A stretch of 32,488 bases of DNA from an uncultured Candidatus Bathyarchaeia archaeon (GCA_964634705.1 CAZWKG010000002.1:1-32488), one strand, 5' to 3'. Shown: positions 1-32,488, numbered from the stretch's first letter. The notes: a model not told the origin generated them from the sequence alone. Translations and numbers: made by a program.

Positions 1-806
1 TGGTTGTGGCCGCGGAGGTCGAGCTCCCAGCGGACCTCCCTTATGATGTCGGCGAAGCTGCCGCGCCTCGACCCCGGCGTGTCGAGCCTGACGGCCTGCA
101 GCCGCCGCCCGAGGGCTTCCGCGGCCATCACCGCCTCCTCCTTCTCGTCGGAGTAGGTGTCGACCAAAGCGACCCGGGGCACATCCGGCGGCATCACCTC
201 GTCGAAGGCCTTCCACGCCGCGACCTGGTCGCCGAACACGATCATCAGCGCATGGGGCATCGTCCCCATCGGCTCGTCCCCGATGGCCTCCGCACCCCGC
301 AGGCTCGAGACCCCGTCGAGGCCGCCGATGTACGCCGCCCTGTCGAGGGCCGGCGCCAGCGCTGGGTGCATCCTCCTAATCCCGAAGGCGACGACAGATT
401 TCTTCCCCGCTGCCATCTTCACTTGGGCGGCTCGGGTCGCCACTCCCGACACCTGGCAGATGAGGCCGAGGAGGGGGGTCTCCAGGGCGCAGAAGTCGTA
501 GTAGGCGCCCTCGATGCGTATGACCGGCTCGTGGACGCCCGCCGCGTCGACGGGATAGAATATGCTTCCCTCCGGTATCGAGTAGACGTCGACGGGGACG
601 CCCTCGAAGAGGTGCGCGACCTCCTCAACGCCGCATAGGATCCCCCACCCCTGGCCGTCAGGCAGCCTCCCCACCGTGACCTCGGCGACGACTCGGACGC
701 GATCCTTACCCTTAGCCTTCAGCACCTCCCTCGTCCTGACGAAGTAGATGTCGGTGGTCCGCCCCGCCTTGATCTCGTCGTCGGTGGCGATGTGGAAGGG
801 GTTCAC
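1..806 (-). CDS. pncB: nicotinate phosphoribosyltransferase, archaeal type (N-terminal part; 3' end beyond window start)
   Basis: Not in the ORF track because it has no stop inside the window. Own minus-strand translation from GTG(806): [116 protein letters not shown]. This fits the NAPRTase/QPRTase family as I remember it. The GTG overlaps the stop of the upstream nicotinamidase gene (GTGA). The listed + ORF 6..638 is its antisense shadow. Confidence 0.8.
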
Positions 807-1366
807 GCCGTTCGTCCCTCCCTGAGCAGGCCGCCCTTCATCAGCGCCTCGGAGGAGGTGACCTCAGCGCCGTACATCTGCTCCATGTAGCTGAGGCTCG
901 CCCTCTGCGCCTCGTCCGTCGGGGCCTCGACGCCGTCCCTTGGGACGATGATGTGGTAGCCGCGGAAGAATGCGTCGGCGGCCGTGTGCTGGATGCAGAT
1001 GTTGGTGACCAGCCCCGTGAGCACGATGGTGTCGACGCCGAACTCCCTCAACAGACCGTCGAGGCCTGTGGCGTAGAAGCCGCTGTACCGCCGCTTCTTG
1101 ATGTGGTGGTCGCCAGCCTCAGGTTCCAGCTCATCGACGACCTGCGCGCCCTCAGAGCCTTCGACTGCGTGGCGAGGCCAGATGTCGAACTCGCGGTCGC
1201 CCTCAGGCAGATGGGCGTCTGTGACGTAGATTATGGGCACCCCCTCCCCCCGGGCATATCGGAGCAGCCCCTGGATATTCGGCACAATCCTCGCGGACCG
1301 TTCGCTCCCCAGAACGCCGGAGACGAAGTCGTTGATCATGTCTATAACCAGGATGGCAGGCTTCAT
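803..1366 (-). CDS. pncA: nicotinamidase / isochorismatase-family cysteine hydrolase
   Basis: 187 aa. The catalytic triad context typical of the family is present: [14 protein letters not shown] (Asp), [10 protein letters not shown] (Lys), [14 protein letters not shown] (nucleophile Cys). It is translationally coupled to pncB, which supports an NAD-salvage role. Confidence 0.8.
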
Positions 1367-1522
1367 ATCTTTGAACCTCCTGAGCTAAACCTCTGTTGAT
1401 GTTTTATTGATCCACCATATAATTCTTTAAGGCCATCAGAGAAGGTGAAAACCTTTATACATCCAGACGTTTTCAAAGTCTTTGCACTTTAGACGCCTGA
1501 GCCAATCAAGGTTGAGAGCGGG

Positions 1523-1954
1523 ATGAGCGGAACTGGTAGGACGGTCGTTGACGCCGAGGGGCTCATCCTCGGCAGGATGGCGAGCATCGTAGCCAAGCGG
1601 CTTCTTGAGGGAGAGCGGATCGAGATCGTGAAAGCCGAGGAAGCGGTTGTCTCGGGGAAGCGGCTCCGGGTGATCAAGGAGTGGAAGGAGTTCCTCGAGG
1701 TCGGCGGCCGGGAGAGGGGACCCATCCACTGGCGGAAGCCGAACACCATCATACGAAGGACCATCCGGGGGATGCTCCCCTACAGGAAGCCCCACGGGAG
1801 GGAGGCCTTCAAGCGTCTCAGGGTCCACATCGGCGTCCCCGAGGAGCTGGCGGACTCCAATATGGAGAGCATCCCGGAGACCCGCGTCGAAAGGCTCGGC
1901 GGCAGGTATGTGACCGTCGGCGAGATCGCTGTCAACATAGGCTGGAAGAGGTAG
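1523..1954 (+). CDS. rpl13: 50S ribosomal protein uL13
   Basis: 143 aa. VVDAEGLILGRMASIVAKRLLEGERIEIVKAEEAVVSGKR and RGMLPYRKPHGREAFKRLRV are classic uL13 strings. It is followed by uS9, as in the conserved archaeal L13-S9 pair. Confidence 0.95.
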   Translation: MSGTGRTVVDAEGLILGRMASIVAKRLLEGERIEIVKAEEAVVSGKRLRVIKEWKEFLEVGGRERGPIHWRKPNTIIRRTIRGMLPYRKPHGREAFKRLRVHIGVPEELADSNMESIPETRVERLGGRYVTVGEIAVNIGWKR

Positions 1955-2011
1955 AGACGGGGTTCAAGTAGGTTTTTATTGGAGGAGAAGGATAGGAGGG
2001 AGCGAAGCTCG

Positions 2012-2422
2012 ATGTCGACAAAGCGGAAGACGCTGCTGGTGACAGGCAAGAGGAAGACCTCTAAGGCGAGGGTCCTCATCACGGAGGGGAAGGGGCGGAT
2101 CCGCATCAACAACACCCCCGTCCACCTATATCAGCCCAGGATAGCGAGGGACAAGGTGCTGGAGCCCCTCATGCTTGCCGGCGAAGTCGCCAAAAAGGTC
2201 GACATCAGGGTCAAAGTCGAAGGCGGAGGCTTCATAAGCCAAGCCGAAGCCGTAAGGATGGGCATCGCCCAGGGTCTCGTCAAGTGGTCCAGGAGCAAGA
2301 GGCTCAGAAACATCTACCTCGAGTACGACAGGCCCATGCTGGCAGGAGACGGGCGCCGCAAGGAGCCAAAAAAGTTCGGAGGCCCCGGCGCAAGGAGTAG
2401 AAAACAGAAGTCGTACAGGTAG
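2012..2422 (+). CDS. rps9: 30S ribosomal protein uS9
   Basis: The ORF track starts at TTG 1979. I prefer ATG 2012 (MSTKRKTLLVTGKRKTSKARV), which is preceded by GGAGGG. GGGFISQAEAVRMGIAQGLV and the C-terminal ..ARSRKQKSYR are uS9 hallmarks. Confidence 0.93.
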   Translation: MSTKRKTLLVTGKRKTSKARVLITEGKGRIRINNTPVHLYQPRIARDKVLEPLMLAGEVAKKVDIRVKVEGGGFISQAEAVRMGIAQGLVKWSRSKRLRNIYLEYDRPMLAGDGRRKEPKKFGGPGARSRKQKSYR

Positions 2423-2443
2423 CCGACATCGGAAGGCATACTC

Positions 2444-2755
2444 ATGGTCAGGATGATCTCATCAACCGTCAGGCGCGGAGCCAAGATAAGGACGGGGAAG
2501 GGGTTCTCCCTTGGCGAACTCGAAGAGGCTGGGCTTAGTGTCGGCGAGGCCCGTCACCTCAGCGTCCCCGTCGACCTCAGGCGGAGCACGAGCTATGCTG
2601 AGAACATCGAGAGGCTCCAAGCGTGGATGGAGGAGGCGGAGAGGGAGGGTTTCAGGGTTCACCGCCCGAGGCAGTCCTCGAAGGGCCAGCGAGGGCGCGC
2701 CTACAGGGGGCTGACCAGCTCGGGTAAAAAGATGAGAGGCCTAAAGAAAGCCTGA
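2444..2755 (+). CDS. rpl13e: 50S ribosomal protein eL13 (L13e)
   Basis: 103 aa. RRGAKIRTGKGFSLGELEEAGLSVGEARHLSVPVDLRRSTS resembles the eukaryotic/crenarchaeal L13e core (GFSL.EL..AG.....A...GI.VD.RR). The position in the r-protein cluster supports the call. Confidence 0.7.
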   Translation: MVRMISSTVRRGAKIRTGKGFSLGELEEAGLSVGEARHLSVPVDLRRSTSYAENIERLQAWMEEAEREGFRVHRPRQSSKGQRGRAYRGLTSSGKKMRGLKKA

Positions 2756-2767
2756 AGGCCGGGCGCA

Positions 2768-3928
2768 TCAGTTCAGCTTATCAAGGGCGCTCTGCATCCT
2801 ATCAAAGACTTCGTTGATAATGACCTCGCTAGTGGCTATGCACATGCGGAGGTAGCCATCCCCCCGAGGTCCGTAATGGGTGCCTGCGGTGAAGCGGAGC
2901 CGAGCCTCCTCGAACATATGCTTCTCAAGCTCCTCGCTGGTCACACCGTAGTCGAACCTGGGGAACATCAGGTAGGTGCCCTCTAGCTTGGGGCAGGTGA
3001 CACCCGGAGTCTCATCGAACCTCTTCTCGCAGAGGGCCCTGATCTTGTGGAGGTGCTTCATCACGTCCGCCCTCCACCACTCCAAGGTGTCGTCGAGCAT
3101 CACCGGAGCGGCAGCCCTCGCCAGGGTCGAGGTTCCCCTGAAGACCCCGTTGGCGAGCTTCCTGAGGCGCTCCATCATCTCCTTGTTCGTCGCGCAGAGG
3201 TAGCCCATCTGGAGGCCGGCTACGCCGTAGGTCTTGGAGAAGCCCCAGCTCGTCAATGTCAGGTCGGCGATTTCAGGGCCCCGCGATGCCAAGGTTATGT
3301 GCCTCCTATCGTCGAAGACGATATCCTCCCAGAGCTCGTCGACCATGACGGTGATTCCGTTGTCGACGGCGACGTCCGCTACGCCCTTCAGCTCCTCCTC
3401 GGTCATCACCCTTCCGCAGGGGTTGTGTGGGTTGCAGACGAACATGAGCTTAGTCCTCTCGGTCACCAGCTCCTTCAGCCTCTCGACGTCGAACCTGTAA
3501 TCCTCCTCCATCTCCAGCGGCCAGTAGACCGGCTTCGTGGCCGTTACATCAGTGGCTCTGACGAAGGGGGAGTACATCGGGTCGGTGACGACCACCTCGT
3601 CGCCGGGCTTACAGGCGTACCTGACGGCGAGCCACATCGCGGGTATCACCCCCTGAGTTATCATGAGGTCGTCGGCCGTCGCCTTCAGCCCGTTCCGCTT
3701 CACGATCTTGACCGCTATCGCCTCCCTGGCCGGTTGATCGGTGTTGTAGAAGAGGTCCTCGTCATGGACGGCGTTCAGCAGCGCCCTCTTGATCGCAGGC
3801 GCGACGGGGAAATCGGGGTCTGCAAGCCACAGGGGGATGACGTCGGGTGGGTCCCGATGCCACTTTATGCCGGGTGCAGCGACCATTCCTTCGATGGTCG
3901 CGGAGTTGAAAAACTCTTCTCGGATCAT
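2768..3928 (-). CDS. PLP-dependent aminotransferase class I/II (MalY/PatB-like C-S lyase type)
   Basis: 386 aa. It has NPHNPCGRV and SWGFSKTYGVAGLQMGY (PLP-lysine in the SK motif), plus the LWLADPDFP N-terminal motif typical of the PatB/MalY subgroup. Substrate cannot be assigned from sequence alone. Confidence 0.78.
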   Translation of the reverse strand: MIREEFFNSATIEGMVAAPGIKWHRDPPDVIPLWLADPDFPVAPAIKRALLNAVHDEDLFYNTDQPAREAIAVKIVKRNGLKATADDLMITQGVIPAMWLAVRYACKPGDEVVVTDPMYSPFVRATDVTATKPVYWPLEMEEDYRFDVERLKELVTERTKLMFVCNPHNPCGRVMTEEELKGVADVAVDNGITVMVDELWEDIVFDDRRHITLASRGPEIADLTLTSWGFSKTYGVAGLQMGYLCATNKEMMERLRKLANGVFRGTSTLARAAAPVMLDDTLEWWRADVMKHLHKIRALCEKRFDETPGVTCPKLEGTYLMFPRFDYGVTSEELEKHMFEEARLRFTAGTHYGPRGDGYLRMCIATSEVIINEVFDRMQSALDKLN

Positions 3929-4099
3929 CTTAGACCACTATCGGATCCTTAGGAGACCTAGAGTGCTAATAAGTATTTTAATGCAAGTCGAATGGGTAGC
4001 CGAAGTGGGTCTCTCCGGGTGGCATATCTTCACCACATCCAATATCGGAAAGATATATATCAAGGTTATAAGGCGGCTAAAGAAGGAAGGATAGAACAC

Positions 4100-4357
4100 T
4101 TGATAATACTTATCTATTTTGACTGGTTTGGCAACAGGACCGAGTTTAAGGAGTATAATGAGAAGATTAAACAGGCGTGCGAAAAATTCGGCGTCCGCTA
4201 TTTAGGGTTATATGGTCCTATGAGTGTGAAGTGGAACTATGTCAGCATTTTCGAAGCGGATAGCTTCGACGGGTTTCTAGAGATGGGGAGGCAGGTCACC
4301 CCCCACCCGAAGATGCCCCACCACATAGCAGAGATACTTTTGCCACAAAAGATCTAA
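4100..4357 (+). CDS. small hypothetical protein (about 85 aa)
   Basis: The ORF track gives 3992..4357. The first 108 nt run through an AT-rich promoter-like stretch (AAAGATATATATCAAGG at about 4049-4065) and a GGAAGGA Shine-Dalgarno-like motif, so I prefer the in-frame TTG at 4100 (LIILIYFDWFGNRTEFKEYNEKIKQACEKFG..). I recognise no family. Confidence 0.35.
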   Translation: MIILIYFDWFGNRTEFKEYNEKIKQACEKFGVRYLGLYGPMSVKWNYVSIFEADSFDGFLEMGRQVTPHPKMPHHIAEILLPQKI

Positions 4358-4426
4358 ATCACCCCTCTGTCGAACTGATACGGCGCCGCCTGCAAGGCCT
4401 CGCATGGAAAGAGGCCCTAGCATTTC

Positions 4427-5362
4427 TCATGACGTTAGGTGTGCTCCCTCTTCTTCGATCCCGGCTATGAGGATCTCATGTCCAGGTGCAGCTCTGCGGA
4501 GTATTTCAGCTAGCCTCCCAGCCTGTTCAGATTCAAGGAGAGAGAAGACGACTTCACCGAACATTCCCATGGTGCACGGGACACCGGCTTCATCCGTCCT
4601 TTCAAGCACCGCCCTCAACCGGGGGGTGATGAGGCCCACGTGCTCCGCGAAGCGCCTTGAGAGGCGCATGAACATATCCGGACTCTGATCCCTATGGAGC
4701 TCATCTACGAACCTTCCGCCCAGCTCATTTATCCTCCGTCGGAGCTCCGGGTCTGAGAGGGCCTCCTTCGTGTGGATTGGGCCGAAGGAGAGGCAGACCG
4801 CGGAGAGACCGCAGTGCCTGAACCTCACCGTCTCCCCTATGCCGGGCGCCCCCGGTCTCACCGTCACCCCGAAGCCGCCGCTCAGCTCGGCTAGGACGGT
4901 CCCAAGCCCTGTCCTGCACTCGATCTCGGCGACATGGGCGACCTGGGCTGCCTCGATATGTGAGAGGCCCAGCTCCAAGGCCTCGTTCAGCGCCAATGCA
5001 AGGCTGAGGGCGCCGCCTCCACTAGAGCCGAATCCTGCTCCGATGGGCGTCTGAATATGGTGTTCCACCCATACCCTGTGGGACTCGTCGGAGACGGAGA
5101 GCATCTTTCGAGCCACGTTCTCAGAGACTTCAGCTTCGCAAGTGACATCCCCGTTTATCGAGATGCTAACAGAGTTCCGCTCTGAGGGCTCAACCTTGAC
5201 CTTAGTGCTGACTCCCAAGGTGATGGAGAACCCTGCGCCTCTCGACCCTTTCATAAGTGGATCTTCAGGCTCATCGCAGATCTGGAAGAAGCCAGTAAGG
5301 TGGCCTGGGGCGAAGGCGGAGGCTTCCCTCATGGTTCGCTCCATATTTAACCCACCGTCCAT
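4427..5362 (-). CDS. pantoate kinase (archaeal CoA pathway, GHMP family)
   Basis: 311 aa. It carries the GHMP ATP motif PIGAGFGSSGGGALSLALALNEAL. The N-terminal AFAPGHLTGFFQI and GSRGAGFSI fit COG1829-type PoK rather than archaeal shikimate kinase. It lies on the same strand as panB, panE and PPS. The true start is probably an internal Met (MERTMREA..). Confidence 0.72.
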   Translation of the reverse strand: MDGGLNMERTMREASAFAPGHLTGFFQICDEPEDPLMKGSRGAGFSITLGVSTKVKVEPSERNSVSISINGDVTCEAEVSENVARKMLSVSDESHRVWVEHHIQTPIGAGFGSSGGGALSLALALNEALELGLSHIEAAQVAHVAEIECRTGLGTVLAELSGGFGVTVRPGAPGIGETVRFRHCGLSAVCLSFGPIHTKEALSDPELRRRINELGGRFVDELHRDQSPDMFMRLSRRFAEHVGLITPRLRAVLERTDEAGVPCTMGMFGEVVFSLLESEQAGRLAEILRRAAPGHEILIAGIEEEGAHLTS

Positions 5363-5507
5363 CCGATAAGGGTAATGATTTGTTTACACAACATGCAGCA
5401 TGATATGTAGTTTATTAGTTCAACGACTAAATTGAAAAATCCAACCTTTAACTAGGCACTATCTAACATATGGATGAGACGCTAAGAAAGGAGCATGAGA
5501 GAGGCAT

Positions 5508-5537
5508 CATTGAACCGTGGATGCCGTTGGTTCAATG
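5508..5537 (-). terminator. perfect 9-bp inverted repeat (CATTGAACC / GGTTCAATG, 12-nt loop) spanning the panB stop codon
   Basis: Read directly from the sequence: 5508-5516 pairs with 5529-5537. On the minus-strand transcript it is followed by a pyrimidine/T-rich stretch (..CTCCTTTCTT). It could end the PPS-panE-panB unit ahead of the separate AT-rich PoK promoter region. Confidence 0.3.
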
Positions 5538-6251
5538 GAAGGAATGTGCGTCGTCGGGAAATCTCTCGCTTTGAACGTCGTCCATGAACCGGAGCACGGC
5601 ATCTCTGATGGTCTCGGTCAGGTAGGCGTACCTTTTGACGTGTTTAGGTTTGAAGCCTTCCTCCATGCCGAGCATATCATTGACTACGAGGACCTGTCCG
5701 TCGCAGTGGATTCCTGCGCCTATGCCTATTGTAAGGGATTTGACTGCTTCGGTGATCCGCTTGGCCAGCCGTAGGGGGATGCACTCGAGGACGATGGAGA
5801 AGACGCCGAGGCGGTCAAGCTCCAACGCGTCCTCGTAGATGCGCTCGGCCTCGTCTCTCTTCTTCCCTCTAACTTTGAAGCTCTCTGCGGTCTGCGGTAG
5901 CAGACCTACGTGCCCCATAACCTGTATCCCCGATGAAGTCAGGGCCTCCACGACGCCTTGAGGGTTCCCCTCTAGCTTTACGGCGTCTGCACCCACATCG
6001 ATGAGTCTCTGCGCATTCTCCAACGCGTCCCCCACGGTGTTATACGTGTTTCTAGGCATGTCTGAGACAACCACCACCAACGCCGTCCCACGGGCAACGG
6101 CCTCGGTATGCCTCACCATGTCGAGCATAGTCACTTCCTTCGTGTCCTTATGACCGAGCACAACCATCCCAAGGCTGTCTCCGACCAATAGTATATCGAC
6201 TCCAGCGGAGTCTAAAATTTTAGCCATCTGGTAGTCGTATGCTGTTAGCAT
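5532..6251 (-). CDS. panB: 3-methyl-2-oxobutanoate hydroxymethyltransferase (ketopantoate hydroxymethyltransferase)
   Basis: It has MLTAYDYQMAKILDSAGVDILLVGDSLGMVVLGH and VKLEG, the canonical PanB motifs. The reading frame stays open and PanB-like (..EQLERLKGVRKVT) upstream of the ATG; see the finding on a possible non-ATG start. Confidence 0.9.
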   Translation of the reverse strand: MLTAYDYQMAKILDSAGVDILLVGDSLGMVVLGHKDTKEVTMLDMVRHTEAVARGTALVVVVSDMPRNTYNTVGDALENAQRLIDVGADAVKLEGNPQGVVEALTSSGIQVMGHVGLLPQTAESFKVRGKKRDEAERIYEDALELDRLGVFSIVLECIPLRLAKRITEAVKSLTIGIGAGIHCDGQVLVVNDMLGMEEGFKPKHVKRYAYLTETIRDAVLRFMDDVQSERFPDDAHSFH

Positions 6252-6295
6252 CGTGACCTTCCTGACGCCCTTGAGGCGTTCCAGCTGCTCAATCT

Positions 6296-7207
6296 CTATT
6301 TCCTTCCCTCCATAAACCTAATCAGAGCAACCATCACGTCGTTCACGGGCGTGTCTATGCCGTGCTTCCGCCCTAACGCGGAGACTCTACCGTTCAGGAA
6401 ATCGATCTCCGTCTTCCTCCCCTTGATTATGTCCTGACACATAGAGGACAGGTTCGAGTAACGGGAAACTGCTTTGGCCACTTCGTCCGCCAACGAAGGG
6501 TCTAAGACGACTCCCTCCTCGCTAGCTACTCTTATGCATTCTTCTACGATTCGGCGTCGCACCTCTTTAAGGGGTTCGGCCGCGATCTCATTATTCGAAA
6601 CCCCGAAAAGCGCTGTCAAGGGGTTGATTACGCAATTCATCGTCAGCTTCCGCCAGATATCGGCATCCATCCGATCAGAAAGACGCGTCTCCAAACCGCA
6701 TGAATCGAAAAGAATTTTTACCCTTTCACCGGTCGAGGTTCTTGGCAGAACGGTCTCTCCGAGAAGTTTGACCTCAATCTCGCCCGGCTCCAGTAACTCC
6801 ACACCGCTAGAGGCTAAACCCCTGATTACTCCTATGCTTTGGTCGAGAAGATTCCTTACCAAATCTTCATTTCCTAATCCGTTCTGAAGGACGAGTATAA
6901 CTGTATAAGGGTTCAACAGGCTCCGAATTCCTCTGATCGCCTTCTCCGAGTCCTGGGCCTTAGTTGTGAGCAAAATCAAGGTATCCTTGGAGACCTCTGT
7001 CAGATGGGTTGAGGCTCTGATGAGGAACCTCCCCTCTATCGCTCCCGAGACGATGAGACCTCTTGAGTTTACAGCGTTGACGTGTTCTCCCCTCCCGATT
7101 AGGAGTACGTCTACCCTCTTGGAGAGGAGTGTACCGTAGAAGCTTCCTATCGCACCTGCGCCGAGTACTACTACGTGTCTGAAGTCTGTATATTCATTCT
7201 CGGCCAT
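6296..7207 (-). CDS. panE: 2-dehydropantoate 2-reductase (ketopantoate reductase)
   Basis: 303 aa. It has the Rossmann motif VVVLGAGAIGSFYGTLL and an ApbA/PanE-type C-terminal domain (..NCVINPLTAL.. ..SSMCQDI..GRKTEIDFLNG). It overlaps the PPS gene by 14 nt. Confidence 0.85.
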   Translation of the reverse strand: MAENEYTDFRHVVVLGAGAIGSFYGTLLSKRVDVLLIGRGEHVNAVNSRGLIVSGAIEGRFLIRASTHLTEVSKDTLILLTTKAQDSEKAIRGIRSLLNPYTVILVLQNGLGNEDLVRNLLDQSIGVIRGLASSGVELLEPGEIEVKLLGETVLPRTSTGERVKILFDSCGLETRLSDRMDADIWRKLTMNCVINPLTALFGVSNNEIAAEPLKEVRRRIVEECIRVASEEGVVLDPSLADEVAKAVSRYSNLSSMCQDIIKGRKTEIDFLNGRVSALGRKHGIDTPVNDVMVALIRFMEGRK

Positions 7208-7994
7208 GCAGCTGGATGTACACCCCCTTCTCCGAAAGAGCGTGCAGCCGCTCCTCCATCAATCGCATGGAGTCGGAGAGAGCTTTTTTATTGCTGAATG
7301 CGGTGACCTTTGTTCTTAACTCTTCAGCGTTCAGCCCCCTCGACTTCTTCACCTCTGAGAAAAGCAATGGCATGGCTCTGACGATGTTGTCGACTATGGT
7401 GATGGATGCAAGTTGAGCGGTTCTTGAAAGCGGGTTGAGGTCCACGGCGATCACCGTCTTACCCATCCGTCTCAGCGCCGCGGTCCTATCACCGTCCTCG
7501 AGGGGGACGAAGACGGTATCGGCGATGAGTATTCCCCGCGGGTCAACCCTCCTCCGGTCGCTGTGCACCTCATCGAGACGAGCTGAGGCAGCATCTCCGA
7601 CACCCAGCACTTCCTCTGCACCTGCTTCCATTAGTAGACTTTCGATAGCTGACTCCCTCCCAGGCAGCCTGTGGAACAAGTTAACTTCAAGTTTGGCGTT
7701 TGCCACACTAGCGAGCTCCACAAGCTCTCTTGCGCATAAGGCGGCGGCGTTCCCGTTCACCGATATGACAGGCCTCTCGGCGAGGAGGAGGGCTGCGGCG
7801 GCCGCTGAGATGGCCCGCATTGCAGGGAGGGTAGTTTTCTCGCCGAGGATGTAGTCGAAGGCTTCGCCTCTTCCATGGGCTATTATACCGGCCAGCGCAA
7901 CCACCCTCGTCTCAACATGCGACGTCAGCTGCTCCCTGATACGGATGGACTCCGCCCGTGGATGCCCAGATGACACATGTGTTTCGTAAGTCAT
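7194..7994 (-). CDS. 4-phosphopantoate--beta-alanine ligase (phosphopantothenate synthetase, archaeal)
   Basis: HPRAESIRIRE, IAHGRGEAFDYILGE, PVISVNGNAAAL and LEVNLFHR match the COG1701/DUF137 PPS family as I recall it. The ORF track starts at 8048; I prefer the internal ATG at 7994 (MTYETHVSSGHPR). Confidence 0.78.
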   Translation of the reverse strand: MTYETHVSSGHPRAESIRIREQLTSHVETRVVALAGIIAHGRGEAFDYILGEKTTLPAMRAISAAAAALLLAERPVISVNGNAAALCARELVELASVANAKLEVNLFHRLPGRESAIESLLMEAGAEEVLGVGDAASARLDEVHSDRRRVDPRGILIADTVFVPLEDGDRTAALRRMGKTVIAVDLNPLSRTAQLASITIVDNIVRAMPLLFSEVKKSRGLNAEELRTKVTAFSNKKALSDSMRLMEERLHALSEKGVYIQLHGRE

Positions 7995-8132
7995 AGGATC
8001 TAAACCCCTCTCTCTTTGACCCAAGCTAGGAAATATCCATACATGCACGACTGCTCATGGAGACGAGCTGAAGCTATTATCATAAATTCTCCCTCCATCC
8101 AACAGACTCGGTAGATATGGTTTAAATAGACC

Positions 8133-9350
8133 TTAAAGGCTACTGAAATCGACCTTCTCACCGGGGTCGACTACTGGGGCGTAGACCTTGAAAAGGTCAG
8201 TGTACTTGAGGCCTGAGCCTGTGTTAAAGAGGACGACCCTTTCACCGCGGTCCAACTCACCCTCGTCGACCATCCGCCTTAGGCCAGCGAGGGTCGCGGC
8301 GCCCTCAGGACAGGGGAAAACGCCCTCCTTCCTCGCTATCATCCAAACCGCGCTAATGATCTCCTCGTCGCTCACCGCTAGCGCCATGCCTCCGCTCTCG
8401 CGTATAGCGCGGAGGATTAGGAAGTCGCCGAGGGCTTTGGGGACCCTGAGGCCGGCGGCGATGGTATCAGCCCCTTCCCAGAATTCAGACTCCTCCTTCC
8501 CCTCCCTGTAGGCCTTGGGGATGGGGGCGCATCCCTCTGACTGGACGGAGACCATGCGAGGGCGGTCGCCCGCGATCCAGCCGAGGCGTTCGAGCTCTTC
8601 GAAGGCCTTCCACATGCCGATGATGCCGGTGCCGCCGCCCGTCGGGTAGATGATAACATCGGGCAGGGTCCAGCCCATCTGCTCCGCAACCTCCAGTCCC
8701 ATCGTCTTCTTCCCCTCCACCCTGTAGGGCTCCTTTAGGGTGGTGACGGGGAACCACCCCATCTCGGCTGCGCCCTCGGCCACCATCTTTCCAGCGTCCG
8801 TGATCAGCCCCTTGACGAAGACGACCTTCGCGCCCGTGATCTGCGACTCCACGGCGTTCACCTTGGGTGCGTCTTCGGGCATGAAGACGTAGACCTCCAT
8901 CCCCGCTCGTGCCCCGTAAGCGGCGATGGCTCCTGCCGCATTCCCCGCGGAGGGCATGGCTACCCTCTTGATCCCGAGTTCCTTGGCCCTGGATATGGCC
9001 GCGGAGAGGCCCCGAGCCTTGAATGTGCCGGTTGGTATGATGGCCTCGTCCTTGATCCAGAGGTCGGGTACCCCCATCTCTTCTCCGAGCCGGGGGGCGG
9101 GGGTGAGGGGAGTCCAGCCCTCGCCGAGACTGATGATGTTCCTCCTCTCCCGGACAGGGAGAAGTTCGAAATACCGCCACATGGAGGCCTCCCTGCCGGA
9201 GAGCATCCGCATCGTCAGCGCCTCGCCGACGGCGTCGAGGTCGTATCGCGCGAAGAGTGGTTTGCCGCAGGCGTCGCATACGGTCTGCACCCTTTCGGCG
9301 TCGAACCGTCTCCCACATTTTGAACATTCCAGATGCGTAAGGTAACTCAT
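8133..9350 (-). CDS. thrC: threonine synthase
   Basis: 405 aa. It has an N-terminal zinc ribbon (CSKCGRRF..CDACGKP), the PLP-lysine motif PTGTFKARG, PSAGNAAGA and GGGTG. Confidence 0.9.
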   Translation of the reverse strand: MSYLTHLECSKCGRRFDAERVQTVCDACGKPLFARYDLDAVGEALTMRMLSGREASMWRYFELLPVRERRNIISLGEGWTPLTPAPRLGEEMGVPDLWIKDEAIIPTGTFKARGLSAAISRAKELGIKRVAMPSAGNAAGAIAAYGARAGMEVYVFMPEDAPKVNAVESQITGAKVVFVKGLITDAGKMVAEGAAEMGWFPVTTLKEPYRVEGKKTMGLEVAEQMGWTLPDVIIYPTGGGTGIIGMWKAFEELERLGWIAGDRPRMVSVQSEGCAPIPKAYREGKEESEFWEGADTIAAGLRVPKALGDFLILRAIRESGGMALAVSDEEIISAVWMIARKEGVFPCPEGAATLAGLRRMVDEGELDRGERVVLFNTGSGLKYTDLFKVYAPVVDPGEKVDFSSL

Positions 9351-9382
9351 GCCAACCAGCGATCAAGAGGGGAATTGGATCT

Positions 9383-9389
9383 ATAAAAT
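9383..9389 (-). promoter_or_regulatory. TATA-box candidate for thrC (TTTTATA on the minus strand)
   Basis: TATAAAA sits at 9383-9389, about 33-39 nt upstream of the thrC ATG (9350). This is consistent with a short or absent leader. Confidence 0.35.
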
Positions 9390-9605
9390 CCTTCAGAGTC
9401 TCAAACAGAAGGTTATGGGCAGAAGTCGCATGCCTCTCCGCGTTGATGTGCCTTCCCTCGTTCCTGAGCCTAATGGATGTCTAGTTGGAGATAGCTGTAA
9501 CAACTTTAGATAGCAGGCTTGATGGACGTCGAGCCTTCCTTTAAATGAAGAGGAGTGGAAGGGCTGGGCAAAGCCTTTTTAATGTATCGGCCCTTGCCCT
9601 TAATC

Positions 9606-9866
9606 ATGTCAGAAGCTTTAGAGAAGGTAGGCGATGTCAGCCACTACTTCAGCAGGATCAGTGTCGGTGTCGTCGAGCTGACGGCGCCGCTGAAGGTCGG
9701 TGATCGCATCGCCATCAAGGGGATGACGACCAACTTCGATCAGACAGTGGAGTCCATGGAGATCGAGCATAAACGCGTCCAGGAGGCCAAGGTGGGCGAC
9801 TCCATCGGTCTGAAGGTGGAAGAGCGCGTCAGAGAAGGGGACATCGTCTACAAGCTCGTTGACTGA
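9606..9866 (+). CDS. small EF-Tu domain-II-like beta-barrel protein (function unknown)
   Basis: VVELTAPLKVGDRIAIKG..TNFDQTVESMEIEHKRVQEAKVGDSIGLKVEERVREGDIVYK resembles the translation-factor domain II barrel. I prefer ATG 9606 (MSEALEK) over 9555, because a TTTTAATG TATA-like element lies 23-30 nt upstream. Confidence 0.5.
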   Translation: MSEALEKVGDVSHYFSRISVGVVELTAPLKVGDRIAIKGMTTNFDQTVESMEIEHKRVQEAKVGDSIGLKVEERVREGDIVYKLVD

Positions 9867-9951
9867 GGGCATGGCGTAAACCCCTATACACGACAAAGCT
9901 TTTATTCTATTACTTATTCCATGGTATCCACAAGCCAATTTGAGGGGGCTT

Positions 9952-10018
9952 TAAATGGGGTATAGCTTTGTTCCATCCCCAGCAAGGGGGGAAACATAAA
10001 TGGGGTATCGCTTTATTC
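9952..10018 (+). repeat. tandem 22-nt direct repeat (20/22 identical, 45-bp period) in the ilvBNC upstream region
   Basis: TAAATGGGGTATAGCTTTGTTC (9952-9973) compares with TAAATGGGGTATCGCTTTATTC (9997-10018). Each copy carries a TATA-like TAAAT and an ATG that opens a mini-ORF. A third GCTTTTATTC half-motif lies at about 9898. Confidence 0.6.
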
Positions 10019-10145
10019 ACCGTTAGCGGACCCCACGAGAGAACCGACGCAGAGAGGCCGAGAAGGCCCAGCGTAAACTTCTACGAAAGAACCCGCGCCC
10101 GCAGAGGGCGGAAGGCACCGGCGTGGGGCTGGGGAGCGCCCCGAC

Positions 10146-11834
10146 ATGGTTGAGATGTCGGGCGCCAAGGCGTTTGTCAGGTCCCTTGAGAAGGAGGGTG
10201 TTGACATCCTCTTTGGGGTGTCGGGAGGAGCCATCCTTCCCATCTGCGACGAGCTACATGACTCCGACCTGAGATTTGTGCTGGCGCGCCACGAGCAGGG
10301 GGCTGCGCACATGGCCGACGGCTATGCCAGGGCCAGCGGGCGGGTCGGCGTCTGTTTGGCGACATCGGGTCCTGGGGCGACGAACCTCGTCACGGGCGTC
10401 GCGACCGCCAACATCGACTCCTCGCCCGTCGTCGCCTTCACGGGCCAGGTCCCAACCGGCATGGTCGGCACCGACGCCTTCCAAGAGGTCGACATCATCG
10501 GCGTATCGGCCTCCATCACCAAATACAACATCCAGGTGAGGGGGGCGGCCGAGATCCCGTGGGCGGTGAAGTCGGCCTTCCGCATCGCCTCCACAGGCCG
10601 TAGGGGAGTGGTCCTCGTGGACCTGCCTAAGGACGCCCAGATCGCCGTCGAGGATGTCGAGTTCCCCGAGGAGGTCAGCTTCCGAGGCTACAACATCCAA
10701 GTGGAGCCCGATCCCAGAGAGCTGGACTGGGCGGCAACGCTGCTCTCTAAAGCTCAGAGGCCCGTGATCATGGCTGGGGGCGGCGTCATCGCAGCCAACG
10801 CCTCAGAGGAGCTCATGAAGCTGGCGGAGTTCCTGATGGCGCCAGTGACGATGACCCTCATGGGGAAGGGAGCCGTCCCTAGCGACCACCCCCTCTGCGC
10901 AGGGCTCTGCGGCATGCACGGCACAGGCGAGGCCAACCTCCTCGTCTCGGAGGCCGACGTGCTCCTCGTCGTGGGTTCCAGGTTCTCAGACCGGACCACG
11001 GGTAGACTCGAGGAGTTCTCGCCCGGCGCTAAGGTGGTACACATAGACATCGACAAAAGCGAGATCGATAAGAACGTGGAGACGGTGACGAGGGTCGTCG
11101 GCGACGCCAAACTTGCCCTCAGCGGCATTCTGGCCAGCCTCGGCCGAATGCGGACTGAGAGGCGCTGGAATGAGGAGTGGCTAAAGAAGATGAAGAAATT
11201 TAAGGAGCAGTTCGTGCTCCCTGACACTCCGAATAACCCCCACTTGAGAGCGCCCGATGTGGTGAAGGCGTTGCGGAGGTCTTTGCCCAGGGATGCTATC
11301 GTCACCACAGAAGTGGGCCAGAACCAGATGTGGGCGGCCCTCTACTTCGACGTGTATGCGCCGAGGACTTTCCTAAGCTCCGGCGGCCTGGGGACGATGG
11401 GCTGGGGTTTCCCCGCCGCCATCGGCGCGAAGGCGGCTCGGCTCGATGTGCCTGTGGTCGATATCGCTGGGGACGGTAGCTTCGGTATGACGGAGAACAG
11501 CCTAGCGACTTCTGTTGAGGAGGAGCTTCCGGTCGTGGTCGTCGTCCTGAACAACAGGATGCTGGGGATGGTGGCCCAGTGGCAGCGGCTATTCTATGGG
11601 AGGAGATACATCGGCGTCAAGCTGGGGCGCAGCCCCGACTTCGTCAAGCTGGCTGAGGCTTACGGTGCCGAGGGCGTCAGGCCCGAATCTATCGAGGAGT
11701 TCGAGAGGGCTGTGAAGAATGCGGTCGCAGCCGAGGTGTCCACGGTCATCGACGTCCCCATCGACCCCGAGGAGAATGTCTTCCCCATGGTCCCGCCAGG
11801 GAAGGGGCTCAAGGATATTCTGATGGAGGCCTAG
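10146..11834 (+). CDS. ilvB: acetolactate synthase large (catalytic) subunit
   Basis: 562 aa ThDP enzyme. It has GAKAFVRSLEKEGVDILFGVSGGAILPI, GLGTMGWGFPAAIGAK and the ThDP motif GDGSFGMT...VVVLNN. Confidence 0.92.
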   Translation: MVEMSGAKAFVRSLEKEGVDILFGVSGGAILPICDELHDSDLRFVLARHEQGAAHMADGYARASGRVGVCLATSGPGATNLVTGVATANIDSSPVVAFTGQVPTGMVGTDAFQEVDIIGVSASITKYNIQVRGAAEIPWAVKSAFRIASTGRRGVVLVDLPKDAQIAVEDVEFPEEVSFRGYNIQVEPDPRELDWAATLLSKAQRPVIMAGGGVIAANASEELMKLAEFLMAPVTMTLMGKGAVPSDHPLCAGLCGMHGTGEANLLVSEADVLLVVGSRFSDRTTGRLEEFSPGAKVVHIDIDKSEIDKNVETVTRVVGDAKLALSGILASLGRMRTERRWNEEWLKKMKKFKEQFVLPDTPNNPHLRAPDVVKALRRSLPRDAIVTTEVGQNQMWAALYFDVYAPRTFLSSGGLGTMGWGFPAAIGAKAARLDVPVVDIAGDGSFGMTENSLATSVEEELPVVVVVLNNRMLGMVAQWQRLFYGRRYIGVKLGRSPDFVKLAEAYGAEGVRPESIEEFERAVKNAVAAEVSTVIDVPIDPEENVFPMVPPGKGLKDILMEA

Positions 11835-11837
11835 GCG

Positions 11838-12332
11838 TTGGAGCAGCTGAACACCGTCGCCTTCCTCGTTGAGAACAAGCCCGGCGTCCTCTTCAACGTC
11901 TCCAACATGTTCCGCCGTCGCGGCTTCAACATCGAGAGCATCTCCGTCGGCCCCGTCGAGGACCGCGATTTGGCCCGGATGACGGTGACCTTGAAGGCAG
12001 ACAGCCGCATCCTCAACCAGATAGTGGAGCAGCTCGAAAAGATGGTCGACGTCGTCAAGGTTAAGCGGCTTGAGCCGAGGCGGACGGTGATGCGGGAGAT
12101 GGCGTTGGTGAAGCTTAGCATAGCGGACCCATTCGCAAGGGAGGAGGCGCTGAGGCATGTGAACAGTTACCACGGGCTGATCTTAAACATAGAGCCGGAA
12201 AGCCTCGTCGCGGAGGTTACGGGGGAGCCCGAGAGCATCGACGAATTCATCGACCACATACGCCCCATAGGCATAGAGGAGCTCTCAAGGACCGGCGTCA
12301 CCGCCCTGGAGAAGGGACGGCTGAAGCTTTAA
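11838..12332 (+). CDS. ilvN: acetolactate synthase small (regulatory) subunit
   Basis: 164 aa with an ACT domain (VAFLVENKPGVLFNVSNMFRRRGFNIESISVGP). It has a TTG start 3 nt after the ilvB stop. Confidence 0.85.
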   Translation: MEQLNTVAFLVENKPGVLFNVSNMFRRRGFNIESISVGPVEDRDLARMTVTLKADSRILNQIVEQLEKMVDVVKVKRLEPRRTVMREMALVKLSIADPFAREEALRHVNSYHGLILNIEPESLVAEVTGEPESIDEFIDHIRPIGIEELSRTGVTALEKGRLKL

Positions 12333-12344
12333 GAGGATGATGAG

Positions 12345-13331
12345 ATGGTGAAGGTCTATCACGACCCGAACATAGATGAGAAGATCTTGGAAGGACGGCG
12401 GGTGGCCGTCATCGGCTACGGAAGCCAGGGTAGGGCCCAGAGCCTGAACATGCGCGACTCCGGCGTCGATGTCGTAGTCGGCCTGAGGCGCGGCAGCTCT
12501 TGGATGCGGGCAGAGGCCGACGGATTCGATGTCCAACCCATATCAGAGGCAGCTGCGATGGCCGACATCGTGGTGATGCTGATCCCGGACATGGCTCAGC
12601 CCAAGGTCTACAGAGAAAAAGTGGAGCCCCACCTCAAGGCTGGGAAGACGCTGCAGTTCGCCCACGGCTTCAACATCCACTACGGACAGATCGTTCCGCC
12701 GGATGATGTCGACGTCGTCATGGTGGCGCCCAAGTCCCCGGGCCCCGAGATGAGGAGGCAATACGAAGCCGGGTTCGGCGTCCCGGCCCTCGTCGCCGTC
12801 CATCAGAACCCATCGGGGAGGGCGAAGAAGACAGCTCTGGCGGTGGCGAAGGCCCTCGGCTCGGGGCGGGCGGGGGTCATCGAGACGACCTTCAAGGAGG
12901 AGACGGAGAGCGACCTCTTCGGGGAGCAAGCCGTCCTCTGCGGGGGTGTCGATCAGCTGATCCGCCGGGGGTTCAAGGTGCTGACGGAAAACGGCTACCC
13001 GCCCGACCTCGCCTACTTCGAGGTGCTGAACGAGCTGAAGCTCATCGTGGACCTCATCTACAGGCAGGGCATCAGCGGGATGTACCGAGCCGTCTCGGAC
13101 ACCGCGAAGTACGGCGGCATGGCCATCGGCCCCACAATAGTCGACGACCACGTCGAGGAGAACATGCGGAAGGCGCTGAAGGCGGTGCAGGACGGCAGCT
13201 TCGCCAGGCGGTGGATCGACGAATACGCCGGAGGCTCGAAAGAGTTCAGGCGGCTCATGGCGGACTGCGAGGCCCTAGATATCGAGAAGGTCGGCAAGGA
13301 AGTCAGACGCCTGTCGGGCCTGGAGAAATAG
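12345..13331 (+). CDS. ilvC: ketol-acid reductoisomerase
   Basis: 328 aa. It has [40 protein letters not shown] and EQAVLCGG. Confidence 0.95.
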
Positions 13332-13340
13332 CCTGGAAAA

Positions 13341-13357
13341 ATTATTTTATTTTTTCT
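13341..13357 (+). terminator. oligo-T terminator candidate after ilvC
   Basis: ATTATTTTATTTTTTCT begins 10 nt after the ilvC TAG. Archaeal termination typically uses T-runs. Confidence 0.45.
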
Positions 13358-13454
13358 ATCGTGGAACTGCCATCGTCTCCATTTACACCTTTTTAAAACT
13401 TAGTTTATGAGGATGGATTTACATATTTTCAAAAATTGCTTCAAGTCTTAATCC

Positions 13455-14562
13455 TTATGAGGTTGAACTGGTTGCAAGAGCTAAACCGCCCACATTTTCG
13501 ATGTTTTTAATCACACTTATGTAATTGTCCCTCTCACATAAGGCTATCATGCATCCACCACCACCGGAACCCGTGATTTTAGTTCCGTAAGCCCCCGCAT
13601 CAAGAGAGGCTTTTATTAATTTATCAAGTTTGGAAGGTGAAATTGAACAATCTCCAGATACATTTAAATATTTTTTCAAATAATATTGATTTTCATTCAT
13701 TAGCTCTCCCAATCGTTCACCATTTAATCTATGTTTGGAGAGTTCCGCCTTCGCCTCCTTCACTATCTTAGTGATCCCTTCAACTCCCTCCATAAAACGA
13801 ACTTCTTTATTGCGGAATCTTTTACCAAGCCAGCTAAGAATTCTTGGAGTATCCTTTGGTTGCTTTGTATCACCAACAATAAAAATTAAATCATTTTCAC
13901 GATCCAATTTTTCCACACTAATACGTTCATCACCGCAGTCAATAAATAATAAACCACCATATGGGGATGCATATGGATCCATCCGGCCACAATTAACCTC
14001 AAGTTCCATTCTCTCTGCTTGATACGCCGTCTCAGAACACATTTTAAAAAAATCATCCTTGTTCGCATATTGTTTTAATTCCTCGACATTACGTTCTTGA
14101 AATCTATGAAGTAGATCGGTGATTGCAGTGACAGTTACACACATCGCCTCGGAGGATGAAAGACCTTTTCCTACAGGAATATCGAAAGAAGACTGAGATT
14201 GAGAACTTATTTATTTCTGGATTTCATAGGTGTGAAATTGTAGAGTCATTCCCTGTAATGAATATGGCAGCTCAGCTTTTTTTCATAGCTTTAATTACAC
14301 CTCGAACATAACGAAAGTCTGAGGATATCTTAACGCTAAATGAATTTAAATTGAATTCATCAAAACTTGAAAAGGGTGGAAAAGAACGAGATTTGAAACT
14401 CATTTTATCGTTCAACTTCCCTTCGGGAAATACTCGCATATTAATGGTGGTCGTTATAACTTGATGTCCACACCAATCCATGTGATCACCAAAAAGACAG
14501 AGGCGCCCCAGAGCAGAACAAAATATAGTTCTCATGCAAATCATAATCTCGAGTGCAAACAT
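13455..14562 (-). pseudogene. GHMP-family sugar/mevalonate-type kinase, disrupted
   Basis: The N-terminal fragment ORF 14272..14562 has the GHMP motif-1 region (CSALGRLCLFGDHMDWCGHQV). The C-terminal ORF 13455..14144 has motif 3 (KITGSGGGGCMIAL). Motif 2 (IPVGKGLSSSEA, about 14145-14180) is in frame with the C-terminal ORF but upstream of its Met. The pieces are separated by a frame change at an A7 run (14277-14283) and an in-frame TAA (14211-14213). Confidence 0.65.
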
Positions 14563-14598
14563 TAATAATATATTCGATTATATCTTCATTTAACTTTC

Positions 14599-15468
14599 AT
14601 GTACCTGTCCTGGCATGGATATTGGCCTAAGAAAAAGGCGAATTTAAGGGCACCAATAGTAGAATCAACTAGGGAAATTTCAGTAGTGATCCCAGTAAGA
14701 GATAACCAGTCAGGTATCAATTTATTTTTTCGTCATTTCTTTCAAACCCATCTACCTGAAATGTATCCCTTAGAAATTATTATTATTGACAATTCTAATT
14801 CACCCATTCATCTTCCTAGGAAAGTTAAAAAATTTCCTTTAGACATCAAAGTATTACGCTGTGAGAAAATGGGACCTGCAAGTGCCCGTAACCTCGGCTG
14901 GCAGAAAGCAAAAGGGGAGTGGATTCTATTTACTGACAGCGACTGTATTCCATCTTCTCAATGGATAGAAGGTTACTTATCTTCCATGAATGGAGCTATT
15001 GGTTATGCGGGGAACGTGAAACCTCACGGTGACGATGTTATATCAAGATATTACGATAACCAAGATATTTTGATCCCATCAAGGTTTATCAATAATGGAA
15101 TTGCATATCCCGATTACGTGATTACCGCTAACACTTTACTTTGGAAAAGGGCTCTAGAGTTGATCGGGGGTTTTAATGAAACCATAAAAATTGCAGCTGG
15201 AGAGGATATAGATGTGGGATTCAGATTACGAGAACTCGGAGACCTAAGTTTTGCTCCACATTCATTAGTATATCATAATTTTGAAGATGGGCCGTTAGGT
15301 TTTATCAAAAGATTTAAGCGATATGGAAAAGGAAACCGCTTACTGTCCGAAATATATTCCTTAGATATGAGACCCCGAGATATTAAACCTAGAAATAGAA
15401 CCGTTCTAAATTCATTGTTAGCTTTAATTCAATACTATTGTCTTTTATGGGGGTATAATTTTTCGTGA
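14599..15468 (+). CDS. family 2 glycosyltransferase
   Basis: 289 aa. It has ISVVIPVRDN, IIIIDNSNSP, GPASARNLG, the DxD in ILFTDSDCIP, and AAGEDIDVGFRL. Confidence 0.85.
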   Translation: MYLSWHGYWPKKKANLRAPIVESTREISVVIPVRDNQSGINLFFRHFFQTHLPEMYPLEIIIIDNSNSPIHLPRKVKKFPLDIKVLRCEKMGPASARNLGWQKAKGEWILFTDSDCIPSSQWIEGYLSSMNGAIGYAGNVKPHGDDVISRYYDNQDILIPSRFINNGIAYPDYVITANTLLWKRALELIGGFNETIKIAAGEDIDVGFRLRELGDLSFAPHSLVYHNFEDGPLGFIKRFKRYGKGNRLLSEIYSLDMRPRDIKPRNRTVLNSLLALIQYYCLLWGYNFS

Positions 15469-15574
15469 AAAGAGATGTTTAATAAATTGGACCTATTATC
15501 TCTTTTGGATTCCCTTTTTCAGTAATACAAGCCGCAGTAATTGTTAAAATGGAGTCTTATATGAGGTAATTAAT

Positions 15575-16615
15575 ATGTGTCAACTTGCGGCGTATGTTGG
15601 GGACAGGCCCGTCGCGCCCCTTCTGCTCAGAGCCCTCGAGCTTCAAGAGCCCTACTTCGGAGCCCACGCCTCTGGCTTGGGGGTCATCGACAGCGGCGAG
15701 CTCCGCATTGTGAAAGATGCCGGCTACGTCGCCAGGGTCAGGGAGACGACTGATATCGGGTCCCTCGAGGGGACGACGGGCATCGCGCACAGCCGCTATA
15801 ACTCAAAAGCCAGGGATGACCCGCGTTATAACAACAGACGGATGTCCCACCCCTTCGTCGACTGCACGGGAACCCTCTGCATGATGCACAACGGCGGCAT
15901 CTCGAACTACAAGGAACACTGGAAGAGACTGAGGGATGGGCACGCGTTCACCTCCTACGAGGCTGAGCTCGACGCGATCACCGACAGCGAGGTCGCCGTC
16001 CACATGCTCGAGGACGCCGTGAAAAAGGGGATGTCCATAGAGGAGGGGCTGAGGTGGATGGCGCCCCAGCTCAAGGGCTCCTTCCTCTTGGCCTGTATCA
16101 GCACCGATGAGCCGGAGACTGTCTGGATCGCGAACTGGCATCAGCCGTGTTTGGTGGCGGTGGGCGAGGACGAGGCCATGTTCTGCAGCAGCTATATCGG
16201 ATTCAGCGAGCTTCGCAACGATCTCGACAGGGTCTTCGAGCCGTCGAAGAACTCGCTGTTGAAGCTGACCCGTGGATGCGTCGAGGTTATGCCGCTCGAC
16301 CCAGGTCGGAAGGTGCCGCAGCTCAAGCTCGACAAGAACGAGGCGGGCAGACAGATCATGGAAGTGCTCAAGCGGAAATGTGAGGTCGACTTCCGGGTTC
16401 TCTGGTACGAGCTGAACCCTGACGGCTGGGCTCGGTCGTTCGGCGTCACGCCGGAGGAGTGGCAGGAGCTGAGGAAGAGGGGGGTCAGCATCGTAAACCC
16501 TTACATCGAGACGCTGGACATGCTCCTAGCCGAGGGGAAAATCAGGAGACGGATCGACCGCAGATATGAGGGCGGGATCGAGGGGACGCCCAGGTTCGCC
16601 TATAGCCTCGTTTAG
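15575..16615 (+). CDS. class II (Ntn) glutamine amidotransferase domain protein with an unassigned C-terminal domain
   Basis: 346 aa. It has the N-terminal nucleophile MCQLAAYVG, then GIAHSRYNS, SHPF, MMHNGGISNY and TDSEVAVHML. The last 90 aa or so (..IMEVLKRK..LDMLLAEGKIRRRIDRRYEGGIEGTPRFAYSL) look winged-helix-like. GAGGT lies 8 nt upstream of the ATG. Confidence 0.72.
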   Translation: MCQLAAYVGDRPVAPLLLRALELQEPYFGAHASGLGVIDSGELRIVKDAGYVARVRETTDIGSLEGTTGIAHSRYNSKARDDPRYNNRRMSHPFVDCTGTLCMMHNGGISNYKEHWKRLRDGHAFTSYEAELDAITDSEVAVHMLEDAVKKGMSIEEGLRWMAPQLKGSFLLACISTDEPETVWIANWHQPCLVAVGEDEAMFCSSYIGFSELRNDLDRVFEPSKNSLLKLTRGCVEVMPLDPGRKVPQLKLDKNEAGRQIMEVLKRKCEVDFRVLWYELNPDGWARSFGVTPEEWQELRKRGVSIVNPYIETLDMLLAEGKIRRRIDRRYEGGIEGTPRFAYSLV

Positions 16616-16688
16616 CCGGATCCTAGTCTAACCTAAATTCTTAAATATTTTAGATAAGTCTAAATTTTTAGCCGATTTGAGCAGTTAT

Positions 16689-17025
16689 TCACTCTTCTAT
16701 TTGTAGCCTTCTTTTCCCGTTGGTAGATTTCGGTGTGATGTTAATGAACTTGACAACAGGCTTGATGTGGGGTGTCCCTCCACCTTCAGACACGACTTCC
16801 ATAAGTCTGTCAGGATTCAAAGCCCTGATGGTTCCCACGATCTTCACGACCCGCGCGAAGAGGGGGTCAGGTATCAGGTTGGCAGACGCGCCGATGACTC
16901 CTACCTCCTTCGCAACCTTCGAATGTTCTTCAAATAATAGACTGAGCCAAGGTGGGCGTTCCGGGCGAAGAACCCCAGATACCGGTGGCTCGGGTACATA
17001 CGCTTAATTCATTCGTAGGCTACCA
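16689..17025 (-). pseudogene. decayed paralog of the DUF364 (Rossmann-like, putative metal chelation) gene at 22413..23183
   Basis: Own minus-strand translation: ..EEHSKVAKEVGVIGASANLIPDPLFARVVKIVGTIRALNPDRLMEVVSEGGGTPHIKPVVKFINITPK..*. It aligns with the intact protein ..AENARRVALVGPTVSCIPDPLFKKGVSFVGGVRIFDPDRAMQIIGEGGGTPQLRQAAKFVTY. The upstream part (GIWGSSPGTPTLAQSII, compare ITGSSLANGTVDRLL) is in another frame that ends at TGA 16930-16932. No usable start codon is present. Confidence 0.6.
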
Positions 17026-17194
17026 CGGTCTTCCAGCAATAGGGGAACTAAAATGCTTCGTGCGGGAGGGTTCTCTAACTTTCTTAATAACGAGAGCTGT
17101 AAGATGGAGGATCATGCAAGTACATTCTTCGGAAGGGTTTTTAAACATGGATGCCCTTTTAAAGAGATTTAACCTAGCCTAAAAAGGTGTCTGT

Positions 17195-18076
17195 ATGAGC
17201 GGAGGGCAATCCGCAAACTCTGAGTTGCATAGATCTCAAGAAGCTCCCTTAAGAAACCGGCATGAGGAGATGAAACTCCTCAAAACGAGGATGGAAAAGA
17301 TACGGCACAAGATTGCCGTCATCAGCGGGAAAGGAGGCGTCGGCAAGACCCTAGTCACCGTCAACCTGGCCGTGGCCCTGGCAATGAGTGGGCGAAACGG
17401 CAGGGTCGGCATCCTCGATGCGGACATACACGGCCCCTGCGTCCCGAAGATGCTGGGATTGAAGGGGAACCGATTGGAGGTGGGGCCACCCGGCGTGTTT
17501 CCGGCTTTTGGCCTCTTAAACATCAAGGTGGTATCCATGGACTTCCTTCTCCCCAGCGACGACTCCCCCGTCATCTGGAGAGGACCATTGAAGATGGGCG
17601 CCATAAGGCAGTTCCTCTCCGAGATCGTCTGGGGCGACCTGGAGTACCTCCTCATAGATCTGCCGCCTGGGACCGGGGACGAGGCGCTCAGCGTTCTCCA
17701 GCTGCTGCCGGAGATGGACGGCGTCGTCATAGTCACCATCCCCAGCGAGGTCTCCCAGAACGTCGTAAAGAAGGCTGTCACCTTCGCCCGGAAGATGGAG
17801 GTGCCCGTCATAGGCGTCGTCGAGAACATGAGCGGCCTCGTCTGTCCCTTCTGTGGGGAGAGGATCGACGTGTTCAGCAGCGGTGGAGGAGAGAAGATAG
17901 CCATGGAGATGGGGATCCCCCTCCTGGGAGCCATCCCCCTAGACCCCAGCATCTCTAGGGACTCGGACGCAGGCATACCTTTCATAGTAGAGCACCGGGA
18001 TTCATTGGCCGCCAGGGCATTCGACTCCATAGTCGAGGAGATAGAGAGATTCGTGGAGAAGAGGGGAAGGGAATGA
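17195..18076 (+). CDS. mrp: Mrp/NBP35/ApbC-family Fe-S cluster carrier ATPase
   Basis: 293 aa. It has the deviant Walker A ISGKGGVGKT, plus ILDADIHGP, DLPPGTGDE and the cluster-bridging CPFC motif. A TATA-like GTTTTTAAAC lies at 17138-17147 and AGGTG lies 6 nt upstream of the ATG. Confidence 0.9.
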   Translation: MSGGQSANSELHRSQEAPLRNRHEEMKLLKTRMEKIRHKIAVISGKGGVGKTLVTVNLAVALAMSGRNGRVGILDADIHGPCVPKMLGLKGNRLEVGPPGVFPAFGLLNIKVVSMDFLLPSDDSPVIWRGPLKMGAIRQFLSEIVWGDLEYLLIDLPPGTGDEALSVLQLLPEMDGVVIVTIPSEVSQNVVKKAVTFARKMEVPVIGVVENMSGLVCPFCGERIDVFSSGGGEKIAMEMGIPLLGAIPLDPSISRDSDAGIPFIVEHRDSLAARAFDSIVEEIERFVEKRGRE

Positions 18077-18480
18077 AGCTGGCTGTATCATCCACAGGAA
18101 GAGGCCTGGAAAGCGCTGTTGACCCGCGTTTCGGCAGGTGCTCCTACTTCGTCATTGTAGACACAGAGACGATGGAGTTCGAGGCGGTGCCCAACTTGAG
18201 CGTAGGGGCTGCCCACGGCGCGGGGATTCAGGCCGCCCAGCTGGTCGCCTCAAAGGGAGTGGAGGCCGTTCTGACGGGTAACTTGGGCCCCAACGCGTTC
18301 AGCGCTCTCTCAGCAGCGGGCGTACAGGTGGTGACGGGGGCTGGGGGCACAGTCAGAGACACCCTGGAGCGGTTTAAACGGGGCGAACTCAGAGCGAGCA
18401 GCGGTCCCACCGTGGGCGGCCACTTTGGCTCGGGAGGCCGAGGGACGGGCCGGCGAAGGGGTGGACGACGCCGTATCTGA
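18073..18480 (+). CDS. NifX/NifB-C-terminal-like (Nitro_FeMo-Co family) protein with a Gly/Arg-rich tail
   Basis: 135 aa. DPRFGRCSYFVIVDTETMEF..GAGIQAAQLVASKGVEAVLTGNLGPNAF is the COG1433 signature. The C-terminal tail is GGHFGSGGRGTGRRRGGRRRI. Its ATG overlaps the mrp TGA (ATGA). Confidence 0.8.
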   Translation: MKLAVSSTGRGLESAVDPRFGRCSYFVIVDTETMEFEAVPNLSVGAAHGAGIQAAQLVASKGVEAVLTGNLGPNAFSALSAAGVQVVTGAGGTVRDTLERFKRGELRASSGPTVGGHFGSGGRGTGRRRGGRRRI

Positions 18481-18528
18481 GGCTCCTTTATACGTCTCAT
18501 CCACAAATAAAATTATGAGGCGGAGAAG

Positions 18529-18891
18529 ATGGTCAGGATCGTGATCCCGGTCGCTGATGGGAGTGGGGAGCTGCTCTCAGACCACTTCGGAAGAGCTCCC
18601 TACTTCGCCTGGTACAAGCTTGAGGGCAGCGAGATCGTCGACAGAGGCCTTGTACCTAATGACAGCGAGCACTTCGGTGGAACGGGTCTTCCTCCGGATC
18701 GCATCTTGCAGCTTAGGCCTGATGCGGTCATCACAGTCGGCATGGGATGGAGGGCCCTCAGCAGGTTTCAGAACGCCGGCGTGGCAGTGCTGCAGTCGGT
18801 GGGAAGGCAGGCTGAGGAGAACCTCGACAGGTTCCTCAGGGGAGAGCTCGAGGAGCTGACCGAAGGCTGCCTCCACGCCCGCCACCGCTAG
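18529..18891 (+). CDS. NifX/NifB-C-terminal-like (Nitro_FeMo-Co family) protein, second paralog
   Basis: 120 aa. It has LSDHFGRAPYFAWYKLEG...PDAVITVGMGWRALSRFQNAGVAV and ends in a Cys/His-containing EGCLHARHR. Confidence 0.78.
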   Translation: MVRIVIPVADGSGELLSDHFGRAPYFAWYKLEGSEIVDRGLVPNDSEHFGGTGLPPDRILQLRPDAVITVGMGWRALSRFQNAGVAVLQSVGRQAEENLDRFLRGELEELTEGCLHARHR

Positions 18892-18910
18892 ACGGTGTAA
18901 GGGGTCGCAT

Positions 18911-19747
18911 TTGAAGATCGCGATAGCGAGCGGCAAAGGTGGGACCGGAAAGACCTCGGTCGCCGTCAACCTGGCCCTATCGCTTGAGGTTGCCCAGGTC
19001 CTCGACTGCGATGTGGAGGAGCCCAACGCCCACATCTTGTTGAAGCCCGAGGTCGATAGCGTCTCCCCAGTCGAGGTTTTAGTCCCCCGCATCTTCAAGG
19101 ACAAGTGCGACTACTGCGGCGAGTGCGCCCGCTTCTGCCAGTATCACGCCCTCTTCGTCGCCGGTGAGACCGCCCTCGTCTTCCCAGAGCTCTGCCACAG
19201 CTGCGGCGGCTGCAGCCTAGTCTGCCCTAGAGACGCCATCGTCGAGGAGCCGAGGAAGATCGGCATGGTGTTCAAGGGTTCGGCCTGCAATGTTGAACTC
19301 GTCTACGGCGAGCTGGAGGTGGGCGAGCCGATGGCTGTCCCTGTAATCTCGGCCGTCAAGAGGCGAATGAATGAAGAGGGGAGGGTCATCTTGGACGCGC
19401 CGCCGGGAACTGCCTGCCCCGTGGTCGAAACGGTCCACGGAAGCGACTTCTGCCTGCTAGTGACGGAACCGACGCCCTTCGGCCTCCACGACCTGAAGGT
19501 CACGGTGGAGGTCGTGAGGCAGCTTAGGGTCCCCCTCGGTGTGGTCGTCAACTTCAGCGGAATAGGCGACCACGGCGTCTACGACTTCTGCGACGAGCAG
19601 GGCATCCCAATCCTGATGGAGATACCCTTCGACCGCGGTATAGCTGAACTCTACTCTAGGGGTGTCCCCTTCGTCGAGGCGATGCCAGAGTGGAAGCAGC
19701 GGTTCAGGGAGCTTGCAGACCGAATACGGGAGGAGGCTGGCGCATGA
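18911..19747 (+). CDS. MinD/ParA-superfamily P-loop ATPase with inserted 2x[4Fe-4S] ferredoxin module (COG1149 type), paralog 1
   Basis: 278 aa with a TTG start. It has the Walker A SGKGGTGKTS and LDCDVEEPNAHILL. The insert carries CDYCGECARFC and CHSCGGCSLVCP (two CxxCxxCxxxC motifs). Confidence 0.85.
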   Translation: MKIAIASGKGGTGKTSVAVNLALSLEVAQVLDCDVEEPNAHILLKPEVDSVSPVEVLVPRIFKDKCDYCGECARFCQYHALFVAGETALVFPELCHSCGGCSLVCPRDAIVEEPRKIGMVFKGSACNVELVYGELEVGEPMAVPVISAVKRRMNEEGRVILDAPPGTACPVVETVHGSDFCLLVTEPTPFGLHDLKVTVEVVRQLRVPLGVVVNFSGIGDHGVYDFCDEQGIPILMEIPFDRGIAELYSRGVPFVEAMPEWKQRFRELADRIREEAGA

Positions 19748-20631
19748 AGCAGATCACGATCCTCAGCGGCAAGGGCGGGACGGGAAAGACGACGGTGACG
19801 GCGTCCTTCGCCGCCCTGTCTGAGAATACGGTCTTCGCCGACTGCGATGTCGACGCCTCCAACCTCCATCTGCTGCTGAAGCCCAAGGTGGAGGAGACCA
19901 TGGAGTTCAAAGGCCTCAAACTCGCCGTAATCAACTCCGACAGGTGCACAAGATGCGGACTATGCGAGGAGAAGTGCCGCTTCAACGCGATCAAAGAATT
20001 CAAAGTAGACCCTATCAAGTGCGAGGGATGCGGCGTCTGCGTACGTGTCTGCCCTGTTGATGCCATCGACTTCTTGGAGCGGGTCTGCGGCCACGCCTAC
20101 ATCTCCCAGACCCGATACGGCCCTATGAGCCACGCCCGGCTGAAGCCGGGGATGGAGAACTCGGGAAAGCTCGTCACCCTAGTGAGGCAGAACGCGAAGA
20201 AGCTGGCAGAGGATGGAGATCACGATCTGGTGATCGTCGATGGCCCGCCGGGCATCGGGTGTCCCGTCATCGCTTCCCTCTCCGAGATCGACATCGGCTT
20301 CGTGGTGGTGGAGCCCACCCTTTCCGGCATCCACGACCTCAAGCGGGCGCTGATGCTACTAGAACACTTCAAGGTCGAGCCCCTGGTCTGCATAAACAAG
20401 CACGACCTGAATGAGGAGAACACGGGCGACATCGAGGAATTCTGCGCCGAGGAGGGTATAGATGTCGTCGGCAAAATTCCCTTCGACCCTGAGGTCACTA
20501 GGGCGATTGTCGCGGGCCTTCCAGTGGTCGAGTATGAACCGGGGTCTCCCGCATCGAAGGCGATTAAAGAGACATGGACGCTATTAAAGCAGCGCCTCAG
20601 GTTAAACGCCCGAGGATTGGTTGATCGATGA
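19744..20631 (+). CDS. MinD/ParA-superfamily P-loop ATPase with inserted 2x[4Fe-4S] ferredoxin module (COG1149 type), paralog 2
   Basis: The ORF track starts at 19690. I prefer ATG 19744 (MKQITILSGKGGTGKTT), which overlaps the upstream TGA (ATGA). It has ADCDVDASNLHLLL, CTRCGLCEEKC and CEGCGVCVRVCP. Confidence 0.85.
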   Translation: MKQITILSGKGGTGKTTVTASFAALSENTVFADCDVDASNLHLLLKPKVEETMEFKGLKLAVINSDRCTRCGLCEEKCRFNAIKEFKVDPIKCEGCGVCVRVCPVDAIDFLERVCGHAYISQTRYGPMSHARLKPGMENSGKLVTLVRQNAKKLAEDGDHDLVIVDGPPGIGCPVIASLSEIDIGFVVVEPTLSGIHDLKRALMLLEHFKVEPLVCINKHDLNEENTGDIEEFCAEEGIDVVGKIPFDPEVTRAIVAGLPVVEYEPGSPASKAIKETWTLLKQRLRLNARGLVDR

Positions 20632-21377
20632 GCCCCCTATTTTGGATAATCGGGGCCACATTTATCATCAGTCTGATAGCCTGGATCGGATCTCTAACCC
20701 TATTTCTGAAAGAAGAACTGATGGATAACATCCTGCAGGTCCTCGTGGCTTTATCCGCCGGAGGGTTGATGGGCGGGGCCTTCTTCCACCTACTGCCTGA
20801 AGCCATCTCTGAGGTGGGTTCCGCTTCACCTGCCACCTTAAACCTGTTCTCATACCTCATCGTAGGCTTCTGCACCTTCTTCATCTTGGAACAGTTCATC
20901 GCATGGTACCATGAACATTCTGGCGTACATCGGAGGAAACCGGTCTCCTACCTGGTCCTGATCTCCGATCTGGTGCACAACTTCATCGACGGACTGGTGA
21001 TCGCTGGTTCCTTCATGATCGGCTTCAACGTGGGAGTAGCCACATCCCTCGCCATAGCCTTGCACGAGATCCCCCAGGAGATAGGAGACTTCGGGGTCCT
21101 GGTCTACGGTGGCTTTCAAAAGCTTAGGGCCCTAATCTGGAACTACGCGTCAGCGGTCACGGTAATCCTCGGAGGGGTAGCAGGATATTATCTCTCCACC
21201 CTTGTAGGGGGCGCCGCCGTTCTTCTGCTACCCTTTGCGGCGGGAAACTTCATCTATATAGCCGCCTCTGATCTGATACCTGAAATAAAGCATGGAGAAA
21301 AAATCGGGAGAAACCTGGTGCATTTCTTCACATTCATGACTGGGATACTGCTCATGCTTGGAATAAGAATACTATGA
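20628..21377 (+). CDS. ZIP-family divalent metal permease (ZupT-like)
   Basis: 249 aa and polytopic. It has the HNFIDGLVIAGSF and ALHEIPQEIGDFGVL signature helices. Its ATG overlaps the stop of ATPase paralog 2 (ATGA). Confidence 0.85.
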   Translation: MSPLFWIIGATFIISLIAWIGSLTLFLKEELMDNILQVLVALSAGGLMGGAFFHLLPEAISEVGSASPATLNLFSYLIVGFCTFFILEQFIAWYHEHSGVHRRKPVSYLVLISDLVHNFIDGLVIAGSFMIGFNVGVATSLAIALHEIPQEIGDFGVLVYGGFQKLRALIWNYASAVTVILGGVAGYYLSTLVGGAAVLLLPFAAGNFIYIAASDLIPEIKHGEKIGRNLVHFFTFMTGILLMLGIRIL

Positions 21378-21425
21378 TGGAAAAAACTGCTATCATGAAT
21401 AAAGGAACCCGGGGGCACCATTAAT

Positions 21426-22280
21426 ATGAAGTTGAATAGCAGAAGCCTATTCGTTCTGGCTTTCTTCCTTATCGCAATCATCGTCTTGGCCATCTACCTC
21501 ATCAAATTTATCTATAAGCCAGCTGAAGGCCCTTTTAATGAAGAGCATCTTAAGCTTGGGAAATGTGATGGAACTCTAACCATTCTCTACGACAACAACC
21601 CCTACGACCCGAAGCTGAGAACTGCTTGGGGCTTCTCCTGCCTCGTCTCCCTAGACGGCGCCACCATCCTCTTCGACACCGGCGGAGACGGGAGGCTCCT
21701 GGCCGAGAACATGGCTAAGCTGGGAGTCGACATAAGAAGCATACAGGCAGTCGTCCTCTCCCACATCCACGGCGACCACACCGGAGGCCTAGACGCCGTA
21801 CTGGAAAAAAATAACAACGTAACGGTCTTTCTCCCAGCCTCCTTCACTTCTAACTTTAAAGCCGATGTGAAGAGGCATGGAAGCGCGGTGGTGGAGGTGT
21901 ATGAGGCGGTCAAGGTCCATGATTGCGTTGCGACGACAGGCGTCCTAGGAAGAGCCATCGAGGAACAGTCTCTCATGGTGGAGACGAGCCGAGGGTTGGT
22001 GCTGGTCACCGGCTGCGCCCATCCGGGAATTGTGAACATCGTAAGAAGGGCGAAGGAACTCACCGGCGAAGAAATACACCTCGTCGTCGGAGGATTCCAC
22101 CTCGCCTCTAAATCAGAGGAGGAGATAAACCGGATCATCACCCAGATGAAGGAGTTGGGTGTTAGGAAGGTGGCTCCCTGCCACTGCAGCGGCGACCCGG
22201 CGAGGAGGCTATTCAAAGAAGCCTTCATAGCCAACTATATAGAAGCCGGAGTTGGCAAGGTAATACAGATCGTAGGCTGA
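21426..22280 (+). CDS. N-terminally membrane-anchored MBL-fold metallohydrolase (COG1237-like)
   Basis: 284 aa. It has one N-terminal TM helix (LFVLAFFLIAIIVLAIYLI) after K/R residues, the HxHxDH motif SHIHGDHTGG, and TGCAHPG. This family is often auto-annotated after the MJ0301 methanopterin enzyme. Confidence 0.78.
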   Translation: MKLNSRSLFVLAFFLIAIIVLAIYLIKFIYKPAEGPFNEEHLKLGKCDGTLTILYDNNPYDPKLRTAWGFSCLVSLDGATILFDTGGDGRLLAENMAKLGVDIRSIQAVVLSHIHGDHTGGLDAVLEKNNNVTVFLPASFTSNFKADVKRHGSAVVEVYEAVKVHDCVATTGVLGRAIEEQSLMVETSRGLVLVTGCAHPGIVNIVRRAKELTGEEIHLVVGGFHLASKSEEEINRIITQMKELGVRKVAPCHCSGDPARRLFKEAFIANYIEAGVGKVIQIVG

Positions 22281-22412
22281 GCATATGGATACTTCGAGTC
22301 ATTCTCTGAAGAGATGGTCTATGTTTCCTCTGCCCTACAAGAACTTTAAGGCGGTTCTTTGCTACCTAGGTTTGAGGTGCCTCATGGGAGGTGAAGACAG
22401 ATAACCACGGTA

Positions 22413-23183
22413 GTGAAAGAAGTGATAGACCTTCTCATCCAAAACGTTCCCGACATGGAGGACATCCTAATCGATAGGGTGTGTTTAGGGTTGGGATACA
22501 CAGGCGTTAAGCTGGAAGGAGGGCAGATGGGGGTGTGCCACAGCCTCCTCTCCGAGATGGCGCCGGGATGCTGCGAGATAATCGATCAGGCAGGGACGCT
22601 TGCCGGTAGACCTGCTCCAGAACTCCTTAGCCTGGCTGGTTCTTGGGACCTTGGGGAACGTGTGATCGGAGTGGCCACGATGAACGCGCTCTCACAGATC
22701 GTCTTCGAAACTCACCCTGATAGATACGCCTGTGAGGAGAGGAACCTCATCGACGTTCTCGAAGTAGGTCACGAGGAAGTTGTGGCTTTAGTTGGGCTCA
22801 TCAAACCTTTCATCCCCATTTTAAGGTCCAAGGCAAAGCAGTTGTATGTTTTAGAGCGTGGGTTCCGACGCGAAAAGGGGATACTTCCGGATACCGCCTG
22901 CGAGGAGGTGATCCCAGAGGCGGATGTGGTGGTCATCACGGGGAGCTCCCTCGCTAACGGGACCGTAGATCGCCTCTTAGTGCTCGCAGAGAACGCGAGA
23001 AGGGTGGCCTTGGTTGGCCCAACCGTCAGCTGCATCCCTGACCCACTATTCAAAAAGGGAGTCAGCTTCGTCGGAGGAGTCCGAATTTTTGATCCAGATA
23101 GAGCTATGCAGATCATAGGGGAGGGTGGTGGCACGCCTCAACTTAGACAAGCCGCCAAGTTTGTAACTTACAGGGCTAAATAA
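22413..23183 (+). CDS. DUF4213/DUF364 protein (putative heavy-metal chelation, enolase-N-like plus Rossmann-like domains)
   Basis: 256 aa with a GTG start. It has VCLGLGYTGVKLEGGQMGVCHS in the N-terminal domain and ADVVVITGSSLANGT...GGGTP in the C-terminal domain, as I recall for these Pfam families. Confidence 0.72.
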   Translation: MKEVIDLLIQNVPDMEDILIDRVCLGLGYTGVKLEGGQMGVCHSLLSEMAPGCCEIIDQAGTLAGRPAPELLSLAGSWDLGERVIGVATMNALSQIVFETHPDRYACEERNLIDVLEVGHEEVVALVGLIKPFIPILRSKAKQLYVLERGFRREKGILPDTACEEVIPEADVVVITGSSLANGTVDRLLVLAENARRVALVGPTVSCIPDPLFKKGVSFVGGVRIFDPDRAMQIIGEGGGTPQLRQAAKFVTYRAK

Positions 23184-23310
23184 GATGGATACTTTGCGAC
23201 ACCCATAACTGGAAGTTGATCCATTATGGTGTATTCGAGACCCATCTCTTCGTAAAAAGATCGAAGTATCGGATAGCTTTACTTGAGTATAATACTGTGT
23301 GACACCGGGA
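23169..23310 (-). pseudogene. possible relic of a GNAT acetyltransferase C-terminus
   Basis: Own minus-strand translation in two frames: ..HTVLYSSKAIRY.. then ..RSFYEEMGLEYTIMDQLPV..*. Together they resemble the GNAT motif-B tail (L.V...N..AI.FYEK.GFE). A frameshift and an in-frame TAA interrupt it. The support is weak, and it overlaps the DUF364 3' end by 15 nt. Confidence 0.3.
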
Positions 23311-23372
23311 TATAAACTATGACGATGGACTTTGCCCCGCTTCACCATCGGACCTTTGCGAGCAGATAACGA

Positions 23373-23747
23373 TTAAAGCATTTTCTCGTCTAACTGTCTC
23401 TTCACTTTCTCGACTTTATCCTCCATCCTCCGGGGCTCGTCTCTTCTGTCATCGATCTTAATATCGGTCACAACCCTCTTCGCTCCAGCCCGGAAAACAG
23501 CTTCATGGGCTTTCAAGATCACCTCAACAGCCTCCTCTAGCGTATCAGCCTCCAGAACCGTCGCCATAGGTGTCAGCTGGTACCTCAGACCCGACCTCTC
23601 GACTTCCTTCAAGGCCTCGGACACGAATCTAGAGACGCTCACTCCCTCCCCAAGCGGAGAAGTTGAGAACTGGACTATCACCTTCAAATCCTTGCGAGAA
23701 CTCTTACCTTTCATTTTGATCATGTATGGATTTAAACGCAGGGGCAA
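23373..23747 (-). CDS. MTH1187/YkoF-family (thiamine-binding-like) protein
   Basis: KVIVQFSTSPLGEGVSVSRFVSEALKEVERSGLRYQLTPMATVLEADTLEEAVEVILKAHEAVF matches the MTH1187 fold family. The real start is probably an internal Met (MKGKSS.., about 23714). Confidence 0.72.
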   Translation of the reverse strand: MPLRLNPYMIKMKGKSSRKDLKVIVQFSTSPLGEGVSVSRFVSEALKEVERSGLRYQLTPMATVLEADTLEEAVEVILKAHEAVFRAGAKRVVTDIKIDDRRDEPRRMEDKVEKVKRQLDEKML

Positions 23748-23774
23748 GATAACATTACTGTGTCCGCATTTGCG

Positions 23775-24464
23775 TTAGGTGGGAGCTATTTGTGTTTTAA
23801 GGTGCTTTTTGGCCTTGATGAGGATTACTCCGACGCCCCGCCTGATTGGGACAAGCTGGTATTCCTCCTCAGGCTCATCGGGAGAGGCAGTTAGCGTGCC
23901 CACCGACTCCACAGGATCGAAGCCTGCTTTCTTCAGTAAGGAGGAAACCTCGCTAAGCGTGTATAGCTTTGCTCTGCTAAAGATTTGGTTTCCTTTTTCT
24001 GCGAGTTTGGAATAGTGCTCTCCCCATGAGCTATCCCGGTTGATTAGCAGAATCACTAGAGTCGCATCTTCCCTGAGGATTTTGTTTACTGAGTATAGCG
24101 ACTTTAACGGTTCTGGCATGAACTCCAATACTGTGACCATGTAGGCAAAGTCTAGGCTTCCACGTCTTATAGGTGAGGCTTCAGCCATCGCTATGATCGA
24201 CGGTAAATTCCTCTTTTTCGCTTCTTTGAGCATGCCTTGGGAGGGGTCTAAGCAGACTACACTTCTCTCATCCGTTGATAGATATTTGGCGAAGATGCCC
24301 GTGCCAGATCCTATATCGATACCTAACCCTGAATGGGGTAACAGGGCCTCTAGCCCAACGAGTTCTGAACGGAAAGCGTAGACACCGACGGGCTTACCGT
24401 ACCATTCATCATAGGATGCCGCTGCATTTTCGAAGATTTCTATGATTTCACGCGTACTTTTCAT
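23775..24464 (-). CDS. class I SAM-dependent methyltransferase
   Basis: 229 aa. It has motif I GLGIDIGSGTGIFAKYL and a post-I acidic residue (VCLDPS). It is a Methyltransf_11-like protein. Confidence 0.8.
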   Translation of the reverse strand: MKSTREIIEIFENAAASYDEWYGKPVGVYAFRSELVGLEALLPHSGLGIDIGSGTGIFAKYLSTDERSVVCLDPSQGMLKEAKKRNLPSIIAMAEASPIRRGSLDFAYMVTVLEFMPEPLKSLYSVNKILREDATLVILLINRDSSWGEHYSKLAEKGNQIFSRAKLYTLSEVSSLLKKAGFDPVESVGTLTASPDEPEEEYQLVPIRRGVGVILIKAKKHLKTQIAPT

Positions 24465-24528
24465 ATGCTCTATCCCCTATCTAATCTATCTTCTCCACAG
24501 TTATTATAAGCAAATTTTAGTGTGATAG

Positions 24529-25224
24529 CTAATGTTGTATTGCGTATTCTAGAGCCTTCTCCGCGTGAAGGGTTGCTGTATCGAAGAGTTTCACCGAGGT
24601 GTGCTCCGGAGTCACTAGTAGCGGTATTTCAGTGCAGCCCAGTACCATGCCCTGCGCCCCTCTTCGCATCAACCCCTCTATGATTTCGAGAAACCTGTGT
24701 CTTGATTCGGGGCGGAGTATGCCCCTTGAAAGCTCTTCGAAGACGACCTTGTTTATGTAATCCCTGTCCACCTTTTCTGGTACTATGACTTTGATCCCAT
24801 GCCTCTCCAGCCCCTCTCTGTAGAAGGGCTTCTCCATGGTGAATCTCGTTCCCAGCAGGCCTACCGTATTCACGCCCTCCCTTTCAATGGCTTCGGCGGT
24901 CGTTTCGATAATACTGATTAGAGGGATGGGCGACTGTTCCCGTAGCTCATCGAAGACGATGTGCATGGTGTTCGTGGCGATGATGGCGAAGTCCGCCCCT
25001 GCAGCGCTGAGGCTTTCCAGGCAGCTGAGAAGCGCCTCCTCTACGCTTCCCCAATCTTCACCGTCCATCCAGTCCTCGAATTTCTGGAAACTCACGCTGT
25101 AGATGATTATCTCCGGGTAGCTGTGGTTCCCGAACAGCTCTTGATACCTCCTGACGATGTGTTGATAGTAGGTGACCGTGGATTCCGGGGTTAAGCCTCC
25201 AAGGATACCGATTTTCTTATGCAC
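24529..25224 (-). CDS. Asp/Glu/hydantoin racemase-family protein (Thr/Cys variant)
   Basis: 231 aa with a GTG start. It has KKIGILGGLTPEST, IIATNTMH (Thr84 where aspartate racemases have the first catalytic Cys) and LGCTEIPLL (Cys197). Confidence 0.82.
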   Translation of the reverse strand: MHKKIGILGGLTPESTVTYYQHIVRRYQELFGNHSYPEIIIYSVSFQKFEDWMDGEDWGSVEEALLSCLESLSAAGADFAIIATNTMHIVFDELREQSPIPLISIIETTAEAIEREGVNTVGLLGTRFTMEKPFYREGLERHGIKVIVPEKVDRDYINKVVFEELSRGILRPESRHRFLEIIEGLMRRGAQGMVLGCTEIPLLVTPEHTSVKLFDTATLHAEKALEYAIQH

Positions 25225-25305
25225 CGTATGTTCGCCTCATATAAATCGACGTGATCGGAGATTAGATTGCACTCTTGTTCAATAATAATTTTGTGCATAT
25301 GCAAC

Positions 25306-25317
25306 TTTTATATAAAG
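25306..25317 (+). promoter_or_regulatory. TATA-box candidate for the SQR-like gene
   Basis: TTTTATATAAAG lies 20-30 nt upstream of GTG 25337 / ATG 25343. This is the geometry of a leaderless archaeal transcript. Confidence 0.45.
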
Positions 25318-25336
25318 TATACCCGACCATTACTCG

Positions 25337-26542
25337 GTGAGAATGAACGCGAAGAAGATTTTGATATTGGGAGCAGGCGCTGCAGGCTCCATCGTTGCTA
25401 ACAAGATAGCCAGGGAGCTTCGGAGGGATATAGCCGAGGGGAAGCTGGAGGTTACGGTGCTGGACAAGGACGACCTGAATACGAACCAGGGTGGGTTCAC
25501 CTTCATCCCCTTCGGCCTCTACGCCCCTGAAGACATAACGAGGCCGAGGAGCAAGCTCATCAGCCCCAGGGTCAAGAACGCGTTCGGTGCAGACGGCGAG
25601 GTGAGCCACGTAGACCTCGGGGATCGGGAGGTGACAACCAAAAGCGGGAGGAACTACTCTTACGATTACCTCCTCATCTCCACTGGTTGTAGACTCGAGC
25701 CGGAGGCAGTCTCAGGCCTATCTGGAGACCTAAACACTTTCTATACGCTGGAGGGAGCCATGAAGCTTAGAGAGGCCATTAAGACATTCAACGAAGGGCG
25801 TATCGTCGTACTGACACCGGAGATGCCCATCGCCTGTCCAGGAGCTCCAAGCAAGTTCACCATCCTCCTCGACGACTACCTTAGGCATGTGAGAGGCGAG
25901 GATGTCCGGGAGGATGTGGAAATCTCCTTCCTCTGGCCTATAGGCAACATTGGCCCAGCCGTGTACAACGAGAAGATAGTGGAAGGCTTCGCCGAGAGGG
26001 AAATCGAGTACAGGAAGGAGTTCAAGGTTCAGGAGGTGGACTCCGACGAGAAGGAGGTCGTCTCAGACGACGGAGACAGGGTCGGATACGATCTCCTGGT
26101 CTCGATACCCCCTCACAGGGGGATAAAGGCCCTTCAGGAGTCTGGTATCACGGACGAGAACGGGTGGGTGCCCACGGACATCCATACGCTGCAGTACTCC
26201 AAGTCGCCGTCTGAGCGCTACGACGAGGTCTACGCCGTGGGAGACGCTGGCTCGGCCAAGATCAACAAGATGGGCATCACAGCCCACTTCCAGGCGCTGA
26301 CGACGGGCCAGAATCTGATAAACGACTATCTCGGAAACGGGGTCAGGGTGATATACAACGGGGAGCAGGGGTGCCCCATCGTGGAATCCTCGTACACCCC
26401 TGCTACGGATGGGAGGGCGTACATGGTGACCTGGACCTACGGGAATCCGCCAGCCCCCTTCAACTCGACCAAGCTGGGCTGGCTCATCTACAGGATGTAC
26501 TACTACATCTACTGGGATACCACGATGAAGGCCATCATGTAG
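25337..26542 (+). CDS. FAD-dependent pyridine nucleotide-disulfide oxidoreductase, sulfide:quinone oxidoreductase-like
   Basis: 401 aa. It has KILILGAGAAGSIVANKIA (FAD Rossmann motif), IACPGAPSKF, YAVGDAG and EQGCPIVES. The Cys positions resemble SQR redox cysteines. The start may be ATG 25343. Confidence 0.72.
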   Translation: MRMNAKKILILGAGAAGSIVANKIARELRRDIAEGKLEVTVLDKDDLNTNQGGFTFIPFGLYAPEDITRPRSKLISPRVKNAFGADGEVSHVDLGDREVTTKSGRNYSYDYLLISTGCRLEPEAVSGLSGDLNTFYTLEGAMKLREAIKTFNEGRIVVLTPEMPIACPGAPSKFTILLDDYLRHVRGEDVREDVEISFLWPIGNIGPAVYNEKIVEGFAEREIEYRKEFKVQEVDSDEKEVVSDDGDRVGYDLLVSIPPHRGIKALQESGITDENGWVPTDIHTLQYSKSPSERYDEVYAVGDAGSAKINKMGITAHFQALTTGQNLINDYLGNGVRVIYNGEQGCPIVESSYTPATDGRAYMVTWTYGNPPAPFNSTKLGWLIYRMYYYIYWDTTMKAIM

Positions 26543-26926
26543 GTGAAGGAGATGTCGAAAATGGAAGCTAATAGGAGTAACCCCGAGGCGACGACAATAA
26601 ACTTGGAGCCCCAGACCGTGGAGTCGCTGGTGGACCTCGTAGACTCCGTCGAGTTCCTGAGGAGCTTCTTCAACGACCAGGTGGTCCGCGACGTTTCGTG
26701 TATCGGGTCGTCCGTGCTGAAGCTGGTCAACGCCGTCTCCAACACGGATCTGGTCGACATCTTGGAGAGAGGCCTCCAGGACCCCCAGCTGGACAGGGCC
26801 CTCATCGATCCCCCGAAGATAGGCTTCTGGGGGCTCCTATCCGCTCTAAGGAACGAAGACATGCGGAAGGGGATGGGCATCGTCATCGAACTCTTAAAAG
26901 CCATTGGCAGAGCATCCGGCCAATAA
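26543..26926 (+). CDS. DUF1641 protein
   Basis: 127 aa. ..LVDLVDSVEFLRSFFNDQVVRDV..KLVNAVSNTDLVDILERGLQDP..GFWGLLSALRNEDMRKGMGIVIELLKAIG is typical DUF1641, a family usually found next to such flavoproteins. The start may be ATG 26552, preceded by AGGTGA. Confidence 0.7.
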   Translation: MKEMSKMEANRSNPEATTINLEPQTVESLVDLVDSVEFLRSFFNDQVVRDVSCIGSSVLKLVNAVSNTDLVDILERGLQDPQLDRALIDPPKIGFWGLLSALRNEDMRKGMGIVIELLKAIGRASGQ

Positions 26927-27160
26927 CAAGATCATCATGGATCTCAAAAAACTCGAATATCCCCTTTTTCACCGGTTCCCATAGATAGTCCGCGCACAAA
27001 ACGTATGGCGGCCCTTATGGTTTGGAATGTGAAGGCATTCGGCCAGTCACAGAGTCTGGGAGATAGCATATGGTTAGATCCTTCGCCAAAAGGTTTTAGC
27101 GCGTCGTCTTTATCTTGGTTTTCGAGAGGTTGACATGAACTGGACATCGAATTAATCAAA

Positions 27161-27889
27161 GTGGGGTTTACGGCTAGTCTCATCGCCGGTCTTGCCACCG
27201 GCGCTGGAGCCTTACCTGTCTTGTTTTTCGCTCGGATCTCAGATAGGATCCTCGACGTGATGCTCGGCTTCGCCGCGGGCGTCATGCTCGCTGCCTCCTC
27301 CTTCAGCCTCCTGGTCCCCGCCATTGAACTGGGTGGGGTTTGGGCTGCCATCGTAAGCCTCGGAATCGGTGGTTTGGCTCTCCATCTGATTGACCGTTTT
27401 ATCCCGCACAGGCATCTTATTTCAGGCTCCGAAGGGCCGTCATCAAGATTGGCACGCATATGGCTTTTCGTCACAGCCATAACCATCCACAATTTTCCTG
27501 AGGGCGTGGCTGTAGGGGTGAGCTTCGGCGGCGGGAACATCGCAAGAGGCCTCATTGTAGCTACGGCAATCGGGCTGCAGAACATGCCGGAGGGCCTGGC
27601 GGTCGCCTTTCCCTTGCTACGAGAGGGTTATAGTCGGAGCAGGGCCTTGTGGTACGCGACGCTCACGGGCTTAGTAGAACCTATAGGTGGTTTCCTTGGA
27701 ATCACTTTGGTCTCACTGTCCCGATCTATTCTGCCTTGGGGCCTTGCTTTCGCAGCCGGTGCCATGATATTTGTTGTGAGCGATGAGATGATTCCAGAGA
27801 GTCATAGAAAGGGATTTGAACGCGAAGCTACGTTCGGTTTGATGATCGGCTTCATAATTATGATGCTCCTAGATAATTTAATTGCTTAA
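27161..27889 (+). CDS. ZIP-family divalent metal permease (GufA/ZupT-like), second copy
   Basis: 242 aa with a GTG start. It has ITIHNFPEGVAVGVSF and GLQNMPEGLAVAFPL. Confidence 0.85.
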   Translation: MGFTASLIAGLATGAGALPVLFFARISDRILDVMLGFAAGVMLAASSFSLLVPAIELGGVWAAIVSLGIGGLALHLIDRFIPHRHLISGSEGPSSRLARIWLFVTAITIHNFPEGVAVGVSFGGGNIARGLIVATAIGLQNMPEGLAVAFPLLREGYSRSRALWYATLTGLVEPIGGFLGITLVSLSRSILPWGLAFAAGAMIFVVSDEMIPESHRKGFEREATFGLMIGFIIMMLLDNLIA

Positions 27890-27955
27890 CGGGATAAATA
27901 TCATAATGTTCTATGTAAAGGTGAAACATATCCGGTACGTAGTGAAATAAGGAAT

Positions 27956-27979
27956 TCTTTTGTTGCTGTTTATTTTTAC
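27956..27979 (+). terminator. T-rich terminator candidate after the second ZIP gene
   Basis: TTCTTTTGTTGCTGTTTATTTTTA lies about 65 nt after the stop codon in an AT-rich spacer. Confidence 0.35.
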
Positions 27980-28149
27980 AAAAAATGTGAACAGATCTAT
28001 TAGAGACTCTTTAGCAGATGAGCTGATATGTACACTCGTGGCTAAACCAGTTCTCGCCGACTTTTCATCACCACACGCATTTGATTTTTAGAATATCTAA
28101 GATAGATGAGGCGGATGGCTTGAAAGCGACATGTAATTCGATCTTTTGG

Positions 28150-28160
28150 AAATTTTTATT
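28150..28160 (+). promoter_or_regulatory. TATA-box candidate for the CGGC-cdhA-hydrogenase unit
   Basis: AAATTTTTATT lies 30-40 nt upstream of ATG 28190. The predicted TSS is near 28180-28185, giving a near-leaderless transcript. Confidence 0.45.
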
Positions 28161-28174
28161 AGTCTAGACTAATA
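28157..28174. promoter_or_regulatory. 18-bp perfect palindrome TATTAGTCTAGACTAATA (candidate operator)
   Basis: I verified base by base that the sequence is self-complementary. Its left arm overlaps the TATA candidate, and the whole element lies between TATA and the predicted TSS. Confidence 0.55.
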
Positions 28175-28189
28175 TTATCTTTGATTCGA

Positions 28190-28681
28190 ATGGTCAAAGT
28201 AGGCATAATGATATGCGACCGTAACAGGACGTGTACCGGCAACAAGTGCTTCATGTCCGTAGGTGAAAGAGATGGAGCCTTTGCCCAATATCCTAAGGAT
28301 GAGCCTATAGAAGTTGTTGGCTTCATAGCGTGTGGTGGCTGCCCCGGCGAAAGGCTGGAATTTAGCCCAGCGGACATGAAGAAGTACGGCGCCGAGGTGA
28401 TCCATCTAGCGACGTGCTTCTTGGCTGGGTATCCTGCATGCCCCTACATCGGGGACTTTATCCAGTACATCGAGAAGGTTGTGGGACTACCTGTAGTGAT
28501 TGGCACCCACCCAATGCCCCAGAACTACATCGACGCCCATGAAAAAGCAGGGGATTGGGAGAGGGACGATGTCCGGAAATATCTAAAGGGCCTTGTTGAG
28601 GACAGGGAAGCCTCTCAGAAATACGACTCGACTAGGCTCGACTTCCTGAGAAAAGTTCCGAGCCTAGGTTACGCAGATTAG
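28190..28681 (+). CDS. CGGC-domain cysteine-rich protein
   Basis: The ORF track starts at TTG 28181; I prefer ATG 28190 (MVKVGIMICDRNRTCTGNKCF). It has the central IACGGCPGERL motif and a later LATCFLAGYPACPY. Confidence 0.72.
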   Translation: MVKVGIMICDRNRTCTGNKCFMSVGERDGAFAQYPKDEPIEVVGFIACGGCPGERLEFSPADMKKYGAEVIHLATCFLAGYPACPYIGDFIQYIEKVVGLPVVIGTHPMPQNYIDAHEKAGDWERDDVRKYLKGLVEDREASQKYDSTRLDFLRKVPSLGYAD

Positions 28682-28687
28682 GTTGGT

Positions 28688-31036
28688 GTGAGGTTGTCTA
28701 AAAGGGATCTTAAGCTTAAGATTGATGAAGTCTCATCAGCCCTGGGCACATTCAAAGGGCTGCAGATCGAGATAGGGAGGATATACGAAGAGGAATGGGA
28801 GGAGCCACTAGGTCAAACTCCATTCCCCAGCGTTGGCACTTTTCGTGAATGGGACAGAAAACTACTTGAACGGTACAAGCCCTTCTACATGCCATTCTGC
28901 GACCTCTGCTGTCTCTGCACATTTGGGAAATGCGATCTGACAGGAGACAAACGAGGGGCCTGCGGCATTACCATGGCGGGCCAGCAGTCGAGAATCGTGC
29001 TCCTTGCCTGCTGTATAGGTGCCAGCACCCACACAGCCCACGCGAGGCACATGCTCAACCACCTAATCGAGGAGTACGGAAGGGACGCCCCGCTGGAGGT
29101 AGCCATCAACACAAACGTTGAAGCCCCTCACATACGTCTCGTATGCGGTATTCGACCGAAGACGTTGAGGGATCTAGAGGATGTGCTGGATTATGTTGAG
29201 ACCCAGCTGGTGCAGCTCGTTGCCGCCGCCCACACCGGCCAGGAGGGAGATAATATCGACTTCGAGTCCAAGGCGTTCCACGCAGGCATGCTCGACCATG
29301 TAGCCATGGAGGTAGCTGATATTGAGCAGATAGCGACGCTTGGTATGCCTAAGGGCGTTGCGGACACGCCGATGACCGATATAGGCTTCGGTTCCATAGA
29401 TACCAGCAAGGCCGTTATTATGTGCATAGGACACAACGTTCTCCCGAGTGTCGACATTATCGACTACCTAATGGAACACGACCTCTTCGGCGAAGTCGAG
29501 GTTGGAGGGCTTTGCTGCACAGCCCACGATAACAGCCGTTACAACAAGCGGGCGAAGATAATCGGCCCCATATCCTGGCAACTTAGATTCATCCGTTCAG
29601 GTATCCCAGATCTGGTCGTCGTCGACGAGCAGTGTCTTAGAACAGACATTCTCGAAGAGGCGAAGAAAATTGGAGCTCCTGTCATCGCAACAAGCGAGAA
29701 GAGCATGCTAGGCCTCCCGAATAGGACCAAAGATGACCCTGACAGCATCGTAGACGACCTCGTGGCAAGTAAGGTTCCAGGCGTTCTTATAATAAACCCA
29801 AGGAAGGTAGGAGAGGTCGCAGTTAAAACCGTGATGAAAGTCCATCATAATAGGAAGGGCTTCACACCCTTAACCTTTGAAACAATCTCGGAGCTCGCTA
29901 AGAATTGCAGGAGCTGCATGGAATGCGTCCGAGCCTGCCCCAATAACCTTCCAGTCATGAATGCCGTAAAGGCTGCAGAGACCGGTGATTTTGAGCTGCT
30001 TGGCGCCCTCTACCCGCTTTGCGTGGGGTGCGGCCGCTGCGAGAGCGCCTGCCCCGTTGGATTTCCTCTCATCTCCTTCTTCAATAAAGGCGCAGAAGAG
30101 CGCATACATGACGAGAAGTTTTCCATTAGAGTGGGCCGCGGCGCGGTCACAGATATTGAGATCAGAGAGGTTGGAAGAGCGATAGTGTTTGGCGAGATCC
30201 CTGGCATCGTAGCGCTTGTTGGGTGCGCCAATTATCCAGCCGGGGGTTCTGATGTGGCTAAAATAGCTGAGGAGTTCCTTAAGCGTCGATTCATCGTGGT
30301 AGCTACAGGTTGCGCGGCCATGGACATTGCCATGATCAGAGACGAGGAGGGACTCAACCTCTACGAGAAGTATCCTGGAAACTTCGACGCAGGCGGATTA
30401 TTAAATATAGGAAGCTGCGTCTCGAACGCCCACATTACGGGCGCCGCCGTAAAGATCGCCAACATCTTCGCCAAGCGGCCGCTGAGGGCGAACTACGAGG
30501 AGATCGCAGACTACATCTACAACCGCGTGGGCGCCGTCGGCGTCGCCTGGGGCGCCATGTCCCAGAAGGCGGCCAGCATCGCGGCTGGCTGCTGGAGGCT
30601 CGGCATCCCAGTCGTCGTCGGCCCCCACGGAGCCAAGTACCGCAGGATGCTCCTCGGCAGGAAGGAGAAAGAGGAGGACTGGATGGTCTACGACGCGAGG
30701 TCGGGCGAGAAGGTGTACATTGGACCTGCGCCTGAGCACCTTTTCTACGCGGCTGAGACGGTAGAGGAAGCTATGGTCACTATCGCCAAGCTATCCATGC
30801 GTCCCAACGATACGAGTAAGGGGCGGGCCATCAAGCTGAGCCACTATATCGACCTCTGCCAGCGGTACTACGGGAGCCTGCCCGAGGACCTTCACCTCTA
30901 CGTGCGCAGGGATGCCGACATACCCTTCATTATGAAGGATGAGATCATGAAGGCCCTTGAGAAGATGGGATGGGCGGATGGGAAGATAGCTTCGCCAGAT
31001 CCCACCATGCTTGATAGGCTCGTCAGGAGGCGCTGA
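28688..31036 (+). CDS. cdhA: Ni-dependent CO dehydrogenase, CdhA type (ACDS alpha-subunit-like, with inserted 2x[4Fe-4S] domain)
   Basis: 782 aa with a GTG start. The N-terminal B/D-cluster motif is FCDLCCLCTFGKCDLTGDKRGACGI. C-cluster ligand contexts are all present: CIGHNV (His), GGLCCTAHD, VDEQCL, VGCANYP, ATGCAA and IGSCVSNAH. The ferredoxin insert has CRSCMECVRACP and CVGCGRCESACP. Confidence 0.9.
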   Translation: MRLSKRDLKLKIDEVSSALGTFKGLQIEIGRIYEEEWEEPLGQTPFPSVGTFREWDRKLLERYKPFYMPFCDLCCLCTFGKCDLTGDKRGACGITMAGQQSRIVLLACCIGASTHTAHARHMLNHLIEEYGRDAPLEVAINTNVEAPHIRLVCGIRPKTLRDLEDVLDYVETQLVQLVAAAHTGQEGDNIDFESKAFHAGMLDHVAMEVADIEQIATLGMPKGVADTPMTDIGFGSIDTSKAVIMCIGHNVLPSVDIIDYLMEHDLFGEVEVGGLCCTAHDNSRYNKRAKIIGPISWQLRFIRSGIPDLVVVDEQCLRTDILEEAKKIGAPVIATSEKSMLGLPNRTKDDPDSIVDDLVASKVPGVLIINPRKVGEVAVKTVMKVHHNRKGFTPLTFETISELAKNCRSCMECVRACPNNLPVMNAVKAAETGDFELLGALYPLCVGCGRCESACPVGFPLISFFNKGAEERIHDEKFSIRVGRGAVTDIEIREVGRAIVFGEIPGIVALVGCANYPAGGSDVAKIAEEFLKRRFIVVATGCAAMDIAMIRDEEGLNLYEKYPGNFDAGGLLNIGSCVSNAHITGAAVKIANIFAKRPLRANYEEIADYIYNRVGAVGVAWGAMSQKAASIAAGCWRLGIPVVVGPHGAKYRRMLLGRKEKEEDWMVYDARSGEKVYIGPAPEHLFYAAETVEEAMVTIAKLSMRPNDTSKGRAIKLSHYIDLCQRYYGSLPEDLHLYVRRDADIPFIMKDEIMKALEKMGWADGKIASPDPTMLDRLVRRR

Positions 31037-31052
31037 TATCGGTGATAAATAG

Positions 31053-32252
31053 ATGAGTGAGAGAGAGTTCGTTATCCCGGTCGGACCGCAGCACCCGGCT
31101 CTGAAAGAGCCGGAAAACTTCACCTTCAAGGTCGAGGGCGAGTATGTCGTTGATGTAGAGCCTAGGATAGGCTACAACCACCGCGGCATAGAGAAGGCTA
31201 TGGAGAGCAGGACATATCTGCAGAACCTCTACCTCGTCGAGAGGATCTGCGGCATCTGCTCGAATTCCCATCAGACCTGCTACACGCAGAACGTGGAGGA
31301 GGTCCTGGGCATGGAGATACCTGAGCGCGCCAAGTTCATCCGGGTCCTCGTCGCCGAGCTGGAGCGCATCCACAGCCATCTCCTCTGGCTGGGCGTAGCT
31401 GCCCACGAGATCGGCTTCGACACCCTGTTCTACTACATCTGGCGGGATCGGGAGGTGGTCATGGACATGCTGGAGATGATCAGCGGCAACCGGGTCAACT
31501 ACGCCATCCCCACTATAGGCGGCGTCAGGAGGGACATCCCGTCGGACAAGATGCCTAATTACCAGAAGATGCTCGACATGCTGGAGGACCGAACACGGTT
31601 CTACAAGAACGTTGTCGCCAACGAGAAGACAGTCCTCAACAGGGTGGCTGGCGTAGGCGTCCTGTCCAAGGCGGACGCGATAAGGCTCAGCGCGGTGGGG
31701 CCGAACCTCAGGTGCTGCGGAGTCGCAAGCGACATCAGGCGCGATCATCCATACCTGGTCTATGACGAGATACCTTTCAACGTGATTTCGTACGAGGGTG
31801 GAGACCAGCTGGCTCAGATCCTAGTCAGGGTTGACGAGACCCTTGAGAGCATCAAGATCTGCAGATATTGCCTCAAACACCTGCCAGATGGCCCCATAAG
31901 GGTGAAGTTCCCGCCGATGGGTAAAGTCCCGGATGGTGAGGCCGTTAGCCTAGTCGAAGCTCCGAGGGGGGAACTCATTCACTACATCCAGTCAAGGGGC
32001 GCGGACAAGCCTTACAGGTACAAGATACGGTCCCCGACCCTGGGTAATATCTTATCACTGTGCGAGAGACTCAAGGGCGGGTACATTGCCGACATTCCCA
32101 TAGTCCTCGCTGGCATCGACCCCTGCTTCAGCTGTACAGACAGGATGACGTTCGTCGATGAGGAGAAAAACAAGCGATGGAACATAACAGGTGAGCATTT
32201 AAGGAAATACGGAATAGAATGGTACCAAGAGAATATTTTAGCATTAAAATGA
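31053..32252 (+). CDS. [NiFe] hydrogenase large subunit, group 4 (Mbh/Ech/Coo/Hyc-like, NuoD-related)
   Basis: 399 aa. It has GPQHPALKEP, the N-terminal Ni-ligand motif RICGICSNSH and the C-terminal motif DPCFSCTDR, followed by a 35-aa extension. GGTGA lies 8 nt upstream of the ATG, which sits 16 nt after the cdhA stop. Confidence 0.9.
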   Translation: MSEREFVIPVGPQHPALKEPENFTFKVEGEYVVDVEPRIGYNHRGIEKAMESRTYLQNLYLVERICGICSNSHQTCYTQNVEEVLGMEIPERAKFIRVLVAELERIHSHLLWLGVAAHEIGFDTLFYYIWRDREVVMDMLEMISGNRVNYAIPTIGGVRRDIPSDKMPNYQKMLDMLEDRTRFYKNVVANEKTVLNRVAGVGVLSKADAIRLSAVGPNLRCCGVASDIRRDHPYLVYDEIPFNVISYEGGDQLAQILVRVDETLESIKICRYCLKHLPDGPIRVKFPPMGKVPDGEAVSLVEAPRGELIHYIQSRGADKPYRYKIRSPTLGNILSLCERLKGGYIADIPIVLAGIDPCFSCTDRMTFVDEEKNKRWNITGEHLRKYGIEWYQENILALK

Positions 32253-32302
32253 AAGCGCGCGTGCTCTAATTGAAAGATTGATTTACCATGAGTTGTTGAA
32301 AG

Positions 32303-32488
32303 ATGAAGGCTTACGGACCGGTGCCGTCCAGGCGGCTGGGGCAAAGCTTGGGGATAAATCATATTCCTCCAAAGGTATGTTCCTATTCCTGTGTCTACTG
32401 CCAACTGGGAAGAACCATTAAGATGCAATCAGATCGAGGCGAGTTCTATTCCCCTGAGGATATTGTCAAAGATGTGGCAGAGCAGGTC
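32303..32488 (+). CDS. radical SAM protein (N-terminal 62 codons; continues beyond window end)
   Basis: Not in the ORF track because it has no stop. Own translation: MKAYGPVPSRRLGQSLGINHIPPKVCSYSCVYCQLGRTIKMQSDRGEFYSPEDIVKDVAEQV. It contains the CxxxCxxC radical SAM cluster motif (CSYSCVYC). Confidence 0.8.
   Translation, partial: MKAYGPVPSRRLGQSLGINHIPPKVCSYSCVYCQLGRTIKMQSDRGEFYSPEDIVKDVAEQV

Follow-up and report, generated by a model that had tools for sequence, protein, structure and literature searches.

The window analysed here, a 32,488-nt stretch of DNA from an uncultured Candidatus Bathyarchaeia archaeon, carries eight genes that a sequence-only reading had put forward as a candidate for a single, uncharacterised system for assembling and delivering a metallocluster. 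This raises the questions of whether the eight genes belong together, whether such a system is new, and what it handles.

All eight same-strand open reading frames (ORFs) were found where that reading had placed them (Table 1), and each family was recovered above the Pfam gathering scores. The motifs that had been named were all present in the translations, namely CPFC, DPRFGRCSYFVIVD, SDHFGRAPYFAWY and HIHGDHTGG, as well as SGKGGTGKT (in both ATPases), DCDVEEPNAH and DCDVDASNLH. The sequence likewise shows the three ATGA overlaps of start and stop codons, at 18073, 19744 and 20628. Paralogy was supported for the two ATPases (33% identical, E 2e-39) and for NifX1 and NifX2 (34% identical, E 1e-7). 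ATPase 2 could start as early as GTG 19690, with ATG 19744 favoured by homologues and by gene calls on related contigs; for DUF364, starts at 22413 and 22422 are both possible. A tblastn search of the window with the DUF364 protein detected a relic of a second DUF364 gene (42% identity across residues 195–256, E 7e-15), which is divergent from mrp and lies in an otherwise empty 580-bp gap 5′ of the cluster.

Table 1. Genes of the block and the gene relic on its 5′ side (positions in the window).
Feature	Position	Strand	Match
Relic of second DUF364 gene, last 62 residues only	16728..16913	-	tblastn with DUF364 protein
Mrp/NBP35-type Fe-S carrier ATPase	17195..18076	+	Pfam ParA/NUBPL, 314 bits
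NifX1, Orange Protein (Orp8)-type NifX-fold protein	18073..18480	+	Pfam Nitro_FeMo-Co, 95 bits
NifX2, second, more divergent NifX-fold protein	18529..18891	+	Pfam Nitro_FeMo-Co, 53 bits
ATPase 1, MinD-fold (Orp3/Orp4 type)	18911..19747	+	Pfam CbiA/ParA and two Fer4
ATPase 2, MinD-fold paralogue/partner of ATPase 1	19744..20631	+	Pfam CbiA/ParA and two Fer4
ZIP-family divalent-metal permease	20628..21377	+	Pfam Zip, 141 bits
COG1237-family MBL-fold protein	21426..22280	+	Pfam Lactamase_B, 49 bits
DUF4213/DUF364 protein	22413..23183	+	Pfam DUF4213, 73 bits; DUF364, 137 bits

Core genes and the Orange Protein complex

The genes at 17195–20631 are likely to be a Bathyarchaeia cluster for the Orange Protein (ORP) complex, working as proposed below and with the three tail genes outside the core, because Mrp scores best against MrpORP, NifX1 is closest to the solved Orange Protein 2wfb, and the ATPases fit the published description of Orp3/Orp4 as MinD-like paralogues with two [4Fe-4S] motifs each. 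This likeness to DVU2103/2104/2108/2109 draws on models, structures and published descriptions. The best NCBIfam score of Mrp was to NF041136 (MrpORP, 342 bits, model positions 1–250); ApbC reached only 213 bits. Mrp is thus the counterpart of the MrpORP P-loop domain, but no NifX-like domain is fused to it. Its Walker A motif is deviant (SGKGGVGKT), and its CPFC motif comprises C217/C220; among 41 Mrp homologues linked to such clusters, 78% retain the CxxC. The last 4 nt of mrp overlap the start of NifX1, whose top solved relative is the Desulfovibrio gigas Orange Protein (E 1e-24), followed by TM1290 and MTH1175 (the latter at E 5e-20). The top PDB matches of NifX2 were TM1816 (1t3v/1o13) and PH0822; it also matched the C-terminal part of the MrpORP model (265–365, 36 bits), and its gene lies where Desulfovibrio has a Di-Nase domain fused to Mrp. 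In a motif comparison with PMC6345978, NifX2 lacked the cysteines of the Di-Nase motif CxHFGHCE.

The block had been called uncharacterised, but its core corresponds to a complex that is already described. The ORP complex has been purified from Desulfovibrio vulgaris (Orp3/4/5/8/9), Orp8-type proteins hold a non-covalent Mo-Cu-S cluster, and MrpORP loads Fe-S clusters into Orp3/Orp4 in vitro (PMC6345978). With the complex purified and its metal cluster and Fe-S transfer published, the statement that neither a cofactor nor a client has been assigned to these families no longer holds. The existing description accounts for the cluster as an ORP complex, but not for its physiological role. Archaeoglobus fulgidus AF2378–2383 are archaeal homologues that were earlier equated with the Desulfovibrio orp cluster.

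Each of the two ATPases combines a deviant Walker A motif with an inserted 2x[4Fe-4S] ferredoxin domain, whose eight cysteines are kept in 99–100% of the sequences in sets of 72 (ATPase 1) and 81. A further cysteine, seven residues after the Walker-B Asp (Cys169 in ATPase 1, present in all 72 sequences; Cys173 in ATPase 2), is conserved in 100% of both sets. It would correspond to NifH Cys132 by motif spacing only, the profile alignment through the insert being unreliable, in a comparison with what we take to be the NifH sequence. In the confident AlphaFold2 model of ATPase 2 (pLDDT 95.8), this invariant cysteine caps a helix. The nearest solved folds were MinD, FleN, NifH and ATPase-type HypB, none of which carries the insert. 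The conserved insert and Walker-B +7 cysteines, with NifH and HypB among the structural neighbours, point to an ATP- and redox-dependent machine, while the position of MinD and FleN, which are positioning or regulatory ATPases, as closest folds counts against the explanation favoured here, as do the cell-division role put forward by the original authors and the lack, in this block, of the small [2Fe-2S] protein and the Mrp-NifX fusion found in Desulfovibrio.

We surveyed the neighbourhoods of the best 80 of at least 445 homologues (49–63% identical to ATPase 2), a coverage that biases the survey to closer relatives, and took presence counts over the 35 fully flanked loci among these 80. ATPase 1 was present in 35/35 of these loci, a NifX-like gene in 34 (with at least two copies in 25) and Mrp in 20, in agreement with the claim that the five core genes are a conserved, co-inherited metalloprotein unit; reading them as Fe-S carrier, NifX-fold carriers and redox-active ATPase pair also appears reasonable. 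Across the best 80, an ATPase 1 homologue lay directly 5′ of the ATPase 2 homologue in 70 of the 73 loci with room for it, and all 32 long representatives were natural fusions of an ATPase 1-type N half with an ATPase 2-type C half. The order of the five core genes was identical in all Bathyarchaeia contigs with the whole core on the fetched stretch. Desulfobacterota loci had the same genes and, like D. vulgaris, also encoded a Mrp-NifX fusion and a sigma54 activator; Methanosarcinales and Methanohalophilus were also among the surveyed loci (L006, L077). Recurrent neighbours in the best 80 were genes for IscU-like, Fur, radical SAM, small Cys-rich, CGGC-domain and MBL proteins. An IscU/NifU_N scaffold gene adjoined the cluster in 25 of the 80 loci and Fur occurred in 11 which, together with the MrpORP to Orp3/4 transfer in vitro, points to an Fe-S theme.

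We propose the following working for the ORP-type core. A Mrp dimer with a bridging [4Fe-4S] cluster on CPFC would deliver clusters to the ferredoxin inserts of both ATPases, as we infer by homology with the Desulfovibrio proteins, for which delivery was seen in vitro. ATPase 1 and ATPase 2 would form an obligate heterodimer, a reading based on the fixed gene order, the 4-nt ATGA overlap of the ATPase 2 start with the ATPase 1 stop in the window, the 32/32 fusions and the co-purification of Orp3, Orp4 and Orp8. This heterodimer, with four [4Fe-4S] clusters and one invariant switch-II cysteine per subunit, would close and open driven by ATP, a switch that the deviant Walker A would mediate through its signature lysine. 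It would bind the Orange-Protein-type NifX-fold protein, and probably the second NifX-fold protein too, both carrying a non-covalently bound metal-sulfide cluster. In strict anaerobes, the complex may thereby use ATP hydrolysis and low-potential electrons to build, reduce or pass on a metal-sulfur species.

Alternative roles for the core

We consider it unlikely that in sulfidic habitats the system handles Mo or W sulfide species (thiomolybdate, thiotungstate) destined for Mo/W enzymes, with NifX1 as Mo/W-S carrier and with DUF364 and the COG1237 MBL protein serving Mo/W or pterin chemistry. Among the ligands of the Orange Protein are [S2MoS2CuS2MoS2] and other Mo-M-S clusters of this kind, but its Mo-Cu cluster may form adventitiously. 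The A. fulgidus ORP homologues adjoin a molybdopterin thiosulfate reductase and are induced together with it; however, in unbiased neighbour clustering of the best 80, Mo/W transporter and Moco biosynthesis families were all found in <5 loci (IscU-like, 25), and the single Moco riboswitch in 31 bacterial loci lay 8 kb off the cluster and not upstream. DUF364 genes occur within molybdate, tungstate and vanadium transporter operons (in M. maripaludis within modABC, an operon with cofitness to nifH), and the COG1237 family bears a pterin-related annotation. Yet the annotations of both families are automated or predicted, the one DUF364 activity that has been measured cyclises a SAM derivative, and the local transporter is a ZIP protein (divalent cations), not an oxyanion transporter.

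It is quite unlikely that NifX1 is an IssA-like Fe-S (thioferrate) store, loaded or mobilised by the ATPase pair and Mrp, which would make the core a storage and delivery system rather than a special-cofactor machine. NifX1 ends in a Gly/Arg-rich tail of 21 aa (76% G+R, pI 12, no prolines), and a cationic tail is proposed to bind anionic thioferrate in the IssA and 'IssX' clades; similar tails are also present in Thorarchaeota and other loci. MTH1175, a close solved relative of NifX1, was placed in the IssA clade by the IssA authors, IscU-like and Fur genes recur near the clusters of the best 80, and FeoAB follows the cluster in the relative L091. However, the tail of IssA has 70 aa and 14 aromatics, against one (Phe) in NifX1, and the IssA literature surveyed holds no link to MinD-Fd ATPases. 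Most ORP-type proteins in the best 80 are tailless or have a Gly/Met plus coiled-coil tail, by a measure that misses tails of close relatives aligned to NifX1 up to the C-terminus.

A MinD-like positioning or cell-division system, with Fe-S clusters as redox sensors only, is very unlikely. A role in cell division was proposed for the Desulfovibrio complex by its original authors, redox potential affects orp expression, and ATPase 2 is structurally most similar to MinD, FleN and FlhG; nevertheless, minC, minE and other division genes were absent from the recurrent neighbours in the best 80, and nearly all fully flanked loci (34/35) pair the ATPases with NifX-fold cluster carriers. The ATPase C-termini, with a negative mean hydrophobicity, may lack the hydrophobic amphipathic helix of MinD-type membrane targeting. 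A Min system would be unexpected in Bathyarchaeia-type archaea.

Tail genes and the CODH and hydrogenase surroundings

Alongside an ORP-type core, the ZIP, COG1237 MBL and DUF364 genes would be a loosely linked metal-uptake or small-molecule module, which may have come to lie directly 3′ of the core in this lineage. The ZIP start overlaps the ATPase 2 stop (ATGA 20628), indicating translational coupling, and the HNFIDG and HEIPQE motifs are present. ZIP genes were found near the cluster in 4 of ~10 Bathyarchaeia contexts, in varying positions, and in one of the 35 fully flanked loci of the best 80; ZIP is a lineage-specific addition outside the conserved cluster. The MBL protein (family named COG1237 by JGI) has an HxHxDH motif and a single N-terminal hydrophobic stretch (aa 8–26, a candidate anchor), with PDB 7dck (E 5e-58), TM1679 and 2p4z as solved relatives. 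Present in 12/35 loci, with 19 matches within 5 kb of ORP clusters and 0 beyond 5 kb among the best 80, MBL is a recurrent, facultative neighbour. DUF364 (solved relatives PDB 3npg and 3l5o) is an occasional one (5/35 loci); it may have its own promoter, since a 133-nt gap precedes it. Elsewhere it lies directly 3′ of ATPase 2 (L087), after MBL (L088) or between the ATPase genes (L009). The three tail genes remain close to the core in Bathyarchaeia, differing in order and strand, although the close relatives L085 and L091 have no ZIP or DUF364 and L085 lacks MBL as well. Only two near-identical contigs carry the whole eight-gene arrangement. Conservation as one unit thus holds for the five core genes but not for all eight.

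As had been stated, no nif, cooC or hyp genes were found by Pfam among all larger ORFs of the window, and the downstream genes do encode CdhA (TIGR00314, 1171 bits) and the large subunit of a [NiFe] hydrogenase of group-4 type, in which both CxxC motifs are present. Their proposed role as clients found support only in one Bathyarchaeia sub-lineage: within the best 80 loci, CdhA occurred ≤10 kb from the cluster in none and the hydrogenase large subunit as one weak match. It is accordingly highly improbable that the eight genes are one dedicated assembly line for Ni-CODH (CdhA) or [NiFe] hydrogenase, dividing import, chelation, scaffold, carrier and insertase roles for a complex metallocentre: the common strand, small gaps and three ATGA overlaps (ATPase 2-ZIP included) would fit, as would the identical block with CGGC-CdhA-hydrogenase on contig L090, the NifX-CGGC-CdhA operon ~5 kb from the core in L087 (another species, ATPase 2 78% identical), CGGC-domain genes near ORP clusters in 10 of the best 80 loci, and the persistence of MBL, DUF364 and ZIP close to the core in several Bathyarchaeia contigs with rearrangements, but these are set against the survey counts for CdhA, hydrogenase, ZIP and DUF364, the tail genes missing from L085 and L091, five unrelated opposite-strand genes between block and CdhA, and the hydrophobic segment of MBL, which may not be cytoplasmic.

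Comparison with known systems

With the NifH/BchL Fe proteins, CooC and HypB (SIMIBI), the ATPases would share a signature lysine in a deviant Walker A motif, dimerisation that depends on ATP, and a coupling of switch regions to Fe-S or metal sites; with NifH, they share the cysteine after the Walker-B Asp (by spacing only), and their association with NifX-fold carriers recalls the NifH/NifEN/NifX partnership. Unlike these proteins, they would form a heterodimer instead of a homodimer, with an inserted 2x[4Fe-4S] ferredoxin domain instead of one bridging cluster, only one candidate interface cysteine per subunit and a fold nearest MinD; and no nitrogenase-like, CODH or hydrogenase partner is conserved in their neighbourhood. 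IssA of Pyrococcus furiosus (thioferrate storage) and NifX1 have in common a NifX/NifB-type (IPR003731) globular domain and a cationic Gly-rich tail, whereas the best solved match of NifX1 is ORP rather than an IssA relative.

The A. fulgidus cluster AF2378–AF2383, known here from two transcriptome papers, is a highly expressed archaeal set of NifX and CbiA/MinD-type genes, which adjoins thiosulfate reductase, not ZIP, MBL or DUF364. The ORP genes of D. vulgaris Hildenborough (orp3-4-5 / orpR / orp7-8-9; DVU2103–2109) share with the block a CxxC-containing ATPase of the Mrp/NBP35 family, a NifX-fold protein of Orange Protein type, a pair of MinD-type ATPase paralogues with two [4Fe-4S] motifs each, an extra NifX-like (Di-Nase) module and occurrence in anaerobes only. 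In the block, by contrast, Mrp is unfused and followed by two stand-alone NifX-like genes, NifX2 is without the Di-Nase cysteines, the small [2Fe-2S] protein (Orp5 homologue) is absent, one predicted operon without sigma54/OrpR control replaces two divergent ones, NifX1 has its Gly/Arg tail, and ZIP, MBL and DUF364 are appended. To the ORP complex already described in anaerobes, the core of this block would add a Bathyarchaeia copy.

The eight-gene block and its surroundings

The sequence-only reading had proposed eight same-strand genes as a candidate metallocluster assembly and delivery system. They are treated here as a core of five (Mrp, the NifX-like proteins NifX1 and NifX2, and the paired ATPase1 and ATPase2) and a tail of three (a ZIP permease, an MBL-fold protein and a DUF4213/DUF364 protein). 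All eight ORFs were found in the window. Each domain was recovered by Pfam above its gathering score in a profile-HMM check, the quoted motifs were present in the translations, and the three ATGA start/stop overlaps were seen in the sequence. As had been noted, nif, cooC and hyp genes are missing from the window. Sequence identity is 33% between the ATPases and 34% between the NifX-like proteins. The interpretation placed on these genes was supported in part: the inventory stood, and the claim that these families lack a known cofactor or client is outdated, given published work on the Orange Protein (ORP) complex, a Desulfovibrio metalloprotein complex (PMC6345978). The core locus is an archaeal, unfused, tail-bearing further case of this already known ORP system, and the window adds no new kind of system.

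Features of the window, with positions, strands and supporting matches
Feature	Position	Strand	Evidence
Low-GC stretch	13001-15500		GC 0.37-0.45 vs 0.5-0.65 elsewhere
GHMP-kinase-like gene	13455-14144
Family-2 glycosyltransferase	14599-15468
DUF364 relic	16728-16913	-	Last 62 residues, 42% identity to the 22413-23183 protein, E 7e-15
Mrp: ParA/NUBPL	17195-18076	+	Pfam PF10609, 314 bits
NifX1: Nitro_FeMo-Co	18073-18480	+	Pfam, 95 bits
NifX2: Nitro_FeMo-Co	18529-18891	+	Pfam
ATPase1: CbiA/ParA and two Fer4 motifs	18911-19747	+	Pfam
ATPase2: CbiA/ParA and two Fer4 motifs	19744-20631	+	Pfam
ZIP: Zip	20628-21377	+	Pfam, 141 bits
MBL: Lactamase_B	21426-22280	+	Pfam
DUF4213 and DUF364	22413-23183	+	Pfam, 73 and 137 bits
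Class I methyltransferase	23775-24464	-	Best NCBIfam match "DVU_1556 family", below cut-off
SQR-like flavoprotein, DUF1641 protein, second ZIP	25337-27889		Flavoprotein: NF049943 (type III sulfide:quinone reductase), 290 bits, below cut-off
Second ZIP	27161-27889		27.5% identical to first ZIP
CGGC-cdhA-hydrogenase	28181-32252	+	Hydrogenase large subunit: both CxxC motifs
CGGC-domain protein	28181-28681	+	7 nt upstream of cdhA
CdhA	28688-31036	+	TIGR00314, 1171 bits

Neither riboswitches (Rfam at gathering threshold) nor tRNA genes were detected in the window. A sigma70 promoter and terminator scan returned counts at the level of shuffled sequence; the sigma70 model does not apply to an archaeon, and no convincing TATA boxes were seen when the intergenic gaps were read by eye.

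The block is followed by genes for a thiamine-binding protein, a methyltransferase, a racemase, an SQR-like flavoprotein with an adjoining DUF1641 protein, and a second ZIP. Further downstream lie a CGGC-domain protein, CdhA and the large subunit of a group-4-type [NiFe] hydrogenase. The remainder of the window is housekeeping (ribosomal proteins, pantothenate/CoA genes, ilv genes). Homologues with named hosts assign the organism to Bathyarchaeia. The low-GC stretch, which covers most of the GHMP-kinase-like and glycosyltransferase genes, may have been acquired horizontally.

Conservation of the core and turnover of its neighbours

The ATPase2 query against 1.84 billion representative proteins gave 781 matches at E<=1e-30, and 44 diverse single-unit relatives were aligned. 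Synteny was surveyed around the best 80 of at least 445 confirmed matches, in loci taken from GTDB species genomes, by scoring the eight window proteins against all stop-to-stop segments. The loci came from Bathyarchaeia, methanogens, Thermoplasmata, Thorarchaeota, Chloroflexota, Desulfobacterota, Clostridia, Planctomycetota and others. Methanosarcinales and Methanohalophilus are represented by L006 and L077. In 70 of the 73 loci with room for one, the gene immediately upstream of the ATPase2-type gene was of the ATPase1 type. Among the 35 of these best 80 loci that were flanked by >=6 kb on each side, ATPase1 was present in all 35, NifX-like proteins in 34 (two or more copies in 25) and Mrp in 20. 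The conserved unit is the probable ATPase heterodimer plus NifX-fold proteins, with Mrp in somewhat more than half of the loci. Of 40 Mrp genes linked to a cluster, six encoded a fusion with a NifX-like domain, and five of these six came from Desulfobacterota-type loci, so the unfused Mrp of the window is the common arrangement.

The tail genes were far more variable, and the eight-gene assembly line does not hold as a general feature: MBL was found in 12, DUF364 in five and ZIP in one of the 35 fully flanked loci. Where MBL matches occurred they kept close to the cluster, with 19 at <=5 kb (634 kb scanned) versus none at >5 kb (421 kb scanned). The proposed CODH or hydrogenase client fared no better as a general feature, as CdhA was absent from all of the best 80 loci (of at least 445) and a hydrogenase large subunit gave a single weak match.

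Contigs of close relatives, carrying ATPase2 or MBL homologues at 58-100% identity, showed a constant core in variable surroundings. The order Mrp-NifX-NifX-ATPase1-ATPase2 was kept wherever all five genes lay on the fetched stretch (those of L083 and L084 begin inside the core). Loci L001 and L090 carry the exact eight-gene block, and L090 also repeats the entire downstream region to CGGC-CdhA-hydrogenase. In L091, the core is followed by MBL, with FeoAB further on and without ZIP or DUF364; in L088, by MBL and DUF364, with ZIP 3.5 kb off. The MBL gene of L089 is convergent to the core, and DUF364 and ZIP lie beyond it on the core's strand. L087 has MBL upstream, DUF364 directly after ATPase2 and a NifX-CGGC-CdhA operon approximately 5 kb away. 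ZIP and a radical SAM gene lie near the core in L083, and L085 lacks all three tail genes. The SQR-like/DUF1641 pair also stands next to the core in L090 and L091, and the methyltransferase type recurs in Bathyarchaeia relatives with a thiamine-binding-protein-like gene and an Asp/Glu racemase. Outside this group, a Methanocellaceae MAG (L009, 5124-9035) has its two ATPase genes separated by DUF364 and a COG1237 MBL gene 0.8 kb downstream, the tightest DUF364-ORP linkage seen among the best 80 of at least 445.

None of the tail genes is a constant member of the operon, and ZIP is in essence a lineage-specific gene. The recurrence of MBL and DUF364 (and, within Bathyarchaeia, of a metal importer) near the core points to a link with it in function or regulation. 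Rearrangement of the neighbourhood has taken place in the window too, as shown by the relic of a second DUF364 gene, which sits in divergent orientation upstream of mrp, in a 580-bp gap that is otherwise empty.

Unbiased clustering of all neighbour ORFs, in which the window proteins were not used as queries and representatives were annotated by Pfam, yielded the following recurrent same-strand neighbours in the best 80 of at least 445 loci: a small Gly/Arg- and Cys-rich protein of approximately 74 aa (30 loci), a Zn-ribbon protein (29), an IscU/NifU_N scaffold (25), a radical SAM protein (18), DUF134 (17), an ARMT1-like protein (12), Fur (11), a CGGC-domain protein (9-10), a sigma54 activator (nine, all bacterial) and a methyltransferase like that of the window (7-8). 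CGGC genes adjoin ORP-type clusters in 10 of the 80. The sigma54 activator of the bacterial loci matches OrpR. The ~74-aa protein (e.g., L054:165-389) has a Gly/Arg-rich N-terminal half and a C-terminal half with C-x-C-x2-C ... C-x4-C-x2-C, and had no Pfam match at E<=0.001. It is probably either the small Fe-S protein of orp operons (Orp5-type) or a relative of DUF5320, a domain that is fused to NifX on related contigs.

Riboswitches gave no clue to a controlling metal or cofactor: the Rfam search of 31 bacterial loci found one Moco/Wco aptamer 8 kb from the cluster (L042:9081-9221) and one cobalamin aptamer downstream, several kb off (L021:7515-7702), neither of them upstream of an ORP-type cluster. 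Genes for Mo/W transport or Moco did not appear in >=5 of the best 80 loci (of at least 445), and the hints of Mo or W from the neighbour spectrum are indirect.

Properties of the proteins and a probable mechanism

Both ATPases carry SGKGGTGKT with the signature lysine of the deviant Walker A motif, which marks ATP-dependent sandwich dimers among the SIMIBI ATPases. The eight cysteines of the ferredoxin insert are kept in 99-100% of 72 ATPase1-type and 81 ATPase2-type sequences. The cysteine of D-x-P-P-G-x-x-C (C169 in ATPase1, C173 in ATPase2) is present in 100% of both sets. An AlphaFold2 model of ATPase2 from a 45-sequence alignment (pLDDT 95.8, pTM 0.89) matched archaeal MinD, FleN and FlhG first in Foldseek, followed by NifH, ATPase-type HypB and Soj, and none of the solved structures among these matches contained the ferredoxin insert. 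The invariant cysteine stands seven residues after the Walker-B Asp and is predicted by the model to cap a helix. In NifH of A. vinelandii, Asp125 and Cys132, a ligand of the bridging cluster, are spaced alike, and we infer from this that the two cysteines may be equivalent. NifH is a homodimer with one bridging [4Fe-4S] cluster held by two cysteines per subunit (Cys97 and Cys132 in A. vinelandii), whereas the ATPases have a single invariant non-insert cysteine per subunit. Their matches to the NifH models of NCBIfam and Pfam were below cut-off, and hhalign against a NifH sequence covered the C-terminus only in local mode and was visibly wrong through the insert in global mode. An invariant cysteine in switch II sharpens the functional question.

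Natural fusions of an ATPase1-type N-terminal half with an ATPase2-type C-terminal half provide Rosetta-stone support for an obligate heterodimer, in agreement with the co-purification of Orp3 and Orp4: all 32 representatives of approximately 600 aa (range about 580-710 aa) had this architecture. The fusion representatives fall within proteins P0121-P0186, keep the ATPase1-then-ATPase2 order without exception and would be convenient targets for work on the heterodimer structure, which they would simplify.

The physiological role of the ORP complex is still given only as "putatively cell division", and no later functional assignment was found in the literature searched. ATPase2 has a MinD fold (1hyq, E 3e-14). 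The NCBIfam minD models gave 87 bits, far under their cut-off of 202, the C-terminal helices of the ATPases are not hydrophobic, and hydrophobic-moment analysis for a MinD-like membrane-targeting helix was unconvincing. Neither the window nor the recurrent neighbours include MinC or MinE, and no cell-division genes were among the recurrent neighbours of the best 80 loci (of at least 445). What recurs there instead is a set of Fe-S and metal genes (IscU-like, Fur, small Cys-rich, radical SAM, CGGC, COG1237 MBL), of which the IscU-like, Fur and small Cys-protein genes favour Fe-S chemistry over cell division.

NifX1 is, on sequence grounds, of the ORP/Orp8 type: its best PDB match is D. gigas ORP (2wfb, E 1e-24, residues 2-113), and MTH1175 is a close solved relative. 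It ends in a 21-residue tail, GGHFGSGGRGTGRRRGGRRRI, with a pI of 12 and 76% Gly+Arg; tails like it were seen in Thorarchaeota and in some of the bacterial loci. In other ORP-type proteins a Gly/Met-rich tail leads into a coiled coil, or a second NifX domain is fused on. Many end in a Gly/Met/Arg-rich tail plus coiled coil. In three Desulfobacterales-type MAGs (L029:1155-2159, L038:7626-8516, L041:387-1232) the order is ORP-type NifX, coiled-coil linker and second NifX domain, the last with the HFGH and PPPHEPG motifs of the MrpORP Di-Nase domain. NifX2 is more divergent than NifX1.

Of the tail proteins, ZIP has the usual metal-site motifs (HNFIDG and HEIPQE for HNxxD/E and HExPxE), so a divalent-cation importer is the safe reading; its ZupT equivalog score was 55 against a cut-off of 252 bits. 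The MBL protein (HIHGDH for HxHxDH) is placed by its matches in the COG1237 group, with PDB 7dck (E 5e-58 over residues 48-282), TM1679 and 2p4z. Its homologues carry the automated JGI name of a methanopterin-pathway enzyme, derived from COG1237, and no established enzymatic activity was found for the 7dck/TM1679 subgroup in the literature searched, where nothing relevant to the identity of 7dck came up either. The N-terminal hydrophobic segment is common to one strong homologue (L032) and absent from most. The DUF364 protein has an enolase-N-like and a Rossmann-like domain (PDB 3npg, E 6e-17; 3l5o, E 5e-15). For this family "heavy-metal chelation" is a prediction only, and the first measured activity of a member is the cyclisation of methylated SAM to methyl-azetidine-carboxylate. 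DUF364 genes neighbour Fe, W, V and Mo transporters, and in M. maripaludis one is part of modABC, an operon cofit with nifH. Its place beside a metal transporter in the window fits this general pattern.

The mechanism that we consider most likely has four steps. Mrp would hold a bridging [4Fe-4S] cluster and mature the ferredoxin inserts of the ATPase pair, a step that we infer here because transfer in vitro was shown for the Desulfovibrio proteins. ATPase1 and ATPase2 would form an ATP-gated heterodimer with four [4Fe-4S] clusters; gene order, translational coupling, the natural fusions and the published co-purification all speak for the heterodimer. It would then bind an ORP-type NifX-fold protein carrying a non-covalent metal-sulfide cluster; in D. 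vulgaris, Orp8 has been shown to belong to the ORP complex. Finally, ATP and low-potential electrons would be coupled to the assembly, reduction or hand-over of the NifX-held cluster. The ORP complex is common in strict anaerobes, with high expression reported in one archaeon. Should it prove to be an ATP-driven metal-sulfur cluster machine, it would fill a gap in what is known of how anaerobic archaea and bacteria make their metallocofactors.

More broadly, the ORP core could be an ancient, anaerobe-specific heterodimeric ATPase, a NifH-like machine using ATP and four low-potential [4Fe-4S] clusters. Its task could be to make or insert a complex metal-sulfur cofactor that NifX-fold carriers hold, and COG1237 MBL, DUF364, CGGC proteins and the radical SAM enzyme could be unrecognised accessory factors. 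The client in the Bathyarchaeia lineage could be the Ni-Fe-S centre of CdhA, a candidate because of the CGGC-CdhA operon 5 kb away in the window and the NifX-CGGC-CdhA operon of L087. The ORP core may be linked to CGGC-CdhA in a sub-lineage; the reading as a whole, accessory factors and CdhA client included, we hold to be quite improbable.

Comparison with the Desulfovibrio ORP complex and IssA

A cationic Gly-rich tail also occurs in IssA of P. furiosus, where it was proposed to bind anionic thioferrate, and the authors of that study placed MTH1175 in the IssA clade. IssA combines an IPR003731 domain with a long cationic tail rich in Gly and aromatic residues. NifX1 has the domain and a cationic, Gly-rich tail, but by description differs in that its tail is only 21 aa long and has Phe as its one aromatic residue.

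The ORP complex of D. vulgaris Hildenborough comprises five proteins: the paralogues Orp3 and Orp4, with two [4Fe-4S] ferredoxin motifs each; Orp5, a homologue of a small [2Fe-2S]-binding protein; Orp8, an Orange Protein homologue with a non-covalent [S2MoS2CuS2MoS2] cluster; and Orp9 (MrpORP), an Mrp/NBP35 domain fused to a NifX-like "Di-Nase" domain. In D. vulgaris, Orp4 and Orp8 co-purify with His-tagged Orp3, and Fe-S transfer from holo-MrpORP to the apo Orp3-Orp4-Orp8 complex was observed in vitro (PMC6345978). The top NCBIfam match of the window Mrp is NF041136, "iron-sulfur cluster carrier protein MrpORP" (342 bits, model positions 1-250). It stays below the cut-off of 450 only because the C-terminal NifX-like domain of the model is absent, and NifX1 and NifX2 match this missing part. 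The 293-aa protein has SGKGGVGKT (deviant Walker A GKGGhGK[ST]) and C217-P-F-C220 (CxxC) and no NifX domain at its end, whereas Mrp in MrpORP is fused to a Di-Nase domain with CxHFGHCE and CDH motifs. NifX2 has DHFGRAP without the Cys pair of Di-Nase (motifs compared with PMC6345978). Six fused Di-Nase-type domains scored similarly low against NifX1 and NifX2 (12-27 bits against both).

The window ATPases resemble Orp3/Orp4, going by the published description, in being paralogous MinD-like proteins with two [4Fe-4S] ferredoxin motifs each. The ~74-aa Gly/Arg- and Cys-rich protein of the surveyed loci, the probable counterpart of the small Cys-rich [2Fe-2S] protein of Desulfovibrio (the Orp5 homologue), had no tblastn match in the window. 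The Desulfovibrio orp genes form divergent, sigma54/OrpR-dependent operons, whereas those of the window form a putative single operon on one strand. To our knowledge, sigma54 control is not expected in archaea, and the window contains no enhancer-binding protein. An archaeal origin of the ORP system has been proposed in the literature, and AF2378-AF2383 of A. fulgidus, which are highly expressed and adjoin thiosulfate reductase, have already been equated with it.

Follow-up and report, generated by a model that had tools for sequence, protein, structure and literature searches.

A conserved operon joining cdhA to an hfoD-type hydrogenase gene, apart from their usual partner genes, in Bathyarchaeia

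The last genes of the window (the whole 32,488-nucleotide stretch of archaeal DNA that was analysed) appear to form a complete four-gene operon, encoding a CGGC protein, the Ni-CODH catalytic subunit CdhA, an HfoD-type [NiFe]-hydrogenase large subunit (LSU) and a radical SAM protein. It is the arrangement joining cdhA to an hfoD-type gene that appears to be new; CdhA and the LSU themselves are not divergent types and are, by sequence, indistinguishable from standard ACDS and Hfo subunits. A literature search found no published description of an adjacency between cdhA and a hydrogenase subunit gene. The reading that we tentatively prefer is that the operon co-expresses two intact catalytic subunits, each needing partners encoded elsewhere, and that it may thereby link the redox chemistry of H2 with that of CO and CO2. 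The features of the locus are as follows.

27890–28189, + strand: AT-rich intergenic region, putative archaeal promoter (sequence inspection; GC 0.343 against 0.543 in the module)
28181–28681, + strand: CGGC-domain protein (PF08821, 98 bits) with seven conserved Cys
28688–31036, + strand: CdhA, clade A Ni-CODH catalytic subunit, 782 aa, not followed by cdhB (TIGR00314)
31037–31052, + strand: cdhA-LSU junction, 16 nt, with a GGTGA Shine-Dalgarno-like motif (compared with L001, L003, L033, L038 and L042)
31053–32252, + strand: group-4 (Hfo/4g-type) [NiFe]-hydrogenase large subunit, 399 aa, away from other Hfo genes (PF00346 and PF00374)
32303–32488, + strand: radical SAM protein, N-terminal 62 aa, running off the end of the window (CX3CX2C at CSYSCVYC)

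The four genes occupy positions 28181-32488 of the + strand with intergenic gaps of 6, 16 and 50 nt. Both this layout and an AT-rich region ahead of the module (34% GC at 27890-28189, 54% in the module) had been claimed in a first-pass annotation and are reproduced by the coordinates. The AT content of the region suggests a putative promoter function, as does a TATA-like TTTTTATT at 28153, which precedes the ATG of the CGGC gene (28190) by some 37 nt. This ATG, which gives a protein of 163 aa, is probably the true start; the TTG at 28181 would give 166 aa. Shine-Dalgarno-like motifs accompany genes in the module, and a sequence scan found no terminator-like site on its + strand. A scan of the region for sigma-70 promoters and intrinsic terminators returned background levels; it is inapplicable to archaea. 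The four genes are almost certainly co-transcribed. A spacer of about 120-135 nt between cdhA and the LSU gene in relatives is missing in the window, and the gap is also 16 nt in L121. A structured RNA in the relatives' spacer was considered and rejected; the consensus fold is weak (-7.8 kcal/mol).

The downstream end of the operon is visible in the contig L121, which was reached via the cluster member P0361. This contig is 98.7% identical to the window and reaches 5.6 kb beyond it. It carries the rest of the radical SAM gene, followed by genes for an MFS protein (-), a cytidylyltransferase (-), two Nitro_FeMo-Co proteins (-), DUF5320 (-) and DUF134 (+). The operon stops after the radical SAM gene. 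The idea that the module is the 5' end of a larger cluster is therefore abandoned. An Mbh/Ech small-subunit and membrane module, which had been named as a possible refutation if found downstream, is absent from these next 5.6 kb.

Partner genes were sought by Pfam on 38 ORFs of the window, among them all long ORFs free of overlap, and by tblastn panels. Genes for CdhB, CdhC, CdhD, CdhE, CooF, NuoB, NuoC, NuoH and antiporters are absent from the 32.5-kb window by these searches; the earlier description of a module without epsilon, CooF, small-subunit or membrane genes thus holds for the window. The 5.6 kb further downstream in L121 are likewise free of cdhB-E. Beside the LSU gene, neither the window nor L121 has a NuoB-like, NuoC, NuoH, NuoI or antiporter gene.

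CdhA matches the TIGR00314 cdhA equivalog over its full length with 1171 bits (cut-off 781). Its match to CooS (TIGR01702) reaches just 75 bits against a cut-off of 478, which makes it Cdh-type. The top PDB match is 8riu_A (962 bits). Residues 404-458 form the Fer4 insert, a dicluster ferredoxin for the E and F clusters; such an insert together with B, C and D clusters is reportedly structural group A-1 of Inoue et al. 2019. The Cys/His columns found near-invariant in an alignment of 58 canonical CdhA sequences are all retained (29/29), and identity to the alpha subunits of Bathyarchaeia cdhABCDE operons is 78-87%. In a neighbour-joining tree, CdhB-less CdhA sequences are not cleanly separated from the canonical ones of L039 and L041. 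CdhB-less CdhA was also considered as a divergent paralogue; this was rejected, as there is no signature column, lost ligand or rate change.

The LSU is equally ordinary. Its NiFe motifs are intact, with RICGICSNSH for L1 and DPCFSCTDR for L2 (defined as C[GS][ILV]C[AGNS]xxH and [DE][PL]Cx[AGST]Cx[DE][RL], as quoted in PMC7886697). An exact sequence look-up returned no identical record, and the top PDB match is MbhL (6cfw_L). With HfoD of the canonical operons L002/L005 and L116 the LSU shares 82% identity, and it nests among HfoD of 11-subunit operons in a neighbour-joining tree; the label 4g is borrowed from the naming of the canonical complex by Loh et al. As in canonical HfoD, a C-terminal extension of 35 aa follows DPCFSCTDR. 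The hycI gene is present in canonical Hfo loci and is not found in the LSU locus. The closest relatives of the LSU are encoded in operons with NuoA-B-C-D-H-I, HycI and an antiporter, and small-subunit, NuoC, NuoH, NuoI and antiporter genes adjoin the LSU gene in all 27 relatives from GTDB representatives that could be judged (27/27). The exception to partnered LSUs is a lone copy in L031+L032, which has no cdhA.

Among the near-invariant columns of operon-embedded HfoD, 92 of 98 are unchanged in all lone LSU copies. Identity to the outgroup L007 is 67-69%, equal to that of operon-embedded HfoD, and hence there is no rate acceleration. The conserved positions, the HfoD-like rate and the extension, which would need removal by a HycI-type protease, suggest that the LSU works with its usual partners, encoded elsewhere. 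The combination of C222 and Q252 was examined as a signature of lone LSUs and rejected; it is shared by P0007, which is embedded in a canonical Hfo operon, and therefore marks the lineage and not the lone state.

The adjacency of cdhA and an LSU gene recurs in five Bathyarchaeia lineages, one of them with a frameshifted LSU, in agreement with the expectation that it would be kept in related genomes:

Lineage 1: the window, L121 and L001
Lineage 2: L003, L004, L033 and L036
Lineage 3: L042 and L118
Lineage 4: L038
Lineage 5: L076, with the order swapped and the LSU frameshifted

The adjacency is absent from all 58 canonical cdhABCDE loci examined, and also from the 28 LSU loci taken from GTDB species representatives. 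Between the adjacency lineages, synonymous divergence is 0.6-1.4 and the flanking genes are shuffled. The three complete genes of the module are under strong purifying selection, with dN/dS between lineages of 0.05-0.10 for the CGGC protein, 0.03-0.08 for CdhA and 0.05-0.14 for the LSU. Lone LSUs from three lineages are monophyletic in the tree. The same position is occupied in sister lineages by genes for a CoA-disulfide-reductase-like flavoprotein (L037), an MFS protein (L034) or a NifU-like protein (L045), or by mvhA (L042, L118, L076) or mvhG (L003, L033). CdhB-less CdhA thus does not depend on the LSU as its partner.

Further hydrogenase genes lie close to the module in some relatives. 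An intact three-cluster MvhG-like gene stands after the radical SAM gene in L003, L004, L033 and L036; it is absent from the window's lineage, for which L121 was checked. In L042 and L118, the LSU is followed by MvhA and not by a small subunit. In L119 and L120 mvhG and mvhA are adjacent, and the detached copies share 77-81% identity with these pairs. The downstream small subunit of L003/L033 was considered as a special group-4 partner and rejected; sharing 79-81% identity with the copies in Hdr-Mvh operons, it is an ordinary MvhG.

Loh et al. (2021, PMC7886697) propose that the Hfo of Bathyarchaeia serves the Wood-Ljungdahl pathway by coupling H2 and ferredoxin. On the preferred reading, the operon would encode the Ni catalytic subunits at both ends of an electron path running H2 <-> ferredoxin <-> CO2/CO. 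The LSU would require a NuoB-type small subunit and the remaining Hfo proteins, as well as Hyp maturation proteins and a HycI-type protease, all encoded outside the locus. Since CdhA and the HfoD-type LSU are intact and would be co-expressed, the operon may connect the CO/CO2 conversion that CdhA catalyses with the H2 turnover of Hfo, either via ferredoxin or via the E/F clusters of CdhA. The result would be an arrangement like CODH-ECH, but with a Cdh-type CODH and a hydrogenase split over loci. The cdhA and hfoD of the window would be either relocated sole copies or second copies (isoforms). We infer that the partners assemble in trans, and likewise the electron path and its direction.

A metallocluster neighbourhood lies upstream of the operon and outside it:

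17195–23183, + strand: MrpORP-like ATPase, two Nitro_FeMo-Co proteins, two MinD-Fer4 ATPases, a ZIP transporter, a metallo-beta-lactamase and DUF364

The domain set at 17195-20631 (Mrp/NBP35 ATPase, Nitro_FeMo-Co, MinD ATPases with ferredoxin inserts) is shared with ORP clusters such as the Desulfovibrio orp operons and MrpORP. Linkage to CODH is not described for the known ORP clusters, whereas that of the window is near cdhA. The MrpORP-like match scores 342 bits and so falls short of the NCBIfam cut-off of 450. The 11 kb upstream of the module contain this ORP-like cluster together with two ZIP transporters and DUF364. The same set of metal genes is found near CdhB-less cdhA in six more loci (L001, L034, L042, L044, L118 and L121) and in none of the 58 canonical loci. 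A NikR gene is present in L001. The lone, cdhA-less LSU of L031+L032 sits among HypA, HypB, ZIP, CDF and Nitro_FeMo-Co genes.

This neighbourhood suggests another explanation, which we hold with little confidence: the operon may serve Ni or metallocentre logistics, its subunits being co-regulated by metal supply or co-matured while CdhA and the LSU belong to separate, ordinary complexes. The locus does gather Ni and Fe-S catalytic subunits (CdhA and HfoD, with MvhA or MvhG in relatives) beside metal transporters and cluster-assembly genes, and the association with CdhB-less cdhA, the NikR gene of L001 and the setting of the L031+L032 LSU all point the same way. MrpORP, moreover, passes Fe-S clusters to apo-proteins (PMC6345978). 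However, the function of ORP-type genes is itself unsettled, canonical cdh operons have CooC instead of ORP-like and ZIP genes, and the 16-nt coupling of cdhA and the LSU gene, kept while metal genes relocate, suggests a more specific link. Less probable again is neutral scrambling, in which hfo, mvh and cdh operons were broken and one rearrangement left cdhA and hfoD as neighbours without function. Gene order around the module differs in each lineage, mvhG and mvhA lie apart and yet remain 77-81% identical to the paired genes of L119/L120, L118 has an IS110 transposase, and L119 has a degenerate NuoB/C/D set. A single origin also suffices for the lone LSUs, given their monophyly in three lineages. 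Against this, the adjacency has outlasted a synonymous divergence of about 1 or more amid reshuffled surroundings, the neighbourhood is retained in L076 although the order is inverted there, and deletion of the spacer in the window and L121 has made the operon tighter.

The first-pass annotation had also proposed, as one of two possibilities, a minimal enzyme with the CdhA insert or the CGGC protein as its electron path. The use of either in place of a small subunit is unsupported, and a self-contained minimal CODH-hydrogenase is unlikely. In its soluble form, electrons from CdhA would reach the LSU through the E/F clusters of CdhA or the CGGC protein or, in the L003/L033 lineage, through the Mvh-type small subunit, the gene for which lies two genes further downstream; we consider this improbable. 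There is no NuoB/C/H/I gene in the 28 kb upstream or in the 5.6 kb downstream, the CGGC protein always stands alongside CdhB-less CdhA and its seven Cys are invariant (7/7) across eight orthologues adjoining CdhB-less cdhA, and the three-cluster MvhG-like gene of L003, L004, L033 and L036 is intact. Nevertheless, we know of no [NiFe] large subunit that functions without a small subunit bearing the proximal cluster, and the LSU has neither relaxed nor changed at the positions conserved in HfoD of the membrane complex, where it keeps 92 of 98, the HfoD rate and the C-terminal extension. The MvhG-like protein is an ordinary MvhG missing from the window's lineage, and in L042 and L118 it is MvhA which follows the LSU. 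A related proposal, more improbable still, is a soluble hybrid in which a Cdh-type CODH, with the CGGC protein replacing epsilon, docks on the group-4 LSU and an Mvh-type (group 3) three-cluster small subunit; if true, this would be a cross-group [NiFe] hydrogenase that has no membrane module and produces H2 from CO. A variant of that proposal, as improbable, would have CdhA, HfoD and MvhA as a 'catalytic-subunit cassette' swapped into standard complexes under CO. Finally, CdhB-less CdhA could be a CO sensor and the lone LSU its gas-binding partner, the pair regulating standard complexes. There is a precedent in a lone CdhA isoform of Methanosarcina acetivorans, for which a role as CO sensor has been suggested (Matschiavelli et al. 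2012, as summarised in PMC4652020). This reading is highly improbable, as the catalytic residues are all kept, purifying selection is as strong as in catalytic orthologues, and the Pfam scan of the operon returned neither a DNA-binding nor a signalling domain.

Several known systems resemble the operon in part. With CODH-ECH (coo of Rhodospirillum and Carboxydothermus, codh-mch-mnh of Thermococcus onnurineus), it shares a Ni-CODH and a group-4 catalytic subunit in one transcription unit, and the implied coupling of CO/CO2 to H+/H2. It differs in that its CODH is Cdh-type (clade A) and not CooS, in the lack of CooF and CooC, and in that the locus holds only the large subunit of what is there a complete multi-subunit membrane hydrogenase. 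Surveys of gene context report hydrogenases chiefly beside clade F CODHs, and no secure case beside those of clade A (PMC13056359). The ACDS operon cdhABCDE, in whose complex alpha and epsilon assemble as an alpha2-epsilon2 unit, has an alpha subunit that is 78-87% identical, with the same predicted cluster ligands and E/F insert. Unlike there, cdhA in the window is not followed by cdhB, C, D, E or cooC and has no MTHFR gene upstream; it is instead preceded by the CGGC gene and followed by the hydrogenase subunit gene. In its NiFe motifs and C-terminal extension, and with 82% identity, the LSU matches HfoD of Hfo, the Fpo-like 11-subunit group 4g complex of Bathyarchaeia (Loh, Herve and Brune 2021, PMC7886697); in the window, however, the hfoD-type gene stands in the operon with cdhA, apart from hycI and from hfoA, B, C, H, I and J-N. 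CdhA3 of M. acetivorans also comes from a cdhA without neighbouring cdhB-E; it is, however, a single gene, whereas cdhA in the window belongs to a conserved operon with CGGC, hydrogenase subunit and radical SAM genes.

Bathyarchaeia are among the most abundant archaeal groups in sediments. We know of no pure-culture biochemistry for their CODH or Hfo enzymes and, to our knowledge, every known case of coupling between CODH and hydrogenase has a CooS-type enzyme together with a complete ECH/Mbh cluster. A conserved operon of cdhA and the Hfo catalytic subunit gene provides a concrete, testable handle, and bears on how H2 may be linked to the Wood-Ljungdahl pathway at its carbonyl branch, or on whether Bathyarchaeia oxidise CO to H2. 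It is also an unusually clear example of catalytic subunits of multi-subunit metalloenzymes encoded apart from their complexes.

The CGGC and radical SAM proteins are both uncharacterised and are candidates for partnership with CODH or for its maturation. A PDB sequence search returned relatives of neither. An AlphaFold2 single-sequence model of the CGGC protein has a pLDDT of 37 and is unusable. The radical SAM protein matches no specific NCBIfam family. In L121 the complete protein has 318 aa; the PF04055 match is weak for the window's 62-aa fragment and clear for full-length orthologues.

The module consists of four plus-strand genes with short gaps of 6, 16 and 50 nt, as described in the first-pass annotation. 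They lie behind an AT-rich region (GC 34% in the 300 nt upstream vs 54% in the genes) with a TATA-like TTTTTATT at 28153.

28181-28681, + strand: CGGC-domain protein (Pfam PF08821, 98 bits)
28688-31036, + strand: CdhA, 782 aa (TIGR00314 equivalog model, 1171 bits; cut-off 781)
31053-32252, + strand: [NiFe]-hydrogenase large subunit (LSU), 399 aa (PF00346 and PF00374)
32303 to the window end (32488), + strand: radical SAM gene, first 62 codons

The CGGC gene more likely begins with the ATG at 28190; the predicted structure of its product has a pLDDT of 37. CdhA carries a Fer4 dicluster insert (residues 404-458), and the LSU has both NiFe-binding motifs (RICGICSNSH and DPCFSCTDR) and a C-terminal extension of 35 aa. 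Both catalytic subunits encoded are intact, and neither stands apart from its family, ACDS-alpha for CdhA and HfoD for the LSU. The reported absence of CODH and hydrogenase partner genes around the module holds across the 32.5-kb window: Pfam scans of 38 window ORFs (every long non-overlapped one included) and tblastn panels found no cdhB-E, CooF, NuoB, NuoC, NuoH, NuoI or antiporter genes.

ENA contig L121, with DNA 98.7% identical to window 21052-32488, reaches 5.6 kb beyond the window. The radical SAM gene is full length there (318 aa) and is followed by MFS (-), cytidylyltransferase (-), two Nitro_FeMo-Co (-), DUF5320 (-) and DUF134 (+) genes; no small subunit or membrane module is found in these 5.6 kb. 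With its four genes the operon is therefore complete: it stops after the radical SAM gene and is not the 5' end of a larger cluster, one of the two alternatives in the first-pass annotation. Nor does an Mbh/Ech-type module follow in this stretch that would reduce the arrangement to simple juxtaposition. The same operon end is seen in L001, a related locus whose LSU is 97% identical to that of the window; beyond it lie an ORP-like gene set and NikR. NCBIfam and PDB sequence searches assigned the radical SAM protein to no specific family and gave no solved relative. Its first 62 residues (window 32303-32488) are 95% identical to L001 (1768-2718), but the full-length L121 protein (11251-12207) is only 78% identical, next to an LSU at 97%; this suggests that the gene is mosaic or recombined.

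Close homologues of the module proteins are all from Bathyarchaeia. The LSU shares 82% identity with the D subunit encoded in complete operons (L002/L005, L116/L117) with the order NuoA-B-C-D-H-I plus HycI and NuoJ-K-L-M-N-like genes. Such a complex is the 11-subunit 'Hfo', assigned to subgroup 4g by Loh et al. 2021 (PMC7886697). Among 28 LSU relatives in GTDB species representatives, all judgeable ones lie within such operons with one exception (L031+L032). For CdhA, identity is 78-87% to alpha subunits from ordinary operons (L035, L039 and 56 further loci), which are built as MTHFR(-)|cdhA-B-C-D-E-cooC-cooC. CdhA and the LSU thus match the ACDS-alpha and Hfo/4g large-subunit families in sequence but differ from them in gene context. 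All 29 conserved Cys/His residues are kept in CdhA proteins encoded without a following cdhB, with no clade-specific column found, and 92 of 98 near-invariant HfoD columns are retained in every lone LSU copy. Neither protein shows rate acceleration: its identity to outgroups equals that of its operon-embedded relatives. On these comparisons neither is a divergent type; the trees built were neighbour-joining and carry no support values. C222 and Q252 were considered as a lone-LSU signature; both also occur in P0007, an LSU homologue from a canonical operon.

The cdhA-LSU adjacency is not absent from relatives. A metagenome scan with CdhA as anchor (80 loci), supplemented by contig look-ups, places a group-4 LSU beside cdhA in five lineages, counted on metagenome contigs:

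Lineage 1: window, L121, L001
Lineage 2: L003, L004, L033, L036
Lineage 3: L042, L118
Lineage 4: L038
Lineage 5: L076, LSU upstream of cdhA, frameshift-split

In L076 the LSU (10-962) is broken into two reading frames near nt 340-390, by either pseudogene formation or sequencing error. Flanking genes are different in every lineage and synonymous divergence among the loci is 0.6-1.4; the linkage has therefore outlived much rearrangement. dN/dS values of 0.05-0.14 for CGGC, CdhA and LSU indicate functional genes. Besides being complete, the operon is conserved and under selection. In L118, IS110-family transposase genes (7320-7912) are found about 3 kb away from the cdhA-LSU-mvhA module, consistent with frequent rearrangement of the locus.

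Six related loci have a cdhA-LSU spacer of ~120-135 nt (e.g. L001 377-517, L003 9857-10000, L033 12344-12486). This spacer has been deleted in the window and L121; 16 nt with a GGTGA motif remain (window 31037-31052). In relatives it contains an open frame of ~40 codons whose amino acids are conserved to some extent, and RNA structure prediction for it is weak (-7.8 kcal/mol).

In four related lineages the CGGC-cdhA pair, or just cdhA, occurs without the LSU:

L034: MFS in place of the LSU
L037: CoA-disulfide-reductase-like flavoprotein with rhodanese domain in its place
L045: NifU-like gene in its place
L044: cdhA with neither CGGC gene nor LSU adjoining

The conserved core is therefore a cdhA without cdhB, which in most cases forms a pair with the CGGC gene; the LSU often accompanies it, though not everywhere. 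A small subunit of 323-330 aa, with cysteines for three clusters, lies 3' of the radical SAM gene in L003/L004 and L033/L036. A group-3 large subunit of MvhA type, which scores 420 bits on the VhuA model (below cut-off), directly follows the group-4 LSU in two loci and cdhA in a third:

L042 10774-12228, after the LSU
L118 4536-5846, after the LSU
L076 3501-3853, after cdhA

No small subunit is found in these three loci, so two different hydrogenase large subunits stand in a row. There is nothing special about the extra subunits, which share 77-81% identity with MvhG and MvhA from ordinary operons (HdrA-MvhD-HdrC-HdrB-MvhG-MvhA-HycI-HycI); such operons adjoin the Hfo operon in related genomes (L119, L120). 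In this sublineage, three Ni or hydrogenase complexes are thus represented around cdhA by genes found apart from their operons. Beside the two operons in L119 (8893-10707) lies a further, degenerate set made up of a NuoB fragment of 75 aa, NuoC, and a NuoD-like protein of 318 aa that lacks the NiFe cysteines and shares 43% identity with the window LSU.

A lone group-4 LSU without cdhA or Nuo-like genes occurs in GTDB MAG binchicken_co274_450, where a 55-nt overlap joins L031 (10001-10560) and L032 (1-668) into one locus. Its flanks hold HypB, HypA, ZIP, RACo-like, group-3 LSU and Mrp ATPase genes, then OsmC-like, ZIP, CDF and Nitro_FeMo-Co genes. The MAG also has a canonical Hfo operon (L012); both kinds can therefore co-exist.

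Two further gene sets lie upstream of the operon:

17195-20631, 20628-21377 and 22413-23183: ORP-like set
25337-27889, immediately 5' of the operon: type III SQR-like flavoprotein (under the cut-off at 290 bits), DUF1641 protein and second ZIP; conserved in L121

The ORP-like set comprises an MrpORP-like Mrp/NBP35 ATPase, whose score of 342 bits falls short of the 450-bit cut-off, together with two Nitro_FeMo-Co proteins and two MinD-type ATPases that contain ferredoxin inserts; ZIP transporter, metallo-beta-lactamase and DUF364 genes follow 3'. In Desulfovibrio, MrpORP carries Fe-S clusters (PMC6345978). Six further loci (L001, L034, L042, L044, L118, L121) have ORP-type and DUF364 genes near CdhB-less cdhA, and none of the 58 canonical cdhABCDE loci does. 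L001 has a second, paralogous ORP-like copy downstream of the module (62-76% identity).

The module resembles CODH-ECH clusters only in the broadest sense and does not fall among them: these combine a CooS-type CODH, CooF and a complete hydrogenase, whereas the CODH here is not CooS-type, CooF is absent and the hydrogenase at the locus is incomplete. Two genomic-context surveys of Ni-CODHs report no Cdh-type CODH adjoining a hydrogenase subunit (PMC6344411, PMC13056359); in one, hydrogenases are associated mostly with clade F CODHs (PMC13056359). Literature searches found no description of such an operon in Bathyarchaeia papers.

A [NiFe] large subunit requires a small subunit with a proximal cluster and Hyp proteins; one with a C-terminal extension also requires a specific protease. 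We tentatively favour, as a serious possibility, that the LSU assembles with Hfo subunits encoded outside the locus and that the operon links CO/CO2 conversion by CdhA to H2 turnover by Hfo. Electrons would pass via ferredoxin or the E/F clusters of CdhA, either towards H2 evolution driven by CO, as in coo systems, or towards CO2 reduction driven by H2 for the carbonyl branch, which Loh et al. propose for Hfo (PMC7886697).

Metal- or maturation-based co-regulation with no electron coupling is unlikely, though it deserves some weight. A neutral relic of operon scrambling is somewhat less probable. The self-contained minimal enzyme of the first-pass annotation, even as a hybrid with the MvhG found in one lineage, is improbable, and a sensor role by analogy with that suggested for M. 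acetivorans CdhA3 would be very improbable.

Elsewhere in the window, a possible gene remnant is a short tblastn match to DUF364 (16728-16913, - strand, 42% identity), which closely precedes the MrpORP-like gene on its upstream side. At 13001-16000, GC dips to 0.37-0.46 vs 0.55-0.65 in the flanks, around a GHMP-kinase-like gene (13455-14144, - strand) and a family-2 glycosyltransferase (14599-15468).
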